Below, one piece after another: positions 1-64,000 of a stretch of DNA of 64,000 nt. Both the position numbers and the translations under genes were made by a program. Below the pieces are notes generated by a model, which had not been told where the DNA came from, made no database searches, and saw nothing but the letters and a program-made list of their open reading frames with translations. Source of the DNA: Bixzunavirus cane17 (taxonomy: Duplodnaviria; Heunggongvirae; Uroviricota; Caudoviricetes); IMG/VR virus record IMGVR_UViG_2974759174_000001; one strand, written 5' to 3'. Numbering within the stretch: position 1 is the first letter of the stretch; each line of letters starts with the position of its first letter.

Positions 1-14
1 GAGGAGCACGAGCT

Positions 15-269
15 GTGACCCACGAGCCGGTCCGCGTCGAGATCCCGAGCGAGCTGCTGCCCCTGATACACCTGGTGGCCGAGCATCATGGCGTCTCGCC
101 TCAGGCCATCGCTGTCGCCTGGATTACCTACGGCGCCGAGAACGCCTGCACCGAGGACGACATCAGGGACATGGCTGCCAAGCAGGGTGAGCGCATCCAT
201 GCCGGATTCCAGCGCTTCCTCAAAGATCACCTCGTCGGCAATCGCAAGAACCGGCTCGGCGGACGATGA
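15..269 (+). CDS. hypothetical protein (84 aa). GTG start. The frame is open to the window edge, so the gene may begin upstream.
   Basis: GAGGAG at 1-6 upstream of GTG 15; ATGA overlap with next gene; balanced composition unlike the overlapping Arg/Pro-rich frame. Confidence 0.5.
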   Translation: MTHEPVRVEIPSELLPLIHLVAEHHGVSPQAIAVAWITYGAENACTEDDIRDMAAKQGERIHAGFQRFLKDHLVGNRKNRLGGR

Positions 270-466
270 CCATGTCCTGTCAGCAGAAGGTCCAGATCGC
301 CTTCGCCATCGCTGTGTTGGCCCTCGTCATCGGCCTGATCGGGTGGGTGCACGAGACGTGCCTACAGGACGAGACAAATCAGAATCCTGGCGTGCAGCAC
401 ACCGACTACAATTGTCCTGTTGCCACACTGTCACACCCCTACACCCACACTGCAGGAGGACTATAG
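266..466 (+). CDS. small membrane protein (66 aa, one TM helix)
   Basis: hydrophobic stretch IAFAIAVLALVIGLIGWV; ATGA coupling to upstream gene. Confidence 0.5.
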   Translation: MTMSCQQKVQIAFAIAVLALVIGLIGWVHETCLQDETNQNPGVQHTDYNCPVATLSHPYTHTAGGL

Positions 467-469
467 GCT

Positions 470-2335
470 ATGAGTGTCAGGCCCACAGAAGAACTACAGC
501 CCCAGGATGTGCTCCACGAGCCGGTCCAGGGCGCCTTCGAAACCTCGCATTCGTCCTCACATCATCAGCAGATCGCCCTGGACGGGTTGATCTATCTGAG
601 CGAGGTGGGCTCGACCCTGCACGGGGTGAGCACCGATGCGACCAGCGACGATATCGACGAGATGGGCATCGCCATCGAGCCGCCCCGCTGCGTGATCGGC
701 TTCGAGCGCTTCGACCTCTACGAGTACCGGACCAAGCCGGTCAGCGTGCGCTCACAAGCAGGCGATATCGACCGGACCATCTACAGCCTGCGCAAGTACG
801 CCAAGCTGCTGGCCGACGGCAATCCGACCGTGCTCATGCCGATGTTCGCCCCGGCAGACAAGCTGCGCTATGTCCATCCGCTGGGCCAGGTCCTGCGTGA
901 GAACGTGGGGCACTTCCTGAGCAAGCAGACCGGTTGGCGCTTCCTGGGCTACCTCAATCGTCAGCGCTCTCGCTACCTGGACCCCGAGCGCGCCGACTCC
1001 ACCCACGGCGCCCGACCCGAGCTGATCGAGGCCTACGGCTGGGATTGCTACTTGGACGACACCGAGTTCCTCACCCGCCGGGGGTGGATGCTGGCTGATC
1101 AGGTGCAGGACGGCGAGGAGATCGCCACCATCAATCAGGTCACCGGGCGCATGGAGTTTCAGCACTTCACCGAGCGGGTGGACAAGCCCTACACCGGCCC
1201 CATGCTGGTGGGCAGCACCCAGTACAGCCAGTGGGTGGTGACGCCCAATCACCGCATGTGGGTGCAGAAGATGTCTCGCGGCGCGAACGGCAGGAATCCA
1301 CGTGCGTACAGCGTTGAGACCGCAGGGCTGCAGCACTTCCGGCGTGCCGACGAGGTGACCACCTTGGACTGGTACCAGCGGGTGGTTGCCGAGCCTGGCC
1401 AGGTCGAGTTTCCGGTCAGTGATGCGTATCTGGCGCTGGTGGGCGCGTACGTTTCCGAGGGGTACGTGTGCAAGCGTCGTCAGGACGGCACCGCCTCGGT
1501 GTTGCGTTTCGATCAGAAAGACGGTGGCAGGCTTCATGGGACCATGGCGCTCGTCGGCACCGAGTACGCCCTGCGTGCGTACCGCTACCCCGATCGCAGG
1601 CCGGTGACGACCTGGACCCTGGCCGACCGTGATGTCGCACAAGACCTCGACAAGTCCTGTGGTGTAGGTAGCGTCAATAAGCGGCTGCCATCGTGGGTGT
1701 TCGACTTGTCTGGCCGTCAGGCCGACGTGCTGCTGCAGCACCTACTCAACGGCGATGGCACGCTCTCTCCGCGTGGTTGGGTGTACTACACCCAGTCTCC
1801 TGGTTTGGCTGGTGACGTGCAGGCCTTGTCGATCCTGGCGGGACGACGGTCGATCATGCGTGGACCCTACGACCCGGCAGCCATGTACCAGATCTCGGTG
1901 CAGGAGCGAGGAGTCACGCACACCTCATTCCGTGGTCGAGATGTCGCCACCGAGCAGGTGGAGAATCGACGCATCGTGTGCTTCACCGTGCCCAACGAGA
2001 CGCTGGTGACGCGCAGGAACGGCAAGGTGGCCATGCACGGCAACACCAAGACCGGCTATCACGCGCTGCGCCTGGCCATCCAGGGCGCCGAGCTGATGAA
2101 GCATCGCACCATCACGCTGCCGATGGAGCCCGAGCGCCGAGAGTTCCTGCTCAACGTGCGCAATGGGCAGTTCACCAAGGACCAGGTGATCACGTGGCTG
2201 GAGAGCACCTTCGTCCCGCTGCTGGAGCACGAGATTGAGCAGTCCACGCTGCCCGAGCAGCCGGAGTGGCGCTACATCAACCATCTGCTGGTGCACCTGC
2301 ATCAGGAGTACTGGACCGACCACGGGTGGGTCTGA
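470..2335 (+). CDS. Pol-beta superfamily nucleotidyltransferase (RlaP/YcgL-like) interrupted by an intein; 621-aa precursor with an extein of about 288 aa
   Basis: N-extein motif LSEVGSTLHGVSTDATSDDID (GS...G.....SD.D NTase signature); intein starts CYLDDTEF, has two LAGLIDADG motifs (LALVGAYVSEGYV, LQHLLNGDGTLS), ends VAMHGN followed by T. Confidence 0.75.
   Translation: MSVRPTEELQPQDVLHEPVQGAFETSHSSSHHQQIALDGLIYLSEVGSTLHGVSTDATSDDIDEMGIAIEPPRCVIGFERFDLYEYRTKPVSVRSQAGDIDRTIYSLRKYAKLLADGNPTVLMPMFAPADKLRYVHPLGQVLRENVGHFLSKQTGWRFLGYLNRQRSRYLDPERADSTHGARPELIEAYGWDCYLDDTEFLTRRGWMLADQVQDGEEIATINQVTGRMEFQHFTERVDKPYTGPMLVGSTQYSQWVVTPNHRMWVQKMSRGANGRNPRAYSVETAGLQHFRRADEVTTLDWYQRVVAEPGQVEFPVSDAYLALVGAYVSEGYVCKRRQDGTASVLRFDQKDGGRLHGTMALVGTEYALRAYRYPDRRPVTTWTLADRDVAQDLDKSCGVGSVNKRLPSWVFDLSGRQADVLLQHLLNGDGTLSPRGWVYYTQSPGLAGDVQALSILAGRRSIMRGPYDPAAMYQISVQERGVTHTSFRGRDVATEQVENRRIVCFTVPNETLVTRRNGKVAMHGNTKTGYHALRLAIQGAELMKHRTITLPMEPERREFLLNVRNGQFTKDQVITWLESTFVPLLEHEIEQSTLPEQPEWRYINHLLVHLHQEYWTDHGWV
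1046..2044 (+). mobile_element. intein (333 aa) with LAGLIDADG homing-endonuclease domain inside the nucleotidyltransferase gene
   Basis: Cys1 at TGC 1046-1048; block B TPNHRMWV; C-terminal HGN then Thr+1; two LAGLIDADG-like motifs. Confidence 0.7.
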
Positions 2336-2344
2336 TGAAAGGAC

Positions 2345-2530
2345 ATGGAAATGGGTCTGTTCTGGATGGCTTCCGGCGTCGGCTTGGCGTTCTTCTTGGT
2401 GCTCTTGGGCCAAGGCGTTCAGTCCTGGCTGCGGTCAAGAGCCGCGCTGGCCAAGGCGCAGGCACTCAGGGAGCTGCGCGAGGCGGGGTATCCGGTGCCC
2501 GACGGAACGCAGTTCAACTTCCCCCTCTGA
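2345..2530 (+). CDS. small membrane protein (61 aa)
   Basis: AAAGGA upstream; TM segment LFWMASGVGLAFFLVLLGQGV. Confidence 0.45.
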   Translation: MEMGLFWMASGVGLAFFLVLLGQGVQSWLRSRAALAKAQALRELREAGYPVPDGTQFNFPL

Positions 2531-2624
2531 CCACCCGTGACGGCTGGACCGGCCCTGGTCCAGTACTGCATGAACCTGCGCCTGGCCGTGGCCCAGTCGC
2601 CTGCGAGGAAGGACTGACGCCAAC

Positions 2625-2834
2625 ATGAACCCGTTCGAGGTCTATGTCGCCATCGGCGCAATCATCGGCATCATCACCTGGACCGCCATACTCGTGCACG
2701 TGGCCCGTGAGGACGGCTTCGTCGAGACCATGCTCTTGGGCGTGATGCTCAACACGGTGGTCTCGGGGATGGTCGCCTTTGCGTGGCCGCTGTTCGCCTT
2801 CGGTGCCCTGATCTACTTGGGGGCGAACCGGTGA
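2625..2834 (+). CDS. small membrane protein (69 aa, 2 TM)
   Basis: two hydrophobic helices; AGGAAGGA upstream. Confidence 0.5.
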   Translation: MNPFEVYVAIGAIIGIITWTAILVHVAREDGFVETMLLGVMLNTVVSGMVAFAWPLFAFGALIYLGANR

Positions 2835-2926
2835 GCCCGTTCGACACCCTGTGCGTGGCGGTGCTGGTCTTCGGCGTGCTGGTGCAGACCATGCACGCGC
2901 TGGGGAGATGGATGATGAAGCGATGA
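2831..2926 (+). CDS. possible 31-aa membrane micropeptide (VSPFDTLCVAVLVFGVLVQTMHALGRWMMKR)
   Basis: GTGA overlap with upstream stop and ATGA overlap with downstream start; too short for the ORF track. Confidence 0.25.
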   Translation: MSPFDTLCVAVLVFGVLVQTMHALGRWMMKR

Positions 2927-3222
2927 CCGACACCCTGCTGGCGCCGAACCTGGCCGACCTCGTCGACATGAAGTCCCAGCCTGCTTGCGAGTGCAAGAGC
3001 AGTCTCGCCGACGAGGACGAGTGGGAAGAGTGCCCGCACGCGGCCACCTGGTGTGCTGTCAGCAGGTGCTGTGCGCTGACCCTGCTGATATGTGACGACC
3101 ATCGACTCTGGTATCTGGACTACGTCGCGAAGATGTCGGTGCACCAGTCGTGGGTATTCATTTGCGGGCGGTGCCGGGCCGCGATGCAGGGCAATCCGTT
3201 CGCTAGCCTGGAGCGCCTGTGA
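2923..3222 (+). CDS. Cys-rich small protein (99 aa), possible zinc binder
   Basis: 9 Cys including CECK, CPH, CC, CGRC; start chosen at ATG 2923 by ATGA coupling, alternative GTG 2851. Confidence 0.5.
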   Translation: MTDTLLAPNLADLVDMKSQPACECKSSLADEDEWEECPHAATWCAVSRCCALTLLICDDHRLWYLDYVAKMSVHQSWVFICGRCRAAMQGNPFASLERL

Positions 3223-3425
3223 CCGCCGCGATCGTTGTCACCTATCTGGTGGGCATTGTGGCCATGGCCGCGATCGTCCTGGCCACCGGGATACTCGACG
3301 AGCCGGTCTATGCCGACATGAGCGAGCTCAGGAAGCTCTATGCCCTGACCTGCATAGTGCTGGGTTGGCCGTTGATCATCATGGCCGCGCTGGCCCTGAC
3401 GCTGCTCTACTTGCTCAAACGCTGA
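3219..3425 (+). CDS. membrane protein (68 aa, 2 TM)
   Basis: GTGA overlap; hydrophobic helices. Confidence 0.5.
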   Translation: MTAAIVVTYLVGIVAMAAIVLATGILDEPVYADMSELRKLYALTCIVLGWPLIIMAALALTLLYLLKR

Positions 3426-3440
3426 AAACATCGAGCGCTC

Positions 3441-3513
3441 GGGAGTGAAATCCCCTGTAGATGCGCTATAGTAAGGTAGTCTGAACACGCACACACTCAC
3501 CAAGGGAGACCAT
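3441..3513 (+). promoter_or_regulatory. conserved intergenic promoter-leader element (variant box GGGAGTGAAATCCCC, -10 TATAGT, CA-rich leader, AAGGGAG RBS)
   Basis: member of the repeated element family; see findings. Confidence 0.5.
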
Positions 3514-4206
3514 ATGCCCAGACTCATCACGGACAAGCGCGGCGCCAAGCTGGCCCGCGAGATCCTCACCCAGATCGAGGCCGAAGTGGAGGCCCGACTG
3601 GTACGCGAGTCGTCTACTTCTACTGAAGGCCCGGTGTGGAACCAGAGCGTGTGGGTCATGGTCGACCTCGACCTGCTTCCTCCGCGTTCATCGGTCGAGC
3701 TGATCGATCCCGCCACGATCACCGCCCGTCGATCGCTTGACTATGTTCCGAACGGGCACGCCGTTCGGTCAGGCTTGGCGGCGGCGATCGACAGCGGGGT
3801 CGGTCCCTCCTGCGGCACGGCCCTGTGCTTTGCCGGGCATGCCTCGATCATGGCAGGCGACCGGTACCTCATCCCGGTGAGACCGGAGGTCGCCCAGAAG
3901 CTCAGGACCGGAAGGGTCCGGCGCAGTCTGCGGCACTTCGTGAACAACTATCGGCACAAGCTGCCTCCCTCCCTCTCCGACATCCTCGGTTCGACAGTGA
4001 TCACGCCGGACAACGAGGTGACGACGGTCGAGATCCGCGCGCGGGAACTGCTGGGCCTCACTGCAGGAGAGGCAGAAACGCTTTTCGCTGGCGGAAACAC
4101 CCTCTCCGACCTGCGCAGGTACGTGGAGATGATGGAGCGGGGCCAGAACCTGAGCACCGGCAAGCCGAAGCGAGGCGTGCGGCGGCGCACCTCGGGGGAG
4201 GACTGA
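3514..4206 (+). CDS. hypothetical protein (230 aa)
   Basis: long ORF with RBS AAGGGAG; high GC3. Confidence 0.7.
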   Translation: MPRLITDKRGAKLAREILTQIEAEVEARLVRESSTSTEGPVWNQSVWVMVDLDLLPPRSSVELIDPATITARRSLDYVPNGHAVRSGLAAAIDSGVGPSCGTALCFAGHASIMAGDRYLIPVRPEVAQKLRTGRVRRSLRHFVNNYRHKLPPSLSDILGSTVITPDNEVTTVEIRARELLGLTAGEAETLFAGGNTLSDLRRYVEMMERGQNLSTGKPKRGVRRRTSGED

Positions 4207-4373
4207 TGAACTGGCCAGCGGTCCTCGGTGTCCTGGCGGGAGCAGCGGGCATTGTCGCCTTCGTCTTGTTCATTATCAATCCGTTCCTGGAGGAACCCAA
4301 GAAGCGGCGGATGATGATCGTCGCGTTCGGCATCGGCGTGGTCTGTGCGGCGCTGGCCGCAGGCCTGTCATGA
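4206..4373 (+). CDS. small membrane protein (55 aa)
   Basis: TGATG overlap; MNWPAVLGVLAGAAGIVAFVLFII TM helix. Confidence 0.45.
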   Translation: MNWPAVLGVLAGAAGIVAFVLFIINPFLEEPKKRRMMIVAFGIGVVCAALAAGLS

Positions 4374-4389
4374 GGGGAGAGAGGGACGC

Positions 4390-4998
4390 ATGACCAACAC
4401 CATCACCCTGCACCAGGTCTCTGACGACGAGGTGGTGCGTCCGGCCACCGTCGACATCCGGCATATCCGCACCACCCGGTGGAACAAGCAGACCAAGCTC
4501 ACCGAGGTCGGGCTGGAGGCCGGGCTGCACAGCACCGCGCCCATCTGCGTGCTCGAACATCCTCGGCGCATCTCTCTGCTGATCAGGCGGGCCCACCAGG
4601 CCCAGGTTGTCAAGGAGAGCCTGAACAGGGTTGCGCGGACGCAGCCACAGTCAGGCGATACGCTGTTGCAGCGCAAGCTCAAGGAGGCCGTGACACAGGC
4701 TCAGGCGCCTCGTGACGACGCCGATCTGGCCAGCTATGAGGCCTACGCCCAGGACGTGGCCAACCAGCGCGCCGAGCGATCCGCGCGCAAGGCTGCCGCC
4801 GAGGAGCAGTGGAAGACCGATGTGAGCCAGCAGATCCGGGGCGTCATCGAGCGACTGGAGACCCTGCAGGCTGCGCGTCAGGTCGACGCCAACAACAACC
4901 GGGTCATCATGAGCACCATGAGCAACCTGCTGGCCGAGGTCAAGCAGACCAACGGCCTGCTCGCCGAGGTTGTCAAGCACCTGGCCAAGGAGGCCTGA
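4390..4998 (+). CDS. hypothetical coiled-coil protein (202 aa)
   Basis: RBS GGGAGAGAGGGACG before ATG 4390; C-terminal heptad-like region. Confidence 0.65.
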   Translation: MTNTITLHQVSDDEVVRPATVDIRHIRTTRWNKQTKLTEVGLEAGLHSTAPICVLEHPRRISLLIRRAHQAQVVKESLNRVARTQPQSGDTLLQRKLKEAVTQAQAPRDDADLASYEAYAQDVANQRAERSARKAAAEEQWKTDVSQQIRGVIERLETLQAARQVDANNNRVIMSTMSNLLAEVKQTNGLLAEVVKHLAKEA

Positions 4999-5318
4999 TG
5001 AACACCGCAGAGCGGTTTGTCACTCTCGACCGCGACGATGACGGCAAGAGTGTCCGCTTCGAGATGATCGAAGACGAGGACGGCGACGTCTTCTGGGCCT
5101 ACGGCCACGTGCCCAGCGAGTCCATGGTGGCCGAGGTCAACCGCTGGCTGACCCACTGCGAGCTGGAAGCCGACGTCCTGGCGCCCTCGTCGGCGACCGT
5201 CGACCACGTGTGGGCCCGGTTCACCGACAACGAGCGCTTCAGCCTGGAAGAGCCGATCGGCAAGGAGACCGACACCGAGCTGTTCCCCGTGACCCGTCTC
5301 TACTGGTTCGTGGCCTAG
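4998..5318 (+). CDS. hypothetical protein (106 aa)
   Basis: TGATG overlap; balanced composition. Confidence 0.6.
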   Translation: MNTAERFVTLDRDDDGKSVRFEMIEDEDGDVFWAYGHVPSESMVAEVNRWLTHCELEADVLAPSSATVDHVWARFTDNERFSLEEPIGKETDTELFPVTRLYWFVA

Positions 5319-5320
5319 CG

Positions 5321-5425
5321 ATGTCGCAGCCGAGCGAGACCCGCATCCCGCAGGTCCTCGGCTACGCCTGGGGCGAGGTGGACTCGGTGCTGCGCGGCTT
5401 CATCGACACCCTCAAGGGCGACTGA
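5321..5425 (+). CDS. possible small protein (34 aa)
   Basis: ATG right after upstream stop; weak RBS. Confidence 0.3.
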   Translation: MSQPSETRIPQVLGYAWGEVDSVLRGFIDTLKGD

Positions 5426-5460
5426 ATCCGACACGCCGATCGAGGAACAAGCCCGGGCGA

Positions 5461-5479
5461 CTGTAGGTTCACTACAGTA
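5461..5479. promoter_or_regulatory. inverted repeat ACTGTAG-gttca-CTACAGT abutting the start codon of the next gene (operator-like)
   Basis: perfect 7-bp arms seen directly. Confidence 0.4.
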
Positions 5480-5763
5480 TGACTATGAGCCTGGACTTGA
5501 ATTTTGTAGATCTGCCGGAGAAGAAGATGGGTGGCGAGCGCAACCGGTCGCGCATCCGTCTGGAGACTCTGGCCGACGCGCTTCGTGCGCAGCGCGGCAA
5601 GTGGGCCGAATGGCCCTGGCCGTCCTCGTCGCCGTATCAGACCGGCAATCACATCAACCAGGGCCGCTATGCCTCGCTGCCCAGCGAGGAGTTCCAGGCC
5701 ACGGTGCGCAACCGGGTGCTCTACGTACGTGCCCGCACCGAGGAAGAAATGAGGCAGCTGTGA
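5479..5763 (+). CDS. hypothetical protein (94 aa)
   Basis: ORF with high GC3 preceded by palindrome. Confidence 0.6.
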   Translation: MTMSLDLNFVDLPEKKMGGERNRSRIRLETLADALRAQRGKWAEWPWPSSSPYQTGNHINQGRYASLPSEEFQATVRNRVLYVRARTEEEMRQL

Positions 5764-5987
5764 TCAGACTCCTGCTCCGAGGCATCACCGTCGGCCTGTT
5801 CGGCATCGCGCTGGCCTTCAGCCTGCTCGCCATCTTTGCCGAGCTGACCGACTACAACCTGCCGCGTCCCGGCGGCTCGTCGTCCGGCATTGGCATCACG
5901 CGTAACGGCATCGGCATCGACATGGGCGGCGGCATCATGCTCGACCCGTCGTCCGGTCGGCTCACACCCGGGATTCCGCTGCCATGA
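5760..5987 (+). CDS. membrane protein (75 aa) with Gly-rich tail
   Basis: GTGA overlap; TM helix ITVGLFGIALAFSLLAIFA. Confidence 0.5.
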   Translation: MIRLLLRGITVGLFGIALAFSLLAIFAELTDYNLPRPGGSSSGIGITRNGIGIDMGGGIMLDPSSGRLTPGIPLP

Positions 5988-6012
5988 CCGCGTTGATCGC
6001 AGGCGGTGAGTG

Positions 6013-6156
6013 ATGGCCATGACCAATCCCCTGGTCGTCCCGATCCAGCGCGACTGCCCGCGCGCGGCCTGCGCGGCCATGGGCATCCAGTGCAAGGACC
6101 GCCGCGAGGGCCGGACGTGCGAGTCCGGCTACCAGCCGCCCGAGGAGGAGCCGTAG
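6013..6156 (+). CDS. possible small Cys-containing protein (47 aa)
   Basis: ATG after GTGAG; the competing 101-aa frame is Arg/Pro-rich and looks like an off-frame artefact. Confidence 0.25.
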   Translation: MAMTNPLVVPIQRDCPRAACAAMGIQCKDRREGRTCESGYQPPEEEP

Positions 6157-6290
6157 CCATGGACGCCGACGACCTCTGTCGCTTCCGCCGCCGCCGGACC
6201 GGGCATCACACCGCCTGGCAGTCCAGGCCGCACCGGGTCGACCCTCACCCGCAGACCGACGACAACACGCCTCAAGGCGAAATAAAACAG

Positions 6291-6378
6291 CCTGTAGTAC
6301 CGTTACAGTAGATGTAGTAAACTCCCAGGTATGGGAACACAAATCGCCCCACACACGCACACAGAAAGGCACACACAC
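6291..6378 (+). promoter_or_regulatory. AT-rich promoter-like region (CCTGTAGTACCGTTACAGTAGATGTAG, -10 TACAGT) with CA-rich leader
   Basis: local AT richness; the ACACACGCACACAGAAAGG leader resembles the element family. Confidence 0.4.
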
Positions 6379-6672
6379 ATGAAGAGCGCATTGGTGGCCG
6401 TCCTGGCCGCACCCGCACTGACCATCACCGGTCTGTTCTTCGTCGCACCGGCCAGCGCGAGCCCCAACTGGCAGAACGACGTCCTCTGTTCGTCCAACAT
6501 CGCCTACCGCAACGCACACAAGGCGCTGTGCACGGACATCTCCATCGGCAGCCACGGCGGCGGTGGTGGCTACCAGGAGCCCGAGGCAGAACCTGCCTCA
6601 GGCGGTGACACTGGCGGCGGTGACACTGGGGGCAGCACGGGCTCCGGAGGTGGAGGTGGGGACAGCGAGTAG
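6379..6672 (+). CDS. secreted Gly-rich protein (97 aa) with N-terminal signal peptide
   Basis: MKSALVAVLAAPALTITGLFFVAPASA then SPNW; start at ATG 6379 with RBS GAAAGG. Confidence 0.55.
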   Translation: MKSALVAVLAAPALTITGLFFVAPASASPNWQNDVLCSSNIAYRNAHKALCTDISIGSHGGGGGYQEPEAEPASGGDTGGGDTGGSTGSGGGGGDSE

Positions 6673-6751
6673 TTTGCTGTCCGCCCAGGGAGGCTGATTC
6701 CCTCCCTGGGTCCACATTCCCACCCACCTGCACAGAAGGAAACACGCCCAC

Positions 6752-7108
6752 ATGAAGAAAACCTTTGCTGCACTGGCCCTGGCCGCAGCCGCTGTCCTAT
6801 CTTCCGCCCCGATCGCCACCGCCGACGAGTACGTCCCGGGCTGCGAGCGCATCCGCTGGGGCTTCTTGGCCTCGGGCTACCGCACCATCTGCGACGGCCC
6901 GCGTCAGCCCGACGGCTCGTGGCTGCGCTGGCGCCGCGAGTGGACCCCGGCGGGCTACGTGCCCGGCTGGTGCTCGCGCTACTCCTGCTCGTCGGGCTAC
7001 TACCGCAGCGAGACCACCCAGCGCCAAGAGACCTACCCGGTCACCGACGCCACCGTGCTGCCCGGCGAACCTGGTTGGATTCCCCCTGGCACCATCCGCA
7101 TTCTCTGA
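6752..7108 (+). CDS. secreted Cys-containing protein (118 aa) with signal peptide
   Basis: MKKTFAALALAAAAVLSSAPIATA then DEY; RBS AGAAGGAAA. Confidence 0.65.
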   Translation: MKKTFAALALAAAAVLSSAPIATADEYVPGCERIRWGFLASGYRTICDGPRQPDGSWLRWRREWTPAGYVPGWCSRYSCSSGYYRSETTQRQETYPVTDATVLPGEPGWIPPGTIRIL

Positions 7109-7118
7109 GAGGCCGCAC

Positions 7119-7226
7119 ATGAACCGCCACGACCCCGAGCAGGACGAGCAGCAGTCCTCCGACGCCACCGCCTTCACCATCCCGCGCTGGGAGACCTTCA
7201 GCGTCGGCGAGGAGGACAGCAACTAG
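7119..7226 (+). CDS. small acidic protein (35 aa)
   Basis: RBS GAGAGG 6 nt upstream. Confidence 0.4.
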   Translation: MNRHDPEQDEQQSSDATAFTIPRWETFSVGEEDSN

Positions 7227-7426
7227 TGAGCTGGCATCTGACCCGCAGGGGCATCAAGCGCGTGCGCACCGGCTGGACCATCGTCGGCGAGGACCCGACT
7301 CCTGACGGTTACCGCGACCACCTGCTCTACAAGGGCATCTCGCGCTGGCAGGCCTTCAAGGCGGTGCGGGCCGCTCTCAAGGAGGACATGATCGTCACCA
7401 TCACCCCCTATCTCGTCACCAAGTAG
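7226..7426 (+). CDS. hypothetical protein (66 aa)
   Basis: GTG overlapping upstream TAG. Confidence 0.55.
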   Translation: MSWHLTRRGIKRVRTGWTIVGEDPTPDGYRDHLLYKGISRWQAFKAVRAALKEDMIVTITPYLVTK

Positions 7427-7458
7427 CTCCACCCCATCTCGACAGGAAAGAGATCCCC

Positions 7459-8403
7459 ATGGCAATGCTTGCCACTGTCGTACTGGCCCTGCTGGCCCTT
7501 GTCGTCATCGGAGCCGTCATCATCCTGCTGCTCACCAACGACAAGGACACCTGGGCCGGTTCGTTTCTCACCGCCGCTGGCGCCCTGGTGCTGTTCCTGA
7601 TCGTCGCCTTCTTCGCCACCTTCACCGTGGTCTCGACCCGCAACATCGGCGTGGTCACCACTTTCGGTCGCCCGGTCGGCACCCTGAGCAATGGCCCGCA
7701 CTTCGTCTGGCCCTGGCAGAGTGTCGAGGAGCTCGACGGCGCCATCCAGATCGACTGGCACAAGGACAACGATCCCAATGGGGACAACCATGACGGCGCG
7801 ATCGTGGTCCGTTTGGCCAACAACTCCAACGCTTGGGCCGACACCTCGGTGAGCTGGGAGATGAAGCAGGACAAGGCCGACGAGCTGTTCCTGCAGTACA
7901 AGACGTTCGACAACATCCGGACCAATCTGGTCACCCGCAACCTGCAGACCGCGATGAACGAGGTCTTCGCGACCTACAACCCGCTGGGTCAGATCAAGAC
8001 CGAGCAGACGCCCGAGGGTCCGAAGACCACCGTCGTGCCGGTGACCGAGTCGCAGCTGCCCACGCTGGCCACCCGGGTCCGCGACATCATGCAGAGCAAG
8101 GTCGGCGACTACGTCTCGATCAAGGAGGTCCAGATCCCCACGATCGCCTTCGACGGCAACACCCAGCAGCGCATCGACGAGCTCAACCAGCAGAAGGCCG
8201 CGACAGCGGTAGCCATCGAGAAGCAGGCCACGGCCAGCGCCGAGTCTCAGGCCAACGCCGAGATCGCCGCGTCGATCAACAAGGACCCCAACGTGCTGGT
8301 CAACAAGTGCCTCGACATCGTGCGCGAGAAGGGCGGCAACGTGCTGGGCTGCTGGCCGGGCACCAACGTCGTGCCGACCGTCCCGGCCAACCCGCAGGGA
8401 TGA
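7459..8403 (+). CDS. SPFH/band-7 (stomatin/prohibitin-like) membrane protein (314 aa)
   Basis: N-terminal TM helices then SPFH core STRNIGVVTTFGRPVGTLSNGPHFVWPWQSVEELD and a C-terminal coiled coil. Confidence 0.8.
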   Translation: MAMLATVVLALLALVVIGAVIILLLTNDKDTWAGSFLTAAGALVLFLIVAFFATFTVVSTRNIGVVTTFGRPVGTLSNGPHFVWPWQSVEELDGAIQIDWHKDNDPNGDNHDGAIVVRLANNSNAWADTSVSWEMKQDKADELFLQYKTFDNIRTNLVTRNLQTAMNEVFATYNPLGQIKTEQTPEGPKTTVVPVTESQLPTLATRVRDIMQSKVGDYVSIKEVQIPTIAFDGNTQQRIDELNQQKAATAVAIEKQATASAESQANAEIAASINKDPNVLVNKCLDIVREKGGNVLGCWPGTNVVPTVPANPQG

Positions 8404-8759
8404 TCATGGGTATCTCCAGGGGTGCGGTCGTCCAGATCGATGGCGCGTTCAGTATCGATCATCTGTCGGCTCTGGTGGACCGGATGAAGATGTCGGGCGT
8501 CGGCACGACGACGCCGATCGAACTCTGGGGTCAGGGCGATCAGTTAGTCCTGGTCCCGGCGTTCGTCGAGATGCATCTGCGTGAGCAGGGGTGGACGCTG
8601 CTGGTCGGCGTGCATGGTCCCGTCGGCGTCAGAGCTGCGGACCAGGCCAAGGCCAGAGCCCAGGACTCGAAGAAGACCACGACCACGCGTCGTGGCCCGA
8701 TCGGCTGGTTCCAGCGACACTGGAGCGGCGAGGCCTTCAAGGAGAAAGAGTCGTCATGA
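8400..8759 (+). CDS. hypothetical protein (119 aa)
   Basis: ATGA overlap with band-7 gene. Confidence 0.65.
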   Translation: MIMGISRGAVVQIDGAFSIDHLSALVDRMKMSGVGTTTPIELWGQGDQLVLVPAFVEMHLREQGWTLLVGVHGPVGVRAADQAKARAQDSKKTTTTRRGPIGWFQRHWSGEAFKEKESS

Positions 8760-8887
8760 ACTGTCCGAACTGCGACACCGAGCTGACCGACACCACTGAG
8801 AACACCATCATCGACGGCAAGGAGGCCCGTATGCGGGTGCTCGCCTGTCCCAACGGCTGTTTCCGCAGCGCCACACCCGCCCAGTAG
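8756..8887 (+). CDS. zinc-ribbon protein (43 aa)
   Basis: CPNC ... CPNGC; ATGA overlap. Confidence 0.5.
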   Translation: MNCPNCDTELTDTTENTIIDGKEARMRVLACPNGCFRSATPAQ

Positions 8888-9042
8888 CAAACAACCACCC
8901 GGACGAGGATGCCCAGGTCGCTGGGCAACTCGCTCCAGCAAACATGATGTGGATGAATAATCCGAGGTCGAATCCATTATGAGTTACCATTTAAAGATGG
9001 CCCGGATCAAACTGCCACCCACTCAGGCCGGGCGCCGACCGG

Positions 9043-9150
9043 ATGGACGAGGCTGCCAGCTGGACCTACAACCGGATCGGCTACGCCCTGACCGACGTCC
9101 GCAAGGACCTCAAGCGCTGGGACCAGACCGGCGAGTGGCTGGAGGACTGA
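9043..9150 (+). CDS. possible small protein (35 aa, MDEAASWTYNRIGYALTDVRKDLKRWDQTGEWLED)
   Basis: balanced composition versus the overlapping Arg/Pro-rich 8979 frame. Confidence 0.35.
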   Translation: MDEAASWTYNRIGYALTDVRKDLKRWDQTGEWLED

Positions 9151-9311
9151 TGCCCCACACCCCCGACTTTCGCGACCTCGTGATCGCCGACCTCTCCCAG
9201 TACCTGCGTGAGCGCTGTGGCATGAGCGAGGAGACGGCACGGAAGAAGGCCGACCAGCTGCTCGACCAGGCCGTGAAAGATTTTGAGAAATCTTTGGAAT
9301 CCGGGGAATGA
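9150..9311 (+). CDS. small protein (53 aa)
   Basis: RBS GGAGGA, TGATG coupling. Confidence 0.45.
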   Translation: MPHTPDFRDLVIADLSQYLRERCGMSEETARKKADQLLDQAVKDFEKSLESGE

Positions 9312-9375
9312 TCTCTCATACCGCTCCGTTATACTAGGTGTAAGACACAGACACACTCACACAAGGAGCCCCCAA
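9304..9375 (+). promoter_or_regulatory. conserved promoter-leader element (GGGGAATGA box, -10 TATACT, GTGTAAGAC, ACACTCAC leader, AGGAGCC RBS)
   Basis: family member; the box includes the stop codon of the upstream gene. Confidence 0.55.
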
Positions 9376-9624
9376 ATGAACGCCAAGACCGCCACCATCG
9401 TCCAGATCGACGAACTCGCCGCCGCCAACGGCTGGGTCCGCACCGACGAGTGGGACTCCCCCGGATTCCGCACCTGGCAGCGTGGCGAGGACAAGCTGTT
9501 CGTCTCGATCGGCGGCGACTACAGCAAGGTCCGCCCCGTGGTCATCTCGGGCATCCGCTTCAACAAGGCGCCGGTGCGCGGCGGCGACCGCCGGGCCAAG
9601 ATCATCGAGATCCTGAGCGCCTGA
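9376..9624 (+). CDS. hypothetical protein (82 aa)
   Basis: strong RBS AAGGAGCC. Confidence 0.7.
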   Translation: MNAKTATIVQIDELAAANGWVRTDEWDSPGFRTWQRGEDKLFVSIGGDYSKVRPVVISGIRFNKAPVRGGDRRAKIIEILSA

Positions 9625-9627
9625 CCC

Positions 9628-9699
9628 GGGAATGAATCCCCATAACGCGCCGTTATACTGAGTACACCACCACCACCACTCACCCACACAGGAGCCGAA
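9628..9699 (+). promoter_or_regulatory. conserved promoter-leader element (GGGAATGAATCCCC, TATACT)
   Basis: family member. Confidence 0.55.
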
Positions 9700-9963
9700 A
9701 TGTCCAAGGTCATCGTCAACAAGGTCGCCATCGCCCGCTTCCTGCGCGAGCGCGGCATCCCCGCCCGCGAGGCCATCTTCGCCTCGGTCATCCTGGGCGA
9801 CGCGGGCATCGACCTGCCCGAGATCGCCGACTCCTTCGACGTCGCGGTCGAGAACCCGCCCCGCTTCCAGGCGGTCTACGACGCCCTGGAGGCCGCGCAC
9901 GTGCAGGCCCAGTCCCCGACCGCGCTGGCCGACGAACTGGCGCTGAACCGAGTGGAGGTCTGA
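9700..9963 (+). CDS. hypothetical protein (87 aa)
   Basis: RBS CAGGAGCC. Confidence 0.7.
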   Translation: MSKVIVNKVAIARFLRERGIPAREAIFASVILGDAGIDLPEIADSFDVAVENPPRFQAVYDALEAAHVQAQSPTALADELALNRVEV

Positions 9964-10253
9964 TGCCTAACCAGATCCTGCGCAATCGCATCACCGTGGC
10001 CGGACCGGGCCAGCTGTTCGGCGCTATCGACGTCTCGACCGCCGACGCCAACAACTGGATGGTCTTCACCCCCGAGACCTGCCTGTTCTGGGGTCACGGC
10101 AACACCCTGGTCGTCGAGCGCTATGAGACCTGGGACGAGGCGATTTCCGGCCACAGCCGCTGGTACAACAACCCGGCGCGCTGCGTCGAACGCATCCTGG
10201 CCTACAACGCCGAGCGCGATCGGGCCTACCGAGAGGAGTACGAGAATGCGTGA
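9963..10253 (+). CDS. hypothetical protein (96 aa)
   Basis: TGATG coupling. Confidence 0.65.
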   Translation: MPNQILRNRITVAGPGQLFGAIDVSTADANNWMVFTPETCLFWGHGNTLVVERYETWDEAISGHSRWYNNPARCVERILAYNAERDRAYREEYENA

Positions 10254-10491
10254 ATGCAGCTGCCCGGTGCCGGTGATGAACTTCGCTATCCGGTGCTCGG
10301 AGACGGAGGGCCCGTACGGCGAGGATGAGAACTGCGAGGCGTCCTGGCACGCCGAGCCGCCGGTGATCCGGCACTCCTCCAGCGAGGAGGCCATGGCCGA
10401 GGACCTGGAGAACGACGGCTGGCTGGTGCTGCGCGAGCGGAATGGCTGGAGTCTGATCTGCCCGAACTGCCGCAAGCGAGAGGGCCTGTGA
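10246..10491 (+). CDS. Cys-rich zinc-ribbon-like protein (81 aa)
   Basis: CSCPVP ... CPNC; RBS GAGGAG 7 nt upstream. Confidence 0.55.
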   Translation: MRECSCPVPVMNFAIRCSETEGPYGEDENCEASWHAEPPVIRHSSSEEAMAEDLENDGWLVLRERNGWSLICPNCRKREGL

Positions 10492-10673
10492 TGGAAGGGA
10501 TGCATATCGGGCGCAGCTGGGTCGACCACCCTGTGGAAGACGCCTGCTCCTGCCCCAAGGCGCCGTGTGGCCTGGTCATCGCCAGCCAGGCTGTCTGCGA
10601 TGAGCACCGACTCGACGGCGGCAAGACCATGCGTCAGGGCCACTCGGCTGATCATTGCCCCGGGGAGTCCTGA
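10488..10673 (+). CDS. Cys/His-rich small protein (61 aa)
   Basis: GTGA overlap. Confidence 0.5.
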   Translation: MMEGMHIGRSWVDHPVEDACSCPKAPCGLVIASQAVCDEHRLDGGKTMRQGHSADHCPGES

Positions 10674-10924
10674 TGCGCTGGCCCTGGCAGAAGCGCCCGC
10701 TGACACCCGAGCAGCTGGAAGAGGATCGCCGGGTTGCAGTGATCCGGGAGCGATGCCCCCACGTCTCGCGCGCGACGGCCCTGCGCTGGTACGAGGAGGA
10801 CGTCGCGTTCGGACGTTTCGCCGCCGCCGTACTCGACGCCGCCAGCCGGGGCGTGGACACCTCGTTCCTGCACTCCTGCCCGGACCTGCACGCCCTGGCC
10901 CTCATGCACGCGAAAGGCCTGTGA
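10673..10924 (+). CDS. hypothetical protein (83 aa)
   Basis: TGATG overlap, RBS GGGGAG. Confidence 0.55.
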   Translation: MRWPWQKRPLTPEQLEEDRRVAVIRERCPHVSRATALRWYEEDVAFGRFAAAVLDAASRGVDTSFLHSCPDLHALALMHAKGL

Positions 10925-10942
10925 CGCAGAACACACCAGGTC

Positions 10943-11012
10943 GGGAATGATCTGCGGGCATATCCCGTTGATATGAGTGTAAGCGAAACACTCACTCACC
11001 CAGGAGCCCGAA
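10943..11012 (+). promoter_or_regulatory. conserved promoter-leader element (GGGAATGATCTGCGGGCATATCCC, TTGATAT, GTGTAAGCGAAACACTCACTCAC)
   Basis: near-identical to the copy at 11461. Confidence 0.55.
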
Positions 11013-11441
11013 ATGTCCAGCACCCGCAAGGTCCAGGCCACCAACCCCCACACCGGCGCCACCACCGTTCGCACCAGTAAGAGCAAGGTCTACACCCACG
11101 CGCTGGTCGTCAAGCAGAGTGCCCAGGAGTCCTTCATCCTCCCTGCCGGGACCTACACCGTGCCTGCCAAGCGTGTTCGGGGTCGTCACATCCGCTCCTA
11201 CCAGACCACTCTCAGCTTCGACGAGGTCGTGGAGGCCCGCGAGGAGAGCTGGGCCGTGTGGAGCTTCCACACCAGCTATGACGCCGCCGCCAAGGCCGGA
11301 CGCAGCGAGGTCTCGCAGTCTGTGACCCGCAACGACGAGGAGAAGGCCATCTACGGCGACCTGGCTGCCAAGCGGACCCCGTTCATCGGCGACTTCGAGG
11401 TCGTCGAGGTCGAGGTCCTCGACGAGGGCTTCAATGCCTGA
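11013..11441 (+). CDS. hypothetical protein (142 aa)
   Basis: RBS CAGGAGCC. Confidence 0.7.
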   Translation: MSSTRKVQATNPHTGATTVRTSKSKVYTHALVVKQSAQESFILPAGTYTVPAKRVRGRHIRSYQTTLSFDEVVEAREESWAVWSFHTSYDAAAKAGRSEVSQSVTRNDEEKAIYGDLAAKRTPFIGDFEVVEVEVLDEGFNA

Positions 11442-11460
11442 GACGCGGATCACATGCCCC

Positions 11461-11532
11461 GGGGAATGATCCTGAGGCATATCCCGTTGATATAAGTGTA
11501 AGCGAAACACTCACTCACTCAAGGAGCTCACG
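11461..11532 (+). promoter_or_regulatory. conserved promoter-leader element
   Basis: family member. Confidence 0.55.
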
Positions 11533-11820
11533 ATGATCACTCTCGCCGCCGCCCCCGCCAGCATCAACCTCGCCGACTACAACGAGGTCCGCCTCGTCGG
11601 CAACGTCCGCACCGGCGACATCCTGAGCCGCGATGGTCACCTGCTGGTGGTCACCAAGGTGGTCCGCACCGCCAAGACCATCGAGATCCGCGCCGAGAAC
11701 GCCAATGGCGAGGCCGAGTACGGCAAGCGCCTGTGGACCAGCAAGCACCGCAGCTCGACCCCGGTCGCCCGGGCCCTCGGCGACACCACTCACATCTTCC
11801 GGAAGGCGGTATGGGCGTGA
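11533..11820 (+). CDS. hypothetical protein (95 aa)
   Basis: RBS AAGGAGC. Confidence 0.7.
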   Translation: MITLAAAPASINLADYNEVRLVGNVRTGDILSRDGHLLVVTKVVRTAKTIEIRAENANGEAEYGKRLWTSKHRSSTPVARALGDTTHIFRKAVWA

Positions 11821-12086
11821 GCACCAAGACCAACACCGAACTGGCTCAGATGATCGACGCGTTCGCCCTGAACGCCGTCACGACCTCCGACGCTCTCGAC
11901 AACGTCCTGGAGTCCCTCGACGACCTGCTCTACCAGGCCGCGTATGCCAGCGACACCGGCCTGCCGATCAACCGCGACCAGGCTGGCGGCGCCGTCATCG
12001 AGGTCCAGGACGGCCTGACCCGGCTGCGCCAGGCGATGGAGCAGCTGCGCGACGAGCTGCGGCCCCACCTCGGGGACCGGTCCTGA
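11811..12086 (+). CDS. hypothetical protein (91 aa)
   Basis: 10-nt overlap with upstream gene. Confidence 0.6.
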   Translation: MGVSTKTNTELAQMIDAFALNAVTTSDALDNVLESLDDLLYQAAYASDTGLPINRDQAGGAVIEVQDGLTRLRQAMEQLRDELRPHLGDRS

Positions 12087-12262
12087 TGGCCCTCAAGAAC
12101 CTCCAGCACTACAGTCCGGAGGAGTTACGCCTGATTCTCGACGTGCTCGTCGACGTCCACGAGTACGGTCAGCAGAACGACCGTGAGGAGATCATGGGAT
12201 ACCTGACCCAGCGCAAGCGCACCGTGCGCAACCGGCTCAAGGCCGTCAAGAATCGGGAATGA
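12086..12262 (+). CDS. hypothetical protein (58 aa)
   Basis: TGATG overlap; its stop lies inside the next GGGAATGA box. Confidence 0.55.
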   Translation: MALKNLQHYSPEELRLILDVLVDVHEYGQQNDREEIMGYLTQRKRTVRNRLKAVKNRE

Positions 12263-12326
12263 ATACCCATACCACTGCGTTATATTCAGTGTAAGACACA
12301 CTCAGTCACCCAGAAAGGCCAGAGCC
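12255..12326 (+). promoter_or_regulatory. conserved promoter-leader element (GGGAATGAATACCC, -10 TATATT)
   Basis: family member. Confidence 0.55.
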
Positions 12327-12692
12327 ATGACCCAGACCTTCGTCCGCATCAACGCCCGTCGCGCCGAGCTCCGCGAGTTCGCCGAGGCCCACGGCTGGAC
12401 CAACGTGAGCATCTACCAGTACCACGACCGGTTCGAGCGGACGATCACTCTCGACGCCGACGAGCCGATGGCCAGGGTTGCCGCGTCCATGGGCTGGGAG
12501 CTCAAGGAGTCGCTCTACGTCGGCTACACCCACGACAACCGCGTTCACGACGTCGCCTACCACTCGCCCGCCGACCAGGCCGCACTCGACGGCAGCTTCG
12601 TCACCAGCCACGTCGCCAAGGGCACCAACAAGCGCGACAAGGCCTTCGCCCACCTGGCCCAGCCCGCCTGGACCCCCGCGCGAGACGCCTAG
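12327..12692 (+). CDS. hypothetical protein (121 aa)
   Basis: ORF after element. Confidence 0.7.
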   Translation: MTQTFVRINARRAELREFAEAHGWTNVSIYQYHDRFERTITLDADEPMARVAASMGWELKESLYVGYTHDNRVHDVAYHSPADQAALDGSFVTSHVAKGTNKRDKAFAHLAQPAWTPARDA

Positions 12693-12728
12693 CCCACACA
12701 TCACTCATTCACGCAGTCAGGAGTCATC

Positions 12729-12989
12729 ATGAAGGTCACCGTCACTGCCGAATGGCAGGAGTTTCATCGCAACGACGTCCACGGTCATAGGATCGAAGTC
12801 GCCGGATACACCGCCGTCGTCGAGCAGGTGTCCAAGGCTGACTGGAAGAACGGTGACTACTCGCCGGTCTGGCAGTTCACCGTACTGCAAGACCATCTGC
12901 GCATCGTCGAGGTCGGACAGCGTGACGCCCTGCAGGACGCCAAGAGCGCCGCCGAGGCCGTCATTCAGGCTGACATCCAGAGGAATTAA
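12729..12989 (+). CDS. hypothetical protein (86 aa)
   Basis: RBS CAGGAG. Confidence 0.65.
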   Translation: MKVTVTAEWQEFHRNDVHGHRIEVAGYTAVVEQVSKADWKNGDYSPVWQFTVLQDHLRIVEVGQRDALQDAKSAAEAVIQADIQRN

Positions 12990-13052
12990 CTGAGATACCC
13001 ACGTGTTATACTCAGTGCACACCACCACACAGACACCCACAGGAGAATGACA
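12982..13052 (+). promoter_or_regulatory. promoter-leader element variant (GGAATTAA box, TATACT)
   Basis: family member. Confidence 0.45.
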
Positions 13053-13292
13053 ATGGCGCTCCCTACCCTCACCTGGCGCACCGAGACCAACGGGCGCAAG
13101 AAGGTCGCCACCACCCACCTGCGCACCAAGTACATCCTGGAGAAGATCGACGGCACCTGGGTCGCCCTGGTAACCGTCCCCCAGACCCGCAACCGCATCG
13201 GCGGAGGCACCGAGACCCTGGTGTCCGGCGTGACCTTCGCCCAGGCCCGCGCTGCCGCTCTGGACGACTACAAGCGCAACGGAGGCAACTGA
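13053..13292 (+). CDS. hypothetical protein (79 aa)
   Basis: second ATG chosen (AGGAGA spacing 6); the first ATG at 13047 abuts the RBS. Confidence 0.65.
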   Translation: MALPTLTWRTETNGRKKVATTHLRTKYILEKIDGTWVALVTVPQTRNRIGGGTETLVSGVTFAQARAAALDDYKRNGGN

Positions 13293-13293
13293 G

Positions 13294-13599
13294 ATGGCCA
13301 AGATCACCGAGAGCCCGCTGGGCATCTACCTCAAGCGTGGCGTGAGCGTCAGCATGGACGTCTTCTACCACGACCTGGGTCTGGTGATTCCGCAGAAGCA
13401 TGTCGGCCAGCCCAAGCACGACTGGGTCGAGGTGTCCCGAGCCCGTGTCTTCCGCCCCCGCATCGTCACGATGCCCCAGGGGGAGGACTGGGTGCCGGTC
13501 GGCGGTGTCGAGCACGCCCGCACCGATGCCACCATCACCACCGACGAGCTGGCCTACCAGCTTCGTCGGGTCGCGCGCGCCCTGATGCCCAAACACTGA
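13294..13599 (+). CDS. hypothetical protein (101 aa)
   Basis: RBS GGAGGC. Confidence 0.65.
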   Translation: MAKITESPLGIYLKRGVSVSMDVFYHDLGLVIPQKHVGQPKHDWVEVSRARVFRPRIVTMPQGEDWVPVGGVEHARTDATITTDELAYQLRRVARALMPKH

Positions 13600-13613
13600 A
13601 AGGACTTACCCAC

Positions 13614-14054
13614 ATGGCTTACTATCGACTGCCCGCCGACGCCGACCCTGAGACTCGAATGGTCCCCGGCCCGGTCTACTACAAGATCAACAAGACCCCG
13701 GCCAGCTATCGGGACGATTACAACCTGTTCTACATGGACCTCGGTCGGCTCGACGGCTACAAGAATCCCAGTGCCTGGCTGGGCTTTGACACCCGCGCCG
13801 AGGCCGTCGAGTACGCCGAGAGCCGGGGCTGGATCAAGGTGGACAGCTGGAAGCAGGCCAGGGAGCTGGCCAAGCCCCACCTCGAAGAGCGGGCCCGGCT
13901 GCGGGAGGAGCGTGCCCGCGAGCGCGACCGTCAGACCTTCACCAATCCTGCTGCCGTCGGCATCGCCGTGAGCGACCTGGTCGCCGGAGGCCCCGGGATC
14001 AGGGTCTGGGTCGGCGCGGACGGCCAGATGCGCATGATCAAGGAGAAGAGCTGA
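13614..14054 (+). CDS. hypothetical protein (146 aa)
   Basis: RBS GAAAGGA. Confidence 0.7.
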   Translation: MAYYRLPADADPETRMVPGPVYYKINKTPASYRDDYNLFYMDLGRLDGYKNPSAWLGFDTRAEAVEYAESRGWIKVDSWKQARELAKPHLEERARLREERARERDRQTFTNPAAVGIAVSDLVAGGPGIRVWVGADGQMRMIKEKS

Positions 14055-14269
14055 TGCCCAAGCTGTCCGAGCTGTCCAACGAATCGGTCTACCATGCCGC
14101 CGAGGTCGCGCTGAAGCAGTACCGGCTGCTGACTGAGGGGGGATCTTCCTCGCCGCGCCTCTGGGAGGCCTACCGCGTCAGCGCCGAGGAGTGGACCGCG
14201 CTGGCCCTGGAGCGGCTGCGTGCGGCCAAGGACGGCGGCACGATCGATCTACCCACCAGGGAGACCTGA
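14054..14269 (+). CDS. hypothetical protein (71 aa)
   Basis: TGATG overlap. Confidence 0.6.
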   Translation: MPKLSELSNESVYHAAEVALKQYRLLTEGGSSSPRLWEAYRVSAEEWTALALERLRAAKDGGTIDLPTRET

Positions 14270-14466
14270 TGCCCGCCACGAGGATGCAGATGGTTCGGGG
14301 CGGCAGGACCGTCCTGAAGTACTCGGTCAGCATCCCGGGACACTGGGACCAGGTCGACGATGAGGTGCGTGCGGCCTGGAACCGGGCCACCCACGCCCTG
14401 GGCGAACTGGCCGCACTGATCGAAGAACGCGCTGCCGACGAAGCTGAGGAGGAGTTCAACTCATAG
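14269..14466 (+). CDS. hypothetical protein (65 aa)
   Basis: TGATG overlap. Confidence 0.55.
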   Translation: MPATRMQMVRGGRTVLKYSVSIPGHWDQVDDEVRAAWNRATHALGELAALIEERAADEAEEEFNS

Positions 14467-14471
14467 CATCC

Positions 14472-14538
14472 GGGAATGGATGCGGCTATAGTCGCGTTAC
14501 GCATCACGTATCGCCCACCACACACGCAGGAGCACCCC
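14472..14538 (+). promoter_or_regulatory. promoter-leader element variant (GGGAATGG, -10 TATAGT)
   Basis: family member. Confidence 0.5.
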
Positions 14539-14769
14539 ATGTTCGTTCTCTCCCTCACCCCGACCGGCACCGTCGACACTCAGCGCACCGAGCACCCCAA
14601 CCTCGTCGAGGCCCGCCGGGCCCTGACCGAGTTCGCCCGGGCGCGCGGGCTGCGCCTCAACACCAACGACACCGGCGCCGGTGTGGGCCGGGGCTCGCTG
14701 AGCTACTCGCCCTCCGGCACCTTCCACCAGGCCACCCATACCTGGGTCATCGACGAGAAGGAGGCCTGA
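14539..14769 (+). CDS. hypothetical protein (76 aa)
   Basis: RBS GCAGGAGC before ATG 14539. Confidence 0.65.
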   Translation: MFVLSLTPTGTVDTQRTEHPNLVEARRALTEFARARGLRLNTNDTGAGVGRGSLSYSPSGTFHQATHTWVIDEKEA

Positions 14770-14868
14770 GCACCGCGAGGTCCTCAACCGGATGGCTCGC
14801 GAGCTGCGCGAGCGGTTCGTTCCCGACGAGACCGCCTGACCCCTCACCCACGAGAGAAGGAGAAACTC

Positions 14869-15171
14869 ATGGCCCGATCCAAGGTGGTGTCCATCCAGGC
14901 CACCCCGCGCCGGTCCTACAAGTCCTCGACGGCCAAGATCCAGGCCGAGACCCTGCGTAAGGCCTCGCGCGCCGGGCTGCCCTGGGAGGACGACGAGGTC
15001 GCCCGCCTGGCCCAGGGCATCGCTGCCGACGAGACCAGCCGCGAGATCGCGCTGTCGCTCGGGCGCACCTATTACGGCGTGATGGGCGCGCGCACCCACG
15101 TGCGCTTCGCGCTGGACCACTGGGACGCGCTGGCGCCGGTGGCCAAGGACGCCCGGAAGAAGGTGCGCTAG
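14869..15171 (+). CDS. hypothetical protein (100 aa)
   Basis: RBS GAGAGAAGGAGAAA. Confidence 0.7.
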   Translation: MARSKVVSIQATPRRSYKSSTAKIQAETLRKASRAGLPWEDDEVARLAQGIAADETSREIALSLGRTYYGVMGARTHVRFALDHWDALAPVAKDARKKVR

Positions 15172-15311
15172 TGGACCCGAACCAAACCCTCGGCGACCTG
15201 CGCGACTGCATCGAAGGCGAGCGCTGGGACGAGGCTGCCGAGTACTTCCAGGCCCTCGACACCTGGCTGACTCAGGGCGGCTTTCTGCCGACAGATTGGG
15301 CGCGTCGATGA
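15171..15311 (+). CDS. small protein (46 aa)
   Basis: GTG overlapping TAG; ATGA coupling downstream. Confidence 0.4.
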   Translation: MDPNQTLGDLRDCIEGERWDEAAEYFQALDTWLTQGGFLPTDWARR

Positions 15312-15559
15312 CCATCACCAATCCCAAGCATCAGTTTCGCCTGGTCTTCAAGACCTGGCTGGGCAACTACAAGGGCGAGCAGCCGTTCACCAGCGCGCCG
15401 CAACGCAACCTCGACGAGGTGATCGACCTGGTCCGCCAGACTCAGGCCAGCGCGCTGCATCCGCACATCCGCAGCTATGTCGTGCAGGAGAACCTCGGCA
15501 CTACCCACGCCCCGCACTGGGTCACCCTGGACCTCTCAGACTGGATGGACCTGCTGTGA
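15308..15559 (+). CDS. hypothetical protein (83 aa)
   Basis: ATGA coupling. Confidence 0.6.
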   Translation: MTITNPKHQFRLVFKTWLGNYKGEQPFTSAPQRNLDEVIDLVRQTQASALHPHIRSYVVQENLGTTHAPHWVTLDLSDWMDLL

Positions 15560-15882
15560 GTAAACCCCCACTTCGCTACATCACCGCCGACGGCGTCCTT
15601 TGGTACCCGGTCAGTGCCGAGCACGGCGGTTCGATGGCTTTCGCCCGGGTGAGTGACGTCGACGCAGGCCTGGGGCCGGGTTACCTGTCGCTCAACGAGG
15701 TCCTTCGACAACATGGCGCCCTGGAGATCTATGACCCGATCGTGCATACAGCGCGAATCCTGATGGCCGCTGCCGAGGAGGTCGGTCGCGAGATGTCGCA
15801 GTCAACTGCCGAGGACCTCGTCGTAGGCCTGAAGAACCTGGGCCGGGAGATCGTCAAAGTGACCGACGACACGCCGGATTAG
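15556..15882 (+). CDS. hypothetical protein (108 aa)
   Basis: GTGA coupling. Confidence 0.6.
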   Translation: MSKPPLRYITADGVLWYPVSAEHGGSMAFARVSDVDAGLGPGYLSLNEVLRQHGALEIYDPIVHTARILMAAAEEVGREMSQSTAEDLVVGLKNLGREIVKVTDDTPD

Positions 15883-15894
15883 GTCATGGCAGCG

Positions 15895-15962
15895 GGGAAT
15901 GAACCCAGGTAAAGTGTGGTTGTAGAAGGTGTAAGGCACTCACACACACAAGGAGCCCCGAA
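15895..15962 (+). promoter_or_regulatory. conserved promoter-leader element (GGGGAATGAACCC, TAAAGT)
   Basis: family member. Confidence 0.5.
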
Positions 15963-16250
15963 ATGAACGCCACCACCACCTCCCCCGCCGTCACCATCAA
16001 CGCGCTGCAGGTTGCCGCAACTGCCTTTGGCTGGCACGCGCAGTCTGCCCGTTTCGACAGCTACTACGAGGAGACCTCCTACGGATTCGTCCGGGGGGCC
16101 GAGAAGGTCGTGGTGATCGTCAACGGTTCCGACGTGGTCACCCACTACAGCTGGACCGACAGCGCCAGCGATAGCTGGACGGTCGCTGGCGAGAACAGCG
16201 ACGTCCCGCCCTCCCATCTGGCGCTGGTTCGACTGAGCCAGGTCGACTGA
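15963..16250 (+). CDS. hypothetical protein (95 aa)
   Basis: RBS AAGGAGCC. Confidence 0.7.
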   Translation: MNATTTSPAVTINALQVAATAFGWHAQSARFDSYYEETSYGFVRGAEKVVVIVNGSDVVTHYSWTDSASDSWTVAGENSDVPPSHLALVRLSQVD

Positions 16251-16256
16251 TCTCCG

Positions 16257-16295
16257 CCTCCCCACCCCGGGTGATACGGCCCCGGGGCGGGGAGG
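16257..16295 (+). terminator. GC-rich hairpin (CCTCCCCACCCCGGG-loop-CCCCGGGGCGGGGAGG), likely an intrinsic terminator without a U-tract
   Basis: 15-bp stem with one mismatch. Confidence 0.5.
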
Positions 16296-16340
16296 TCACC
16301 AACCTACCGAATACCCACTTCACACGAAGGAGCCACCACC

Positions 16341-17036
16341 ATGGGCGCACGAGCCAACTTCCTCCAGACCGTCCGGGTCCACGGCTGGGAGCCCGACCCC
16401 CGCCAGACCGTCACGCGTAACTGGTCGGACCGGGAGCGGGTGCAGGACCCGCATGCGTTCACCAAGCCCGCCGCCCACGGCGGCACCTGGCACATCTACC
16501 TGGACTACCGCAATCGGTCCAGCTACCACCAGAACTACGACGACACGCTGCGCAAGGTCGAGGTCCGTCACCGCGATGCCGAAGGCGAGGTCACCCTGCA
16601 ACGCACGCTGGTGCGGCCTGACAGCTACTACACCTCTGTCCCGTTGTGGACGGCCACCGATGACCCGGCCAAGCCCAATGGCGGGTCGCTGCGCGAGCAT
16701 GCCACCCTGCTGGTGGCCGACGTCGACCTGGTGGCGTGGCTGGCCGAGGAGGTCCAGCACAGGATCGAACTGCAAGACCGGGCCGAGCGGGAGCGCCGCA
16801 AGCAGGATCGCCGTGAGCGCGCACGTCCGCTGCCGCTGACCCCGGAGGGCCAGCAGGACTGGCGGCGACGCAAGAGCGAGTTCAAGGACGCCGCCAGCAA
16901 GATCTGGGATGCCGACGGCAAGAGCGATCTGGCCGAGCTGATCGTGGCCGCGCGCCGGGCCCTGGCCCGCGTCGAGGACGCCGTTGACGCCGACGTGCAG
17001 GCGCGCATCGAGGCCCTGGAGACGGTGAACGTCTAG
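16341..17036 (+). CDS. hypothetical protein (231 aa)
   Basis: RBS GAAGGAGCC. Confidence 0.75.
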   Translation: MGARANFLQTVRVHGWEPDPRQTVTRNWSDRERVQDPHAFTKPAAHGGTWHIYLDYRNRSSYHQNYDDTLRKVEVRHRDAEGEVTLQRTLVRPDSYYTSVPLWTATDDPAKPNGGSLREHATLLVADVDLVAWLAEEVQHRIELQDRAERERRKQDRRERARPLPLTPEGQQDWRRRKSEFKDAASKIWDADGKSDLAELIVAARRALARVEDAVDADVQARIEALETVNV

Positions 17037-17347
17037 TGGGCGCCCAGCTGACCTCCGACGAGCTGGCAGGAGCGGCGATGAGGCCGCGCTACCAGCAGTT
17101 GACGCCGGTGATCGACTACGAGGCCGCGCTGCGCCGGTTTCTCGCCGAGGAACTGCCGCCGGACACCATCTTCGACGCCGAACACCTCAACCTGGGCCTG
17201 CAGCTCGTCATCGAGTTCAATCGCGACATCTGGCAGCACCGCGTCCCGAGCACCTGGGAGATGGTGCTCGCCGACCGGGCCGGACGTCTCGAAGAGCACA
17301 TCGCCGAGATCGAGGCCGAGTACCAACGAAGCAAGGAGAAGAAATGA
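17036..17347 (+). CDS. hypothetical protein (103 aa)
   Basis: GTG overlapping TAG. Confidence 0.6.
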   Translation: MGAQLTSDELAGAAMRPRYQQLTPVIDYEAALRRFLAEELPPDTIFDAEHLNLGLQLVIEFNRDIWQHRVPSTWEMVLADRAGRLEEHIAEIEAEYQRSKEKK

Positions 17348-17550
17348 CAACCAGCGTTGTCCACAATCAGCTGCAGGTCGAGCTGATCCACAAGGTCACC
17401 GAGGGCATGGAGGCCAACGGGTGGTCTCAGGGCGATCTGGAGCGCCATTCGGGCGTGGCCCAGCCCAACATCAGCAACCTGCTGTCCGGCAAGCGTCTGG
17501 GCACCCTGAGCACGTGGAATAAGTTGCTCAGAGCGGTCGAGGCGCCATGA
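17344..17550 (+). CDS. helix-turn-helix (XRE-like) DNA-binding protein (68 aa)
   Basis: GWSQGDLERHSGVAQPNISNLLSGKR is a typical HTH_3 signature. Confidence 0.7.
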   Translation: MTTSVVHNQLQVELIHKVTEGMEANGWSQGDLERHSGVAQPNISNLLSGKRLGTLSTWNKLLRAVEAP

Positions 17551-17855
17551 GCGGGCTGACACCGACCCAGGAGCTCGTCCTGGAGGTGCTCGCCGCCCGC
17601 ACCCGGCTGGGAGAGCAGGCCTGGACCTTCCTGTCCCGCCCGGCGGTCGTGAGCGCGGCCAAGGCTCTGGACGAGCGGGGTCTGGTCTGGTGGAAGTACG
17701 CCTCGACGCCGCACGCCATCCTGGTCGGGCTCACCGACCAGGGCAGGCTGGCCTGCATCGATCCCGGTTACGTTCCGCCCGTCGAGCGCACCGACCGCGA
17801 GGCCATCCGTAAGCGGATGCACGAGATGATCGACAACGTCTTGGACGGTGTCTGA
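17547..17855 (+). CDS. hypothetical protein (102 aa), possible winged-helix
   Basis: ATGA coupling to the HTH gene. Confidence 0.6.
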   Translation: MSGLTPTQELVLEVLAARTRLGEQAWTFLSRPAVVSAAKALDERGLVWWKYASTPHAILVGLTDQGRLACIDPGYVPPVERTDREAIRKRMHEMIDNVLDGV

Positions 17856-18190
17856 TGGTGGAGCTTGTCCTCTTCGACGAGTTGACCCCGCAGCAGCAGG
17901 AGGCCTGGCTGCACGACGAGGCCCTGGATATGGCGCACCGCTGGCTGCGCGGTCGGCGCCAGCGCGAGATGCTGGCCAAGATGTACCGCCACGAGCGCGT
18001 CTACGGCCCGCGCGGCTCGCGCTGGGGCTACAGTGCCGACCCGCGTCGGATACTCATCGCGCTGCTCAGCCGTGGTCTGGTGATCAAGTGCGACAGCGCG
18101 GTCCCGCCGCCGCGTCCGGGCCTGCAGCTCTGGCGTCTGAGCGACATGGGCCGTCGCACTGCCAAGATCATCGTCGAGGAGAAACTGTGA
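17855..18190 (+). CDS. hypothetical protein (111 aa)
   Basis: TGATG coupling. Confidence 0.6.
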   Translation: MVELVLFDELTPQQQEAWLHDEALDMAHRWLRGRRQREMLAKMYRHERVYGPRGSRWGYSADPRRILIALLSRGLVIKCDSAVPPPRPGLQLWRLSDMGRRTAKIIVEEKL

Positions 18191-18216
18191 AGATGTGGCA
18201 CGGGTCACATAACTCC

Positions 18217-18260
18217 GAGGAATGAGTCGCCCTACAGCAAGGTTATAGTGGGTGTAGCAC
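18217..18260 (+). promoter_or_regulatory. orphan copy of the promoter element (GAGGAATGAGTCGCCC, -10 TATAGT) with no CA-rich leader, RBS or ORF behind it
   Basis: family box plus TANNNT; downstream 450 bp is non-coding. Confidence 0.5.
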
Positions 18261-18700
18261 CGAACATCGACAACTCAAGAGAGCATCTGGACCACCGAGG
18301 CACCGTGCAAGTACCCCTGTGAAACATCCCCTGACGGCTAACGACCACGACCTCACCCCAGAGACCGGACCGAAAGGCCCCATCGCGATATACCCCAGCC
18401 ACGTGTGGCGGGGCCGGTGGGAACCAGCCCCAGAGAAGCCGGAGACGGGTGTGAGGCGACCCCTGAACGAAGGGATGTGGAGGGCGAAATCCGCCGCGAG
18501 AGAAGGTGAGGCCAAGAGCCATCGAGCGCGCCGACGGGCGCGGGAAGGATGGACAAGCGCCGCGTCAAACAGACAGGTCTAGTACCGATGGGAACCGGGG
18601 AGTGCGCACGAACCGGGGAGACTAGGGAACGAAACCGGCTGGCCAGATGCCCCCTTGGGTTGTCGATGTCGGCACCCACTACCACCACCCACCGAAAGGA
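18260..18700 (+). ncRNA. candidate non-coding RNA: 440-bp purine-rich non-coding stretch downstream of the orphan promoter
   Basis: the only ORF here (18319-18582) has about 24% A at codon position 3 versus under 10% in flanking genes; GA-rich with repeated GAACCGGGGAG units. Confidence 0.35.
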
Positions 18701-18707
18701 GGGCCGC

Positions 18708-18938
18708 ATGGCCCACAATGATCTGGTCAAGCTGGCCAGCGACCTCAACGAGAAGGCGTTCTCGGTCCGCGAGGACCTCGAACACCGGGTCGGCGACGTT
18801 CCTGCCGATCTGCTCGCCCTGCTGGCCGCTGTCGACGCCCTGACCGGCGCCGTGGTCGAGCTGGCCGCGACTGACGACGTCGCCACCGAACTCGAAGAGC
18901 TCAAGGCCAAGTTCGATCGCGTGCGGACCTGTCGGTGA
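18708..18938 (+). CDS. hypothetical protein (76 aa)
   Basis: RBS GAAAGGAGGG before ATG 18708. Confidence 0.6.
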   Translation: MAHNDLVKLASDLNEKAFSVREDLEHRVGDVPADLLALLAAVDALTGAVVELAATDDVATELEELKAKFDRVRTCR

Positions 18939-19402
18939 GAGTCTTCTTCGGCGCCCGCGAGGTTACCGAGGAGGAGGCCAAGGCCCTCGAAGCCGAGGGC
19001 CGGGCCCACTTCTCCTACGTCGACGACGAGGGCAACTTCATCCTGGAGCGTGGGCCGGGCAACAAGTGGCTGGAGACCCAGCCCACCTGGGAGGAGACCA
19101 ATGCGCCGGGCACGATGCTCTACCACGTCCGGCTCAACAGTGGCCGCGTGGTGACCATCACCGACAGTGCCGACGGACGTGTGGCTGTCCGGGTGGATCA
19201 TCAGCACGTCTACCGGGAGACCAACCGGATGCGCAACGGCCAGCGTGAGCGGGCCGTCACCCAACTGCAGTCACAAGAAGCCTACGAGCGCGAGCTCGCT
19301 CAGGAGGAGCGCAGGGAGGCCCTGCGGGCCAAGCTGGGCACCGACATCATTCACTCACCCACACAGGAGCATCATGACCAAGATCCTCGCCACGATCGCT
19401 AG
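18935..19402 (+). CDS. hypothetical protein (155 aa)
   Basis: GTGA coupling. Confidence 0.55.
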   Translation: MRVFFGAREVTEEEAKALEAEGRAHFSYVDDEGNFILERGPGNKWLETQPTWEETNAPGTMLYHVRLNSGRVVTITDSADGRVAVRVDHQHVYRETNRMRNGQRERAVTQLQSQEAYERELAQEERREALRAKLGTDIIHSPTQEHHDQDPRHDR

Positions 19403-19580
19403 CGTGGCCGTCCTCTCCGCCTGCGCCGTCCAGGCGCCCGCTGCCCCGGAAGTCTCGACCCCGCAGGGCAGGCCGTTCATCGAGAAGCTGATCGAAGACC
19501 TCAAGAACCCGCCGACGACCACCGTGGTCCAGCCGACCACCATCGCCGACATGCTGTTGCCGCCCGACTACAAAGGTTGA
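19374..19580 (+). CDS. lipoprotein (68 aa)
   Basis: MTKILATIASVAVLSAC lipobox; RBS CAGGAG. Confidence 0.6.
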   Translation: MTKILATIASVAVLSACAVQAPAAPEVSTPQGRPFIEKLIEDLKNPPTTTVVQPTTIADMLLPPDYKG

Positions 19581-19598
19581 GTTCAGAAGAAAAACTTG

Positions 19599-19690
19599 CC
19601 TATAGCGGAATTAAAGTCGTAGAGTCTCGGTTGTACGGTTTGTACGACGCTCACCCAGAGCACCACCACCCACCCACACAAGGAGTACCT
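19599..19690 (+). promoter_or_regulatory. promoter-leader element variant (CCTATAGCGGAATTAA, -10 TAGAGT, CACCCACACAAGGAG leader)
   Basis: shares the 10-mer CCTATAGCGG with the copy at 22411. Confidence 0.45.
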
Positions 19691-20926
19691 ATGAGCACCA
19701 TCACCAACCTCCCCGAGGTCCCCGCCCAGGTTCTGCGCAGCGCCGACCTGGCCCAGGCCGTCAAGGTCCTGCGGTCGCGCCGAGCCCAGAAGCTCGACGT
19801 GGTCGTCCCGACCAACCAGCTCTCGCTGCAGAGCGGCAACCTGCTCGTGCAGGGTCTGGACTCGGTCCAGGTTCCCGAGCACACCGTGCTGCGCGAGGAC
19901 GGCGTGGAGACCATCCCGGGCTTCACCTATAACCCCTCGGGCCTGTACCGCCCGACCTCGATCGTCGACCAGCACATCGCCTCGCTGTTCGAGATCCCGG
20001 TCCGCTACATCCGCAAGCTGCGAGACCAGGACGTCGAGCTGCTCGACATCAACGTCAACCGGCACGCCGAGCGGGCGACCGGCTCGAACCTGGTCCGGCT
20101 GATCTGGGGCCAGACCCCCGGTGACGAGGTCACCACCGGCATCGTGCGCGCGGTGCTCTCGGACCGCTACGCGATCATCGACCACCTGGACACGGTGATG
20201 TCGATCCTGGCCGGTCTCGACGAGCTGGGTATCTCCGGCGACAGCCTGATCCGCCTGGATCTCTCCGAGCGCAAGCTCTACATGGAGATCGACGCCCCGC
20301 AGATCGCGGTGCACGGGCGCGAGCTGGTGCAGAACTACCGCTCGCCGTTCACCGGTCAGACCGGCGCCGAGCTGCCGCTGATCAACGCGGGCATCAAGAT
20401 CACCAACTCGGAGATCGGCCACGGCGCCTTCGAGGTCAAGCCTTTCGCCCGGTTCCAGGTCTGCATGAACGGTGCGACCATCGACGCGATCGGTCAGGAC
20501 AAGGTGGGCCTGCGCAAGGTGCACGTCGGCAAGCAGCTGGACTCCGGCGTCATCAACTGGAGCCAGGACACCATGCGCGCAGCCAACGAGCTGGTCCGCA
20601 GCCAGGTCAAGGACGCCGTCGGCCAGTACCTGTCGGTGGACTTCCTGCAGGCCGCTGTCGACGAGTGGCGGGCCCTGGCCGGTGTCGAGGTCAAGCGTCC
20701 CGCCGACACGATCAAGGTCGTCGCCGACGAGCTGTCGTGGACCGAGGCCGAGATGGACAACATCCTCAACAAGTTCACCACCGGTGGGCAGACCCACGCC
20801 TTCGGTGTCGGCCAGGCGGTCACCGCCGCCGTGCAGGACATCACCGACCCCGACCGGGCCCACGAGCTGGGCGAGCAGCACCTCAAGGCTGCAACCATCG
20901 CCGCCCGCGAGGCTGCGAAGGCCTGA
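19691..20926 (+). CDS. hypothetical protein (412 aa)
   Basis: long high-GC3 ORF; start at ATG 19691 with RBS AAGGAG. Confidence 0.8.
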   Translation: MSTITNLPEVPAQVLRSADLAQAVKVLRSRRAQKLDVVVPTNQLSLQSGNLLVQGLDSVQVPEHTVLREDGVETIPGFTYNPSGLYRPTSIVDQHIASLFEIPVRYIRKLRDQDVELLDINVNRHAERATGSNLVRLIWGQTPGDEVTTGIVRAVLSDRYAIIDHLDTVMSILAGLDELGISGDSLIRLDLSERKLYMEIDAPQIAVHGRELVQNYRSPFTGQTGAELPLINAGIKITNSEIGHGAFEVKPFARFQVCMNGATIDAIGQDKVGLRKVHVGKQLDSGVINWSQDTMRAANELVRSQVKDAVGQYLSVDFLQAAVDEWRALAGVEVKRPADTIKVVADELSWTEAEMDNILNKFTTGGQTHAFGVGQAVTAAVQDITDPDRAHELGEQHLKAATIAAREAAKA

Positions 20927-20935
20927 GGCCTGACG

Positions 20936-20963
20936 GGAGGGCCGGAAGATCCCGGCCCTCCCT
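20936..20963 (+). terminator. perfect hairpin GGGAGGGCCGG-aagat-CCGGCCCTCCC
   Basis: 11-bp stem directly after stop. Confidence 0.55.
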
Positions 20964-20997
20964 CCCCTCACCCACTCACACAGGACAGGAATTTCAG

Positions 20998-21243
20998 ATG
21001 GCCACCGAGATCTATATCAACTACCGCATCGAGTGGGACATCCCCGAAGATGACCCCACTGTTCAGCTGGGACGTCCGTCGCACCTGGAGGTCGTCTTCG
21101 ATGGCGCCGAGGGACAGAGTCAAGGCGAAGAGCGCCTGCAGATCCTGCGCGAGGCCGAGAAGCGCGGCATGTGCTCCAACATCAAGGTGGCCCACCGCCG
21201 GGTCACCGTCGAGACCGAAGAGTGGAAGGACGGTCAGCCATGA
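20998..21243 (+). CDS. hypothetical protein (81 aa)
   Basis: ORF after terminator. Confidence 0.6.
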   Translation: MATEIYINYRIEWDIPEDDPTVQLGRPSHLEVVFDGAEGQSQGEERLQILREAEKRGMCSNIKVAHRRVTVETEEWKDGQP

Positions 21244-21923
21244 CCCTCAACACCAACATCGCCGTACGCCTGCCCGCCGAACACAACCTCACCCCGCGTC
21301 AGGTCTTCGACGAACTGGTCAAGGCGCTGATCCACGCCGGTGGCCCCTGGTCCAGAGATCTCTCGGAGAACATCTTCGACCCCGATCCGACCCTGGCCCC
21401 GGCTAGCATCGAAATGCCGAAGACCGAGGAATCCAAGGGCAAGGAGACCGGAAGTATCTACACCGTGCTCGGTCAGGGCTTCCACGGCATCACCGACATC
21501 GAATATCGTGTCGACGGCTCGCCGCTCTACCCCAAGGACGTAACCAACGGGGAGTTGTATCCGGAGGACTACGATCCGAACGACCCCGACGACGTCAGGT
21601 GCGCCCAGAACCTGGCCTATCCGGCCTGCTGGTATCTGCTCTCGGTTGACACCGCTTACGGCTACCGGCCTGATGCGGGCCACATGCCCGGGGTGACCGG
21701 CTGCACCAGCCTGCATGCGGCGGCGATCGGCGTCTTCAACGAGTGGGTGGTCGCCCAGGGTGGCTCGGTGATCTGGGAGAACGAGTACGCCGGGACCTGG
21801 CACACCATGGACGACGAAGAGGGCTGGGTCGACTTCACCGGGAACGGCAGCGAGGCCATGAGCTGGTTCCGTGGCACAGCCCTGCCCGCCATCGCGGCCC
21901 AGATTGCCGCCGACAAAGACTGA
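21240..21923 (+). CDS. hypothetical protein (227 aa)
   Basis: ATGA coupling. Confidence 0.7.
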   Translation: MTLNTNIAVRLPAEHNLTPRQVFDELVKALIHAGGPWSRDLSENIFDPDPTLAPASIEMPKTEESKGKETGSIYTVLGQGFHGITDIEYRVDGSPLYPKDVTNGELYPEDYDPNDPDDVRCAQNLAYPACWYLLSVDTAYGYRPDAGHMPGVTGCTSLHAAAIGVFNEWVVAQGGSVIWENEYAGTWHTMDDEEGWVDFTGNGSEAMSWFRGTALPAIAAQIAADKD

Positions 21924-22053
21924 TCACGTGGTGGTGGTCACAGAGGAGCCCCGGGGCTGCGGCCTCGGGGTCTCCTCGCCTTCACTGGAGACAAGTACGA
22001 CGTGCCGGTCCACGTCATTGTCAGGGTGGAGCGGGCGACTTACAGTTGACGCC

Positions 22054-22428
22054 ATGACCGCCAGCGGCATCGCGTTTCCCGCGACGCACCCGATTCACGA
22101 GAAGGTGCGTGCGTACCGCGAGGAACGCGAGCGTCAAGAACGGGAGCTGGACGAGGCCACCGGAGGGTATGACGCCGACAAGGCCGACTACTTCGCCCGG
22201 GGAGGCCAGCCGCTGATCACGTTCAAGGACTGGCTCAAGAGCACCAAGGCCTCCGACGTCGAGCAGGCCGAGCGCGCCGGACCGGTCACCAACGAGACTT
22301 ACATCCCCGACGTTGACGCCTGGGGGTCCGATGACGACATTCCCGAATGGGCCAAGATGGCGCGTCGTCGTCGTTTCGCCATCCGCATCCGGTCTGCCGA
22401 AACAAATCGCCCTATAGCGGTGTTATAG
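22054..22428 (+). CDS. hypothetical protein (124 aa)
   Basis: ORF with basic C-terminus overlapping the next promoter element. Confidence 0.65.
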   Translation: MTASGIAFPATHPIHEKVRAYREERERQERELDEATGGYDADKADYFARGGQPLITFKDWLKSTKASDVEQAERAGPVTNETYIPDVDAWGSDDDIPEWAKMARRRRFAIRIRSAETNRPIAVL

Positions 22429-22465
22429 TAGAAGTCACTCACTCACTCACTCAAAGGAGCCCGCC
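22411..22465 (+). promoter_or_regulatory. promoter-leader element variant (CCTATAGCGG, -10 TATAGT, CACTCACTCACTCA leader, AAAGGAGCC RBS)
   Basis: family member. Confidence 0.45.
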
Positions 22466-23200
22466 ATGGGACAGTATTACCGCCCGACCGTCGTCGATCA
22501 GCACAACAACATCCTGTTCACCGCCTACAGCCACGAGTTCGACAGCGGACTCAAGCTTATGGAACACAGCTGGATCGGCAATGACTTCGTCCAGGCCTTT
22601 GAGACCCTGCTCGTCGCCGACGGGCCGGTACGCGTGGTGTGGGCCGGTGACTACGCCGACCCCGAGACCGACGCCGAGGGCAACCCACGGAAGGTGACCG
22701 GCACAGATGGCAACGAGTACGACGCCAACCTGCACGACCTGGCCGCACGCGCCGAGGACAAGCACTACCGTCCCGACATACCGGCCTGGAACCGTCGGCG
22801 GAATTACAGCTGGACCTACGCCAACGGCAGGCGCCGCGAGGAGCCCAAGATCACCTACGGTCTGTACGACGAGGACCTCAAGCCCAACGCCTTCCCGGCA
22901 GTGTTGCCCACGATGACCAGCCACCCGTATCTGCTCAACCACGACAAGGGTCTGGCCGTCGACAAGCGCCGGGTCCCCAAGGATGCGAACGGCTGGCGCA
23001 TCCACCCGCTGCCGCTACTCACCGTGGAGGGCAACGGTCGCGGCGGCGGCGACTTTCACGTCGACCCGGACTACTTCCGCACCGGTGGCAATCGGGGCAA
23101 TTTCGACCTGATCGGCTCGTGGTCGCGCGATCGGATCTCGTTGTCCAAGACTCTGCCCAAGGGTTTCGAGCGGACCGACTTCGACTTGGTGGAAGGGTGA
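22466..23200 (+). CDS. hypothetical protein (244 aa)
   Basis: long ORF. Confidence 0.75.
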   Translation: MGQYYRPTVVDQHNNILFTAYSHEFDSGLKLMEHSWIGNDFVQAFETLLVADGPVRVVWAGDYADPETDAEGNPRKVTGTDGNEYDANLHDLAARAEDKHYRPDIPAWNRRRNYSWTYANGRRREEPKITYGLYDEDLKPNAFPAVLPTMTSHPYLLNHDKGLAVDKRRVPKDANGWRIHPLPLLTVEGNGRGGGDFHVDPDYFRTGGNRGNFDLIGSWSRDRISLSKTLPKGFERTDFDLVEG

Positions 23201-23409
23201 TCTTCGCCAGGCCCGTCTGGGCAGACAACAGGAAGTCGCCACTGCCCGATGTCATTCCGCTGCGCGAGGCCCCGTTTGCCGGAGATGGCATTCGGTTGCA
23301 AAACGGGGCCGAGTTGCTCGTAATCCGTCGTACATTCCTGGAGTTGCCTGACGATCCCGCACAGGCGTCCGGCCATGTCGACTTAATTCTGACCGTAAGG
23401 GAGAAGTGA
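23197..23409 (+). CDS. possible small protein (70 aa)
   Basis: GTGA coupling. Confidence 0.4.
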   Translation: MIFARPVWADNRKSPLPDVIPLREAPFAGDGIRLQNGAELLVIRRTFLELPDDPAQASGHVDLILTVREK

Positions 23410-23411
23410 GA

Positions 23412-23606
23412 ATGTCCGACTCTGTCTACAGGTGGGACCAGCGTGTAAAGGAATGGCGTGAGGAGCAGCTGGCGAAAGGACTCTGTCTGACGTCGTACGA
23501 CCATCAGGTGTGCCGTGCCGCCGAGGAGATCATGGACGAGGACGATCCGGCGCCGGACTGGCCCAAGGACATGGACGCCTATCGCAAGCTCACGCAGGAA
23601 GATTGA
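23412..23606 (+). CDS. hypothetical protein (64 aa)
   Basis: RBS AAGGGAG 8 nt upstream. Confidence 0.55.
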   Translation: MSDSVYRWDQRVKEWREEQLAKGLCLTSYDHQVCRAAEEIMDEDDPAPDWPKDMDAYRKLTQED

Positions 23607-23616
23607 CCCTGCACAC

Positions 23617-23657
23617 GGCCCTCCCGGTCCCTCGAATAGGTAGAGGGATGGGAGGGC
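23617..23657 (+). promoter_or_regulatory. stem-loop with conserved loop TCGAATAGGTAGAG (hairpin family B) upstream of GTG 23662
   Basis: GGCCCTCCCGGTCCCTC / GAGGGATGGGAGGGC imperfect stem. Confidence 0.45.
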
Positions 23658-23661
23658 TGTT

Positions 23662-23988
23662 GTGAGCAACGACGACGACAAGGTCAAGGTCTGGGTGCAC
23701 CTGTACGGGGGCGAGCAGGACGGCTGGCGGCGCCAGATCGAGCTCGGCGACACCGACCCGGACAGGGCTCCGCAGATGTTCTACGTGTGCCGGATCAAGG
23801 ATGAGTCCAAGATTGCCGAGGCCGGGTCACAGACCGCCCGGATGGCCCTGCAGAACAAGCTCTCCCAGCTCGCCTACGAGCTCTACGACGACGTCGCGAT
23901 CTCGTGCGCCGGAGGCCGTTCCGAGCGCGAGTTGCGCTATCGCCGCCTGGCGTCCGCCGACAAGGTCGTGCCCAACGCAATGGGATAG
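23662..23988 (+). CDS. hypothetical protein (108 aa)
   Basis: GTG start after hairpin. Confidence 0.6.
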   Translation: MSNDDDKVKVWVHLYGGEQDGWRRQIELGDTDPDRAPQMFYVCRIKDESKIAEAGSQTARMALQNKLSQLAYELYDDVAISCAGGRSERELRYRRLASADKVVPNAMG

Positions 23989-23997
23989 GGTCATTTT

Positions 23998-24020
23998 CCT
24001 CCTCTAACAGGTAGAGGAGG
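23998..24020 (+). promoter_or_regulatory. RBS-sequestering hairpin CCTCCTCTA-acagg-TAGAGGAGG (family B)
   Basis: perfect 9-bp stem; the 3' arm is the Shine-Dalgarno GAGGAGG for ATG 24027. Confidence 0.55.
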
Positions 24021-24026
24021 TCACCC

Positions 24027-24737
24027 ATGTTCCGTTCCGCATCGGTCGTCGAGGCCGAGGCCGCTCAGCGCAAGCTGGACAAGCTGCGCGAGGATTGGCA
24101 ACGCACGGCCAACACCTGGTTTGACGGCTCTGCCGAATCGGTGGAGCGCCGCATCGCCCAGATCGATCGGGTGATCGCGTTCGCATCGCGCACCGCCCAG
24201 CGTTCCGGTGACCCGGCCAAGTTCTGCCTGGCCGCGCTGCCCACGCTCAAGGCCAACCGGGAAGAACTCGTCGAGCTGCACCGCCAGCTGGTCGGCGGGT
24301 CCTGGTACACCGGCCCGGAGGACCACGGGTTCCCCGTGAATCCGCACGACTATCCCAGCATGCGTGAGTGGATGGACGCGTCCAACATGCGCAGCTATAT
24401 CCAGGACGCGCACGAGAAGCACCCGCAAGAGGGCTGGGACCGCGCCAAGGGCGACTATGCCGTCGACGAGAGCTGGATGGACCCGCACGGGCCCATGCTC
24501 AACCACGCCGCGCTCGACTTCATCGCCGAGCAGGACACCACCGACCCCGGAGAGCTCAGAATCCGGGCTCAGCGCCTCGTGGCGGCACGAACTTCCACAT
24601 GGTCACGTGAGGCATCGGCCCGGGCAGTCCAGGCCTTTGTGAAGGCCGTGGAGGACAACAGTCCCCGACCGGTTCGGACAGCATCGGCTCCAGTACGGCA
24701 GCTGCCCGACTTCGAGGACCACCTCATGTTCAGTTGA
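24027..24737 (+). CDS. hypothetical protein (236 aa)
   Basis: ORF after hairpin-RBS. Confidence 0.75.
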   Translation: MFRSASVVEAEAAQRKLDKLREDWQRTANTWFDGSAESVERRIAQIDRVIAFASRTAQRSGDPAKFCLAALPTLKANREELVELHRQLVGGSWYTGPEDHGFPVNPHDYPSMREWMDASNMRSYIQDAHEKHPQEGWDRAKGDYAVDESWMDPHGPMLNHAALDFIAEQDTTDPGELRIRAQRLVAARTSTWSREASARAVQAFVKAVEDNSPRPVRTASAPVRQLPDFEDHLMFS

Positions 24738-24750
24738 GCCAGAGAGGCTG

Positions 24751-24960
24751 GTGGGTCCGATGATGTCACCAGAAGAAAAGTGGGAGATCAAGCAACTGGT
24801 CCACCAGGAGCTTGCCGCCATCGAGTACGAGATTGCGCACAACGCGGGGAGCTATCGGTACCTGTGTGCGCTGGGCGGAGTCACGTTTTTTAGTCACACC
24901 CCCGTCGGGACGGTAGTGCGCAGCATTCCGCCCCGAACGCACTTGCCGGTCAATGTGTGA
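24751..24960 (+). CDS. hypothetical protein (69 aa)
   Basis: GAGAGG upstream of GTG. Confidence 0.5.
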   Translation: MGPMMSPEEKWEIKQLVHQELAAIEYEIAHNAGSYRYLCALGGVTFFSHTPVGTVVRSIPPRTHLPVNV

Positions 24961-24997
24961 CCGAGCTAAGTGAGTGTCGTGATAAGGAGAAACCGTA

Positions 24998-25294
24998 GTG
25001 GCGAGCTGGCGCAATCCGCTCCGAGACATCAGGCCGCTGACCGTCACGATGTTTCTGATCCTTGGCATGTGGGCGACCTTCCAGGCTCTGGACCCCACGC
25101 CTCCGCCCGTGCTGGACCAGATTCTCATCGCCATCTTCGGCGCCTGGATTGCTCGTGAGACGGTTGATCGGAAAAACGAGCGGACAAAGGGCGACGAGCC
25201 GAAAGATGATACCGCTGCTCCCGCGTCAATAAGTAATGATGGGGAGAAGGGCAAAGTCGGGGACAAGCAGACCGAAGAGGATGAGACGGGCTGA
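24998..25294 (+). CDS. membrane protein (98 aa) with charged C-terminus, holin-like
   Basis: RBS TAAGGAGAAA; TM helix PLTVTMFLILGMWATF and IAIFGAWIA. Confidence 0.6.
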   Translation: MASWRNPLRDIRPLTVTMFLILGMWATFQALDPTPPPVLDQILIAIFGAWIARETVDRKNERTKGDEPKDDTAAPASISNDGEKGKVGDKQTEEDETG

Positions 25295-25455
25295 TGATCG
25301 AGCTGGTCGCAGATCTCTTGGGCGGGTTGTGGACATGGCAGACGCCAGTCTCCTTCCTGGCCGGTATTGGGGCGACCAAGATTTACGACGCTTGCCTCGA
25401 CGCCTACCGACGACGCCCTGAGGGGGAGCAAATTCATGTTCAGAAGGAAGAGTGA
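25294..25455 (+). CDS. possible small membrane-associated protein (53 aa)
   Basis: TGATG coupling; not in track. Confidence 0.4.
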   Translation: MIELVADLLGGLWTWQTPVSFLAGIGATKIYDACLDAYRRRPEGEQIHVQKEE

Positions 25456-25924
25456 CGGCACCTACGCGCTGTCGGCGCGGTTCTGGACCTACGCCGTCAT
25501 CGCGACGCTGATCATCGTCTGGATCGGTATCCGGACTCAGCGCACGGCCAACATGCAAGAAGAGCAGGCCAAGAGCACCACGGCCTTCGCCGAGGCCACC
25601 AACAAATGCCTCAACCAGGTGATCGACGTACTGACCACCCGTGTGGGGTACAACGACCAGATCGCCGAGCTCGACCGCCGGTGGTCGGTGCTCGACGCCC
25701 GCCGTCAGGCCATCTGGGACCAGCTGGTGTTCGACCTGGCCCAGGCCAACAACTCCGACGGCCTCAACAAGCAGGCTCTCGACCGCTTTCTGACCTCCAA
25801 CGCCCAGCTCAAGGACGAGATCGGCGCCATCCGCAGCGAGCAGGCCAAGCTCGGCGACCGCCGCGAAGAGGTCCAGTACCCTGACTGCGCAGCGGCGCTG
25901 GCAGCCGACGGCCCCGGGAAGTAA
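25436..25924 (+). CDS. membrane-anchored coiled-coil protein (162 aa)
   Basis: RBS GAGGGGGAG; TM FWTYAVIATLIIVWIGI. Confidence 0.65.
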   Translation: MFRRKSDGTYALSARFWTYAVIATLIIVWIGIRTQRTANMQEEQAKSTTAFAEATNKCLNQVIDVLTTRVGYNDQIAELDRRWSVLDARRQAIWDQLVFDLAQANNSDGLNKQALDRFLTSNAQLKDEIGAIRSEQAKLGDRREEVQYPDCAAALAADGPGK

Positions 25925-25926
25925 CG

Positions 25927-27441
25927 ATGTGCTACGGCTGCCAGCAGGTCCTCGCTGACTTGCAGGACTACTACGAGGGCGCACGGATCACCGCCGCCGA
26001 GTGCCAGGTCCCGCCGGAGTGGCAGCGCTACTACGACCACATGAGCGGTCAGCCGGATCGCTCGCAGGCCGCGCACCTGATGATGCCGACCGAGCTGGTG
26101 CACCACTACCGCGAGTACGACCGTGACCCTGCCGACCCGAACTACCAGGTGCTCAAGAAGGTCATCCGGGAGCACGGCAATCAGATCCGTCAGCCGCTGG
26201 TAATCAACGCCGACGACACCCACGGCGTGCTAACCGAGGGCAATCACCGCGCGGCCATCGCGCGCGAGCTGGGCATCACTCATCTGCCAGTGCGGGTCCA
26301 GTACGGCCCCAAAGCCCAGGCCAACGAGGGCACCCCGGTGCCGCACCATCCTGCATTCAAGCAGTGGCTGGACGCTAACATCGGAGGACTGCAGCGTCAG
26401 GCTGGGGCCAATGGCGATATGCCTGCGGGCATCAGGATTCAGCAATTGCCCCGGATTCAACGCAAGCAACAGATTGAACCGTGGCTCGGGTTGAAAGAGA
26501 ATGGCGTTCACGCCTTGCATCCGGACGGAACTGAGTTGGGTCACTTGACCTGGTGGGAGCCGGATGGCGAAATTGCCGGAGTTGAAGTTCATCCCGATTA
26601 CCGTCGACGCGGCATTGCCGACGCGCTGTTAGACTACGCACGGTCAAACTTCAATCCGGAGGTGCATCATTCAGAGACTCTGACAGCTGATGGCAGAGCT
26701 TGGTCCAAGCAACGCCAGGCCGGTGTCGACCCGGAGATGACGTCGCTGGTGCACTTCACCAAGCCGCACATCCGCGACAAGATCATCCAGGAGCAGCGGT
26801 TCCAGCAGCATCCGCAGGGTGCTCACAACGACCATTCGTTCTTCACCACCTATGACAACCGTCACGACCCCGACTTCCGGGGCAAGTGGGGATACGGCGA
26901 TGTCGGCGTTGTCGTGGACGTCCCGTCGCACCTGGTGAAGCCGGACGGAGACTGGCCGCATCCCAAGTCGTTCATGGTGCATCGGGACGACTTGGCCGGA
27001 CTGCCGATCCGTTCGCTGGACCGACACGCCGCCGAGGACCGGTGGGACCACCCTGCCGAGGGTGAGGGCTTTGACGCCTGGCGCAACCGGCTGTGGGACG
27101 GTCTGGCCGAGGGTAAGACCTTCCACCCGAACGCCCCGGGCAGCCACTACCGGGCGATGAGCGACGAGGAGTTCAAGGCCGGTATTGCCAACGGCGGCTT
27201 TCACACCCTGCCGGGCAACAAGAGCCTGTTCGTCACCGACGACCCCGATCGGCTGGCCGGTGGCGCCTACGGCGGCAAGGGTGGCGGACACATCGTCGAG
27301 TTCGCCCCGCAGGAGACTCACGACGTCTCCAGCTACTACGTCAACGGCCTCAACGAGAAGGGCGTCAGTCACATCCCGCTCGACGCGGTGCGCCGGGTCT
27401 GGAGCTGGAACGGATCGGACCACCATCCGGCCCCCTACTGA
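25927..27441 (+). CDS. ParB-like nuclease (sulfiredoxin-fold) and GNAT acetyltransferase fusion protein with a 230-aa C-terminal domain of unknown function (504 aa)
   Basis: ParBc motif QPLVINADDTHGVLTEGNHRAAIARELGITHLPV; GNAT motif A VEVHPDYRRRGIADALLDYA. Confidence 0.8.
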   Translation: MCYGCQQVLADLQDYYEGARITAAECQVPPEWQRYYDHMSGQPDRSQAAHLMMPTELVHHYREYDRDPADPNYQVLKKVIREHGNQIRQPLVINADDTHGVLTEGNHRAAIARELGITHLPVRVQYGPKAQANEGTPVPHHPAFKQWLDANIGGLQRQAGANGDMPAGIRIQQLPRIQRKQQIEPWLGLKENGVHALHPDGTELGHLTWWEPDGEIAGVEVHPDYRRRGIADALLDYARSNFNPEVHHSETLTADGRAWSKQRQAGVDPEMTSLVHFTKPHIRDKIIQEQRFQQHPQGAHNDHSFFTTYDNRHDPDFRGKWGYGDVGVVVDVPSHLVKPDGDWPHPKSFMVHRDDLAGLPIRSLDRHAAEDRWDHPAEGEGFDAWRNRLWDGLAEGKTFHPNAPGSHYRAMSDEEFKAGIANGGFHTLPGNKSLFVTDDPDRLAGGAYGGKGGGHIVEFAPQETHDVSSYYVNGLNEKGVSHIPLDAVRRVWSWNGSDHHPAPY

Positions 27442-27553
27442 TCGGCCCGATAGGCGCGACTCGCAGATACCCGCAGACAAGCTCGACAAAGCCTGATACA
27501 GTCATCCCTATGTTCGCTTTCCGCCTGAGTTTGTCCTCATCGCTACTTAGCTA

Positions 27554-27574
27554 GCGGAGGGCTCACTCCTCCGC
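27554..27574 (+). other. hairpin GCGGAGG-gctcact-CCTCCGC immediately 5' of tRNA-Ser (acceptor-stem-like remnant or processing signal)
   Basis: perfect 7-bp stem; the CCTCCGC motif recurs four times in the tRNA region. Confidence 0.35.
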
Positions 27575-27580
27575 GTCTAA

Positions 27581-27663
27581 GGAGGGTGAGCATCAGGTGA
27601 TGCAGCGAGATTGCTAATCCCGTACGGTAACCACCCCGTGAGGTTCGAATCCTCCTCCCTCCG
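27581..27663 (+). tRNA. tRNA-Ser (anticodon GCU) with long variable arm
   Basis: acceptor GGAGGGT/TCCCTCC, T-arm GAGG-TTCGAAT-CCTC, anticodon loop TTGCTAA, variable arm ACGG-taaccacc-CCGT. Confidence 0.6.
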
Positions 27664-27689
27664 CGTAGTACATCCATGGAGGATGAAGC

Positions 27690-27735
27690 AGCCGCGTAGT
27701 GCGGCGACCGGATTCGAAACCCGGGTAGCGCGTCA
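27690..27735 (+). other. tRNA-like remnant (T-arm-like CCGGATTCGAAACCCGG) without a foldable acceptor stem
   Basis: T-loop-like sequence seen; no complementary acceptor found on either strand. Confidence 0.25.
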
Positions 27736-27856
27736 TGGCGCTTGGGGAGCGTGCCCTCCTTCCTCCGCTTGGGAGAAGAAACCGTCAAGGCTGACGGGAC
27801 CGCTTGGAAAGCGGCTCGTGGGTAACACCATGAGGATCGTGCCCTCTCTTCTCCGC

Positions 27857-27942
27857 GCCTCGGTGACGTAATGGAAGCCGTGCTGCACTCAGACTGCAGT
27901 GTCCGAAAGGGCGTGAGGGTTCGACTCCCTCCCGAGGTACCA
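27857..27942 (+). tRNA. tRNA-Leu (anticodon CAG) with long variable arm and encoded CCA
   Basis: acceptor GCCTCGG/CCGAGGT (G-U at 1-72), anticodon stem CTGCA/TGCAG perfect, loop CTCAGAC, T-arm GAGGG-TTCGACT-CCCTC, 3' ACCA. Confidence 0.7.
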
Positions 27943-27943
27943 A

Positions 27944-28016
27944 GCCCCTGTATCCCAACGGCAGAGGAAGCGGTCTGAGAGGCCGTTCAGTGAGGGTTCG
28001 AATCCCTCTGGGGGCA
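27944..28016 (+). tRNA. tRNA, type I (short variable arm); the anticodon loop reads CTGAGAG (GAG), so the isotype is ambiguous
   Basis: acceptor GCCCCTG/TGGGGGC, T-arm GAGGG-TTCGAAT-CCCTC; a Leu anticodon without a long arm is anomalous. Confidence 0.5.
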
Positions 28017-28017
28017 C

Positions 28018-28091
28018 GCCGCAGTATGCAAACCGGAAAAGCAGCCGTACTCAAAATGCGGTGCGTGCGGGTTCGATCCCCGCCTGCGGTA
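28018..28091 (+). tRNA. tRNA, type I; the anticodon loop reads CTCAAAA (CAA), so the isotype is ambiguous
   Basis: acceptor GCCGCAG/CTGCGGT, T-arm GCGGG-TTCGATC-CCCGC. Confidence 0.5.
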
Positions 28092-28458
28092 CTTTGGCTC
28101 GTTGACGTTGCTGCGCCTGGGTGTTGGCGGCAGTGCAGGCCTTGCACCGGCACTTGATCTTGGGGTTGCGATACCTCCCCACAGTTCCATGCTGGTGATA
28201 TCCCATGTCGTTCGCCGTCTTCTCCTGATGACAGGGCTCGCAAAGCACCTGACACTTGGTCAGCTCAGCTTCTCGCCGTGCGGCGCTCCAAGACCAGATC
28301 TTGTGGTCGACTTTCTGAGTCGGGTCGATGTGATCAAGTCGGAGATCTTCTGTGGCACCGCACTCCACACAGGACTTCCCTGCGAAGTACTCGGTTCGCC
28401 GTCGCGCCACCCATTCACGTTGATACTGGCGCTGGGCTTCGGGGTCCTTGTAGGGCAC
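28051..28458 (-). CDS. HNH homing endonuclease (135 aa); its 3' end overlaps the last tRNA on the opposite strand
   Basis: CVECG ... LDHIDP ... KCQVLCEPCH HNH motif; GTG start with GGGATAGGA RBS. Confidence 0.8.
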   Translation of the reverse strand: MPYKDPEAQRQYQREWVARRRTEYFAGKSCVECGATEDLRLDHIDPTQKVDHKIWSWSAARREAELTKCQVLCEPCHQEKTANDMGYHQHGTVGRYRNPKIKCRCKACTAANTQAQQRQRAKVPQAGIEPARTAF

Positions 28459-28504
28459 GGGTTCATCCTATCCCTGAGTACACATGGCGCAGTGCCGGTC
28501 TACA

Positions 28505-28514
28505 ACCTGTAGAA
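28505..28514 (+). promoter_or_regulatory. copy 1 of conserved motif tCAACCTGTAG, 68 bp upstream of the giant acidic-protein gene
   Basis: identical 10-mer also at 36596 and 39576. Confidence 0.35.
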
Positions 28515-28572
28515 AACCTACCGACCTGTTCTAACCAGTAGGAGCAACACCTTCTATCTGGCAGGAGCAGGG

Positions 28573-31500
28573 ATGAGTGACTTTGGTCTGTTCGAGGCGG
28601 CAGCTGACGCCGAACAGGAGCCGAGCCGTAAGCACCGGATCGCCGCGCGCAAAATGGCCGCAGCGCTGGTCGACGTGCACGCCAAGTTCGGGTCGTTCAT
28701 GACCAACGCTGACGGCGTCGACAACTTCGAGGACCGGTTCTCGATGAGTCGTCGTGACATCGCCAAGGTCATGGTGGCCCACGGTGTGGGCGCCTATCCG
28801 GCGGTGATGCGTGAGGTCCACGGCAGCCTCAAGAGCGCTTGGTACGAGAAGCACGCTGAGTTCGACGAAGACGCGGGCACCACCGAGGAGTCCAACTTCG
28901 AGGACGGCGATGACTCCGGCTCGGACAAGCCCGGCGGCAAGGAGGCCCGGCGCCGCAAGGTCGCTGAGGACCGCGACGCCCCGGTACAGGCCATCCAGGA
29001 GACCTACGCCCCGTCGGGCGGCAACTTGGTCCCCGAGGGTGACTTCGACGGCTACCTGGACCGAGTTGACCAGGGTGGTCCTGAGAACGTCAGTGGCCAC
29101 GACTTCACCCCCGGCGGCGACTCGGGTGTGGACTCCCACCACCACGAGGCCCGCCAGCTGGTGGCCGACCTCTACACCGACTGGGCCGAGAGCAATGGCC
29201 TCCGTGTCGCGTCGATGAACACCCTCGACGTCTACGCGGCCAACGGCCTGCACGACGACGACTACTACCTGCTGGCCGCGATGATCCGCAAGGCCGAGTG
29301 CGAGTGCGAGGACGACGACAAGGAAGAGTCCGACTCGGACGATTCCGACTCGGACAGCGATAGTGACTCGGACAGCGACTCGGACGACGACGTCGACGAG
29401 GACGGCCCCGAGGGTCCGGACACCGACAGCGACGGCCCGCCTGCGGGTGCTGCCGAGAAGGGCGGCGAGATCTCCGACGAGGGCGGATCCGAGGACGACT
29501 CCAATCCGTTCGACGGCGAGGATGAGGCCCCCGAAGAGGATGGCGAGGACTTCCCGGCAGACCCCAATGGCCTGGAGGACGCCGGTCCTCAGGACGCGCC
29601 CGTCGACGACGGCAGCGCTGGTGGCCAGGAGTTCACCGTCCCCGAGCAGGCCCCTGAGCTGCCACAGGACGAGATGAGCCAGCTGCAGGACTCCGGTCCA
29701 CAGAGCGTGCCGCCGGAGGTTATCGACGACATCCTGGGCCTGCCTCCGGGCACCCTGGAGCAGCTCATCGCCGAGGAACTCGGTCAGGCTGGCGGCGGCA
29801 CTCCGCCGCAAGGGTCGCCTCCGCAGTTGGCCCGCCGACGTCGTCAGGCGGCAGAGGACCCCACCGGGGCCGCTGAGTCTGCCGACCAGGGTGACGCAGC
29901 GGCGGCAGCAGCCCCGGCAGCCGCAGGCGCGGGCAGTGCTGGAGCCATCCCGCCGCCTGGATCGGCCTCGGTCGCTCCTCCGCCCGCACCGGCGCCGCTG
30001 GAGAACCAGCCCGCCGAGGACGCACTGCTGGACACCGCCGTCCAGTCGGTCACCCAGATGATCGACCGCGAGACCCAGGAGTACCAGCAGATCATCGACC
30101 CGCTGACGCAGGCCCTGCAGGCGATCGAGTTCGCCCAGCAGGTCGAGCAGGCCGAGAATCCGCTCGACGTCACCCCGCCCGAGGGCACCGTCGATGCCAG
30201 CCCGGCAGCAGCCCCTGGTGGCGCCAACAGCCTGCAGCAGCAGGCCAGCCACGCGCGGCGCATGATGGCGCGCACGGCAGGCATCGCCAAGCAGTTCGGC
30301 CTGACCAAGCGGGCCGAGGCCATGATGATCCACGCGATGAGCCGCAAGCACTACGAGCACGTGGCCGAGGCCATCCGTATGGTGCCGCCGGAGATGCGCG
30401 GTCCGGTCGCCGAGCACATTGGCGCGATGTTCCGTGAGGACAACCCCCGGTTCAACCACGACCTGTGGATGCAGCACGTCGCCGGAAACAGGCGCGCCAA
30501 GAGCACCGACGACTTCCACACCTACAACGACCGTGGCGGCGAGCCGGGTGATTACGAGCGCAACAACCGGGGCTACAGCGAGATCGGCAACGGCATGGTG
30601 CAGGACTGGGAGACCGGCGAGGTCTACCCGCACCCCGGACGCACTGCGGGCCGCTGGAACACCCCGCCGGGCGGGACGCCGTGGCTGGATGCCACCCCAG
30701 CGAGCCGCCGCCCTTTCGTCGTTAGCCGTACCGCCGGGGAGACCTGGAAGAACACGCCCACCATGGACGCGTTCGAGTTCCCCGGCCACGGCGAGACGCC
30801 GGAGATCTCCGACAACATGAAGATCAACGACCTGCCGAAGACGACCAAGAACGCCGCCCTCGACGTCGAGGCCAAGGGCGTGCTCGACATGTTCGACGAC
30901 TTCACCAAGAAGCGCACCGACAAGGGCCTGAACCTGGGCCCTGCGGCCAACGTCGAGACGTTCAAGCAGGAGAAGGGCGACAAGGTCGGTCCCAAGGCTC
31001 TCGACAAACTGGAGAAGACCATCGAGGCCAACCGCAAGGCGGCGTCGTTCTTCACCCGCAAGGTGCCGGGTTGGACCTGGAACGACCACCTGGCCGGGTA
31101 TGTCACCGACGCCCGTCGGCAGTTCATCTGCTCGTGCGGCGCCGGTATTGAGACGCCGAGCTATACCATGTGCCACTGCGGCAAGATCTGGAACAGCTAC
31201 GCGATCGGCGACACCCAGCACCTGGCCAGCGACTCCGCCGAGCAGTTCATCACCCGCGAGATCCCGGTCCGCAAGGACGTGATCCTGGCCAACCGTCAGA
31301 TGGCCGATGGGCCGCTTACCGGCGACGAGAGGCTGCCTCAGGACGACCCTGAGAGTCTGGCCTATCAGGACCGCCAGGGGATCTCGAACGCCCCTGGGTG
31401 GGGCACCTGGCCGCAGCATCAGATGAAGATGATCGTCGACAGCCCGGAGTTCCGTGTCCCGGAGCACTACTTGCCGGGTCGTGACCGAATGAGCCACAAG

Positions 31501-31995
31501 CAGGCCTGGACCTCTGACAGTGGCTGGACCCCGCCGGACCAGCGCGACGTCGACTGGGTCGAGGACGAGGACCGCGAGGACGCCGATGGCCCGCAGGCCC
31601 CGGGCAAGACTGCCGGTGCCTTCGACACCTACATGAACGGCCTGTCGCAGCTGCCGGAGTTCGACGAGTGGGCCATGGGCAGTGATCATGTCCCGGCGCC
31701 GGAGTCCACACCTGCTCCTCCAGCACCAGCACCGGCTCCCTCGCTCAAGGACCGGGTCCGCCAGCATCTGATCGACCGGATGAACCGCACCGGTCCTCCC
31801 GGAGGCTTCGCCGGTGGCCGCTCGGCCAAGCTCAAGGACGAGGACTACATCGTCAAGTACACCGACGATGAAGATCCGGCGCGTCGGTCCGGCCCAAAGA
31901 AGCCTCCGTCCACCACGATCAAGGGTGGAGATCAGAAGTGGCACTCTCGCGGTGATGGAGGGAAGTTCACGTCCACTTCTCCATTCGGTGAGTGA
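28573..31995 (+). CDS. giant acidic low-complexity protein (1140 aa) with an (SD)n repeat, Pro/Ala-rich linkers and a C-terminal SWIM-type zinc finger
   Basis: DSDDSDSDSDSDSDSDSDDD at about 29330-29390; CSCGAGIETPSYTMCHCG fits CxCxnCxH; high GC3; the opposite-strand 1190-aa ORF is a shadow. Confidence 0.8.
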   Translation: MSDFGLFEAAADAEQEPSRKHRIAARKMAAALVDVHAKFGSFMTNADGVDNFEDRFSMSRRDIAKVMVAHGVGAYPAVMREVHGSLKSAWYEKHAEFDEDAGTTEESNFEDGDDSGSDKPGGKEARRRKVAEDRDAPVQAIQETYAPSGGNLVPEGDFDGYLDRVDQGGPENVSGHDFTPGGDSGVDSHHHEARQLVADLYTDWAESNGLRVASMNTLDVYAANGLHDDDYYLLAAMIRKAECECEDDDKEESDSDDSDSDSDSDSDSDSDDDVDEDGPEGPDTDSDGPPAGAAEKGGEISDEGGSEDDSNPFDGEDEAPEEDGEDFPADPNGLEDAGPQDAPVDDGSAGGQEFTVPEQAPELPQDEMSQLQDSGPQSVPPEVIDDILGLPPGTLEQLIAEELGQAGGGTPPQGSPPQLARRRRQAAEDPTGAAESADQGDAAAAAAPAAAGAGSAGAIPPPGSASVAPPPAPAPLENQPAEDALLDTAVQSVTQMIDRETQEYQQIIDPLTQALQAIEFAQQVEQAENPLDVTPPEGTVDASPAAAPGGANSLQQQASHARRMMARTAGIAKQFGLTKRAEAMMIHAMSRKHYEHVAEAIRMVPPEMRGPVAEHIGAMFREDNPRFNHDLWMQHVAGNRRAKSTDDFHTYNDRGGEPGDYERNNRGYSEIGNGMVQDWETGEVYPHPGRTAGRWNTPPGGTPWLDATPASRRPFVVSRTAGETWKNTPTMDAFEFPGHGETPEISDNMKINDLPKTTKNAALDVEAKGVLDMFDDFTKKRTDKGLNLGPAANVETFKQEKGDKVGPKALDKLEKTIEANRKAASFFTRKVPGWTWNDHLAGYVTDARRQFICSCGAGIETPSYTMCHCGKIWNSYAIGDTQHLASDSAEQFITREIPVRKDVILANRQMADGPLTGDERLPQDDPESLAYQDRQGISNAPGWGTWPQHQMKMIVDSPEFRVPEHYLPGRDRMSHKQAWTSDSGWTPPDQRDVDWVEDEDREDADGPQAPGKTAGAFDTYMNGLSQLPEFDEWAMGSDHVPAPESTPAPPAPAPAPSLKDRVRQHLIDRMNRTGPPGGFAGGRSAKLKDEDYIVKYTDDEDPARRSGPKKPPSTTIKGGDQKWHSRGDGGKFTSTSPFGE

Positions 31996-32002
31996 GGGAC
32001 GA

Positions 32003-32473
32003 ATGACAGCTGTCGAGGATCGCTTTTGGTCCAAGATCGATGCATCTGATGGATGTTGGCTCTGGACGGGGTCTCTCACGCACAACGGATACGGTCGATT
32101 CAAGGTTGACGGGAAGATGGTCCGAGCACATAGGTTCGCCTATCAGATGATGATCGGCGACATCCCTGAAGGCATGGAGCTGGACCATCGGCACACCTGT
32201 CCCAAGAGGTGCGTCAATCCAGAACACCTGCGACTTGTAACGCACAAACGCAATCAGGAGAACCGGTCAGGAGCCATGAGAAACAGCTCCACCGGCATTC
32301 AAGGGGTGTATTGGGACAAGAGGAACTCCTGCTGGCATGCGCGGGTGGGACATCACGGCAAGCGCGTCCACGTGGGGCGTTTCTTGACCTCGGAAGAGGC
32401 TGAGGCTGCCGTTGTTGCCAAGAGGCTGGAACTCTTCACTCATAACGACGCAGACCGGTTGGTGACCGTATGA
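32003..32473 (+). CDS. HNH endonuclease with C-terminal AP2 DNA-binding domain (156 aa)
   Basis: DGCWLWTGSLTHNGYGRF ... ELDHRHTCPKRCVNPEHLRLVTHKRNQ (HNH_3); GIQGVYWDKRNSCWHARVGHHGKRVHVGRF (AP2). Confidence 0.8.
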   Translation: MTAVEDRFWSKIDASDGCWLWTGSLTHNGYGRFKVDGKMVRAHRFAYQMMIGDIPEGMELDHRHTCPKRCVNPEHLRLVTHKRNQENRSGAMRNSSTGIQGVYWDKRNSCWHARVGHHGKRVHVGRFLTSEEAEAAVVAKRLELFTHNDADRLVTV

Positions 32474-32838
32474 GGGACTTGTGCTTCGGGTGTAAGGGCT
32501 TCAAGGAGATCGTCCACACCGAGGGTGGGACGGGCCATCCTTACTGCCAGGACTGCGCCCTGATGCAGCCGCCGACGTCTGACGAGTGGGCGCTGGTCTT
32601 GCTCAACGCCCCTTGGTCGCCGTACTCGGCCCCGTTCAAGCCGGGCGACAAGGTGGAGGCCCGCACTGCGGGTCAGATCTTCGACGGGGTCGGCGAAGTC
32701 GTCGACATGTCCGTCTCGCTGGAACACGGGGGAACTCCCGTGTATCCGACGTTCAAAGTGGTCCTGGCAGAGAAGGCACACGACTTGGCCCCGGATGAGG
32801 CTTGGTACACCGAATGCTGCCTTACACGAGTGGAGTGA
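32470..32838 (+). CDS. hypothetical zinc-ribbon protein (122 aa)
   Basis: CFGCKG ... CQDC; ATGA coupling. Confidence 0.65.
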   Translation: MRDLCFGCKGFKEIVHTEGGTGHPYCQDCALMQPPTSDEWALVLLNAPWSPYSAPFKPGDKVEARTAGQIFDGVGEVVDMSVSLEHGGTPVYPTFKVVLAEKAHDLAPDEAWYTECCLTRVE

Positions 32839-32841
32839 TAC

Positions 32842-35800
32842 GTGAGTAGCCCCATCTACAAGGCCGGGTCCAACTGGTCGGCAGAGGTCAATCGCCTGCG
32901 CAAGGCGGGCGTGAACATGCCGAACAGCCCCACCATGGCCCGCGCCCAGGCTGCTGCGCTCCAGAACACCGTGGACAACAAGCCGCTGATCGACTACTTC
33001 CAGGGGCGCCGCCGCGCCGCCGAGGCCAACCGCCAGCGCCTGGCCAGCTACCGCAAGCAGGGCAACTTCGGCTCCAACATGCAGATCGCCATGCCCAAGA
33101 TCCGCCAGCCGCTGGGCACGCTGGCCGACAAGGGCATTCCGTTCAATGTCGAGGACGAAGAAGAGCTTCGGGTCATCAGACACTGGTGCAGACTCTTCTA
33201 TGCCACCCACGACCTGGTCCCGCTGCTCATCGACATCTACTCGAAGTTTCCGGTCGTCGGCATGGAGTTCGACTCCAAGGACCCGCTGATCAAGACGTTC
33301 TACGAGGACCTGTTCTTCGGCGAAGACCTCAACTACCTGGAGTTCCTGCCCGACCAGTTCGCGCGCGAGTACTTCACCGTCGGTGAGGTCACCTCGCTGG
33401 CGCACTTCAACGAGTCACTTGGCGTCTGGAGCTCCGAGGAGATCCTTAACCCCGACATGCTGCGTGTCAGCCGGTCGATGTTCGTCCAGCGCGAGCGTGT
33501 GCAGCTCATGGTCAAGGACCTCGTCGACCACCTGCGTCAGGGGCCGACCACGGCGGGCGGCAACATGTCGACCGTCGAGGAGACGCCGTCGGAGCGTGAG
33601 CAGCGGATGCGCGAGTTCCAGGACCTGCAGCGCCGCTACCCCGAGATCATCCAGGCCGCGATGCAGAACGACGGCCTCGACATCTCCGAGGCCCTGATCA
33701 GCCGCGTGGTCAACCGGCCCACCGCCTGGGCCACCCGGGGCGCCCCGCACCTGCTGCGCAGCTTCCGGACCCTGATGGCCGAAGAGTCGCTCAACGCCGC
33801 CCAGGACGCGGTGGCCGATCGCCTCTACAGCCCGCTGGTGCTGGCCACCCTGGGCATCGAGGACATGGGCGACGGCGAGCCGTGGATTCCCGACCAGGGC
33901 GAGCTCGACGAGGTCCGCGACGACATGCAGTCGCTGCTGGCCGCTGACTTCCGCCTGATGGTGCACAACTTCGGCCTCAAGGTCGAGAACGTGTTCGGGC
34001 GCGAGAGCGTGCCCAACCTCGACGCCGACTACGACCGCATCGAGCGCAAGCTGCTGCAGGCCTGGGGCATCGGTGAGGCGCTGATCTCCGGCGGCACCGG
34101 TGGCGCCTACGCCTCCAGCGCGCTCAACCGTGAGTTCGTCACCCAGATCATGACAGGCTTCCAGAACGCTCTCAAGCGCCACATCCGGCGCCGGTGCGAG
34201 GTGGTCGCCGAGGCGCAGGGTCACTATGACTACGACCTCAAGGGCGGGGTCCGCGTCCCGATCTACCGCGAGATCGTCGAGTACGACGAGGAGACCGGCC
34301 AGGAGTACATCCGCAAGGTCCCCAAGCTGCTCATCCCGGAGATCAAGTTCTCCTGCGTGGTTCCTGGCACCCAGGTTCTCACCCCGACCGGCCAGCGCAG
34401 CGTCGAGGACATCCAGCCTGGCGACGAGGTCATCGCCTGGGACGGCACCGGCTACGTCATCGACACCGCCCTACACACCGGCATCGAGCATCGCGACCGT
34501 CTGGTCGAGGTGACCACTGCGACCGGACGCACGGTGCGCTGCACCGCCGATCACCCGTTCTGGACTGACCGGGGATGGGTGCTGGCTGAGAACCTCACTA
34601 CCGACAGTCTGATTCGCACGTCTGCCGGTCAGTTGGCGGCGCACATCGAGTCTGATGACGACCTGGACATGCTGCGGTTTCTGGGTCTGCTGGTTGGTGA
34701 CGGCAACTACTCGACCACCCATGTGTCGCTTTCGGTCAGCGACCCCGAGGTGGATGCGTTCGTCTGCGAGCAGGCCGAGCGGATGGGCCTGACCGCCCGA
34801 CGGAAGGCCGATGCTCGCACCGACAAGGTGTGGTACCGGACGTTCGTCCGGCCCGCGCCGTGGAAGGGCAACGCGCTCCGCAACCCGCTGCACACGCTGC
34901 TGCGCGAGCAGGGCATGTGGGGCAAGAATGCCCACACCAAGCGGGTGCCGCCGATGGTGTGGGCGGCGGGGGCCAAGGGGCGCGCGGCGTTCCTGTCCGG
35001 CTACTTCGACGCGGACGGCTACGCCTGCCGCACCTCCGGCCTCAAGATCACGTCGGTCAACCGCCTCCTGCTGGACGACTGCCAGGTGCTGTTTGAGTCG
35101 CTGGGCATCCGCGCCCAGGTGCGCTCTTACGCCTACCGCTACGACGGCCAGAAGAACCCCGGCGTGCAGTCGGTCAACCACTTGACGGTCAGCAACAACC
35201 ACTACTTCCAGATGCTGCGGGACACCCTGTCGCCGGTAATCGGCAGCAAAACCGCCGCACTAGACGACATGGCCCGCCCGTCCACGCGGGGCCGGAAGGC
35301 TCCGCGCCCGGTGGAGTGGGATCAGGTCACGTCGGTGACCCACCTGGCTGAGGGCGGCGACATCGTCACCCTGGGCATCACCAGCACCCATACTCATGTC
35401 ACGGCGGGCCTGGTGTCGCACAACACGCTCAACCTGCGTGACGAGGCCCAAGAGCGTGCCTTCATCGCCCAGCTCAAGGGCATGGGCGTGCCGGTCAGCG
35501 ACAAGACGCTGGCGGTCAACATCGACATGAAGTTCGACCAGGAGCTGGAACGTCAGGCCGACGAGACCGTGCAGAAGCTCATGGCCACCGCACAGGCCAT
35601 GAAGAAGGTCCAGGACCTGTGCGACGCGCAGAACCTGCCCTACCCGCCGGAGCTGGCCCAGCACCTGCAGTCCACTCTGGCGCTGCGCCAGGGCAAGACC
35701 CAGACCGAGCTGGGCGAGGCCCAGGCGGTCGCGGGCGGGGCTCAGGCCGAACTGCAGACCAAGCAGATCGAGATGCAGGAAATGATGATGGACCAGCAGA

Positions 35801-36537
35801 TGGCCGGTGGGGTGATGCCCGGCCAACCGATGCTGCCCCCGGGCGCTGCCGGTCCGCCTCCGGGTGCTCCCGGCGATCCTGCTGCCGGTGGCCCGCCCCC
35901 GCCCGCCGGTGGTCCGATGGGCGGTCCTCCGGTGGCCCCGGCGCCTGGCGTCGCCGGGCCGGGCAACGCCCCGGCGAGCTTCTACGCGGCCAGCCTGCGC
36001 ACGGCGGACGCCATCAACGGCCCGACCGGCACCGGCCCGTCGGCAGACGGCCCGCTGGGTCCGACCGGCCCCGAGTTGCCGCCCGGTGTGCCCGAGCCGA
36101 CTGAGGTCCCGCGTAACCGTCAGCGTCCGGCGGAGTCCGACGACAACCATCCGGGTGGCAACCTCAAGCCCGCCAGCCGGAACCGCAAGCGCACCCGCAA
36201 AGGCCAGGAGGAGCCCCGTCGGCTCACCCGCTGGGAGAAGGGTCCCTCCAGCTACGGCAAGAGCAAGATGGCTTCCGAGGAGCATGTGGTTGCTCAGATC
36301 CGTCGGCGCGAGGTCGTTGCCAACTGGGACTGGTCACAGTTTGGTAACGCTCCCCGCGTTGCTGACTTGGTAGCTGACCCGCACTTTTACCAGGCCACCA
36401 ACATGCAGGCGTATCAGGGACAGTTGCAGGCTGACTGGCCCGAGATCCAGGCCGGTGGCGCCGAGGAGAGCCGCCGGATTCTGGACGATATGCTCAGCCA
36501 GTTTCAAGAGATCTTTGGTGTCGAACCGCAGTGGTAA
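32842..36537 (+). CDS. putative portal (head-tail connector) protein interrupted by an intein; 1231-aa precursor, 874-aa extein; no Walker A motif, so not a terminase
   Basis: intein starts CVVPGTQVLT after EIKFS and ends VSHN followed by T; Pro/Gly-rich C-terminus; the portal call is an inference from size and position. Confidence 0.6.
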   Translation: MSSPIYKAGSNWSAEVNRLRKAGVNMPNSPTMARAQAAALQNTVDNKPLIDYFQGRRRAAEANRQRLASYRKQGNFGSNMQIAMPKIRQPLGTLADKGIPFNVEDEEELRVIRHWCRLFYATHDLVPLLIDIYSKFPVVGMEFDSKDPLIKTFYEDLFFGEDLNYLEFLPDQFAREYFTVGEVTSLAHFNESLGVWSSEEILNPDMLRVSRSMFVQRERVQLMVKDLVDHLRQGPTTAGGNMSTVEETPSEREQRMREFQDLQRRYPEIIQAAMQNDGLDISEALISRVVNRPTAWATRGAPHLLRSFRTLMAEESLNAAQDAVADRLYSPLVLATLGIEDMGDGEPWIPDQGELDEVRDDMQSLLAADFRLMVHNFGLKVENVFGRESVPNLDADYDRIERKLLQAWGIGEALISGGTGGAYASSALNREFVTQIMTGFQNALKRHIRRRCEVVAEAQGHYDYDLKGGVRVPIYREIVEYDEETGQEYIRKVPKLLIPEIKFSCVVPGTQVLTPTGQRSVEDIQPGDEVIAWDGTGYVIDTALHTGIEHRDRLVEVTTATGRTVRCTADHPFWTDRGWVLAENLTTDSLIRTSAGQLAAHIESDDDLDMLRFLGLLVGDGNYSTTHVSLSVSDPEVDAFVCEQAERMGLTARRKADARTDKVWYRTFVRPAPWKGNALRNPLHTLLREQGMWGKNAHTKRVPPMVWAAGAKGRAAFLSGYFDADGYACRTSGLKITSVNRLLLDDCQVLFESLGIRAQVRSYAYRYDGQKNPGVQSVNHLTVSNNHYFQMLRDTLSPVIGSKTAALDDMARPSTRGRKAPRPVEWDQVTSVTHLAEGGDIVTLGITSTHTHVTAGLVSHNTLNLRDEAQERAFIAQLKGMGVPVSDKTLAVNIDMKFDQELERQADETVQKLMATAQAMKKVQDLCDAQNLPYPPELAQHLQSTLALRQGKTQTELGEAQAVAGGAQAELQTKQIEMQEMMMDQQMAGGVMPGQPMLPPGAAGPPPGAPGDPAAGGPPPPAGGPMGGPPVAPAPGVAGPGNAPASFYAASLRTADAINGPTGTGPSADGPLGPTGPELPPGVPEPTEVPRNRQRPAESDDNHPGGNLKPASRNRKRTRKGQEEPRRLTRWEKGPSSYGKSKMASEEHVVAQIRRREVVANWDWSQFGNAPRVADLVADPHFYQATNMQAYQGQLQADWPEIQAGGAEESRRILDDMLSQFQEIFGVEPQW
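34354..35424 (+). mobile_element. intein (357 aa) with LAGLIDADG homing endonuclease domain inside the putative portal gene
   Basis: Cys1 TGC 34354; block B TADHPFWT; LAGLIDADG motifs LRFLGLLVGDGNYS and AAFLSGYFDADGYA; terminal HN 35419-35424, +1 Thr. Confidence 0.75.
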
Positions 36538-36595
36538 TTGTCTTCCTCGTCAATGAAACTTTAGGGTGACCTGGCCAGGGGTGGAGTGCTATTCT

Positions 36596-36605
36596 CAACC
36601 TGTAG
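36596..36605 (+). promoter_or_regulatory. copy 2 of motif tCAACCTGTAG in the low-GC intergenic island
   Basis: identical 10-mer. Confidence 0.35.
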
Positions 36606-36643
36606 TCGAATCAAAGTGATCGACGGTTCGAGGGGTCAGTTCA

Positions 36644-37003
36644 TTGCACGCAGACGTAGACGTCGTGGCCGAATTTGAGATCGGTCTCGAATTGCCAGAC
36701 GGCACACAGATATTTCCACCCGAAACCTTCCGAGGCAGGTCGCTAGCCACTCCTGAAGACCGAAAGGTCATTCATGACTCTTTGCTGGTGGCCATGGATA
36801 ACATGGGTTATCCCCGGTCTCGAGCCCTGGAGGACTACCACTGGGTCCGGCGCGAGACCGAGGTTGTAACCATCAGGCGCTCTATAGCGATCAACCGGTT
36901 GGCGATCGACGACGGGTTCGTCATCTCCAGTCCCGAGAGCGCCGATGCGATCGTTGAAAACGAGACTTCTGGACCGCCGGGTCCGGACGGAGATAGTGGC
37001 TGA
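36644..37003 (+). CDS. hypothetical protein (119 aa) with atypical codon usage (low GC3); possible recently acquired moron
   Basis: TTG start with GAGGGG RBS; many A/T-ending codons, unlike neighbours. Confidence 0.45.
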   Translation: MHADVDVVAEFEIGLELPDGTQIFPPETFRGRSLATPEDRKVIHDSLLVAMDNMGYPRSRALEDYHWVRRETEVVTIRRSIAINRLAIDDGFVISSPESADAIVENETSGPPGPDGDSG

Positions 37004-37073
37004 GACCCTCCTAACCACTCGCTGAGCGGCTCGAATAGATGTCCACTTCTCCATCTATTTGAGAGGACGACCT

Positions 37074-37229
37074 CATGCTCGTTCTTGGCATCATCCTGCT
37101 GCTCCTGGGCTACCTGCTCGGAGTTCACGTCCTGTTCATCATCGGCGCCATCCTTGCGGCTGTCGGCGCCCTGCTGCTGGTTCTCGGCGGTCTGGGACGC
37201 CCGGTCGGCGGTCGCCGGTACTGGTACTA
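37074..37229 (+). CDS. small membrane protein (51 aa, two TM helices)
   Basis: RBS GAGAGGA; MLVLGIILLLLGYLLGVHVLFIIGAILAAVGALLLVLGGL; the track's alternative frame is Cys/Ser-rich off-frame. Confidence 0.45.
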
Positions 37230-37294
37230 ACCACCGGCCCGGGAATAGTTCCTGGGCCCCTTCCACCCACACCAAGTGAAGAAACGGGAGCAAA

Positions 37295-38761
37295 GTGCTC
37301 GATATTCAGTTCACCGATGAGATTGTCGTCGAGGTGCTCGACAGCAACTTCTCCGACAGCCGGGTCTGCGTGGCAGCCCGGACGTCGACAGCAGGTGCTG
37401 GCGCCGATGACAGCGAGCGCTACGGGCTGATCAACGCCCTGATGCGTGACCGTCACGGCACGCCGTTCGAGCACATGAACGCGACCTTCCGGGTGACCGC
37501 GCCGATCTTCGTCTGGCGCGAGCACCACCGGCACAGGTCGGGCTTCTGCGTTGCAGGGTCCACCCGCGTGCCTGTTGGTTCCGGCAAGGACGGCAGGACC
37601 AAGACCATCGAGGACATCTACCGTGACTGGCACCTGGGGGTCCCCGATTCGTTGGGGAGGAACAGGAAGCTGCCAAGCTGTCGCAACCTTGCTACCCGAA
37701 CGGTCAACCTCGACACCGGATTGGTGGAAGCCGCCCGCATGGTCGACGTCTTCCAGTCAGGCGTCAAGCCGATGATCTGGCTGCGGTGGGAGAACGGCAA
37801 GGGGCTCCGGTGTACTCGGGAGCATCGAGTGTGGACTCCCGAGGGTTGGGTCAAAGCGGGCGACCTGCAGGTCGGTGACTTGGTCGGTCGCATCGGTCTG
37901 GTCGCCTACGGCGAGGCTCCCCGCTTCTACTCCAAGAAGCTGCGCGAGGGTATCGGCATCTGGACTTCGCAGCAGCGCGATCTGATCCAGGAGGTGGACA
38001 CCTGTCATCGCTGCGAGGGGGTGTTCTCCAAGAGTGATCTGGAACTCGATCATGTCATTCCGGTCTGTGAAGACCTCAAGCTGGCGCTGGACAGGGATAA
38101 TCTCGCTCCGATCTGTGCTCCCTGCCATGACGTCAAGTCTCGTGAGGAGACGTCACGCAATTACGAGAACCGCCGCCAGCGTGCCAATGGTGTGCGATTC
38201 GAGAAGGTGACGTCCATCGAGGACGGCGGCGAGGAGATGACTTACGACCTGGAGATGCCGGGTCCGTATCACAACTTCATTGCCAATGGTCTGGTTGTTC
38301 ACAACAGCTACAACGAGGAGTCCGGGCGCTACAAGCAGCTCGATCCGGTCTTCTACGTCCCCGGAGAGACCCGACCGATCGCCAAGGTCGAGGGCACCCG
38401 AAACATGGACTACGTCCTGGAGAAGGGCACTGCCGACCAGCACGCCCTGATCGCCAACGCGATGTGGGCCACCTGTTCTGGTGCCTATCGCCAGTACGAG
38501 GCCATGCTCGACGCGGGCATCGTGCGCGAGGTCGCACGCATGGTCCTCCCGGTGAACATCATGAGCACCTGCATCGTGACCTGCAACGCGCGGTCGCTGA
38601 TGCACTTCCTGTCGTTGCGGCAGCGCCACGACGACGCCAAGTTCCCCAGCAAGCCCCAGTACGAGATCAACTTGGTCGCCAATGGGTACGAGCGGCTGCT
38701 GGCCGAAGAAGCACCGTTGGTGCACCGCAGTTATGTCGAAAACGGGCGAGTCGCCCCGTAG
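37295..38761 (+). CDS. thyX: flavin-dependent thymidylate synthase ThyX interrupted by an HNH-type intein (488-aa precursor, 235-aa extein)
   Basis: ThyX signature REHHRHRSGF then intein then SYNEESGRY (RHR-x7-S motif split by the intein). Confidence 0.85.
   Translation: MLDIQFTDEIVVEVLDSNFSDSRVCVAARTSTAGAGADDSERYGLINALMRDRHGTPFEHMNATFRVTAPIFVWREHHRHRSGFCVAGSTRVPVGSGKDGRTKTIEDIYRDWHLGVPDSLGRNRKLPSCRNLATRTVNLDTGLVEAARMVDVFQSGVKPMIWLRWENGKGLRCTREHRVWTPEGWVKAGDLQVGDLVGRIGLVAYGEAPRFYSKKLREGIGIWTSQQRDLIQEVDTCHRCEGVFSKSDLELDHVIPVCEDLKLALDRDNLAPICAPCHDVKSREETSRNYENRRQRANGVRFEKVTSIEDGGEEMTYDLEMPGPYHNFIANGLVVHNSYNEESGRYKQLDPVFYVPGETRPIAKVEGTRNMDYVLEKGTADQHALIANAMWATCSGAYRQYEAMLDAGIVREVARMVLPVNIMSTCIVTCNARSLMHFLSLRQRHDDAKFPSKPQYEINLVANGYERLLAEEAPLVHRSYVENGRVAP
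37547..38305 (+). mobile_element. mini-intein with HNH endonuclease domain (253 aa) inserted in the ThyX active-site motif
   Basis: Cys1 TGC 37547; HNH CHRCEGVFSKSDLELDHVIPV ... CAPCH; ends LVVHN then Ser+1. Confidence 0.8.
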
Positions 38762-38781
38762 CCGCTTTGGAGGACACAGTC

Positions 38782-39030
38782 ATGCCTATCATCCGCAACA
38801 TCAGCTACCACACCATCCAGACTCACCATGCCGACGAAGCCGAGTCCCTGGCGTTCTATCTCAACGAGCACGGAGTTTGTGCTCAAGCCAAGGGTGACGC
38901 CATCGACGTCCCGGTGCCGGACCGAGAGACCTTCGACAAAGTCGAGAAGCTCAAGGAGACCTGGGAGATGTTCTGGGAGACCTCGGACTCGGGTTTGTTC
39001 GGCCTGCCTCTTTATGTAAAGGAGGGCTAG
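38782..39030 (+). CDS. hypothetical protein (82 aa)
   Basis: RBS GGAGGA. Confidence 0.6.
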   Translation: MPIIRNISYHTIQTHHADEAESLAFYLNEHGVCAQAKGDAIDVPVPDRETFDKVEKLKETWEMFWETSDSGLFGLPLYVKEG

Positions 39031-39585
39031 GTGGAGTTCGTTGCCGACGACCGAATCCCGCCGGGCTATCACATCCCATCATCGTGGATGTTGCGTTCTG
39101 CCGACGCCGAACAGGCCAAGCAGACCGGCGGCATGGTCGCGCTCTATCCCTCGACGGAGTCGGCGCAGAAGATCGTGGTGCCCGGCGGGGAACCGATCGA
39201 CGACCTGCACCTGACGGTCACCTACTTCGGGCAGGACGTCACCGGGCAGGACCCGACCGAGCTGGTCGACTTCCTGTACTACCTGGCCCCGCAGTTCCCG
39301 CCGATCGAGGCGAACATCTTCGGCACGGCGGTGTTCAACTCGACCGGCGAGGACCCCTGCATCGTCTACCTGGTCGGCAACTCTCCGCACCTGACGCCGC
39401 TCTTCCAGCAACTCAAGCGGTTCGCGCTGGAACACTACCCCGGCGCTGCCGAGCAGCACGATCCGTGGATTCCGCACATCACTGCGGCCTACGGCTCAGG
39501 GGCGATGATCGACTACGAGGGCCCGGTGGTCTTCGACCGCATCGGCATCCGCTGGCCTGGCGCTGATCAGGACTTCAACCTGTAG
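39031..39585 (+). CDS. 2H-phosphoesterase superfamily protein (LigT-like 2'-5' RNA ligase / cyclic phosphodiesterase), 184 aa
   Basis: two H-x-T/S-x motifs HLTVTY and HITAAY at the expected spacing; RBS AAAGGAGGG. Confidence 0.7.
   Translation: MEFVADDRIPPGYHIPSSWMLRSADAEQAKQTGGMVALYPSTESAQKIVVPGGEPIDDLHLTVTYFGQDVTGQDPTELVDFLYYLAPQFPPIEANIFGTAVFNSTGEDPCIVYLVGNSPHLTPLFQQLKRFALEHYPGAAEQHDPWIPHITAAYGSGAMIDYEGPVVFDRIGIRWPGADQDFNL
39576..39585 (+). promoter_or_regulatory. copy 3 of motif tCAACCTGTAG (overlaps the LigT stop codon)
   Basis: identical 10-mer. Confidence 0.35.
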
Positions 39586-39595
39586 TAGGCCCAAG

Positions 39596-39631
39596 TTCCT
39601 CCTCGAATGGATAGGAGCCTTCGAGGAGGAA
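39596..39631 (+). promoter_or_regulatory. RBS-sequestering hairpin TTCCTCCTCGAA-tggataggagcc-TTCGAGGAGGAA (family B) upstream of ATG 39634
   Basis: 12-bp perfect stem; the 3' arm is the SD. Confidence 0.5.
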
Positions 39632-39633
39632 CA

Positions 39634-42600
39634 ATGGCGACGGTTTACACCGATTACGGTCCGGGCGAGATCATCGCATCGGAGACCGTGCGGGGCCGCA
39701 CTCAGTACCAGGTTCGAGTGGCCGGGTACGGGGAGTTCTGGCTGGACGCGACCAAGGTGGGCAGCGTCCACGAAGCGTGGGCCCCGCTGGACACCGACAA
39801 CTCGGTCAACCTTCCGTACGACCCCTCTCCGCAGTACCCCGCGCTGCCGGGCGACACCGAGAGCACCATTCAGCCGATCCACGAGATCGACGCCGACGAG
39901 CGGCTGTCCCCGGCGGACTCGATCACCTTCGAGGACCGCAGTGACGACGAGTCGATCATCGACGGCCACAGCGACAACTTCGCCAAGAGCGCTGCCTACG
40001 GCGACCCCACCACAAGCGAGCCCGGCTACAGCCACGGCCTGGAATGGGACGCCCCGGAGCGCAGCGAGTACGCGCACCCCGACTTCAAGCACTTTCACGA
40101 CGACCAGTACGAGGAAGAGGACCCGCTTCAGCAGGCCATGGCCGAAGAAGACGGCGCCCCCGACTGGCACCCCAGCGACCAGTACGGCGACCTGAACAAG
40201 CCGTACCCGGCGGACACCTGGCGCGGGTCGCATCCGGACCTGCCCGGCCACATGGCCAGCTCACACGAGGCCGCTGCCTTCCTCATCCCGCTCATGGGCG
40301 CCGGAGCCGGTGCTGCCGCTGGTGGAGCCGGGGCCGGTCTGGGCGGCGCGGTCGCCGGAGGCGTGGCCCGTGGCGTCGGCATGGGCGTGGCTCAGGACAT
40401 GCTCGGTGGTGGCGGCGACGGTCAGCAGGAGCCCGGCATGGTCGACCAGGCGATCGACACCATTCAGCCCGGACCCGGCTGGGGAGAGCTGCAGAAGGGC
40501 GCCGCTCTGGATCGGTGGCTGTCCGGACAGGACCAGGGGACCGGCACTGCTGCTGGACTCGGCGATCGCTACATCGACGTCACCGCTGCCGTCGACCCCA
40601 GCGACCCGATCTCGATGTTCCGGCACGACCCGGTCGCCTACATCAGCCGCACCGGCCACGTCCACGACGAGCCGGTCAGCGAAGAGATGCAGCACTACGG
40701 CCAGCTGGTCGAGGCCAACCCGCAGATCCGCGAGGCCGCGTGGAAGGACGTCCGGGCCAAGGCGATGCGTCTGCGCCGCGAGGGCCGGGTGCATGTCAAG
40801 GACGTCGCGCCGGACCGGATCTACGCCAGTGTCGACGGCGACCACGGCACCTATGAGGTGATGATCGCCAAGGGCGGTGCCTTCGGTGGCCTCGGTGGCG
40901 GTCACGCGATCAGCAACTGGCGTTGCGCGTGCGAGTGGGGCAAGTGGGCCTTCCAGCGCCGGATGACCTACGTCGGTCGTCTGTGCAGCCACGGCTACGC
41001 CGCTTACCTCACCATGCAGTCCGAGCACATGAAGGGCAAGCCGAGCCAGCGTCGTCGCTCGCCGTACCGCAAGCGTGCCGACGCGCTGCAGAACGGCCCG
41101 CAGCGCTTGGTGCCCGAGCTGGCCGTCAACGACCTCGACGACGCGCACACCTTCCTCGACGTCACCGAGGACGAGCGCAAGGAGACCGGGCCGGACGACA
41201 TCGTCAGCGAGAAGGACATCGTCCACTTCTCCCGGCTGATGGCCAAGTGCGACGCCGAACGTCTGCCCTACCCCCGGACCCTGGTGGCCTTCCTGGAGCG
41301 TTACGCCGACGACCAGTCCAAGGAGGACTGGAAGATCGAGGACACCGGCAAGGCGGGACCGGCGCTCGAAGAGCTGCGCGACTGGGCCGACACCTCGCAG
41401 GAGGACTACCTCGGCAACATGGAGGAGCGCGTCGAGGACATCCGCGACGCCGTCGACACCGCGCGCGAGCACGGCGTGGACGCCTCGCAGCTGACCGCCG
41501 GAGTGCACTTCCGCACCGCCGCCCCGAAGCCCGAGGTGACCTCGGATGGTTCGGGCGGCAAGATTCAGCAGACCCGGCAGTTCTCCCGTGACCCGGGAAC
41601 CTCGATCAGCGACTGGCTGGGTGTCGGCGGGACCCCCGGTGCCGCTGGCACCCGGTCCAACGGCGCAGGCCAGTCGATGAACCAGAGCCGTGACTCCGGA
41701 GGAGTTCAGGACACCGATTCCACCCAGGCCAAGTCGAGCGGCGGTGGCTTCGACCCGAACATGAACGACCGCAGCAACCGTCCGGTCTCCGAGGGCGGCG
41801 GTGCCACCAACGGCACTCCGGCAGGATGGTCGGCGGCTGACGCGGCCAGCCCGGGCAGCAACAACGGCCCGCATGGTGCGGCAGGCAGCGCGACCAACCC
41901 GACACCGGGCCAGCCGGGCAACAACACCCCGGCTGTGCCGGGTGCGGCCCCGAAGAACAACCTGGCCGGACCGGCAGGGACCAACACCCCCAGCGCTACC
42001 CCTCCCGGCGGCGGACAGATCGGCCAGGGTGAGTACCAGATCCAGTCCGGCGACACCCTGAGCGACATCGCGCAGCGTGCCGGATACGGCGGCGATTACA
42101 ACTCGCTGGCTCAGCAGAACAACATCGCCGACCCCGACAAGATCTTTGCGGGCGACACGATCAACATCGGCACCCCGGGCGGCGGAGCGACGACACCGGA
42201 CGTCGACCTCTCGGCAGCGACGCCGGGCGGCGGAGCGGATGCCAACAACACCGCCTCGGACTTCGCGGGCACGAGCACCAGCGGCGCGACCGACTCCATG
42301 GGGACGAACAACACCCCGACCGACAACGCGGCGGCGCAGACCACCACCGAGACCAACAAGACAGGCCGTCGTCGGCGCCAGGCGGCGCCGTCGGGCAGCT
42401 CGGCCACTCCGGCTCCGTCCACCACGCCGGATGACGAGGGTCTGGTCGACTCGATGGACAACCCGGCAGCGCCGACCGGAGGCACCCCGGCCAGCAACAC
42501 CGCGCTCAGCTCGCCGAACAACGATCTGGGTGACCCGAGCAGTGCGATCGACACCGGAGCGACCACCGGCGGTACGCCGGACGCCACCGGTGCGGGCACA

Positions 42601-43437
42601 GACGCCTCCACTCCGGGCGGGTTCGACCTGAGCCAGTTCAACGACACCATCAGCGGTGTCGGGGACGCGGTGAACACCGGCGTCGGTATCGCCAGCGACA
42701 TCGCCGGTGGTGTGGGTGACGTGGTCAGCGGCATCGGCTCGATCTTCAGCTCGCGTCAGGACTACGACGACTGGCACCGCTACGCCTACCCCGAGGCGGG
42801 CGACCACAAGCCGTTCGCCGGTTCGGGCCCGCAGGAGCCGCTGAAGTTCACCCCGTCGACCGAGTACGCCGACAAGGCCCGCCGGAAGATGGACGACGTC
42901 ACCGACCTGGACTACGACCACAGCAAGCCGGTCAATCCCCGACAGTCGTCGGCGGGCGGCGGCATCCAGCGCGCCGGACGTGGCGCGCGCCGGACGGTCG
43001 AGCCGGTGGTGGTCCGCGAGCAGCGTCCGGGTGGGCGTGTAGCCGCGCAGCAGCCCCACGTGCCGGACGACTTCGACCCACTGGCCCCGCGCACGGCGGC
43101 GAGCTTCGACGACCCGTACGACGCTCCTGATGTCGATCAGGCCGCAATGCGCATCGCGGCCAACACCGAGGGCGACATCGTCGCGGCCTTCCAGCGCAGC
43201 GCCGGAGCCGAAGCCATCATGTCCAGCTCGGGTGGCGGCGCAGCGAGCCAGTACGACGACTTCTCCTCGTCGCCTGCGGTGATCGCGGCCATGCAGCGCA
43301 CCGCCGGACGGCACTACTCGCCATCGGAGCAGGCCGAGCTGATCCGCGAGGGCGACCGTGGCGGGGCCGGAAACCTCGACGCGCTGGACCTGCGCGGAAC
43401 TCACTACGAGGCAGAGCACAGCGTCGGCCTGTGGTGA
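39634..43437 (+). CDS. giant virion-associated-like protein (1267 aa) with Gly/Ala-rich hydrophobic segment, SWIM zinc finger and LysM peptidoglycan-binding domain; candidate internal/ejection protein
   Basis: SWIM CACEWGKW ... RLCSHGYAA; LysM YQIQSGDTLSDIAQRAGYGGDYNSLAQQNNIADPDKIFAGDTINIG; GAGAGAAAGGAGAGLGGAVAGG. Confidence 0.8.
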   Translation: MATVYTDYGPGEIIASETVRGRTQYQVRVAGYGEFWLDATKVGSVHEAWAPLDTDNSVNLPYDPSPQYPALPGDTESTIQPIHEIDADERLSPADSITFEDRSDDESIIDGHSDNFAKSAAYGDPTTSEPGYSHGLEWDAPERSEYAHPDFKHFHDDQYEEEDPLQQAMAEEDGAPDWHPSDQYGDLNKPYPADTWRGSHPDLPGHMASSHEAAAFLIPLMGAGAGAAAGGAGAGLGGAVAGGVARGVGMGVAQDMLGGGGDGQQEPGMVDQAIDTIQPGPGWGELQKGAALDRWLSGQDQGTGTAAGLGDRYIDVTAAVDPSDPISMFRHDPVAYISRTGHVHDEPVSEEMQHYGQLVEANPQIREAAWKDVRAKAMRLRREGRVHVKDVAPDRIYASVDGDHGTYEVMIAKGGAFGGLGGGHAISNWRCACEWGKWAFQRRMTYVGRLCSHGYAAYLTMQSEHMKGKPSQRRRSPYRKRADALQNGPQRLVPELAVNDLDDAHTFLDVTEDERKETGPDDIVSEKDIVHFSRLMAKCDAERLPYPRTLVAFLERYADDQSKEDWKIEDTGKAGPALEELRDWADTSQEDYLGNMEERVEDIRDAVDTAREHGVDASQLTAGVHFRTAAPKPEVTSDGSGGKIQQTRQFSRDPGTSISDWLGVGGTPGAAGTRSNGAGQSMNQSRDSGGVQDTDSTQAKSSGGGFDPNMNDRSNRPVSEGGGATNGTPAGWSAADAASPGSNNGPHGAAGSATNPTPGQPGNNTPAVPGAAPKNNLAGPAGTNTPSATPPGGGQIGQGEYQIQSGDTLSDIAQRAGYGGDYNSLAQQNNIADPDKIFAGDTINIGTPGGGATTPDVDLSAATPGGGADANNTASDFAGTSTSGATDSMGTNNTPTDNAAAQTTTETNKTGRRRRQAAPSGSSATPAPSTTPDDEGLVDSMDNPAAPTGGTPASNTALSSPNNDLGDPSSAIDTGATTGGTPDATGAGTDASTPGGFDLSQFNDTISGVGDAVNTGVGIASDIAGGVGDVVSGIGSIFSSRQDYDDWHRYAYPEAGDHKPFAGSGPQEPLKFTPSTEYADKARRKMDDVTDLDYDHSKPVNPRQSSAGGGIQRAGRGARRTVEPVVVREQRPGGRVAAQQPHVPDDFDPLAPRTAASFDDPYDAPDVDQAAMRIAANTEGDIVAAFQRSAGAEAIMSSSGGGAASQYDDFSSSPAVIAAMQRTAGRHYSPSEQAELIREGDRGGAGNLDALDLRGTHYEAEHSVGLW

Positions 43438-43472
43438 CCACGACGACCGCCTAGAAGAAGAGAGGAGGTGTC

Positions 43473-46400
43473 GTGGCTACCAAGCACGTACTGCACGCCG
43501 AACGCCGGGATGTGACGACCCGGCCTACGGACAAGGCGATCCGGCGCAAGCTGAAGCACGCCGAGACTCTCGGCGACTTCAAGATGCGCCCGGGTTACCT
43601 CTACACCGTGGTCAGGGCCATCTCGGCGCGAGTTAACCAGAACTACGATGGTTGGCCATCAGACGAGCTAAAGAAGGCCGCGCACACCTTCATCGGAAAG
43701 CCGGTCTTCGTCAACCACGAGAACTACGACCCCAAGAAGGCCCGGGGAGTTGTTGTCGCGGCTCGTTACGTCGAGAACGGCAATGACAAGTTCATCGAGG
43801 TCATTCAGGAAATCGATGCCAAGCGTTTCCCAAAGCTGGCCCACGAGATCCGCACCGGCGGACTTGACTCTGTGTCGATGGGCGCCGAGGCCGGATTCAC
43901 GATCTGCTCGTACTGCGGCAACAAGGCGACCGATGTCCCCGAGATGTGCGACCACGTCCTGTACCACAAGGGCGAGCGTTTGCCACGGCACAACCGCAAG
44001 ACGGGCAAGGTCGAGGACGTTCTCGTCTACGAGTCCTGCCACAAGATCAGCTTCTTCGAGTTGAGCTACGTCTTCGACCCCGCCGACGAGACCGCTGTGG
44101 CTTCGCGCGTGCTGGTGGCCAACAACAAGACCGCCGGTGACTGCCCGCCCGGCCAGGACTGCACGGTCGGCGGCAATCCCGAGGACCAGATCACTCCGGA
44201 CTCGGCCAACAATCCGGTCAACGGCGGCAGCAACGACAGCAGCAGCACCGGCGGCGGTGCTGGAGCGAGCGCGGCCACCACGGTTTCTGGCGGCGAATTG
44301 GGCGAGCCTGGCGAGTCGGTGTCCGCCGGAGGAGGAGCCGGGGCCGACGGCATCATGGACGCCTCGCGCCCGCTCTATGACCAGCTCAAGACGATCGACC
44401 CGAACGCCGATATCGGCGGCTACCGCCCTGGCGGCGACGGCTACGACGAGCACAACAACGGCGCGCTCGACTACATGACCACCGATCCGGCAGTGGCCGA
44501 GCAGGTCAAGCAGAAGGCGTTCGAGAACGGCGCTCCGTACGTCATCTGGCAGCAGCAGCTGCACTACCCCGACGGCTCCACCAAAGCGATGGAGGACCGA
44601 GGTAGTCCGACGCAGAACCACATGGACCACGTGCACACGGGCCCGCTGACCGGACCGAAGGCTGCCCGGATCGAGCACACGGTTCTGGTTACCGCCGGGT
44701 TCGTCGATCCGGCTGTCGACTGCACCGTGTGCCGTCAGGCCCGGGTGGCCACCAAGTGCCACTACTGCGCCGGAGACGCCGAGGAGGGCTTCTCCTCGTG
44801 TGCCGCGCATCGGCCCATGGAAGAGAAGAAGTTCAGGGCCGCACAGCGAGAGGAGGCCGCGATGACATTCGAGGCTAGCGTGATTCGTGAGTTCCTCGGT
44901 GGCCCGCCACCCCCGGCCCGTCCGATGACCGGCATCGAGCACCAGCCTGGTCTCAATCCCGAGGACTATGTCGTGCCGTACAAGGGGCGCGGCTACCAGC
45001 CCGGCATGCCGGTAGACGTCTACCGCAACTTGCACTCGGAGAAGACCGGCACCGGTCTGTGGTCAGTCCGGCACAAGGGTCAGGTGGTCGGTCACGCCGA
45101 CTTCATCCACATGCCGCAGGGCAAGTTCTTCGTGGGCGAGGGCGGCAACGCCAAGGTTCAGGAGACCGGCCAGAAGAACGTGCACGCCGGTGCGCGTGGC
45201 GTGCTGGGCCCGGTCCCGCACGACCACGACCCGTCGCAGTACGTCGGCATCACCTACAACCCCAAGGCCGGAGACACCAGCTTCTACCAGCGCGAGACCA
45301 AGGAGCCGGTCTGGGAGGCCGATCATGTGCACCTGGGTCCCGACGGCAAGGCCTACACCCTCGGTCCGCGCAGCGGCATGGCCAGCGCCGACCAGAAGGT
45401 GTTCGAGGCCATGGTCCTGCAGGCCTACGGCGAGACCGAGGCGCCCACCCGTGTGGACACCCTGCGTGAAGAGGGCTCGGCGCCCGAGGACGACAACAAC
45501 GACTTCTACCACTACGTCGAGCCGCCCAAGGAGCTGCAGACCCCGGATCTGTCCGAGGCCGCACAGATCGACCGTCAGCAGGCCGAGAACCAGGGCGACA
45601 CGATGGACGTCGACGGCGACCCCGGACCGCACAGCGTGATGAACCAGGAGCCCGTCCCGGGCGCCGGTGGGGCCCCGCAGCAGCAGTTCATGACGCTGCA
45701 GATCCCGATCCCGCCACAGGGCCAGGCGCCCGGCGTGCCGATGCAGTCGTTCGCGCCGCCCGCGCCCGCCCCGGCGCCACCCATGCCTCCCCAGCAGATC
45801 GCCGCGTCGACGCTGGACTTCTTCGACCGGTACTACGGGCGCCGCGTGGCCAACTGGCTCGACGCCATTGAGGCCGGACGCGAGTTCACCGCCGAGGAGG
45901 CCTCGGACTACAGGCGGGAAGCAATGAAGCTGTCGACCCTGCAAAAAGCACCCTCAGCTTCAACAACAAGTAGGAACCCCATGAAAGGAACCGCCAACAT
46001 GGCACGCAGCAATCTCGCCTCGCGCGGCAAGGTGGTGACGGCTGGTCGTCGGCAGCACTTCGCCGAGGGTCCGTTGGTGGACTCGGGCGACCAGAGCCGT
46101 AACGACCAGGGCGAGCAGGAAGAGGCCTTCATCTCGACCACGCCGCCCGAGGAGTCCGTGGTGGCTCCCACCGACGACACCCCCAACATCTCGAACACCG
46201 AGCAGAACCTCGTCGCCCGCGTGAAGCGAGGCCGTGCCCAGCTCATGGCCGACGCGCAGAAGCTGGCTCAGCTCCAGGCTCAGCGCCAGCGCCGCATGGC
46301 CAACGAGGCCGGTGGCCCGGTGGCTACCGAGGTCAACCCGACGGTGAACTCGGGCCCCGGCGCCGAGGAGCTCACCGGCGATGACTTCGAGTCGGCCAAC

Positions 46401-47195
46401 CCCAACGACGGTGTCGTCGAGACTCAGCCCAAGGATGCGAGCCTGCATGCGTTCCGCACCTTCGACTCGTGGCTGAAGCGCAAGACGGGCAAGTCGGCGC
46501 GGTACCACACCAGCGCGACCATTCGCCGTGCGGCGGACGACTTCAGCCGTCAGTCGAACGTCTCGGTCCAGGCCCTGTTCCCGGCCCTGGGAATCGTGCT
46601 GCGAGAAGCACGAAAGAACGAAAAGGCAGCAGCCAACACCAAGGGAGCCAACATGCGCAAGCGTGCCGACGAGAAGCTGGAAGTCGCAGCTCCGGATGGA
46701 CGTGTTGACGTCGAGGCTCCGACCCGAGGAACGACTGACGCCGAGGCGCAGGCCTCGCAGTTCGACCTCAACGACTTCGGCAACAACGCCGGAGACGACA
46801 TCGCCGATCCGGATCTGAGCACCGATCAGAACTGGGCCCCCGGTGAGGCCAAGAAGTCCAGCAAGGTCAAGACGGCAGGTGGCGTTCTCGCCTTCCGTCT
46901 GGCGGAAGCCATGATCGCTGCTGGCATCGAGCCGAACACCGTCGAGCGGAAGTATGCGCTGGCGGCAGAGTTCGAAAACATGAATCGCGGTGCGGTCCAG
47001 GACCGTATCGCACTGTGCGAGCGCTTCGTGCCGGTTCTGGCCGCAGCTCGCCGACAGGTCGCCAGCGGTAGTACTCGCGGGGCCGCACTGAAGTCCCCCA
47101 TCCCTTCGGGCCTGGTGCAGGGCGCACAGCGCACCGCCGGACGCGCAGTGGTGGCGGCAAACGACCCCCGTAACGACGCTTCGCTCTTCATCTAA
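43473..47195 (+). CDS. giant fusion protein (1240 aa): N-terminal prohead-protease-like domain (S78/U35-like), M15-family zinc peptidase domain, zinc ribbons, Pro-rich and coiled-coil C-terminus
   Basis: VNHENYDPKKARGVVV ... GGLDSVSMGAEAGF (His/Ser protease-like); GGYRPGGDGYDEHNNGALDYMTTD ... DHVHTG (M15 SxHxxGxAxD ... DHxH); GTG with GAGGAGG RBS. Confidence 0.8.
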   Translation: MATKHVLHAERRDVTTRPTDKAIRRKLKHAETLGDFKMRPGYLYTVVRAISARVNQNYDGWPSDELKKAAHTFIGKPVFVNHENYDPKKARGVVVAARYVENGNDKFIEVIQEIDAKRFPKLAHEIRTGGLDSVSMGAEAGFTICSYCGNKATDVPEMCDHVLYHKGERLPRHNRKTGKVEDVLVYESCHKISFFELSYVFDPADETAVASRVLVANNKTAGDCPPGQDCTVGGNPEDQITPDSANNPVNGGSNDSSSTGGGAGASAATTVSGGELGEPGESVSAGGGAGADGIMDASRPLYDQLKTIDPNADIGGYRPGGDGYDEHNNGALDYMTTDPAVAEQVKQKAFENGAPYVIWQQQLHYPDGSTKAMEDRGSPTQNHMDHVHTGPLTGPKAARIEHTVLVTAGFVDPAVDCTVCRQARVATKCHYCAGDAEEGFSSCAAHRPMEEKKFRAAQREEAAMTFEASVIREFLGGPPPPARPMTGIEHQPGLNPEDYVVPYKGRGYQPGMPVDVYRNLHSEKTGTGLWSVRHKGQVVGHADFIHMPQGKFFVGEGGNAKVQETGQKNVHAGARGVLGPVPHDHDPSQYVGITYNPKAGDTSFYQRETKEPVWEADHVHLGPDGKAYTLGPRSGMASADQKVFEAMVLQAYGETEAPTRVDTLREEGSAPEDDNNDFYHYVEPPKELQTPDLSEAAQIDRQQAENQGDTMDVDGDPGPHSVMNQEPVPGAGGAPQQQFMTLQIPIPPQGQAPGVPMQSFAPPAPAPAPPMPPQQIAASTLDFFDRYYGRRVANWLDAIEAGREFTAEEASDYRREAMKLSTLQKAPSASTTSRNPMKGTANMARSNLASRGKVVTAGRRQHFAEGPLVDSGDQSRNDQGEQEEAFISTTPPEESVVAPTDDTPNISNTEQNLVARVKRGRAQLMADAQKLAQLQAQRQRRMANEAGGPVATEVNPTVNSGPGAEELTGDDFESANPNDGVVETQPKDASLHAFRTFDSWLKRKTGKSARYHTSATIRRAADDFSRQSNVSVQALFPALGIVLREARKNEKAAANTKGANMRKRADEKLEVAAPDGRVDVEAPTRGTTDAEAQASQFDLNDFGNNAGDDIADPDLSTDQNWAPGEAKKSSKVKTAGGVLAFRLAEAMIAAGIEPNTVERKYALAAEFENMNRGAVQDRIALCERFVPVLAAARRQVASGSTRGAALKSPIPSGLVQGAQRTAGRAVVAANDPRNDASLFI

Positions 47196-47225
47196 GCGAA
47201 GCAAGGACCCAGGAGGACAACGGAA

Positions 47226-47768
47226 ATGACTTTCCGTCCACCAGCGTCCAATCCCGGCCAGAAGCGGACGCTCGTTCCGCGCTACGCCAACACTCAGGCC
47301 ACGCCCTGGGCAGGCTTTCTGGACCCGGATCTGGACGTTGACTTCGACATCCTGCCCGGCACCGTGATGCAGCGGCTGTACGGCGACGTGTTCGCTCCGT
47401 ACACCGGTGAAGCGGGCACCGTGCCCTTCGGCCTGTCGGCCCTGTTCCACGCTCCTCGTCTGGGCGTGACCGAGGTCTCCAGCGCGGGCACCGGCCTGTT
47501 CACCGTGTGGGTGGGCGACAGCCAGGCCGTCTTCGACGTGCTGGCACCAGCATTCGACGTGGAAGCCGACTGGCCCGCCGCAGGCGAGACCGGCCCGGCC
47601 CGCGTCATGTTGACGGCGAACAGCAAGGGACGACTGACTCCCGAGGGCGTGACCCCGGAGAACGTCATCGCCGAGCTGATCGACATCCCGTCGACGGACA
47701 AGATCACCATCCGCCTCAACCGCCTCGACCTGGCGGCGACCGGCGGTGGTCTGGCGGGAGGCAGCTAA
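47226..47768 (+). CDS. hypothetical structural protein (180 aa), possible scaffold or decoration protein
   Basis: RBS CAGGAGGA; position just upstream of the capsid gene. Confidence 0.65.
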   Translation: MTFRPPASNPGQKRTLVPRYANTQATPWAGFLDPDLDVDFDILPGTVMQRLYGDVFAPYTGEAGTVPFGLSALFHAPRLGVTEVSSAGTGLFTVWVGDSQAVFDVLAPAFDVEADWPAAGETGPARVMLTANSKGRLTPEGVTPENVIAELIDIPSTDKITIRLNRLDLAATGGGLAGGS

Positions 47769-47771
47769 GCC

Positions 47772-48773
47772 ATGACTCTTCCAGTTGCAGTCGGTAGCGG
47801 CCTCGGTCGCTTCGCCAAGGCATCCGACGACTACGTGGCCGACATTGTCGAGGCCAAGCAGCGCATGGGCGGACGCAAGCTCAGCGCTCGCGAGAAGCAG
47901 GCCAAGCTCGCTCACATCCTGAGCGACAAGGTCGGCGGCATCCAGCGCCTGGGCCAGTCGATGATCGGCCCGATCCAGCTCCAGCTGCGTTACCAGGGCA
48001 TCCTGCGTAACGTCCTGCTGGAGGACACGCTGACCCCCGGCGTGCCGATCCAGTACGACGTGCTGGACGACCTGGGCCAGGCCTACATGCTGCACGGCAA
48101 CGAGGGCGAGATCCGCATCACCCCCTTCGAGGGCAAGCGCATCGAGGTCCAGCTGTTCCGCATCGCGAGCTTCCCGCAGATCAAGAAGGAAGACCTGTAC
48201 TACCTCCGCAGCAACATCGTGGAGTACACGCAGGACATGACCAAGCAGGCCATCATGCGCCAGGAGGACTCGCGCCTCGTGACGCTGCTGGAAGCTGCAG
48301 CGGTCTCCTACCGCGTCGTGGACAGCTCGGCTCAGCCGGGCGTCGGCGCACTGCCCAACGAGATCACCATCGCAGGCTCGCACCTGATGCCCGATGATCT
48401 CTACACGGCGGTGACCTACACCGACCAGCGTCAGCTGGACAGCTCGCGCCTGCTGGCGAACCCGCAGGAGTACCGCGACCTGTACCGGTGGGACATCAAC
48501 ACGACCGGTTGGGCCTTCAAGGACTCGGTGGTCGCTGGCGAGCGCATCGTCCAGTTCGGCGAGTTCCAGATCGGCAAGTCGATCATCATCCCGCGTGGCA
48601 CCGTCTACCTGACCCCGGAGCCCGAGTTCCTCGGCGTCTTCCCGGTCATGTACTCCCTCGATGTCGAGGAGGACAACAAGGTGGAGCGGTTCAACAAGGG
48701 CTGGGTCATGGACGAGCTGGTCGGCATGGCCGTGCTCAATCCAAGAGGCATAGTCATCCTTAGGAAAGCCTGA
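47772..48773 (+). CDS. putative major capsid protein (333 aa, HK97-fold-like)
   Basis: size, position after protease/scaffold, followed by the strongest terminator in the window; fold assignment is an inference. Confidence 0.6.
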   Translation: MTLPVAVGSGLGRFAKASDDYVADIVEAKQRMGGRKLSAREKQAKLAHILSDKVGGIQRLGQSMIGPIQLQLRYQGILRNVLLEDTLTPGVPIQYDVLDDLGQAYMLHGNEGEIRITPFEGKRIEVQLFRIASFPQIKKEDLYYLRSNIVEYTQDMTKQAIMRQEDSRLVTLLEAAAVSYRVVDSSAQPGVGALPNEITIAGSHLMPDDLYTAVTYTDQRQLDSSRLLANPQEYRDLYRWDINTTGWAFKDSVVAGERIVQFGEFQIGKSIIIPRGTVYLTPEPEFLGVFPVMYSLDVEEDNKVERFNKGWVMDELVGMAVLNPRGIVILRKA

Positions 48774-48820
48774 CCTAACCGGTCATAGGTGAATCCTACA
48801 GGAACACCTGGTCAAAGACT

Positions 48821-48850
48821 AGACCCCCTCCTTCGGGAGGGGGTCTTTTC
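48821..48850 (+). terminator. rho-independent terminator AGACCCCCTCC-ttcg-GGAGGGGGTCT plus TTTTC
   Basis: perfect 11-bp stem with U-tract. Confidence 0.8.
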
Positions 48851-48993
48851 TTATGCAGTAGGTACGCTTTACTTAACAAACCCAAACCCAGATTAGGAAT
48901 GACCATAACGACCAGTTCATTCTTGTTTGCCCCAAAAAGAATCTCCCTGCATACTGAGGATTGTTCAGGTCCATCAGCAGCAGGGAGATCTTC

Positions 48994-49932
48994 GTGAGTG
49001 TATGCGCCAACCCCGAGTGCGGCAAAGAGTTCGAGCAGCCCAACAAGTACCGCACCACCAAGACATGCTCCAAGGAGTGCCGATACGCGGTCTCGGCCAG
49101 CACCACCAAGGCCTCCAGTGGCCGGTGGGAGACCAAGGTCTGCCCATGTGGAGTCGAGTTCCAGAGCGCCGTCAATAAGCCCAAGACGTATCACGACTGG
49201 GACTGCATGATGAAGCATCGGCAGGAAGACGCTCGGGCGTCTCGGACGTGCGAGAATCCTGAATGCGGCAAGGAGTTCACTTACTTCAAGCGCCAGAATC
49301 AGCGGACCTGCTCGCCGGAGTGCCGCAACAAAGTCACCGCCATGAAGCGTGAGAACAACTATCCCGAGTGCCAGACGTGCGGTGTCTCCACCGGCTCCTA
49401 CAACCGGATCTACTGCGACGAGCACCGCCCTAATCGTCCGGGCCGCAAGCCCGCACCTCGGATCACTGCGACCTGCCTGTGCTGTGGTGAGGAGTTCACT
49501 CGCCCGGAGAACTACCCCGGCAAGATGAAGTACTGCTCGAACGCCTGCAGTCATCGTCAGGTGAAGAAAGTCCGGGACAAGTTCATCGCCGACCTCCCCG
49601 AGGGTGCGATCGTCTTCCACAGCATGTGGGAGGTGCGCTTCGTCGCTGCCTGTGAGCGGTTCGACATCCCCTGGCGCTCCTACGACGGTCCCGACATCGA
49701 GACCTCTCAAGGCGTCTACCGTCCTGACTTCATCATCGGCAAGCCGGGCGAGGAGCGCGTGGTCGACGTCAAGGGATGGCTGCGGCCTGAGTCCGAGGTC
49801 AAGTGCCGCGAGGCCGGGGTGCATCTGGTGACCAAGCAGGAGCTGCTGCGGCTGGAGTCCGGTGACAGCTTGGACGCGCATCGCGCATTGCTATGGAACT
49901 CGGGAATGAATGCCCATACCGGTCTGTTATGA
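48994..49932 (+). CDS. zinc-ribbon-repeat protein with C-terminal PD-(D/E)XK nuclease-like domain (313 aa)
   Basis: four repeats of C.NPECGKEF ... RTCS.ECR; C-terminal PDFIIGKPGEERVVDVKGW (D ... E.K); GTG 48994 with AGGGAG RBS. Confidence 0.7.
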   Translation: MSVCANPECGKEFEQPNKYRTTKTCSKECRYAVSASTTKASSGRWETKVCPCGVEFQSAVNKPKTYHDWDCMMKHRQEDARASRTCENPECGKEFTYFKRQNQRTCSPECRNKVTAMKRENNYPECQTCGVSTGSYNRIYCDEHRPNRPGRKPAPRITATCLCCGEEFTRPENYPGKMKYCSNACSHRQVKKVRDKFIADLPEGAIVFHSMWEVRFVAACERFDIPWRSYDGPDIETSQGVYRPDFIIGKPGEERVVDVKGWLRPESEVKCREAGVHLVTKQELLRLESGDSLDAHRALLWNSGMNAHTGLL

Positions 49933-49971
49933 TGAGTACACGACACGCACTCACACACGAAAGGCAGACCG
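49902..49971 (+). promoter_or_regulatory. conserved promoter-leader element (GGGAATGAATGCCC, -10 TATGAT, CACTCACACACGAAAGG leader), partly inside the upstream coding sequence
   Basis: family member. Confidence 0.5.
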
Positions 49972-50604
49972 ATGAACACCTACCCCGCCTCCGACGCCCA
50001 GATCCGCTTCATCAACACCCTGCTCGCCGAGCGCGACGTCCCGCAGGCCTCCCGCGACTACGTCGCTCACCTGCTGGACACCGGCATCAGCAGTAAGCGT
50101 GCCAGCGACGCCATCGCCCACCTGAAGGGCTTCGTCAAGATCCAGGCCCAGCAGGAGCTGGCCGTCGCGGCCATCGCTCGTCCCCGTCCCACCGAGCCCG
50201 GCTTCTACCTGGTCGACGGCGAGGTCTTCAAGGTCGTCGAGACCCGTGACGGCGAGCGGCTCTACGCCAAAAAGACCACCGCCCACGGCCTGGAGTACGT
50301 CCCCGGCGCCATGGCCCGGATCTTCGCCGACCAGAAGCTCTCGCCCGAGCAGATCGCCGAGCAGGGTCTGACCCAGGGCTTCTGCATCGTGTGCTCCTCG
50401 GAGTTCGAGGACCCGACCTCCAAGCACATCGGCATCGGCCCGGTCTGCGGCAAGAAGATCCTGGGCGCCGAGGCCTACAAGGACCTGCGCCTGAGCGTGG
50501 CCGATCGTCCCGACGTCATCGCCTTCGAGGCGGCGAAGAAGGCAGCGGCCAAGGCCCGCCGCGAGGCCAAGAAGGCCGAGAGCGAGCAGCTCTCCCTGGT
50601 GTGA
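49972..50604 (+). CDS. hypothetical protein (210 aa), possible tail component
   Basis: ORF after element; followed by terminator. Confidence 0.75.
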   Translation: MNTYPASDAQIRFINTLLAERDVPQASRDYVAHLLDTGISSKRASDAIAHLKGFVKIQAQQELAVAAIARPRPTEPGFYLVDGEVFKVVETRDGERLYAKKTTAHGLEYVPGAMARIFADQKLSPEQIAEQGLTQGFCIVCSSEFEDPTSKHIGIGPVCGKKILGAEAYKDLRLSVADRPDVIAFEAAKKAAAKARREAKKAESEQLSLV

Positions 50605-50615
50605 CCCACCAGCCC

Positions 50616-50645
50616 AGAGGCCCCTTCTCCGGAGGGGGTCTCTTC
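50616..50645 (+). terminator. hairpin AGAGGCCCC-ttctccgga-GGGGGTCTCT then TTCG
   Basis: 9-bp stem. Confidence 0.55.
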
Positions 50646-50686
50646 GCATGTCCGAGGTCCATGAATAGGTGAGGAGGACTTTCCCC

Positions 50687-52300
50687 ATGACTTTGCCTGG
50701 ACCGCCGCTGACCCCGCCGGGCGCGGACTCCCCCGCATGGCCTCCGGTCATTCGCGGCAACCCGGACCACGTCCCGCCGGAGAGCATCCCCACCCACAAG
50801 GAGATTCCGATCTCGGCTGTCGACGGCCTCCAGGAGGCCCTGGAGAGCCTGCAGGGCGGCACGGACAGCGGCGTGCAGCCGCGAGTTCTGTACGGACCGC
50901 GCGTTGTTCTCGATGGCGATTCGATTACTCTTGGCTCGACTACTACAGGAACCTGGAATCAAGGTCGCGGCGGCTGGGGGATGGAGCTGGCCCGACTGTC
51001 CGGCGGACGCATCGACATCGTCTACAACGCAGCCATCGGCGGCACGGGCATCGACACGCGGCTGGAGAACTTCGACAGCAAAGTCGCACCACATAACCCG
51101 CAGACGGTCATCTTGTCCAACGGGACAAACGATGTGGCCAGCATGCCTCTGACCGAATATCTGACCAAGCTGACGACCTACTATCAGAAGGCGCGGGCCA
51201 TCGGTGCCCACCTGGTGTTAGGCGGCATCTATCCGAAGAACACGAATGCCTCGACCATCGCTCGGTGGAATGTCGCCCTGCAGGAGTGGGCTGCATCGCG
51301 GGGCGTGGTCGTGATTCCGTTCTGGAGTCTGGCAGACCCGGCCACCGGAGCCTGGCCATCCGGATGGAGTTCGGACGGCACGCACCCTCTGCGAGAGACG
51401 CCCGCGTACGCCGCTCTCGGGCGGCTGGCCTGGGACACTCTGGCCTCCTCGTTCACCGAGCCGGTGGCGCCGACGGCCTTCTATGCGGGCGAGGGCCTCT
51501 ACACGAACTTCTTCACCGACCTCGCGGCGACGATCACCGGCACGGCCACGATCTCGGTGATCGCGACGACGACAGGGTCCCTGGCGCCCGGAGAGTATTC
51601 GTACCGGGTGGTTCCGAGGAACTACTGGGGCAAGAACAACAACTTCGACGACGACACCATCACGCTTTCAGAAACAGGCGGGGTGTCGCTCACGGTGACC
51701 GGATCGGGCACGTACACACGCCGCGCGGTGTACCGCAAGGGGCCTGGCGACACGACGTTCCGATACATCGGTCAGATCACCGCCACTGGCACGCAGACGT
51801 TCACCGACGGCGGTCTGACGGCAGGGTACGACTGGGAGGACGGAGACAGCTCCCGCATTCCCAACGGACTGGCCAACGGCGCCACTCAGGACCTCCGCAC
51901 CCTGGCGTACGGTCCGCCGGTCCGACCCGGCAACGGCGAGGTCCGGGGAAACATTCTGCGACTCACACGGCACGAGGGATCAGGCGTCTCGCACATCGAC
52001 CGATTCACCGTCACCGGCCTGACGGCAGGGCAGAAGATCACTGTCTCCTGCAAGTGTCGAGGAGCGAACACCACAAACGCGACAGAGCGCATTCAGGTGT
52101 ACTTCCGCGACCCCGCCGATGCCACCAACGTCGAACTGGTCCCCCTGATCTTTCATCGACTCTCGGCGGACTGGGGCCTGGTGTTCAAGACCATGGTCGT
52201 TCCCGCCGGATCGGACCGTCTTCGAGTTTCGTTCGAGGGGGACGCGACGTCGCCGTACATCGACGTCGCCGAGCTGTATGTAGCCCAGACCGCTGTCTAA
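50687..52300 (+). CDS. tail-fibre-like protein with SGNH/GDSL hydrolase (esterase) domain (537 aa)
   Basis: GDSL blocks VVLDGDSITLG, ILSNGTNDVAS, DGTHP; N-terminal MTLPGPPLTPPGADSPAWPPV module shared with the next gene; RBS GAGGAGGA. Confidence 0.8.
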   Translation: MTLPGPPLTPPGADSPAWPPVIRGNPDHVPPESIPTHKEIPISAVDGLQEALESLQGGTDSGVQPRVLYGPRVVLDGDSITLGSTTTGTWNQGRGGWGMELARLSGGRIDIVYNAAIGGTGIDTRLENFDSKVAPHNPQTVILSNGTNDVASMPLTEYLTKLTTYYQKARAIGAHLVLGGIYPKNTNASTIARWNVALQEWAASRGVVVIPFWSLADPATGAWPSGWSSDGTHPLRETPAYAALGRLAWDTLASSFTEPVAPTAFYAGEGLYTNFFTDLAATITGTATISVIATTTGSLAPGEYSYRVVPRNYWGKNNNFDDDTITLSETGGVSLTVTGSGTYTRRAVYRKGPGDTTFRYIGQITATGTQTFTDGGLTAGYDWEDGDSSRIPNGLANGATQDLRTLAYGPPVRPGNGEVRGNILRLTRHEGSGVSHIDRFTVTGLTAGQKITVSCKCRGANTTNATERIQVYFRDPADATNVELVPLIFHRLSADWGLVFKTMVVPAGSDRLRVSFEGDATSPYIDVAELYVAQTAV

Positions 52301-52317
52301 GCGAAGGAAACGTCTCC

Positions 52318-52857
52318 ATGACCATGCCTGGACCCCCGCACACCCCGCCCGGCGCCGATTCTCCGGCCTGGCCTCCGGTCGTCTCTGCCAACGGTTACGT
52401 GCCGCCCGAGAGCATTCCGACCCGCACCACGGTGACCTCGGTCGAGGGTCGGTCCGGTGATGTCGACGTCACCATGGACGACATCGAGGGTCTGCAGGAA
52501 GCGCTGGACGAAGCGAGCGCCCCGGCGACGTGGGACACCCTGTCCGGCAAGCCTGCCGTGATCGCTGCTGGGGCCACCCAGGCCGCTGCTCGGTCGGCCA
52601 TCGGCGCGGGTACTTCCAGCCTGGCCCTGGGCACCACGGCCTCCACCGCACTGGCGGGCAACACCGCGCTGGTGCCGCCCACGCGCACCGTCAACGGCAA
52701 GGCCCTCAGTGCCAACGTGACGCTCGGTGGTGGTGATGTGGCACTGACTGGCTACGCCGCCGGGACCGCCGAACCGGTGTCCGCCACCGACACGGTCAAC
52801 GCGGCCATCGCCAAGCTGGAGGCGAGGATCGCCGCCCTGGAGGCCGGACAGCCGTAA
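52318..52857 (+). CDS. tail-fibre-like protein (179 aa) sharing the N-terminal anchor module, Ala/Gly-rich with C-terminal coiled coil
   Basis: MTMPGPPHTPPGADSPAWPPV ... VPPESIPT paralogous to the 50687 gene N-terminus. Confidence 0.7.
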   Translation: MTMPGPPHTPPGADSPAWPPVVSANGYVPPESIPTRTTVTSVEGRSGDVDVTMDDIEGLQEALDEASAPATWDTLSGKPAVIAAGATQAAARSAIGAGTSSLALGTTASTALAGNTALVPPTRTVNGKALSANVTLGGGDVALTGYAAGTAEPVSATDTVNAAIAKLEARIAALEAGQP

Positions 52858-52859
52858 GT

Positions 52860-52926
52860 GGGAATGAATCCCCATATCCCTGTGTTATACTAGGTGCACA
52901 TTCACCCACACACAGAGGAGTCCGGC
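52860..52926 (+). promoter_or_regulatory. conserved promoter-leader element (GGGAATGAATCCCC, TATACT, CACCCACACACAGAGGAG)
   Basis: near-consensus copy. Confidence 0.55.
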
Positions 52927-53145
52927 ATGATCATCGACGATCTCAACGGAGAACTGGTCGACATCGAGGACGGCGGCGTCTCGAACGAGAAGCTCGTCGA
53001 AATGGAGCGCGAGTACTTCTCGCACCTGATCGATCCGCACACCGCGCGCTACTGGGGCAAGGACTACCTGCGCCACTTGGGCCAGGACTACGACTCGATC
53101 GTCGAGGAGATCGGCTACCGTCGACGCGACCGGGAATGGGTGTGA
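52927..53145 (+). CDS. hypothetical protein (72 aa)
   Basis: RBS AGAGGAG. Confidence 0.6.
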   Translation: MIIDDLNGELVDIEDGGVSNEKLVEMEREYFSHLIDPHTARYWGKDYLRHLGQDYDSIVEEIGYRRRDREWV

Positions 53146-53160
53146 GGAGGTGACCATGAG

Positions 53161-53325
53161 ATGGAGCGCTACCTGTTCGCCGGAAGCGAGTTGACCCGCG
53201 ACGAACTGGAGAAGGCTTTGGCTCCAGAGCTGGACGAACTTAACGCCGCCCAGGGCACCAAGATCGGCTTCGACGAATACCTGGCCGCAGCTCTGAACAC
53301 CGGCACCATCACCGAGATCCTGTAA
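53161..53325 (+). CDS. possible small protein (54 aa)
   Basis: GAGGAGG upstream; not in track. Confidence 0.4.
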   Translation: MERYLFAGSELTRDELEKALAPELDELNAAQGTKIGFDEYLAAALNTGTITEIL

Positions 53326-53337
53326 GGCGGGGCGGGA

Positions 53338-53359
53338 CCTCCTCTAATAGGTGAGGAGG
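53338..53359 (+). promoter_or_regulatory. RBS-sequestering hairpin CCTCCTCTA-atagg-TGAGGAGG (family B) upstream of ATG 53369
   Basis: stem plus conserved loop. Confidence 0.55.
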
Positions 53360-53368
53360 CCTGTCCTG

Positions 53369-55252
53369 ATGCGAATCACCACTGCTCGCGAGCAGTTCGA
53401 AATGCTCTTGCCCTGGCGAGAGGCCGACGTCGCTATTCGCCCAGACGCCGTTCCGCCAGGAGTTCCTGGTGCTGGCAATCAGCCTCAGATCCCGGCCCGA
53501 GGGAAGAACATCGGCGAAAACACGCCATGGTCGCAGGTCGACTGGCGTACCGCCGACGATTACGGGGCGCATCGGTCCACCAGTCGACCACCGATGTCTT
53601 CCGACATCCCGCACCCGACCGAGCTGCTCGATCCCCGCAAGGCCGGTCATCGTGCACGCTTGGAGCGTGCGACGGCCAGCGAAGACCCGGTGAACGATCC
53701 ATGGAACGTCCTCGGCGGCACACCCTGGACATTCGAAGACCTGGTCCAGAACCACATGAGCCACCACCAGAACATGAATCCCGAGCAGGAGTTTCAGGGG
53801 CGTGTCTGGTACCCAGCGGCCCATGACTCCACCAAGGACGTGGCCCAGCGGACCATCGGTGACCACGAGCGCACGGTGGCCGTCGATTCGGCGCTGTCGC
53901 CGGTCAAGGACTGGGACCTCAACAACGAGCAGATGATCCACTACCTGACCAACTACGAGGGCCAGGAGGGATACAAGTCTCCGACGAAGAACTGGAAGGG
54001 ATTCAGCCGCGACGCGCCCGAGCGCGACCCTGAGAACCGGTTCCGGATCAAGGCGCCCGACGATCAGAACGAGAAGGCTCATCGGCTGATGGACGCCCCG
54101 GCAGGATCGCTGGGGCGAGAGGACTACCTCAACATCCTGTCCGGCCCCAAGACCAGCTCCTTCTTCAACAACATCCTCGACGAGACCCCGCTGCGCGAAC
54201 CGCGCTCAGGCGTGCCGGACGACGAGGGGTTCTACGAGCACCAGATCAATCCGAACACCGGCAAGCCGGACTGGCGCTACGGCGATCAGGACGTCACCGT
54301 GGACACCCATCACGCCCGGGTTCAGACGATCCCGCACGGCGCCGATCTCAGCCAGGTGGGGTACGTGGTGCCCGACCACTTCGGCGAGAAGCTCACGGTC
54401 AACAAGAAGGCCTACCACCCCGGTTACGACCTGCACGCTCGTGCGTCGGCGGAAGCAACCCGTCGGCTCAACGCCATGCAGGAGGACGACCTGCGGACTT
54501 TGAAGCCCAAGCAGGCTCAGGCCGGTCCGTGGGTCAAGTTCAAGAAGGACGTCGTCGACGCCGGTGTGTCGCCGAACATGCCCGAGCCCGGCCAGATGCC
54601 CAAGTCTTTCAATCCCGACAAGCCGACCCAGCTGAGGGGCCCGTATCCGAACACTCCGGACCAGCCTCGTTATCAGCGTGACGTTGGCGACTTCTGGGTA
54701 CATCCAGACCGTCCGGACCCGGACCTGCGCCGGGCTCCGAACTGGAACAACCGCACGCCCAGCTGGCGTAGTGAGAAGAATCGTCGACAATCGTCGGTGC
54801 GAGTGGGCTTCGTCGAGGAATGGATCGCTCAGCACTTCCCGCATCGGGCTCATAGTCCCGAAGACGGCAGCGTCCAGCAGGTGGTTCAGGCCAGCTTCAG
54901 CGACGACTTCGAACCGATCGCGATTCATCCCGAGCCGCACAAGATCCACCCGGACTGGGGCGGCGGAGAGCCAGACATCGAACATCGTGGCTACTGGCAG
55001 CACGGCCCGTCCGAGATGTCGGTGATGAGCGACTGGGGTGACGAGAACGGGAACATCAACTACTCGCTCATCCACCAGGGCGACACGATCGACGTCGCGC
55101 AGGACCCGCACGAGTTCCTCTCGCGGTCTCCGCAGGAGCTGGCTGACATGTTCGGCCTGAATCCGGAGACGCACGACGATCGCGGTCACTACGGGTCTCG
55201 GCTGACTGCTGAGACTCTCTCCTTCGCCGATGAGGTGCTCAAGAATGTGTAA
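53369..55252 (+). CDS. hypothetical large protein (627 aa) with conserved N-terminal RITTAREQFEMLLPW module
   Basis: long ORF; N-terminus paralogous to the next gene. Confidence 0.8.
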   Translation: MRITTAREQFEMLLPWREADVAIRPDAVPPGVPGAGNQPQIPARGKNIGENTPWSQVDWRTADDYGAHRSTSRPPMSSDIPHPTELLDPRKAGHRARLERATASEDPVNDPWNVLGGTPWTFEDLVQNHMSHHQNMNPEQEFQGRVWYPAAHDSTKDVAQRTIGDHERTVAVDSALSPVKDWDLNNEQMIHYLTNYEGQEGYKSPTKNWKGFSRDAPERDPENRFRIKAPDDQNEKAHRLMDAPAGSLGREDYLNILSGPKTSSFFNNILDETPLREPRSGVPDDEGFYEHQINPNTGKPDWRYGDQDVTVDTHHARVQTIPHGADLSQVGYVVPDHFGEKLTVNKKAYHPGYDLHARASAEATRRLNAMQEDDLRTLKPKQAQAGPWVKFKKDVVDAGVSPNMPEPGQMPKSFNPDKPTQLRGPYPNTPDQPRYQRDVGDFWVHPDRPDPDLRRAPNWNNRTPSWRSEKNRRQSSVRVGFVEEWIAQHFPHRAHSPEDGSVQQVVQASFSDDFEPIAIHPEPHKIHPDWGGGEPDIEHRGYWQHGPSEMSVMSDWGDENGNINYSLIHQGDTIDVAQDPHEFLSRSPQELADMFGLNPETHDDRGHYGSRLTAETLSFADEVLKNV

Positions 55253-56546
55253 CCGCCGTCGCATCATCACCGCCCGCGAGCAGTTCGAGATGCTGCAACC
55301 CTGGCACCGCGAAGCTGCTGCGCACCCGGAGGCTCACCCGGATCTGCACCACAGCTTCGCCACGCACGGCTCGGTGCACACCACCGGTGGCCGCGTGCTG
55401 CCGCAGCGCACCGCCAACTCGCCGACCTTCCAGGATCCGGCGGGATGGACCTTCCATAAGTCCTTCGAGCCCAGCCAGCACGCATTGCAGGGCGCACGGG
55501 CCTACGCCTCGCTGGTCGGCCTGCCGGACCCGCACTCCGGTCATGTGGACTACCTCAACGCCCGCCGGACGCCCGACAGCGTGGCCAAAGTGGCCAAGGC
55601 CTACGACAGCCTGCCGGACATGGACCGCAGTGCCGTCCCGCACTTCCAGGCGATGGCCGACGAGGTGGCCAAGCAGCACGACTTCATGACCAATCGTCTG
55701 GGCATCAAGACCCAGTCGGTGGACTACGACCCGTACACCGACGTGCACGAGATGCTGCACGACATCAACCACAACAAGACCCTCAAGGTGATGGGCACCC
55801 ATGTCACCGGCGGGCATCCCTTGTTCAGCAACAAGCAGAACGACATGTTCCGCGCTGTGCACGACTTCTTCGGTCATGCCGCGACCGGGCGCAGCTTTGA
55901 CCGACATGGCGAGCAGGCTGCATACCTGGCGCACGCGCAGATGTTCTCTCCGCACGCGCTGCCCGCGCTGGCCAGCGAGACCAAGGGTCAGAACAGCTCG
56001 CTGATCTACAACGGCCAGTTCGGTCCGCAGAAGGTCGGCATCATGTCGCCGGAGCACTACACCGACGGCCTGGCGCTGCATCGACCGCGTGTGTCATCCT
56101 ATAGAACAGCTGTAGGAGATCCACAGTGGCAGAACGAGGTAGAGAAGGCCGTGCGCGAGACGGGCGGGTACACCTTCCGCGATCGTCCTGGTGACGGCCC
56201 GCAGAGCGGATTCATGGTGGCCCTGCCGGGCGCCGAGAAGATCGTTCCGCGTGACGAGTTCTCCGGGGAGGATGCCGCCCGCTACCGCCAGGAGTGGGAC
56301 GACAGGATCCGGGAGGATCCCGATCGCTATCAGGGTGGCTGGGACGACGTCGAGTCGGGCAACTTCTACCACGACGTGGCCAAGCACTACGACGACCTCT
56401 GGGAGTCGGGTGTGGCCGGACGCGCCGAGAACGACGAAGATGCCCAGCACGGTATCTACCATCTCGACTCCGACACCACGTTCAGCCCTCTGGAGGTCAA
56501 CTACGGCGGCACGCCGGGATACATGATGGCCAGGAGGGAAGACTGA
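55245..56546 (+). CDS. hypothetical protein (433 aa) with paralogous N-terminal RIITAREQFEMLQPW module, His-rich
   Basis: 8-nt overlap with the upstream gene. Confidence 0.75.
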   Translation: MCNRRRIITAREQFEMLQPWHREAAAHPEAHPDLHHSFATHGSVHTTGGRVLPQRTANSPTFQDPAGWTFHKSFEPSQHALQGARAYASLVGLPDPHSGHVDYLNARRTPDSVAKVAKAYDSLPDMDRSAVPHFQAMADEVAKQHDFMTNRLGIKTQSVDYDPYTDVHEMLHDINHNKTLKVMGTHVTGGHPLFSNKQNDMFRAVHDFFGHAATGRSFDRHGEQAAYLAHAQMFSPHALPALASETKGQNSSLIYNGQFGPQKVGIMSPEHYTDGLALHRPRVSSYRTAVGDPQWQNEVEKAVRETGGYTFRDRPGDGPQSGFMVALPGAEKIVPRDEFSGEDAARYRQEWDDRIREDPDRYQGGWDDVESGNFYHDVAKHYDDLWESGVAGRAENDEDAQHGIYHLDSDTTFSPLEVNYGGTPGYMMARRED

Positions 56547-56758
56547 TGGCGCTGGACATGGAGAAGCTGCGCGCGTTCGCCAGCGAGGTGGGTTACTGGC
56601 CTGCCACCGACGATGACGATGAGCTGGAGGCCCGGCGCCAGGCGCACGCTGCCGACACCGGCTCGCTGGAGCGCACTCACGCCAAGTACGGCCATCTGCG
56701 TGAACACAAGCGTCAGGTCGAGGCTGAGGCTGCCGCGCGGCGCGATCTCAAGGACTGA
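56546..56758 (+). CDS. hypothetical protein (70 aa)
   Basis: RBS CAGGAGGGAAG; TGATG coupling. Confidence 0.6.
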   Translation: MALDMEKLRAFASEVGYWPATDDDDELEARRQAHAADTGSLERTHAKYGHLREHKRQVEAEAAARRDLKD

Positions 56759-56760
56759 CC

Positions 56761-57132
56761 ATGACGATGCCCACCGAGGAAAGCGGCAAGCCGGGTCTGT
56801 TCGACCGGTTTGCCGACCTCATCAACCAGTTCACCTCGCGCGCGTGGTTCTTCCTCGCTTGCGTTTTGCTCGTGCTGATATGGGCACCCAGCTTTCTGGT
56901 GGTGGGCAACATCGACACCTGGCAGCTGCTGATCAACACCCCGACGACGGTGATCACGTTTCTGCTGGTGGCCCTGCAGGCCAACACCTCCAAGCGCTCC
57001 GACGCGTCGGAGCAGGCCAAGCTCAACGCGATCGCCGACGGACTGGCCGACCTCATGGAGCACTTCGAGGTCACTGAGCACGCCCACGAACTACGAGAGG
57101 CCGTGGGACTGGAAGAGAAGGAGTCCACCTGA
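56761..57132 (+). CDS. membrane protein (123 aa, two TM helices), holin-like candidate
   Basis: WFFLACVLLVLIWAPSFLVVG and TTVITFLLVALQ. Confidence 0.65.
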   Translation: MTMPTEESGKPGLFDRFADLINQFTSRAWFFLACVLLVLIWAPSFLVVGNIDTWQLLINTPTTVITFLLVALQANTSKRSDASEQAKLNAIADGLADLMEHFEVTEHAHELREAVGLEEKEST

Positions 57133-57362
57133 TGCCGAACGAGACTGATACCGTCCGGGGAATCCAGGGCCACCCGGAGCTTCCGGGTCCGCCCAACACC
57201 CCGCCGACGACCCAGGTCCCGCCGGAGTACTGGCGCAAGAACCCCGAGGGCGACCCTGACCACGGCCAGTACCAGACCGTGGAGCGTGGCCGCGACGACG
57301 TCGTCAAGGTGCCGGTCGAGCCGGGCTGGGACAACAACGTGGTCATCGGCGGATTCGAGTAG
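57132..57362 (+). CDS. small protein (76 aa) with VRGIQGHPELPGPP motif
   Basis: paralogue of next gene. Confidence 0.6.
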   Translation: MPNETDTVRGIQGHPELPGPPNTPPTTQVPPEYWRKNPEGDPDHGQYQTVERGRDDVVKVPVEPGWDNNVVIGGFE

Positions 57363-57364
57363 CC

Positions 57365-57586
57365 ATGCCCGAGATCGATCACGTGCGGGGCATCGAGGGA
57401 CATCCGGAGCTCCCCGGCCCGCCGTACGACCCGCCGACCCACACCTGGGCGGTGCCGGTCAACGACCTGGTGCGGACCCCGAAGGGTGACCCCGACGGTA
57501 AGCGCAAGCAGTACATCGAGATCCGTGGACCGCAGCTGGAGTTCATCGAGGCGCGCGACGACGCGCCCGAGGACGACGGAAACTGA
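57365..57586 (+). CDS. small protein (73 aa) with VRGIEGHPELPGPP motif
   Basis: tandem paralogue. Confidence 0.6.
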   Translation: MPEIDHVRGIEGHPELPGPPYDPPTHTWAVPVNDLVRTPKGDPDGKRKQYIEIRGPQLEFIEARDDAPEDDGN

Positions 57587-57848
57587 CGATCCTCCCCGAC
57601 GGGGCTACACTGTTTTTGCAGCACTCCTTTGCGAGTGCAAAGTCTTCTCATGTGGGTGAGAAGTGGTGGAGGGCAAAGGGACTCAATTCCCCGTCAGCCC
57701 CCAGAGGATCTGTGCTGGCTAGGGCGTGGCTGGCACAGGTCCTCTTACTTTTTGTACCGTTCGACACCAGCGGTTTCCGCTTCCTTGCCAATCTCCTGCA
57801 AACAAACAACAATGAGTTATAGACGACCTACAGGAGACTGACCTCACG

Positions 57849-58115
57849 ATGGGAGGACCACGGGTGAACACCTATCTTGTCCGCCTGGCCGACCGCCACA
57901 CCGGCGAGGGCCAGCGGATTCTTGTCCAGGACCGTAACCCGAGCACCGACCCCGCGACGGCGCTCGATGACATGCAGCGCTGGGTGGACGCTCACAAGGA
58001 GAGCTTCGACCCGCCGCTGCAGATCGCCGATCCCATGGTGATCGACATCCATCTGCTCAAGATGAAGCGTCCGGCGCGGACGGTCCTGCCGACCGCGACC
58101 CGTGTTCCTCTGTGA
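57849..58115 (+). CDS. hypothetical protein (88 aa)
   Basis: RBS CAGGAGA. Confidence 0.6.
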   Translation: MGGPRVNTYLVRLADRHTGEGQRILVQDRNPSTDPATALDDMQRWVDAHKESFDPPLQIADPMVIDIHLLKMKRPARTVLPTATRVPL

Positions 58116-58134
58116 GCGCGATCACATAACGGAG

Positions 58135-58203
58135 CGGAATGATCCTCCACCGGGTGCGGTTGTAAGGAGTGTTCGACACTCACACAATCACCCAGGAGGA
58201 ATC
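58135..58203 (+). promoter_or_regulatory. promoter-leader element variant (CGGAATGATCC, GTTGTAAGGAG, ACACTCACACAATCACCCAGGAGG)
   Basis: family member. Confidence 0.45.
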
Positions 58204-58323
58204 ATGAACCCCAAGGCCCAGATGATGAGCGCCACCGGCTACGTGAAGCGACCCAACAAGGCCACCCGCGCCAAGGAGGCTCGCGCCTGGAAGCGTGATC
58301 AGGAGGTCGCCCGCTACCGCTGA
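58204..58323 (+). CDS. small basic protein (39 aa)
   Basis: strong RBS CAGGAGGAA; follows the element. Confidence 0.5.
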   Translation: MNPKAQMMSATGYVKRPNKATRAKEARAWKRDQEVARYR

Positions 58324-58331
58324 ACACCCTG

Positions 58332-58380
58332 CCGAAGGCCCCTTCAGCCACTCGAATTAATGAGTGGAAGGAGGGGCCTT
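58332..58380 (+). terminator. nested hairpins GAAGGCCCCTTC ... CCACTC-gaattaat-GAGTGG ... GAAGGAGGGGCCTTC whose 3' arm carries the next RBS
   Basis: inverted repeats. Confidence 0.4.
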
Positions 58381-58384
58381 CGTC

Positions 58385-58879
58385 GTGTCTGACCAGCAGC
58401 AGATCATCGAGGTCGAACTCGACCCGATCGGGTACGTGCCGCGACCCGATCTTTTCGTGCGCAACCTCTCCCCGCAAACGATCACCTTCAACATGGGCAA
58501 GATCCGGTGGACCCTACCACCGTTCCCCAACCCGGACTACGAACAGCCGCTGCCCTGGACTGTCGCACGCTCGTCTGGCTTTGGTCGACTCTGGGCCCGA
58601 GGGCAAGTCCTGGTTGCTGGCGATGAAGAGTTCACCCTCATCGTCAACGACCTGCCTGAGGGCGGATCGCTCTTCCGTCCCTTCGTGCACCGCCAGGAGG
58701 TCGCACAGTCTGTCGTCGACATTGACCACGACTTGAACCGCCGGGGTCCGGTCATGGTCTCGGTCTTCAGCCTTGACGGACAGACCGAGTACTTCAACTT
58801 CCACACCGAGATGCTCACCGAGAACCGGTGCCGCGTCTCGTTCGACGACCCGATCTCGTTCGTGGCCACCATTTTCTAA
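58385..58879 (+). CDS. hypothetical protein (164 aa)
   Basis: GTG 58385 chosen over GTG 58364, which lies inside the RBS. Confidence 0.65.
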   Translation: MSDQQQIIEVELDPIGYVPRPDLFVRNLSPQTITFNMGKIRWTLPPFPNPDYEQPLPWTVARSSGFGRLWARGQVLVAGDEEFTLIVNDLPEGGSLFRPFVHRQEVAQSVVDIDHDLNRRGPVMVSVFSLDGQTEYFNFHTEMLTENRCRVSFDDPISFVATIF

Positions 58880-58896
58880 GAGGGAGATAGCCCAGC

Positions 58897-59802
58897 ATGA
58901 CTGCACGCAGGTCCGCTTCGCAGCTGGACATGAACAGCAAGAAGATCATCGAAGTCGGTGCTCCTTCGAACCCCAACGACGCAGCCCGCAAGGCCGACGT
59001 CGACACCTCCTACAACAACGCGATCTCGCGTGCCAACCACACCGGCACGCAGACCGCGTCGACCATCAGCAACTTCGACACCCAGGTCCGGGCCAACCGG
59101 CTCGACCAGATGAGCGCGCCGACGGCGCCGGTGTCGATGAACAGTCAGCGGGTGACCTCGGTGGCCGCGCCTACCGTCGACGGCGACGCGGCCAACAAGA
59201 AGTACGTCGACGACGCGCTGGCCGGTCTGGTCTCCGGCATGGAGCGCAAGGGCGGCGTCAAGGTGGCCGTCGGGGAGAACGTCAACATTGCCAACCCGGG
59301 CACCTCGACCCTCGACGGCGTCAGCGTGAGCAGTGGCGACATCGTCCTGCTCTACGGCCAGACCGACGGCACTCAGAACGGCCCGTACGTCTTCAACGGC
59401 TCCGGTGTGGGCATGACCCGCGCGGCCAACTGGGACACCGCCGGTGAGGCCGTCATCGGCTCGTTCTGGATCGTGGCGCAAGGGTCCAAGGCCGACCACT
59501 TCGCCCTGATGACCAATGACAGCTTCGTGCTGGGCAGCGATGAGATGGACGTCCAGTTCGTCGGCGTGGCCCCGACGGCCAGCGCGCCGTTCGAGGCCGA
59601 CCTCGGCGACGGCTCGGCGACGGTCTTCAACTGCGATCACAACTTCAACACCCGCGCGGTGCACGTGACCGTCTACCGCAATGCCAGCCCGTACGACGAG
59701 CCGCTGGTCTACATCGCCCACCCGACAGTCAACCGGGTGACCATCGAGCCTGACGACGTCTGGTCCAGCGGCCAGTATCACGTGGTGATTTCTCGCGCGT
59801 GA
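58897..59802 (+). CDS. tail fibre protein (301 aa)
   Basis: repeated fibre motifs KKIIEVGAPSNPNDAARKADVD and QRVTSVAAPTVDGDAANKKYVDDA. Confidence 0.8.
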   Translation: MTARRSASQLDMNSKKIIEVGAPSNPNDAARKADVDTSYNNAISRANHTGTQTASTISNFDTQVRANRLDQMSAPTAPVSMNSQRVTSVAAPTVDGDAANKKYVDDALAGLVSGMERKGGVKVAVGENVNIANPGTSTLDGVSVSSGDIVLLYGQTDGTQNGPYVFNGSGVGMTRAANWDTAGEAVIGSFWIVAQGSKADHFALMTNDSFVLGSDEMDVQFVGVAPTASAPFEADLGDGSATVFNCDHNFNTRAVHVTVYRNASPYDEPLVYIAHPTVNRVTIEPDDVWSSGQYHVVISRA

Positions 59803-59833
59803 CCTGGGCAAATAGAGCGAAAGCAGGCTCTTC

Positions 59834-60652
59834 ATGACAACTCGCGCCAGTGCGTCGCGGCTCTCGGTCACCCACGCCCCCACCGCCAATGAGCACGTCG
59901 CCAACAAGCAGTACGTCGACCAGGCAATCGCGGCGGTGCTGGCCAACGACGGCATCACCATGGGTGCCATCGACGGCCTCGAGGAGGCCCTCAACACCAA
60001 GATGGACAAGTCGCTGGTCGACGCCAAGGGTGACCTCGTCATCGGCACGGCGAACAACTCCCCGGGCATCTTGTCCGTCGGCGCCGACCGGACGTTCCTG
60101 ACGCCCAAGGCGGCGAATCCGACCGGCCTGGAGTGGACAACCATTCAGGCCTCCGACATCTCCGGCCTGAGCGACCTGTTGGCCCTGCGTGCCCCGATCA
60201 ACAACCCGACGTTCACCGGCACCGTCTCGGGCATCACCAAGGCCATGGTGGGTCTGGGCAACGTCGACAACACCTCCGACGCCACCAAGAACTCCGCCAC
60301 GGCCACCCTGACCAATAAGCGGATCACCAAGCGGGTCCACGATCAGAACGCGCCGGGCGCCACGCCCACGTTGGCCTGGAACTCCTACGACATGATCGTG
60401 CTGCGTGGCATCAACGCGGCCATCACGTCGTTGTCCTCGGGCATCACCGGCACGCCGACCCAGGGCCAGCCCTGGCTGCTGCGGTTCAAGGACGACGGCA
60501 CCGCTCGGGCGCTTACTTGGGGCGCCTCCTATCGGGCGATCGGAGTCGCTCTGCCTACCACAACCACGGTCGGCAAGACGCTCTACGTGGGCGGCTTCTA
60601 CAACGCCACGGACTCGCTTTACGACGTGCTCGCCGTCGGTCAGGAGGCCTGA
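59834..60652 (+). CDS. tail fibre protein (272 aa)
   Basis: ANEHVANKQYVDQA; PTFTGTVSGITKAMVGLGNVDNTSD classic fibre motif. Confidence 0.8.
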   Translation: MTTRASASRLSVTHAPTANEHVANKQYVDQAIAAVLANDGITMGAIDGLEEALNTKMDKSLVDAKGDLVIGTANNSPGILSVGADRTFLTPKAANPTGLEWTTIQASDISGLSDLLALRAPINNPTFTGTVSGITKAMVGLGNVDNTSDATKNSATATLTNKRITKRVHDQNAPGATPTLAWNSYDMIVLRGINAAITSLSSGITGTPTQGQPWLLRFKDDGTARALTWGASYRAIGVALPTTTTVGKTLYVGGFYNATDSLYDVLAVGQEA

Positions 60653-61260
60653 TGCCGGTCACCTTCTCCCGGTCCAACGGCAACTGGGGCGCCAGCAACC
60701 CCGGTCACGCCATCACGGTCGAGCCCGGAGAGTCCATCGTGGTCTGGCAGTCCTGCCAGAACCCGAACGCCAACCCGCACACCTGCACGATTGCCGGAGT
60801 GTCCGTCCCCTTGATCGGCCAGGATCTCAACGGCTCGCTGTCCAACACCTACTGCTTTGCTCTGCTCAATCCCCCGGTGGGCACCAATCTGACGGTCGCC
60901 TTCCCGGTCATCGGCTCCTACGACGCTGCCTGCACGATCGTGCTCAAGGGCGTGGGCAGCTTCGGCACATCGGTGCAGCACACCACCGGCAACAGTATTA
61001 CGGCGTCAACCGAGGCCGGATGGTACCTCACCTCCGGCTGGTGCAACCGTGGTTCGTTCACCGCCACCAACGGCGTGCAGCGGTTCCGACGTGACACGGC
61101 GGGCTTCGTCAACCTGGCACTGTATGTCGCCGACTTGACCTCAACGACCAGTCCGACGTCGACCATTGAAATTACGGCGTCGGACACCACTATCACCGGC
61201 CTTGCGCTTCCGGTTTTGCCCAAAGCCGAGCAGAACTTCTTCCCGCTCATCGCAGCGTGA
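60652..61260 (+). CDS. tail fibre-associated protein (202 aa)
   Basis: TGATG coupling to the fibre gene. Confidence 0.7.
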   Translation: MPVTFSRSNGNWGASNPGHAITVEPGESIVVWQSCQNPNANPHTCTIAGVSVPLIGQDLNGSLSNTYCFALLNPPVGTNLTVAFPVIGSYDAACTIVLKGVGSFGTSVQHTTGNSITASTEAGWYLTSGWCNRGSFTATNGVQRFRRDTAGFVNLALYVADLTSTTSPTSTIEITASDTTITGLALPVLPKAEQNFFPLIAA

Positions 61261-61331
61261 ACCCTGTGGGAAGCGGTCGCAGGATTCTGAACCAGTGAGG
61301 GCAGTAAACCCCCACTAGTGAAGGAGTCAAG

Positions 61332-61958
61332 GTGACTACACCTACTGCGCAGCGGAAGTCCCTGCGCGAACTGCGTGAATCGACCGGCACCCTGTTCGCC
61401 AAGAACAACACCAGGAACAAGATCACGTGCAACACCGACAAGATCCGCTTTGAGCTGGAGCCCGCCGGTACGGACGACTCGATCCGCATCGTGCCCAAGG
61501 AGTGCCTCAACGAGCCCGGCTTCCAGCGCCTGTGGATGCGCGGACGCATCTCAATCTCCGACGACGAGGCCATGGAGAATGAGGTCATCCTGCTCATGAG
61601 CGGGCAGGTCGAGACCAAGCCCAAGATCTACTCGACCGACAAGGACGGCAATCAGATCGAGGTTGCCCCGCAGCTCACCGAGTCGGCGGAGAGCCGCGAC
61701 ATCGTCTTCCGCGAGCAGGGCGATCCCACCCAGCGCGGCTACACCATCCAGAGCGGCAACACCTGCATCTGGACCGGCTGTGGGGCGCCTGTGCTCATCG
61801 CACAGAAGTTCCTGGACCAGGGCGAGCCGCCGCTGTGCCAGGATCATTCAGACCGTAAGGGCCAGGTGGCATCGACGCCGCAGCCCGACGGCACCTGGAC
61901 CCACCAGGTGATCAGCATGCAGCCGGTACAGAAGAGCGATCTTCCCGCCGGGGGCTAA
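61332..61958 (+). CDS. hypothetical protein (208 aa)
   Basis: GTG with GAAGGAG RBS. Confidence 0.7.
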   Translation: MTTPTAQRKSLRELRESTGTLFAKNNTRNKITCNTDKIRFELEPAGTDDSIRIVPKECLNEPGFQRLWMRGRISISDDEAMENEVILLMSGQVETKPKIYSTDKDGNQIEVAPQLTESAESRDIVFREQGDPTQRGYTIQSGNTCIWTGCGAPVLIAQKFLDQGEPPLCQDHSDRKGQVASTPQPDGTWTHQVISMQPVQKSDLPAGG

Positions 61959-61976
61959 CGAGGAGAAGAGAACACC

Positions 61977-62267
61977 ATGGCAAACGACCTGCCACTCGGA
62001 CCGTTCAGTGACTCGGTGTACGCCCGACCGGGCATGACGCACCAGGTCCGTCAGTTCGACCGCAATCCCGGCAAGGGGGAGACCATCCTCACCGCCGTGG
62101 CCAATCCGTCGGAGATGGCACTGCAGGCCGAGCAGGACTCGCTGGACCGCGCGCGGGAGACCGGCGTCGACGAGCCGCGCAACCCGCGTCCCGAGGTGTA
62201 CGCGCATCGGGATTACTACAAGGAGCAGATGGAGTCGACCTCCATCGACCGCAGCTACGACGGCTGA
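61977..62267 (+). CDS. hypothetical protein (96 aa)
   Basis: RBS GAGGAGAAGAG. Confidence 0.6.
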   Translation: MANDLPLGPFSDSVYARPGMTHQVRQFDRNPGKGETILTAVANPSEMALQAEQDSLDRARETGVDEPRNPRPEVYAHRDYYKEQMESTSIDRSYDG

Positions 62268-62353
62268 GTTCACCTGCTCTCGTTATTCCCCCGACCCCGT
62301 CCGCCCTCGCTCTGAGGGCGGCGGGGAGCGTCGCTGCAATCTAGGAGGGCGGC

Positions 62354-63964
62354 ATGCCAACCGGTTACCCCGAGGACTTCGACACCTTCATCGAGCCCAC
62401 CCTGCCCGAGGAGACCACCCTGTCGTCGTCGGGCACCGGCGACCGCAACCACGTCGAGCACCACCGCGACATGGGCGACGCGATCGAGGCACTGCAGCGC
62501 GGCGCGGCCTACCGTGACCACGACCACGGCGGCGATCCCGACGACATCCGGCACGGTCGCAAGCTCGATCAGGCCAACACCCACGAGAACGCCGACACCG
62601 ACACCGTCGAGGGCATCCACCACACCCTCGGTGAGGGCGCAGGCCAGGCCGCGCCGGGCAACCACACCCACGACTACGCCGGGCCCTCGATCATCAACAA
62701 GGCCCTGGAGATCTGCACCTCCAGCTCGCGTCCGCCGAATCCGAACCCGGGCAAGCTGATCTGGGAGGTCGACACCAACCGGATGCGCGTCTGGGCCCAG
62801 TTCCCCGGCGAGCGCCAGGCGGTGCAGGGCCTGTACTCGATCGACAAGCTGGAGCGGACCAGCAGTGTCGACCTCGGCCCCACCCTGTGGGACCAGTGGT
62901 ACCAGTTCCCCACCGGCAAGGGTGTGATGGCCACCCCCAGCGGACATTCGGCCAGCTGGATCAAGGCCAGCGCTGACGCCAACCGCTGCATCGCGCGGCG
63001 CATCTTCCCGGCGGACCGCTACACCCAGAGCTACGACCAGGTCATCACCTTCACCACCAACGACCACGTCGCCGACTGGACCAACCCGAGTGCGGACAAC
63101 CCGGCCACCAACGACGCCTACTTCCGGATGTCCGACGACGGCCAGTCCTATGTCCGGGCGGCGCTGACCTGGTGGAAAGGCTCGACCGGCGCCATCATGC
63201 TGACCTACACCACCACCGGCCCGACCGGTGAGGTGCTCATCGGCCAGCTTCCGGCGCAGACCAACGCGGCCAACATCATGTGGCAGCTGCGCCTGGTCGG
63301 CAACAAGTTCGAGGTCTACCGAGGTGTTGAGTACATCGGCAGCATCCTCGATAACGAGGGTGTGACCACGCTGCCGTACAAGGGCTGGGGCTTTGGCATG
63401 CAGGCCGGTGACGGCGGCTCGCAGCAGTCGCTGCCCAACGAGATCTCTGAGGTCGGCATCGCCGATGCGACCTACTACACCAGCAACGCGGCCTGGCAGC
63501 TGCTCACGGCGGGCGACATCCCGCGCGTGGGCCTCGGCGCGGCGCGGGCCCAGCCGATCAACCCCACCGGCACCATGATCGAGTGGACTGAGATCGGCGA
63601 AGACAACTTCGACATGTTCAAGCTGGAGAACCCGACTCACGTGGTGATTAAGGAGGCGGGCATCTACCACGTGCACGCCTCGGTCGCCTGGGCCACCCAG
63701 CTGCGCGGCGACCGTGCGGCCACCATCATCACGGTCAACGATCAGCCGACCCCGCACATGCACTGGGAGTTCGTGCGCGGCCAGAACTACGTGCCCGGCT
63801 TCTCCCAGACTGTCGACGTCACGGCCTTCCTGCGCCTCAAGGAAGGTGACCGGGTCGGCGTCGCAGCAGCGCACAACGGTCCGGTCCCTCAGCATACCGG
63901 GGCCAAGAAGAACGCCGAGATCACCCAGGTGAGCCGGTTCTTCCTGTGCTTCCAGAGCCCGTAA
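62354..63964 (+). CDS. tail fibre / receptor-binding protein (536 aa) with C-terminal jelly-roll-like (C1q/TNF-like) domain
   Basis: His-rich N-terminus; the C-terminal 140 aa, AGIYHVHASVAWAT ... RVGVAAAHN, resembles C1q-like domains; RBS AGGAGGG. Confidence 0.75.
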   Translation: MPTGYPEDFDTFIEPTLPEETTLSSSGTGDRNHVEHHRDMGDAIEALQRGAAYRDHDHGGDPDDIRHGRKLDQANTHENADTDTVEGIHHTLGEGAGQAAPGNHTHDYAGPSIINKALEICTSSSRPPNPNPGKLIWEVDTNRMRVWAQFPGERQAVQGLYSIDKLERTSSVDLGPTLWDQWYQFPTGKGVMATPSGHSASWIKASADANRCIARRIFPADRYTQSYDQVITFTTNDHVADWTNPSADNPATNDAYFRMSDDGQSYVRAALTWWKGSTGAIMLTYTTTGPTGEVLIGQLPAQTNAANIMWQLRLVGNKFEVYRGVEYIGSILDNEGVTTLPYKGWGFGMQAGDGGSQQSLPNEISEVGIADATYYTSNAAWQLLTAGDIPRVGLGAARAQPINPTGTMIEWTEIGEDNFDMFKLENPTHVVIKEAGIYHVHASVAWATQLRGDRAATIITVNDQPTPHMHWEFVRGQNYVPGFSQTVDVTAFLRLKEGDRVGVAAAHNGPVPQHTGAKKNAEITQVSRFFLCFQSP

Positions 63965-63975
63965 GGAGCACGACG

Positions 63976-64000
63976 TGACCACCATGGAGATGCCTGGCAG
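63976..64000 (+). CDS. start of next gene, truncated by the window edge
   Basis: GTG after AAGGAGCACGAC. Confidence 0.3.

What the first reader, a model, noticed from the sequence alone, without database searches (positions are those of the whole stretch)
39031..39585. LigT-like 2H phosphoesterase next to thyX
The double H-x-T/S-x motif (HLTVTY and HITAAY) defines the 2',3'-cyclic phosphodiesterase / 2'-5' RNA ligase fold. Phage copies may repair tRNAs cleaved by host anticodon nucleases or degrade cyclic-nucleotide defence signals. Sitting beside the tRNA cluster and the NTase, this hints at an RNA-repair or anti-defence toolkit.
Basis: established knowledge. Interest (0 to 1): 0.55.

Follow-up and report, generated by a model that had tools for sequence, protein, structure and literature searches.

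The report
Head-module 2H phosphoesterase of a mycobacteriophage
This gene of mycobacteriophage Cane17 really does encode a 2H-type phosphodiesterase, but it belongs with the genes that build the phage head, not with tRNA repair genes, so it is more likely an enzyme carried in the capsid to cut host nucleotide signals or RNA ends; the gene and this idea were already on record, and its substrate has never been tested.

Summary
The window is the first 64 kb of Mycobacterium phage Cane17 (cluster C, Bixzunavirus). The ORF at 39031-39585 is gp84, deposited as 'RNA ligase' in over 200 related phages.

Both H-x-T motifs are present and are conserved 80/80 across viral relatives. A confident AlphaFold model matches only 2H-fold structures.

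gp84 is not a ThpR/LigT orthologue and not an Acb1 by family thresholds. It is not beside the NTase (36.7 kb away) or a tRNA cluster (11 kb and over 50 kb away). No RNA ligase is annotated in the genome.

The conserved context is the head module: portal, small partner gp83, 2H, two giant proteins, cement protein, major capsid. ThyX is present in only 6 of 29 free-standing loci. In 51 of 80 loci the domain is fused into large head proteins (MuF, portal, protease-like). One fused member, Gordonia phage GMA2 Orf10, was found by mass spectrometry in purified virions, with a peptide across the catalytic motif.

The best reading is a late-made, probably capsid-delivered phosphodiesterase. Its substrate is unknown. 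Aravind's group proposed this class in 2017 and 2022, so this is a new member of a known kind.

The parts
39031..39585 (+). gp84 CDS, 184 aa, 2H-fold phosphoesterase (deposited as 'RNA ligase', SEA_CANE17_84)
   Evidence: ORF; identical to MH697579.1 gene 84; Pfam PF13563 E 1.4e-5; AF2 pLDDT 87.6; all 49 top Foldseek PDB hits are 2H fold; the only 2H gene in the 160-kb genome
39208..39219 (+). First catalytic motif H60-L-T62-V
   Evidence: Invariant in 34 homologues, in 35 fusion ORFs and in 80/80 viral loci
39475..39486 (+). Second catalytic motif H149-I-T151-A, followed by near-invariant Y154
   Evidence: H149 and T151 80/80, Y154 68/80; aligns to the Acb1 'PHITLSY' segment and to the virion-derived GMA2 peptide ...YTPHITAV...
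39457..39459 (+). H143, a third histidine (Q-H-x-P-W-x-P-H-x-T) invariant in the sampled clade; not present at the aligned position in T4 Acb1 or in GMA2 Orf10
   Evidence: 80/80 viral loci; invariant in A1 and A2; the Acb1 alignment shows D/Y there; GMA2 alignment
39031..39126 (+). N-terminal segment: residues 1-21 variable and disordered, residues 22-32 conserved 'R-x-ADAEQAK-x-T' ahead of strand 1; candidate N-terminal lid or targeting/processing signal (inference)
   Evidence: pLDDT 53-58 for residues 1-30, short helix at 27-32; A26 and K30 at least 90% conserved; N-terminal lids exist in phage 2H PDE-9 / PDB 9Q2G, which is the best TM-score match
39019..39025 (+). Shine-Dalgarno AAGGAGG for gp84, lying inside the last codons of gp83
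   Evidence: Sequence
38782..39030 (+). gp83, 82 aa, conserved upstream partner, translationally coupled (TAG abuts the GTG of gp84)
   Evidence: A profile built from 15 upstream ORFs finds a gp83 homologue ending at or overlapping the 2H start in 27 loci, all free-standing copies on myovirus-type contigs, and in none of the fusion loci; phrog_2964 E 2.5e-55, function unknown
32842..36537 (+). Context: portal protein gp79 (contains an intein), upstream boundary of the head module
   Evidence: Annotation; portal homologues lie upstream of the 2H gene in 22 of 29 free-standing loci; Intein_splicing/Hint hits in homologues
39634..43437 (+). Context: gp85, 1267 aa, LysM-containing giant protein immediately downstream
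   Evidence: LysM PF01476 E 5.8e-10; phrog_2940; conserved downstream neighbour
43473..47195 (+). Context: gp86, 1240 aa, head-maturation-protease-like N-terminal region plus an L5 gp82-like domain
   Evidence: phrog_18299 'head maturation protease' E 1.1e-18 at residues 61-211; PF25735 E 3.5e-22
47226..48773 (+). Context: gp87 cement protein and gp88 major capsid protein, downstream boundary of the head module
   Evidence: PF23968 Phage_cement_3 E 4e-99; annotation
48821..48846 (+). Context: the only strong intrinsic terminator on the + strand in 32-49.5 kb, just after the major capsid gene; suggests portal-to-capsid, including gp84, is one late transcription unit (inference)
   Evidence: 11-bp stem with 8 G-C pairs and a T-run

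Best explanation
gp84 is a catalytically competent, metal-independent 2H phosphoesterase. It belongs to an actinophage clade that is tied to head morphogenesis.

Shown: it has the 2H fold with an intact H60-x-T62 / H149-x-T151 tetrad. It lies between the portal and major capsid genes. It is translationally coupled to a conserved small partner, gp83. Its relatives are either free-standing in that same position or fused into MuF, portal or protease-like head proteins. One fused relative is physically present in purified virions.

Inferred: gp84 is made late together with the head proteins and is probably loaded into the capsid and released into the cell with the DNA. There the two histidines would act as general acid and base, cutting a ribose-phosphate linkage through a 2',3'-cyclic phosphate intermediate. 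The most likely substrates are host nucleotide immune messengers (cyclic di- or oligonucleotides, or 2'-5'-linked oligonucleotides). RNA 2',3'-cyclic-phosphate ends are the second choice.

The deposited name 'RNA ligase' is a historical misnomer for this fold.
For: Fold and catalysis:
- Pfam PF13563, with 33/34 homologues matching.
- Invariant tetrad in 34 homologues and in 80/80 loci.
- AF2 model pLDDT 87.6; Foldseek hits are exclusively 2H enzymes, including LigT, VP3, ns2 and phage PDE-9.

Head linkage:
- Cane17 gene order is portal gp79, gp83, gp84, gp85, gp86 (protease-like), cement, MCP.
- The same order without thyX occurs in a relative whose 2H protein is 40% identical.
- 22 of 29 free-standing loci are bracketed by portal/MuF upstream and head genes downstream.
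- 51 of 80 loci have the domain inside 370-1360 aa ORFs.
- The partners Pfam identifies in those ORFs are MuF (6), portal (2) and Mu-like protease (1); no RNA-repair domain appears.
- Examples: Abt2graduatex2 gp11 is MuF plus 2H; Ali17 gp16.

Packaging of a family member: purified GMA2 virions gave 18 Orf10 peptides, including 825-846 across the second catalytic motif (PMC4524720 S5 Table). Orf10 residues 713-875 match the gp84 family profile at E 6e-29.

Transcription: no + strand promoter-like site or terminator lies between the portal and the terminator after the MCP.

Prior proposal of the same idea: PMC5512222 section 20 and PMC9503650 section 21.
Against: - No proteomic, expression or biochemical data exist for gp84 or for any free-standing member, so packaging of the solo protein is extrapolated from the fused forms.
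- Head-module placement is not universal. In Rhodococcus phage Finch the gene follows queuosine genes. In Stormageddon it lies after the MCP next to an RNR gene. In L028 and L034 the portal is 6-7 kb downstream of it.
- A free-standing 20-kDa protein needs a capsid-targeting signal, and none was identified.
- Substrate cannot be read from the fold. Some viral 2H groups cleaved none of 18 messengers.
- gp84 scores below the Acb1 family cutoff and lacks Acb1's C-terminal lid.
- Only one of the 18 GMA2 peptides comes from the 2H domain itself.
Confidence: 0.42

Rival explanations
1. A late-expressed cytoplasmic anti-signalling phosphodiesterase that is not packaged. It is co-expressed with head genes because host CBASS-type sensors are triggered by head-assembly proteins, so the signal is destroyed at the time it is made.
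For: The fold and tetrad match Acb1-type enzymes. The C-terminal half resembles Acb1 (PHIT..Y...PVV.DR). Six of 34 homologues hit Pfam Acb1 at E<0.01. Co-transcription with head genes is inferred. Papers whose titles and abstracts report that phage virion-assembly proteins and proteases trigger CBASS were listed (10.1101/2023.05.21.541620, PMC12991175) but not read in full. A cellular homologue sits next to a GGDEF cyclase.
Against: This reading does not explain why the domain is covalently fused to MuF, portal and protease-like head proteins in 51 of 80 loci. It also does not explain why the fused GMA2 protein, including its 2H region, is in virions. gp84 is below the Acb1 cutoff and has no C-terminal lid.
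Confidence: 0.25
2. One reading: an RNA-repair 2',3'-cyclic phosphodiesterase (LigT/ThpR-like) that heals tRNAs cut by host anticodon nucleases, working with the phage's tRNAs, NTase and kinase.
For: The top sequence and fold matches include LigT and CPDases. The genome encodes many tRNAs, a tmRNA, an RlaP 'RNA repair pathway' NTase (gp3), a PNKP phosphatase-domain protein (gp248) and a Ro60 homologue.
Against: gp84 is not a ThpR equivalog (20.7 bits against 65.7). No RNA ligase is annotated to seal the ends. The repair-like genes lie 36 kb or more away, and gp248 and gp3 sit about 7 kb from each other across the genome ends, not near gp84. None of 35 fusion ORFs carries a ligase or kinase domain. 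Iyer et al. never saw this 2H type with RNA ligases. The conserved context is the head module.
Confidence: 0.12
3. A capsid-delivered RNase effector: a Usb1-like 2H enzyme that trims or cleaves host RNA after injection, analogous to MuF-linked toxin domains. gp83 would act as its inhibitor or chaperone in the producing cell.
For: Usb1 structures are among the fold matches. Iyer et al. proposed exactly this alternative for MuF/portal-fused 2H domains. The neighbourhood includes MuF-ADP-ribosyltransferase toxin fusions and an ART gene near the Stormageddon copy. The tightly coupled small partner gp83 occurs only with free-standing copies.
Against: Usb1 matches are weaker than the LigT, VP3 and PDE-9 matches. 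There is no evidence of toxicity. gp83 has no detectable similarity to known immunity proteins.
Confidence: 0.12
4. A role in head assembly or DNA packaging itself, for example processing a nucleotide or RNA cofactor, with no role in host conflict.
For: Only the genomic position and the fusions to assembly proteins.
Against: No known head-assembly step needs a 2H esterase (own knowledge). The gene is absent from most tailed phages that have the same kind of head proteins, and it moves out of the module in some relatives. It has a cellular homologue in a non-phage context.
Confidence: 0.04

Closest known systems
2H domains of phage 'polyvalent'/head proteins and their solo counterparts (Iyer, Burroughs, Anand, de Souza, Aravind 2017, PMC5512222; Iyer et al. 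2022, PMC9503650)
   Same: The same fold and the same fusions to MuF and portal were recovered here independently. There is no association with RNA ligases. The proposal is the same: packaging into heads and injection, acting as an RNase or as a degrader of nucleotide immune signals.
   Different: Those papers are computational and do not name the cluster C gene. Added here: the conserved gp83 partner, the count of free-standing versus fused copies, the 80/80 conservation of the tetrad plus a third histidine, and the link to published GMA2 virion mass spectrometry.
Acb1 (anti-CBASS 1, phage T4 / FBB1) and phage BCSR5 2H PDE-9 (PDB 7T26/7T27, 9Q2G/9Q2Y)
   Same: Compact 2H fold and an HxT/HxT tetrad. 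The C-terminal half is similar (PHIT..Y...PVV.DR). 9Q2G gives the best TM-score and rmsd of the PDB hits (0.56, 4.1 A). PDE-9 has an N-terminal lid, and gp84 has a conserved N-terminal segment.
   Different: Pfam Acb1 scores 14.6 bits against a cutoff of 27. gp84 has no C-terminal lid, because the protein ends with its last strand. It has an extra invariant H143. It lies in the head module and has head-protein fusions, which the Acb1 papers read here do not describe. Its substrate is untested.
ThpR/LigT RNA 2',3'-cyclic phosphodiesterase (E. coli LigT 5LDM, D. radiodurans CPDase 5H7E, T. thermophilus 1IUH)
   Same: Top Foldseek E-values and detectable sequence similarity over both motifs.
   Different: TIGR02258 scores 20.7 bits against 65.7. 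After the second motif gp84 has a near-invariant Tyr, where 5H7E and 1IUH have HITLAR. The family is viral and head-linked, and almost absent from bacterial genomes: 5 loci among the representative genomes of 185,579 species.
Rotavirus VP3 C-terminal 2',5'-phosphodiesterase domain (5AF2, 4YE2, 6O3V)
   Same: A 2H domain fused to a larger virion-core protein; it degrades a host nucleotide immune messenger, 2'-5' oligoadenylate (fold hits; function from PMC5512222 ref 109 and own knowledge). It is the closest conceptual precedent for a particle-associated 2H anti-signalling domain.
   Different: It is from a eukaryotic dsRNA virus, shares only 10-14% identity, and has a different partner domain (a capping enzyme).

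Membership tests
2H phosphoesterase superfamily | Two H-x-T/S-x motifs, one in each lobe | tested here: met
   H60-L-T-V and H149-I-T-A; invariant in 34 homologues and in 80/80 viral loci
2H phosphoesterase superfamily | Bilobed alpha+beta 2H fold | tested here: met
   AF2 pLDDT 87.6, pTM 0.81. All 49 top Foldseek PDB hits are 2H proteins, with TM-scores only 0.44-0.58, partly because of the disordered 25-residue N-terminus. This is a predicted structure, not a solved one.
2H phosphoesterase superfamily | Pfam 2_5_RNA_ligase2 (PF13563) at or above the gathering score | tested here: inconclusive
   gp84 scores 25.6 bits against a cutoff of 27, E 1.4e-5. 33 of 34 homologues match at E<0.01, best 5.7e-11, and most carry precomputed PF13563.
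2H phosphoesterase superfamily | Metal-independent phosphodiesterase activity through a 2',3'-cyclic phosphate | not testable with these tools
   Needs an enzyme assay
ThpR/LigT RNA 2',3'-cyclic phosphodiesterase (TIGR02258 equivalog) | Score at or above the equivalog cutoff | tested here: not met
   20.7 bits against a cutoff of 65.7
ThpR/LigT RNA 2',3'-cyclic phosphodiesterase (TIGR02258 equivalog) | Genomic or functional association with RNA end-healing and sealing enzymes (for the phage RNA-repair reading) | tested here: not met
   No RNA ligase is annotated in the 160-kb genome. The PNKP-phosphatase-domain gp248, RlaP gp3 and Ro60 gp223 are 36 kb or more away. No repair domain occurs in 35 fusion ORFs. 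The genome-wide part rests on deposited annotation, not on a full HMM scan.
Acb1 (PF23474) | Pfam Acb1 at or above the gathering score | tested here: not met
   14.6 bits against a cutoff of 27, E 0.028; 6 of 34 homologues at E<0.01
Acb1 (PF23474) | HxT/HxT catalytic tetrad | tested here: met
   defined in PMC9117128
Acb1 (PF23474) | Flexible C-terminal lid with a stacking aromatic residue (W147 in FBB1 Acb1) | tested here: not met
   gp84 ends at residue 184, directly after strand 180-183. A conserved N-terminal segment might substitute, as in PDE-9, but that is not shown.
Acb1 (PF23474) | Cleavage of 3'3'-cGAMP and other CBASS signals | not testable with these tools
   Needs an enzyme assay
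Head-associated (MuF/portal-linked) phage 2H domains and solo counterparts, sensu Iyer et al. 2017 | Specific homology to 2H domains embedded in MuF, portal or protease head proteins | tested here: met
   tblastn hits under 'capsid maturation protease and MuF-like fusion protein' genes. blastp gp84 against Abt2graduatex2 gp11 gives 1.5e-27 and against Ali17 gp16 5e-23. MuF, portal and Mu-protease domains occur in the same ORFs.
Head-associated (MuF/portal-linked) phage 2H domains and solo counterparts, sensu Iyer et al. 2017 | Location in the head-morphogenesis gene block | tested here: met
   Cane17. 22 of 29 free-standing loci are bracketed by portal/MuF and head genes. Exceptions are Finch, L028, L034 and L037.
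Head-associated (MuF/portal-linked) phage 2H domains and solo counterparts, sensu Iyer et al. 2017 | Physical presence in the virion | not tested
   Not tested for gp84. It is met for a fused relative through published data: GMA2 Orf10 peptides from purified virions, including 825-846 across the second motif.

The most novel reading that the evidence does not exclude
gp84 is a pre-packaged 'first-strike' enzyme. It is loaded into the capsid with the help of its dedicated partner gp83 (as adaptor, chaperone or inhibitor) and ejected with the DNA. It then destroys host nucleotide immune messengers before any phage gene is expressed. That would make head-delivered signal degradation a widespread strategy of actinobacteriophages, and it would define a biochemically new 2H group with a third essential histidine (H143) and an N-terminal lid.
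Probability: 0.2. Interest if true: 0.7.

Novelty: new member of a known kind. Interest (0 to 1): 0.36.

Why it matters
If gp84 is delivered in the capsid and cuts immune messengers, it would be an experimentally accessible case of anti-defence that acts before phage gene expression. The system is convenient: M. smegmatis as host, with BRED or CRISPY-BRED phage engineering available. It would also matter for mycobacteriophage therapy, because host range against mycobacteria that carry nucleotide-signalling defences could depend on such cargo.

At the practical level, the 'RNA ligase' label on this gene in over 200 deposited genomes is misleading. The same domain is labelled 'capsid maturation protease' in many Gordonia and Streptomyces phage genomes. 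Recognising both as one head-linked 2H phosphoesterase family would correct those annotations.

Tried and rejected
(1) Shared partner domain. I tested whether the domain fused to 2H in siphoviruses (Ali17 gp16 N-terminus) is homologous to the protease-like N-terminus of Cane17 gp86. hhalign gave probability 0.1, so there is no detectable homology.

(2) gp83 identity. A profile search against PDB sequences found nothing (best E 0.32). The single-sequence AF2 model is only moderate (pLDDT 66.6). Its Foldseek search gave no significant hit (best E 0.026, generic ferredoxin-like, PII-like and UreE-like). I did not build on the PII-like resemblance.

(3) Shared N-terminal signal. I looked for the N-terminal 'ADAEQAK' segment in other head proteins as a common protease or targeting signal. 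The only other occurrence is 'ADAEQ' at residue 11 of gp76. That is too little to conclude anything.

(4) PADLOC defence-protein models gave no hit.

(5) Stop-codon read-through. gp83 and gp84 are in the same frame, separated by one TAG. Read-through fusion is rejected because in Skog and in the P0103 contig the pair overlaps by 4 nt in different frames.

(6) Literature. I found no virion proteomics or biochemistry for cluster C gp84 homologues. The mycobacteriophage 'phosphoesterase' paper PMC12287305 concerns a metallophosphoesterase, an unrelated fold. The Doherty et al. preprint lists no actinophage member in the supplement held.

(7) Bacterial genome scan. The scan with the 34-sequence alignment failed for lack of a conserved stretch and was repeated with a 13-sequence alignment.

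(8) Not run. I did not run the 1.84-billion-protein profile search or a second large homologue search for gp83. Neither could change the verdict, because their outputs carry no genomic context.
Full report
IDENTITY OF THE SEQUENCE
The window is bases 1-64000 of Mycobacterium phage Cane17 (MH697579.1 / NC_054716.1; cluster C, genus Bixzunavirus, a 160-kb myovirus of M. smegmatis). Bases 38700-39700 match it at 100% identity. The finding's ORF, 39031-39585 on the + strand, is gene 84, deposited as 'RNA ligase'. The same gene is present at 90% identity or more in about 200 deposited phage genomes under the same name.

CHECK OF THE OBSERVATION
The ORF is real: GTG start, 184 aa. A strong Shine-Dalgarno, AAGGAGG, lies at 39019-39025 inside the end of the upstream gene, and GC3 is 0.89. 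HLTVTY is at residues 60-65 and HITAAY at residues 149-154.

The motif by itself is not specific. Eleven of 78 annotated CDSs in the window contain two or more H-x-[TS]-x matches. The stricter hydrophobic form occurs twice or more only in gp84 and in the 1231-aa portal.

Homology and structure settle the matter:
- Pfam 2_5_RNA_ligase2 (PF13563) matches at E 1.4e-5. Its 25.6 bits is just under the 27-bit gathering score.
- 33 of 34 diverse homologues match PF13563 at E<0.01.
- H60, T62, H149 and T151 are invariant in those 34 homologues, in 35 fusion proteins and in 80 of 80 loci from a viral contig collection.
- An AlphaFold2 model built on the alignment is confident (pLDDT 87.6, pTM 0.81; residues 1-25 disordered).
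- Its 49 best Foldseek matches in the PDB are all 2H-fold proteins: LigT/CPDases, rotavirus VP3, coronavirus ns2, Usb1, AKAP18 and a phage phosphodiesterase, 9Q2G.

WHAT IT IS NOT
- It is not an orthologue of the cellular RNA 2',3'-cyclic phosphodiesterase ThpR/LigT. The NCBIfam equivalog model scores 20.7 bits against a cutoff of 65.7.
- It is not an Acb1 by family threshold: 14.6 bits against 27. It also lacks Acb1's C-terminal lid, because the protein ends with its last beta-strand.
- Even so, the C-terminal half is the part most like Acb1 (PHITAAY...PVVFDR against PHITLSY...PVVLDR). The best superposition in the PDB, 9Q2G, is an Acb1-group enzyme whose lid is N-terminal.
- gp84 has a conserved N-terminal segment (R22, A26, K30; 'ADAEQAK') just before strand 1. 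That segment could be such a lid. This is inference only.
- A third histidine, H143, is conserved in 80 of 80 viral loci. It is absent at the aligned position in T4 Acb1.

- The only nucleotidyltransferase, gp3 (an RlaP 'RNA repair pathway' family protein), is at 470-2335, 36.7 kb upstream.
- The only tRNAs in the window are at 27581-28092, 11 kb upstream.
- The large tRNA/tmRNA cluster is at 92.8-100 kb of the genome.
- The genome does hold RNA-repair-flavoured genes: gp3 RlaP, gp248 (which matches only the phosphatase domain of PNKP) and a Ro60 homologue, gp223. They lie elsewhere. gp248 and gp3 are about 7 kb apart across the ends of the circularly permuted genome.
- No RNA ligase is annotated in the genome.

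THE REAL CONTEXT IS THE HEAD MODULE
The gene order is:
- portal gp79
- gp80, gp81
- ThyX gp82 (interrupted by an intein with an HNH domain)
- gp83
- gp84
- gp85 (1267 aa, LysM)
- gp86 (1240 aa; residues 61-211 match a head-maturation-protease PHROG at 1.1e-18)
- gp87 (cement protein)
- gp88 (major capsid protein)

The only convincing + strand terminator between 32 and 49.5 kb follows the capsid gene. There is no promoter-like site on the + strand in between. This is consistent with one late transcription unit, which is an inference.

COMPARATIVE EVIDENCE
In a 136-kb metagenomic relative the 2H protein is only 40% identical. The order there is portal, an 84-aa gene, 2H, two giant ORFs, cement, capsid, with no thyX. 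Gordonia phage Skog repeats the Cane17 order, thyX included.

I sampled 80 loci from viral contigs (32-96% identity) and classified them:
- 29 carry a free-standing 2H gene of 166-310 aa. Of these, 22 are bracketed by a portal or MuF gene upstream and head genes downstream. ThyX lies upstream in only 6.
- 51 carry the 2H domain inside an ORF of 370-1360 aa, at the N-terminus, in the middle or at the C-terminus.
- In 35 of these fusion ORFs, Pfam recognises MuF in 6, portal domains in 2 and a Mu-like prohead protease in 1. No RNA ligase, kinase or other repair domain appears.
- PHROG matches point the same way. 18-20 of the 35 share one partner module, found in families labelled portal, virion structural protein or unnamed.
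- Worked examples: Streptomyces phage Abt2graduatex2 gp11 has MuF at 115-241 and 2H at 334-496. Gordonia phage Ali17 gp16 has 2H at 412-572.

Counterexamples exist and are reported. In Rhodococcus phage Finch the gene follows queuosine-synthesis genes. In Stormageddon it lies just after the capsid gene, next to a ribonucleotide reductase and near an ADP-ribosyltransferase. In two contigs the portal is 6-7 kb downstream of it.

EXPERIMENTAL EVIDENCE FROM THE LITERATURE FOR A FAMILY MEMBER
Dyson et al. 2015 analysed purified Gordonia phage virions by mass spectrometry. For phage GMA2 only three proteins were detected: orf9, orf10 and orf16 (PMC4524720, S5 Table). Orf10 is 883 aa, and its residues 713-875 match the gp84 family profile at E 6e-29. 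The 18 reported peptides map to residues 142-846. One of them, SEVGDYDAYTPHITAVTGQQAR (825-846), spans the second catalytic motif, which aligns with H149-I-T151 of gp84. So the 2H domain of a fused relative is physically present in virions. For the free-standing gp84 this remains an extrapolation.

A CONSERVED PARTNER
The 82-aa gene gp83 (38782-39030) ends where gp84 begins. A profile built from upstream ORFs finds a gp83 homologue directly upstream of the 2H gene in 27 loci. All are free-standing copies on large myovirus-type contigs, and none is a fusion locus. Its function is unknown. There is no Pfam family, no PDB relative and only a generic ferredoxin-like prediction. A role as chaperone, adaptor or inhibitor of gp84 is a hypothesis.

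DISTRIBUTION
The family is essentially viral and actinobacterial. A scan of one genome for each of 185,579 bacterial and archaeal species returned five loci. Four are in Actinomycetota, mostly Mycobacterium. One of them, in the M. barrassiae chromosome, is in a cellular setting between an ABC-transporter operon and a PAS-GGDEF diguanylate cyclase. That is a single, weak hint toward cyclic-nucleotide chemistry.

MECHANISM
Established knowledge of 2H enzymes comes from PMC9117128, PMC5512222 and the Doherty et al. preprint. The two histidines act as general acid and base, and the threonines hold the phosphate. Cleavage proceeds through a 2',3'-cyclic phosphate without metal ions.

The best-supported explanation is that gp84 is such an enzyme, that it is made with the head proteins, and that it is probably carried in the capsid into the next host. 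There it would cut nucleotide immune messengers or, less likely, RNA cyclic-phosphate ends.
- Shown: the fold, the intact active site, the head-module synteny, the fusions, and virion presence of one fused relative.
- Inferred: late co-transcription, packaging of the solo protein, and the substrate.

Substrate cannot be deduced from the fold. In the Doherty et al. screen, some structural groups of viral 2H enzymes cleaved none of 18 messengers, and specificity tracked subtle differences in the core.

RIVALS
(a) A late cytoplasmic anti-signalling enzyme that is not packaged. This is plausible for the solo form but does not explain the fusions or the GMA2 data.
It is weakened by the failed ThpR test, the missing ligase, the distance to the repair-like genes and the absence of repair domains in any fusion.
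(c) An injected Usb1-like RNase effector, with gp83 as inhibitor or chaperone. Iyer et al. proposed the RNase part. It is not excluded.
(d) A role in assembly itself. This is unlikely.

COMPARISON WITH WHAT IS KNOWN, AND NOVELTY
The gene is already deposited and named, and the name 'RNA ligase' is a historical misnomer for the fold. The class, meaning 2H domains fused to MuF or portal together with their solo counterparts, was described computationally by Aravind's group in 2017 and 2022. They proposed that these domains are head-packaged and injected, and they noted that this 2H type is never linked to RNA ligases.

This is therefore a new member of a known kind. The additions from this work are the gp83 partner, the counts of free-standing and fused copies, the extra invariant histidine, and the connection to existing virion proteomics.

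Interest is moderate. A specialist would not be surprised by a phage 2H enzyme. The head-delivery question is open, it is testable in a tractable system, and no member of this clade has been assayed.

Noticed in passing
window 38782-39030 (+): gp83, an 82-aa protein of unknown function (phrog_2964), is a conserved, translationally coupled upstream partner of the free-standing 2H gene in 27 loci. It is absent from every locus where the 2H domain is fused into a larger protein. The predicted fold is a small ferredoxin-like beta-alpha-beta-beta-alpha unit, with no significant structural match.
   Followed up: partly
window 39595-39632 (+): A perfect 13-bp stem (GUUCCUCCUCGAA / UUCGAGGAGGAAC; -31.6 kcal/mol for the 76-nt segment folded, z = -4.0) lies between gp84 and gp85. 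Its 3' arm contains the GAGGAGG Shine-Dalgarno of gp85 (ATG at 39634). There is no T-run. It may limit gp85 translation or act as a U-less terminator or RNA-stability element.
   Followed up: partly
window 37295-38761 (+): ThyX gp82 is split by an intein that carries an HNH endonuclease domain (Thy1 in two stretches, Intein_splicing 9.8e-15, HNH 1.2e-8). The RefSeq copy of the genome labels the whole gene 'HNH endonuclease'.
   Followed up: partly
window 32842-36537 (+): The portal protein gp79 (1231 aa) also appears to contain an intein. The translation shows a Hint-like insert (CVVPGTQ...VSHN), and homologous portals on related contigs carry Intein_splicing/Hint_2 hits.
   Followed up: no
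window 43473-47195 and 39634-43437 (+): gp86 combines a head-maturation-protease-like N-terminus (residues 61-211) with a Phage_L5_gp82 domain (511-628). gp85 has a LysM domain (810-854) and a Cys/His motif, 'WRCACEWGKW...CSHGY', that looks SWIM-zinc-finger-like. Both are giant proteins sitting where a scaffold or protease would normally be.
   Followed up: partly
L095 6950-7531 (Mycobacterium barrassiae NZ_JACKUK010000023.1): A 45%-identical homologue of gp84 sits in a cellular, non-prophage context. A branched-chain amino-acid ABC transporter operon lies upstream and a PAS-GGDEF diguanylate cyclase immediately downstream.
   Followed up: partly
window 470-2335 (+); genome 153269-153790 (L006 41269-41790): The 'nucleotidyltransferase' gp3 is an RlaP-family protein with two RlaP stretches (E 2.3e-49). 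The deposited 'polynucleotide kinase' gp248 matches only the HAD phosphatase domain of PNKP and no kinase domain. The two genes are about 7 kb apart across the ends of the circularly permuted genome.
   Followed up: partly
window 28573-31995 (+), residues 11-15 of gp76: The N-terminus of the 1140-aa protein gp76 contains 'AAADAEQE', echoing the conserved 'ADAEQAK' segment at the N-terminus of gp84. It could be chance (about 0.1 expected, by my own rough estimate) or a shared processing or targeting signal.
   Followed up: no
P0001 (phage I3, 303 aa), P0002 (phage Gabriel, 239 aa), H54-H59: Deposited start codons for this gene differ widely among near-identical cluster C phages: 165, 184, 239 and 303 aa. 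The long versions overlap gp83 and are probably mis-called starts.
   Followed up: no
L002 6002-9754 (Streptomyces phage Abt2graduatex2 gp11): In this MuF-2H fusion the second motif reads H-V-A-A-T-Y, with the threonine replaced by alanine. All 80 IMG/VR loci keep the threonine. It may be a weakened or inactive copy.
   Followed up: no
L011 3239-7768: On a 57-kb siphovirus-type contig the gene before the 2H gene encodes a 1509-aa protein that combines MuF, an intein, an ADP-ribosyl exotoxin domain and Rho_N. This is a head-delivered toxin-type polyvalent protein in the same module.
   Followed up: no

What the first reader, a model, noticed from the sequence alone, without database searches (positions are those of the whole stretch)
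39634..47195. Two giant proteins carrying cell-wall modules and SWIM fingers; no tape-measure or terminase detected; podovirus-like ejection proteins?
The 1267-aa protein has a LysM domain, a SWIM finger and a TMP-like Gly/Ala-rich hydrophobic segment. The 1240-aa protein fuses a prohead-protease-like N-terminus to an M15 zinc peptidase domain and zinc ribbons. There is no recognisable tape-measure protein. The only GxxxxGK(S/T) match in the window is an incidental one in a low-complexity stretch of the 1140-aa acidic protein, so no credible large-terminase ATPase is present. Together these suggest a short-tailed virion whose internal proteins carry peptidoglycan-binding and hydrolysing activities for DNA ejection. 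A protease-peptidase fusion of this size is unusual.
Basis: inference. Interest (0 to 1): 0.65.

Follow-up and report, generated by a model that had tools for sequence, protein, structure and literature searches.

The report
Myovirus head protease polyprotein with cell-wall cargo
The two giant genes are head-assembly genes of a known contractile-tailed mycobacteriophage, not signs of a short-tailed virus: one is the unannotated capsid-maturation protease fused to a scaffold-like domain with a cell-wall hydrolase inserted between them, and the other is a SWIM/LysM protein from a large uncharacterised family.

Summary
The window is bases 1-64000 of Mycobacterium phage Cane17 (Bixzunavirus, cluster C1). 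The two ORFs are gp85 (39634-43437) and gp86 (43473-47195). The domain calls largely hold: LysM, an invariant CxCx17CxH SWIM signature, a Gly/Ala-rich segment, a protease-like N-terminus, a zinc-hydrolase motif and Cys clusters.

The short-tailed reading is wrong. Tail sheath, tape measure and terminase lie just outside the window.

Residues ~217-644 are a lineage-specific cargo insert. It carries the TM4 tape-measure "motif 3" peptidoglycan hydrolase (noted in Bxz1 gp95 in 2006), a zinc knuckle and an L5-gp82-like domain.

gp85 belongs to a family of at least 832 clusters, encoded between portal and protease where context was examined; a third of sampled members carry LysM.

Packaging into the capsid and ejection of these cell-wall modules is plausible but untested.

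The parts
39634..43437 (+). gp85 (1267 aa): SWIM/LysM giant protein encoded between the portal and protease genes
   Evidence: Annotated CDS in NC_054716.1, labelled hypothetical; the same gene in phage Blubba is labelled LysM-like peptidoglycan binding protein. Full-length hit to phrog_2940, function unknown. Third-position GC 0.87.
39634..39933 (+). gp85 conserved N-terminal domain (aa 1-100), with the Pro-rich motif NSxxLPYDPxPQYP...IQP..EIDADERxSPxDS
   Evidence: Conserved in the Phrappuccino, Finch and Skog orthologues and in the 42-member family consensus.
40267..40407 (+). gp85 Gly/Ala-rich hydrophobic segment (aa 212-258), glycine-zipper-like
   Evidence: 19-residue Kyte-Doolittle hydropathy peaks at 1.45, with a run of small-xxx-small residues. 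Also present in homologue P0030.
40720..41034 (+). gp85 SWIM-type zinc-finger module (aa 363-467; C431, C433, C451, H453)
   Evidence: CxCx17CxH is invariant in alignments A2 and A6. The AlphaFold model shows a helix, three strands, then helices, with pLDDT about 80 locally. The Finch orthologue scores 19.3 bits on Pfam SWIM against a cut-off of 19.6, and 4 of 42 family members hit SWIM. gp85 itself gives no Pfam SWIM hit.
42034..42168 (+). gp85 LysM peptidoglycan-binding domain (aa 801-845), inside a long G/A/P/S/T-rich low-complexity region (aa ~640-1000)
   Evidence: Pfam LysM E 5.8e-10, 39.4 bits. PDB LysM chains match. Composition. The domain is absent from the Finch orthologue, and 14 of 42 family members have one.
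42655..42753 (+). gp85 second Gly-zipper-like hydrophobic run (aa 1008-1040)
   Evidence: Run of small-xxx-small residues; 19-residue hydropathy 1.21.
43294..43407 (+). gp85 conserved C-terminal tail motif (aa 1221-1258): QRTAGRxYSxxEQxELxxE...LDLxGTHY
   Evidence: Conserved from Cane17 to the 398-411 aa metagenomic homologues and in the A6 consensus.
43473..47195 (+). gp86 (1240 aa): prohead protease, cargo insert and scaffold-like domain in one polyprotein
   Evidence: Annotated CDS, labelled hypothetical. Orthologue of Bxz1 gp95 by synteny and 93.5% identity.
43578..44120 (+). gp86 assemblin-fold serine prohead protease (aa 36-216; His82, Ser135), with an embedded Cys3His site (C145, C148, C159, H161; C189 also invariant)
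44121..45404 (+). gp86 lineage-specific cargo insert (aa 217-644) between the protease core and its conserved C-terminal tail motif
   Evidence: Absent from Phrappuccino gp53, Finch gp17 and metagenomic P0007/P0009, where the protease is followed directly by the GETEAP..YVEPP motif. Skog has only the L5-gp82-like part. Bxz1 has a further 150-aa module at aa 222.
44367..44642 (+). gp86 peptidoglycan-hydrolase domain of the TM4 tape-measure motif 3 (mt3) family (aa 299-390; H327, D333, I358-W359, H383, H386, H388)
   Evidence: 41% identity to TM4 gp17 (E 5e-8) and hits to many tape measure proteins. phrog_6090 and phrog_16241. PDB 9flh, E 3.6e-8. Invariant residues in alignment A5. Bxz1 gp95 is listed as an mt3 carrier in PMC1796659.
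44721..44810 (+). gp86 Cys-rich zinc-knuckle-like cluster (aa 417-446: CxxC-x8-CxxC-x10-CxxH)
   Evidence: Read directly from the sequence. No profile match.
45003..45356 (+). gp86 L5-gp82-like domain (aa 511-628), function unknown
   Evidence: Pfam PF25735, E 3.5e-22; phrog_586. Also present in Skog gp157.
45405..45623 (+). gp86 conserved acidic tail motif of the protease (aa 645-717; GETEAPxxVDTLRE...DFYHYVEPP)
   Evidence: Follows the protease core directly in P0007/P0009, Phrappuccino and Finch.
45983..46001 (+). Candidate nested translation start inside gp86: Shine-Dalgarno-like GAAAGGA (45983-45989) and in-frame ATG for M843 (45999-46001)
   Evidence: Sequence read. An equivalent AAAGG(A/G) plus ATG sits just upstream of the conserved C-terminal domain in Skog, Phrappuccino and Finch. 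In Skog it is the only strong-SD in-frame ATG among 22.
45999..47195 (+). gp86 C-terminal scaffold-like domain (aa 843-1240)
   Evidence: Conserved in all four cultured lineages (alignment A3). Homologous to the separate 446/451-aa ORF lying between protease and cement/capsid genes in L006/L007 (BLASTP E 1e-3; hhalign probability 87%, E 3.6e-6). Shares the NDQGEQEEAFI motif.
47226..47768 (+). gp87 capsid cement protein (context)
   Evidence: Pfam Phage_cement_3, E 4e-99.
47772..48773 (+). gp88 major capsid protein (context)
   Evidence: phrog_2522 major head protein, E 1.5e-160; annotated as such.
32842..36537 (+). gp79 portal protein, interrupted by an intein (context)
   Evidence: phrog_2833. 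Intein and LAGLIDADG domains at aa 505-861.

Best explanation
gp85 and gp86 are the two large head-morphogenesis genes of a contractile-tailed mycobacteriophage. They sit in the canonical order portal ... gp85 - gp86 - cement - major capsid.

gp86 is the capsid-maturation protease. It has the assemblin fold and a His82/Ser135 pair, and it is made as a polyprotein. The parts in order are: protease core; a variable cargo insert; the protease's own conserved acidic tail; a Pro/Gln-rich linker; and a ~400-aa scaffold-like domain. The scaffold-like domain is probably also translated on its own from a conserved internal Shine-Dalgarno plus ATG at M843. That is the arrangement of lambda C/Nu3 and herpesvirus UL26/UL26.5.

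In cluster C1 the insert has acquired three modules: a peptidoglycan hydrolase of the TM4 tape-measure motif 3 type, a zinc knuckle, and an L5-gp82-like domain.

gp85 belongs to a large family of SWIM-finger proteins. Where genomic context was examined (Cane17, Blubba, Bxz1, three other cultured actinophage genera and two or three metagenomic contigs), its gene lies between portal and protease. Its N- and C-terminal ends are conserved. Its low-complexity middle varies and often carries LysM.

Inferred mechanism: the conserved ends take both proteins into the procapsid. The protease then cuts them. The freed cell-wall modules stay in the head and leave through the tail with the DNA, binding and cutting peptidoglycan at the entry site. 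The TM4 motif 3 does this from a tape measure.

Shown here: phage identity, gene order, folds, motifs, the modular insertion and the homology to split genes. Inferred only: scaffold function, nested translation, packaging, processing and ejection.
For: - Identity and tail type.
- Gene order: portal - SWIM protein - protease - 446/451-aa ORF - Phage_cement_3 - capsid protein in relatives. The same order holds in Phrappuccino, Finch and Skog.
- The C-terminal domain matches the separate ORF of split-gene relatives.
- A conserved internal SD plus ATG is present in four lineages.
- The insert is modular. It is absent in Phrappuccino and Finch, partial in Skog, and enlarged by 150 aa in Bxz1.
- Motif 3 homology and invariant residues. 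Hydrolase activity and its role in infecting stationary-phase cells were shown for TM4 (PMC1796659).
- gp85 family: 832 representatives at E <= 1e-3; Cys/His invariant; conserved termini; LysM in 14 of 42.
- LysM and motif 3 have no substrate in the cytoplasm, so they can only act outside it.
- Head ejection proteins and self-cleavage of a protease C-terminal propeptide are documented in myoviruses (PMC10052503).
Against: - No virion proteomics for any cluster C phage was found in the literature held. Neither gene is labelled a virion protein in any record inspected.
- The link from the scaffold-like domain to the split ORF is moderate: hhalign probability 87% over 90 columns, from shallow alignments of 4 and 2 sequences.
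- Nothing shows that the 446/451-aa ORFs are scaffolds beyond their position and composition.
- Cleavage sites could not be predicted.
- Cane17 already has a tail-associated cell-wall enzyme, gp163, annotated as a minor tail protein with lysin activity (beta-lactamase/DD-peptidase fold). A head-borne hydrolase may therefore be redundant.
- One relative (L006) shows no gp85 homologue in the 20.7-kb stretch fetched around its head genes, where one is expected.
Confidence: 0.6

Rival explanations
1. One reading: the phage is short-tailed, has no tape measure, and uses these two proteins as podovirus-type internal core or ejection proteins in place of a tail tube.
For: No tape measure or terminase gene lies inside the 64-kb window. 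gp86 carries a cell-wall hydrolase, as T7 gp16 does.
Against: The genome continues beyond the window with a tail sheath, frameshifted chaperones, a 752-aa tape measure, a baseplate and a terminase. The taxon is a myovirus genus. There is no homology to T7 or P22 ejection proteins.
Confidence: 0.02
2. Assembly-only model. gp86 is the protease/scaffold and gp85 is an assembly factor. The inserted cell-wall modules are degraded or expelled with the scaffold at maturation, or act only on release at lysis. They are evolutionary passengers and are not delivered to the next host.
For: Scaffold and propeptide fragments normally leave the head at maturation (PMC10052503). The insert is dispensable in related genera. 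The phage has separate lysis enzymes and a tail-associated cell-wall enzyme.
Against: The motif 3 catalytic residues are intact: H327, D333, H383, H386, H388 and the Ile-Trp pair. More than 200 records keep the region at 95% DNA identity or higher. Full-length gp86 protein identity across cluster C1 ranges from about 82% to 100%, mostly 90-95%. LysM recurs in a third of the gp85 family, which argues for selection on an extracytoplasmic function.
Confidence: 0.25
3. External-display model. gp85, and possibly the gp86 cargo, sits on the outside of the capsid or neck. Its LysM acts as an adhesin for cell-wall material, like Hoc or head fibres in other phages.
For: The long low-complexity linkers would suit a tethered surface domain. 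Cane17 encodes other head-surface proteins (head fibre, decoration and cement).
Against: The gene lies between portal and protease, not with the decoration genes. The conserved SWIM core and the N- and C-terminal ends resemble an interior or portal-associated framework. In gp86 the cargo lies between two modules that act inside the procapsid.
Confidence: 0.1

Closest known systems
Lambda gpC/Nu3, P2 gpO and herpesvirus UL26/UL26.5 (protease-scaffold fusions with a nested, 3'-coterminal scaffold gene)
   Same: N-terminal assemblin-fold serine protease, a linker and a C-terminal scaffold-like domain in one ORF just upstream of the capsid gene. A conserved internal SD plus ATG could give the C-terminal domain separately.
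   Different: gp86 is 3-4 times larger. It carries about 430 aa of enzymatic and zinc-binding cargo between the protease core and its tail. Neither the nested start nor the scaffold function is demonstrated. No sequence homology to Nu3, gpO or UL26.5 was tested.
T4 gp21 and jumbo-phage prohead proteases (phiKZ gp175, SPN3US gp245)
   Different: gp86 has an invariant Cys3His site inside the protease fold and a roughly 1000-aa C-terminal extension. Its cleavage specificity is unknown. The Pfam S78_2 match is below threshold (E 0.099).
Mycobacteriophage TM4 tape measure protein motif 3 (mt3; Rv0320/Rv1728c family)
   Same: 41% identity. The invariant residues are H..D, I-W and DRGSxTxNHxDHxH. TM4 mt3 hydrolyses peptidoglycan and helps infection of stationary-phase cells. 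Bxz1 gp95 was listed as a carrier (PMC1796659).
   Different: Here the motif sits in a head-module protease polyprotein of a myovirus, not in a siphovirus tape measure. Cane17's own tape measure (gp124) is a different gene. The His-Asp spacing is one residue shorter in gp86.
T7 gp16 (capsid-internal core protein with a lytic transglycosylase) and T4/SPN3US internal ejection proteins
   Same: The concept of a cell-wall enzyme or other cargo stored in the head and ejected ahead of or with the DNA (for the myovirus precedents).
   Different: No sequence relationship. Cane17 has a contractile tail and a tape measure. Head location and ejection are not shown for gp85 or gp86.
SPP1 gp7 / Mu F-like minor head proteins carrying C-terminal cargo
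   Same: Encoded next to the portal gene, with conserved framework regions plus variable cargo (my knowledge of that family; positional analogy).
   Different: gp85 gave no Pfam match other than LysM, so no Phage_Mu_F match. gp85 has a SWIM finger core that the MuF family lacks. In gp85 the variable part is central, not C-terminal.

Membership tests
Assemblin-fold prohead (capsid maturation) serine protease (T4 gp21 / HK97 gp4 / herpesvirus assemblin) | Assemblin fold | tested here: met
Assemblin-fold prohead (capsid maturation) serine protease (T4 gp21 / HK97 gp4 / herpesvirus assemblin) | Conserved catalytic His and Ser | tested here: met
   H82 (FVNH) and S135 (VSMG) are invariant in 20 homologues. 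Their superposition on the gp21 catalytic residues was not inspected residue by residue.
Assemblin-fold prohead (capsid maturation) serine protease (T4 gp21 / HK97 gp4 / herpesvirus assemblin) | Match to a curated protease sequence profile | tested here: inconclusive
   PHROG 18299 'head maturation protease' E 1e-18. The Pfam Peptidase_S78_2 match is only E 0.099, 13 bits against a cut-off of 24. A profile search of the PDB found nothing.
Assemblin-fold prohead (capsid maturation) serine protease (T4 gp21 / HK97 gp4 / herpesvirus assemblin) | Gene lies between the portal and major capsid genes | tested here: met
Assemblin-fold prohead (capsid maturation) serine protease (T4 gp21 / HK97 gp4 / herpesvirus assemblin) | Cleaves head proteins during maturation | not testable with these tools
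   Needs virion or prohead mass spectrometry, or an active-site mutant.
Protease-scaffold fusion with nested scaffold gene (lambda C/Nu3, herpesvirus UL26/UL26.5) | The C-terminal part of the protease ORF corresponds to the scaffold gene | tested here: inconclusive
   aa 843-1240 is homologous to the separate ORF at the scaffold position in split-gene relatives (BLASTP E 1e-3; hhalign probability 87%). Scaffold function is unproven for either.
Protease-scaffold fusion with nested scaffold gene (lambda C/Nu3, herpesvirus UL26/UL26.5) | In-frame internal initiation site | tested here: met
   AAAGG(A/G) lies 6-9 nt upstream of an in-frame ATG at the start of the conserved domain in Cane17/Bxz1, Skog, Phrappuccino and Finch. 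Met at sequence level only; expression was not tested.
TM4 tape-measure motif 3 (mt3) peptidoglycan hydrolase domain | Sequence homology, including the central Ile-Trp | tested here: met
   tblastn to TM4 gp17: 41% identity, E 5e-8, plus hundreds of tape measure proteins. I358-W359 and 21 other positions are invariant in alignment A5. Bxz1 gp95 is listed in PMC1796659.
TM4 tape-measure motif 3 (mt3) peptidoglycan hydrolase domain | Peptidoglycan-hydrolysing activity | not testable with these tools
   Shown for TM4 mt3 proteins only (PMC1796659).
   The isolated domain gave no Pfam hit even at E <= 10 and no NCBIfam hit at E <= 1.
H-x-H zinc signature | tested here: inconclusive
   The motif 3 relatives have H-x6-D and DH-x-H; gp86 has H327-x5-D333 and H386-x-H388. 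The pattern is LAS-like, but the fold was not modelled. The nearest solved chain, 9flh, is named only 'LysM domain-containing protein'.
SWIM zinc finger (PF04434) | CxCxnCxH signature | tested here: met
   C431-x-C433-x17-C451-x-H453, invariant in 8 and in 42 homologues.
SWIM zinc finger (PF04434) | Match to the Pfam profile above the gathering score | tested here: not met
   gp85 gives no hit. The Finch orthologue scores 19.3 bits against a cut-off of 19.6. Four of 42 family members hit at E <= 1e-3, best 8e-5.
SWIM zinc finger (PF04434) | Beta-sheet plus helix SWIM fold | tested here: inconclusive
LysM peptidoglycan-binding domain (PF01476) | Profile match above the gathering score | tested here: met
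   39.4 bits against a cut-off of 20.9. PDB LysM chains match.
Tail tape measure protein | Encoded after the frameshifted tail chaperones and before the baseplate genes; full-length tape measure homology | tested here: not met
   The real tape measure is gp124, outside the window. gp86 touches tape measure profiles only through the roughly 90-aa motif 3. gp85 has no tape measure hit.
Podovirus internal core / ejection proteins (T7 gp14-16, P22 gp7/gp16/gp20) | Short non-contractile tail and homology to core proteins | tested here: not met
   Sheath, tape measure and baseplate genes are present. No PHROG hit to ejection proteins.

The most novel reading that the evidence does not exclude
The prohead protease-scaffold polyprotein is used as a loading vehicle. 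A hot spot just after the protease core accepts interchangeable cargo modules. Those seen so far are the motif 3 hydrolase, a zinc knuckle, the L5-gp82-like domain and an extra 150-aa module in Bxz1. Because the cargo sits between two procapsid-targeted parts, it would be packed into every capsid, freed by self-cleavage and injected. gp85 would be a second carrier, built on a SWIM framework of unknown role. That would be a general, previously undescribed way for actinobacterial myoviruses to deliver enzymes through the mycobacterial wall.
Probability: 0.3. Interest if true: 0.65.

Novelty: new variant of a known kind. Interest (0 to 1): 0.45.

Why it matters
Bxz1-like (cluster C1) phages are widely used mycobacteriophages. 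More than 200 sequenced genomes carry these two genes as "hypothetical protein", and no capsid-maturation protease was annotated in any actinophage record inspected here.

Assigning gp86 as the protease, fused to a scaffold-like domain, fills that gap. It also exposes a modular site where cell-wall enzymes have been inserted.

If the cargo really is packed and ejected, it would show how a contractile-tailed phage supplements tail-borne enzymes to cross the thick mycobacterial envelope. It would also suggest a natural site for engineering deliverable payloads.

Finally, the gp85 family (at least 832 clusters at 50% identity) is a large uncharacterised group of phage head-module proteins built on a SWIM finger. 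That domain has no known role in virion assembly.

Tried and rejected
- Pfam and NCBIfam on whole proteins and on eight separate segments gave only LysM and L5_gp82. There was no SWIM, M15, S78 (above threshold), MuF, scaffold, tape measure or terminase hit.
- PDB sequence and profile searches found nothing for the protease alignment or for the gp85 family alignment.
- A QR[ST]AG motif shared by the C-termini of gp85 and gp86 looked like a common targeting or cleavage signal. It is conserved only in the gp85 family, not in gp86 orthologues, so I dropped it.
- I looked by eye for cleavage motifs of the T4 and phiKZ types (L/I-x-E, S/A/G-x-E) around the domain junctions and the capsid protein N-terminus (alignments). 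Nothing conserved emerged, so I predict no cleavage sites.
- Literature searches for cluster C virion proteomics, cryo-EM or a named protease found nothing usable. The identity of PDB 9flh could not be traced.
- Metagenomic contexts L014 and L015 were too fragmented to say whether the C-terminal domain stands alone there.
- The long antisense ORFs (40261-43419 and 45960-48383) were rejected as shadows on codon-position GC.

Full report
**Identity of the sequence.** A megablast of 39607-47195 hits 212 phage records. Mycobacterium phage Cane17 (NC_054716.1) matches at 100% identity and at the same coordinates as the window. The window is therefore bases 1-64000 of Cane17, a 160,330-bp Bixzunavirus of actinophage cluster C1 that infects M. 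smegmatis. The finding covers gp85 (39634-43437, 1267 aa) and gp86 (43473-47195, 1240 aa). Both are "hypothetical protein" in RefSeq. The newest record inspected (Blubba, 2024) calls gp85 a "LysM-like peptidoglycan binding protein" and leaves gp86 unnamed. Third-codon-position GC is 0.87 and 0.84, as in the portal and capsid genes, and the long antisense ORFs are shadows.

**The tail-type inference is wrong.** Past the window's end the genome encodes:
- a tail sheath (69184-70929);
- frameshifted tail chaperones;
- a 752-aa tape measure (73188-75446);
- baseplate proteins;
- a large terminase (149239-152262).

PHROG profiles confirm the sheath, the tape measure and the terminase (phrog_2, E 3e-52). 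The absence of these genes from the window reflects where the window was cut. It says nothing about the virion. The Walker-A remark is also inexact: GxxxxGK[ST] occurs three times in long + strand ORFs, in gp76, the portal and the capsid protein.

**Gene context.** The local order is gp76 (1140 aa, acidic), an HNH gene, gp78, the portal gp79, five small or enzymatic genes, gp85, gp86, gp87, then gp88. gp87 is a Phage_cement_3 protein (E 4e-99). gp88 is the major capsid protein. The order portal ... large SWIM/LysM protein, large protease protein, cement, capsid recurs in Bxz1, Phrappuccino, Rhodococcus phage Finch and Gordonia phage Skog. It also recurs in metagenomic relatives.

**gp86 N-terminus is the capsid-maturation protease.**
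- PHROGs give "head maturation protease" at E 1e-18 for aa 61-211.
- tblastn finds about 30% identity to genes annotated as prohead core or head maturation proteases in Erwinia, Dickeya, Burkholderia and Pseudomonas jumbo phages.
- Twenty homologues share invariant H82 (FVNH), S135 (VSMG) and a Cys3His set: C145, C148, C159 and H161. C189 is also invariant.
- An AlphaFold model of aa 1-234 has pLDDT 84.
- Pfam alone would not show this, since the S78_2 match is only E 0.099.
- None of the actinophage records sampled annotates the gene as a protease.

**gp86 is a polyprotein with a cargo insert.** Stand-alone homologues of the protease are 221-302 aa. In contigs L006 and L007 the protease gene is followed by a separate 446- or 451-aa ORF, then the cement and capsid genes.

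The last ~400 residues of gp86 are conserved in Phrappuccino, Finch and Skog (alignment A3). They match the separate ORF by BLASTP (E 1e-3) and by profile-profile comparison (probability 87%, E 3.6e-6 over 90 columns). Both also share a striking NDQGEQEEAFI / NQGDQEDAFI motif.

In P0007/P0009, Phrappuccino and Finch the protease core is followed at once by the acidic motif GETEAPxxVxTLRE...DDYHxYVEPP. In gp86 that motif lies at aa 645-717. Residues ~217-644 of gp86 are therefore an insertion. Skog has only part of it, the L5-gp82-like domain. Bxz1 gp95 has a further 150-aa module at aa 222, the same point.

The Cane17 insert holds four elements:
- a G/A/S-rich linker;
- the motif 3 domain (aa 299-390);
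- a CxxC-x8-CxxC cluster (aa 417-446);
- an L5-gp82-like domain (Pfam E 3.5e-22).

**A probable nested gene.** An in-frame ATG (M843, 45999-46001) lies just upstream of the conserved C-terminal domain. It is preceded by GAAAGGA (45983-45989). Skog and Phrappuccino have AAAGGA 6-9 nt upstream of an ATG at the aligned position. Finch has GAAAGGG plus an ATG 27 residues further on, still upstream of the conserved block. In Skog this is the only one of 22 in-frame ATGs with a strong Shine-Dalgarno sequence. The product would be about 398 aa, similar to the separate ORFs of the split-gene relatives. This is the lambda C/Nu3 and herpesvirus UL26/UL26.5 arrangement (my knowledge of those systems). 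It remains an inference from sequence.

**The "M15" domain is TM4 tape-measure motif 3.** gp86 aa 301-389 is 41% identical to TM4 gp17 and matches hundreds of Mycobacterium and Gordonia tape measure proteins. That similarity explains the PHROG tape-measure hit. Piuri and Hatfull (PMC1796659) showed that motif 3 proteins hydrolyse peptidoglycan and that the motif helps TM4 infect stationary-phase cells. They already listed Bxz1 gp95, the orthologue of Cane17 gp86, as a carrier.

An alignment with TM4, two Gordonia tape measures and PDB 9flh has these invariant residues: H327, D333, I358-W359, D375-R-G-S, N382-H383, D385-H386 and H388. The pattern resembles LAS-type zinc hydrolases, but no M15 profile matches. 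The M15 label is therefore unproven.

**gp85.**
- LysM is solid.
- The SWIM signature C431-x-C433-x17-C451-x-H453 is invariant. A helix and three strands precede it, in the usual bacterial SWIM order.
- Pfam SWIM misses gp85. It scores 19.3 bits in the Finch orthologue against a cut-off of 19.6, and it hits 4 of 42 family members.
- A full HMMER scan finds 832 representative proteins at E <= 1e-3 and 633 at E <= 1e-10, many of them 900-1900 aa.
- The family keeps three framework regions: an N-terminal domain with a Pro-rich motif, the SWIM core with its flanking helices, and a C-terminal tail LRTAGRxYSxxEQxEL...LDLxGTHY.
- The low-complexity middle varies and carries LysM in 14 of 42 members.
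- Short members of 398-411 aa lack the middle.
- One relative (L006) shows no homologue in the 20.7-kb stretch fetched around its head genes. The protein may therefore be accessory to shell assembly.
- No solved structure or named family matches.

**Mechanism.** The following are shown: the head-module position, the protease fold, the modular insertion and intact hydrolase residues.

The rest is inferred, in this order. The conserved frameworks take both proteins into the procapsid. The protease then frees the cargo. LysM and motif 3, which have no cytoplasmic substrate, act on the wall of the next host after ejection.

Myoviruses do pack ejection proteins. T4 and SPN3US are examples, and the SPN3US protease removes its own C-terminal propeptide (PMC10052503). 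Three points weigh against the model:
- no virion proteomics was found for cluster C phages;
- a tail-associated cell-wall enzyme already exists (gp163);
- the cargo might simply be expelled with the scaffold.

I put about 0.6 on the overall model and about 0.3 on actual ejection of the cargo.

**Verdict.** The genes are known ORFs of a well-sampled phage cluster, and one motif was published in 2006. The new points are these: gp86 is the unannotated maturation protease in a protease-cargo-scaffold polyprotein; it probably has a nested scaffold start; the insertion point is a cargo hot spot; and gp85 belongs to a very large SWIM-based family. I rate this a new variant of a known kind, of moderate interest.

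Noticed in passing
window 32842-36537 (gp79 portal), aa ~505-861: The portal gene is interrupted by an intein with a LAGLIDADG homing endonuclease (Hint, Intein_splicing and LAGLIDADG_3 hits). The Bxz1 portal is 874 aa against 1231 aa here, and relatives align to aa 26-506 plus 858-1029.
   Followed up: partly
window 37295-38761 (gp82): RefSeq labels this gene 'HNH endonuclease'. It is a ThyX thymidylate synthase (Thy1, E 4e-37) split by an HNH-containing intein (Intein_splicing, E 1e-14). Blubba annotates the same ORF as ThyX-like.
   Followed up: partly
window 50687-52300 (gp91): A 537-aa GDSL lipase/esterase gene sits inside the head-gene block between the capsid and head-fibre genes. No gene occupies that position in Bxz1. 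It is a possible extra envelope-lipid enzyme.
   Followed up: no
window 44862-44864 (gp86 M464) with AGGAGG 8 nt upstream: A second strong internal Shine-Dalgarno plus ATG lies inside gp86, 47 residues upstream of the L5-gp82-like domain. It is not seen at the equivalent place in Skog, so it may be chance.
   Followed up: partly
window 28573-31995 (gp76): This 1140-aa acidic protein lies upstream of the portal and has no family match. Only aa 772-904 are conserved, in a 234-aa ORF of the metagenomic relative L007. It is another oversized head-module protein with a small conserved core.
   Followed up: no
L003 36240-39263 (Cane17 gp243, outside the window): The large terminase is 1007 aa, and the terminase profile matches in two stretches. 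It may also carry an intein, as the portal and ThyX genes do.
   Followed up: no
A6 members (metagenomic gp85 homologues): Two of 42 sampled gp85-family proteins themselves contain inteins (Hom_end_hint, Intein_splicing and LAGLIDADG_3 hits).
   Followed up: no
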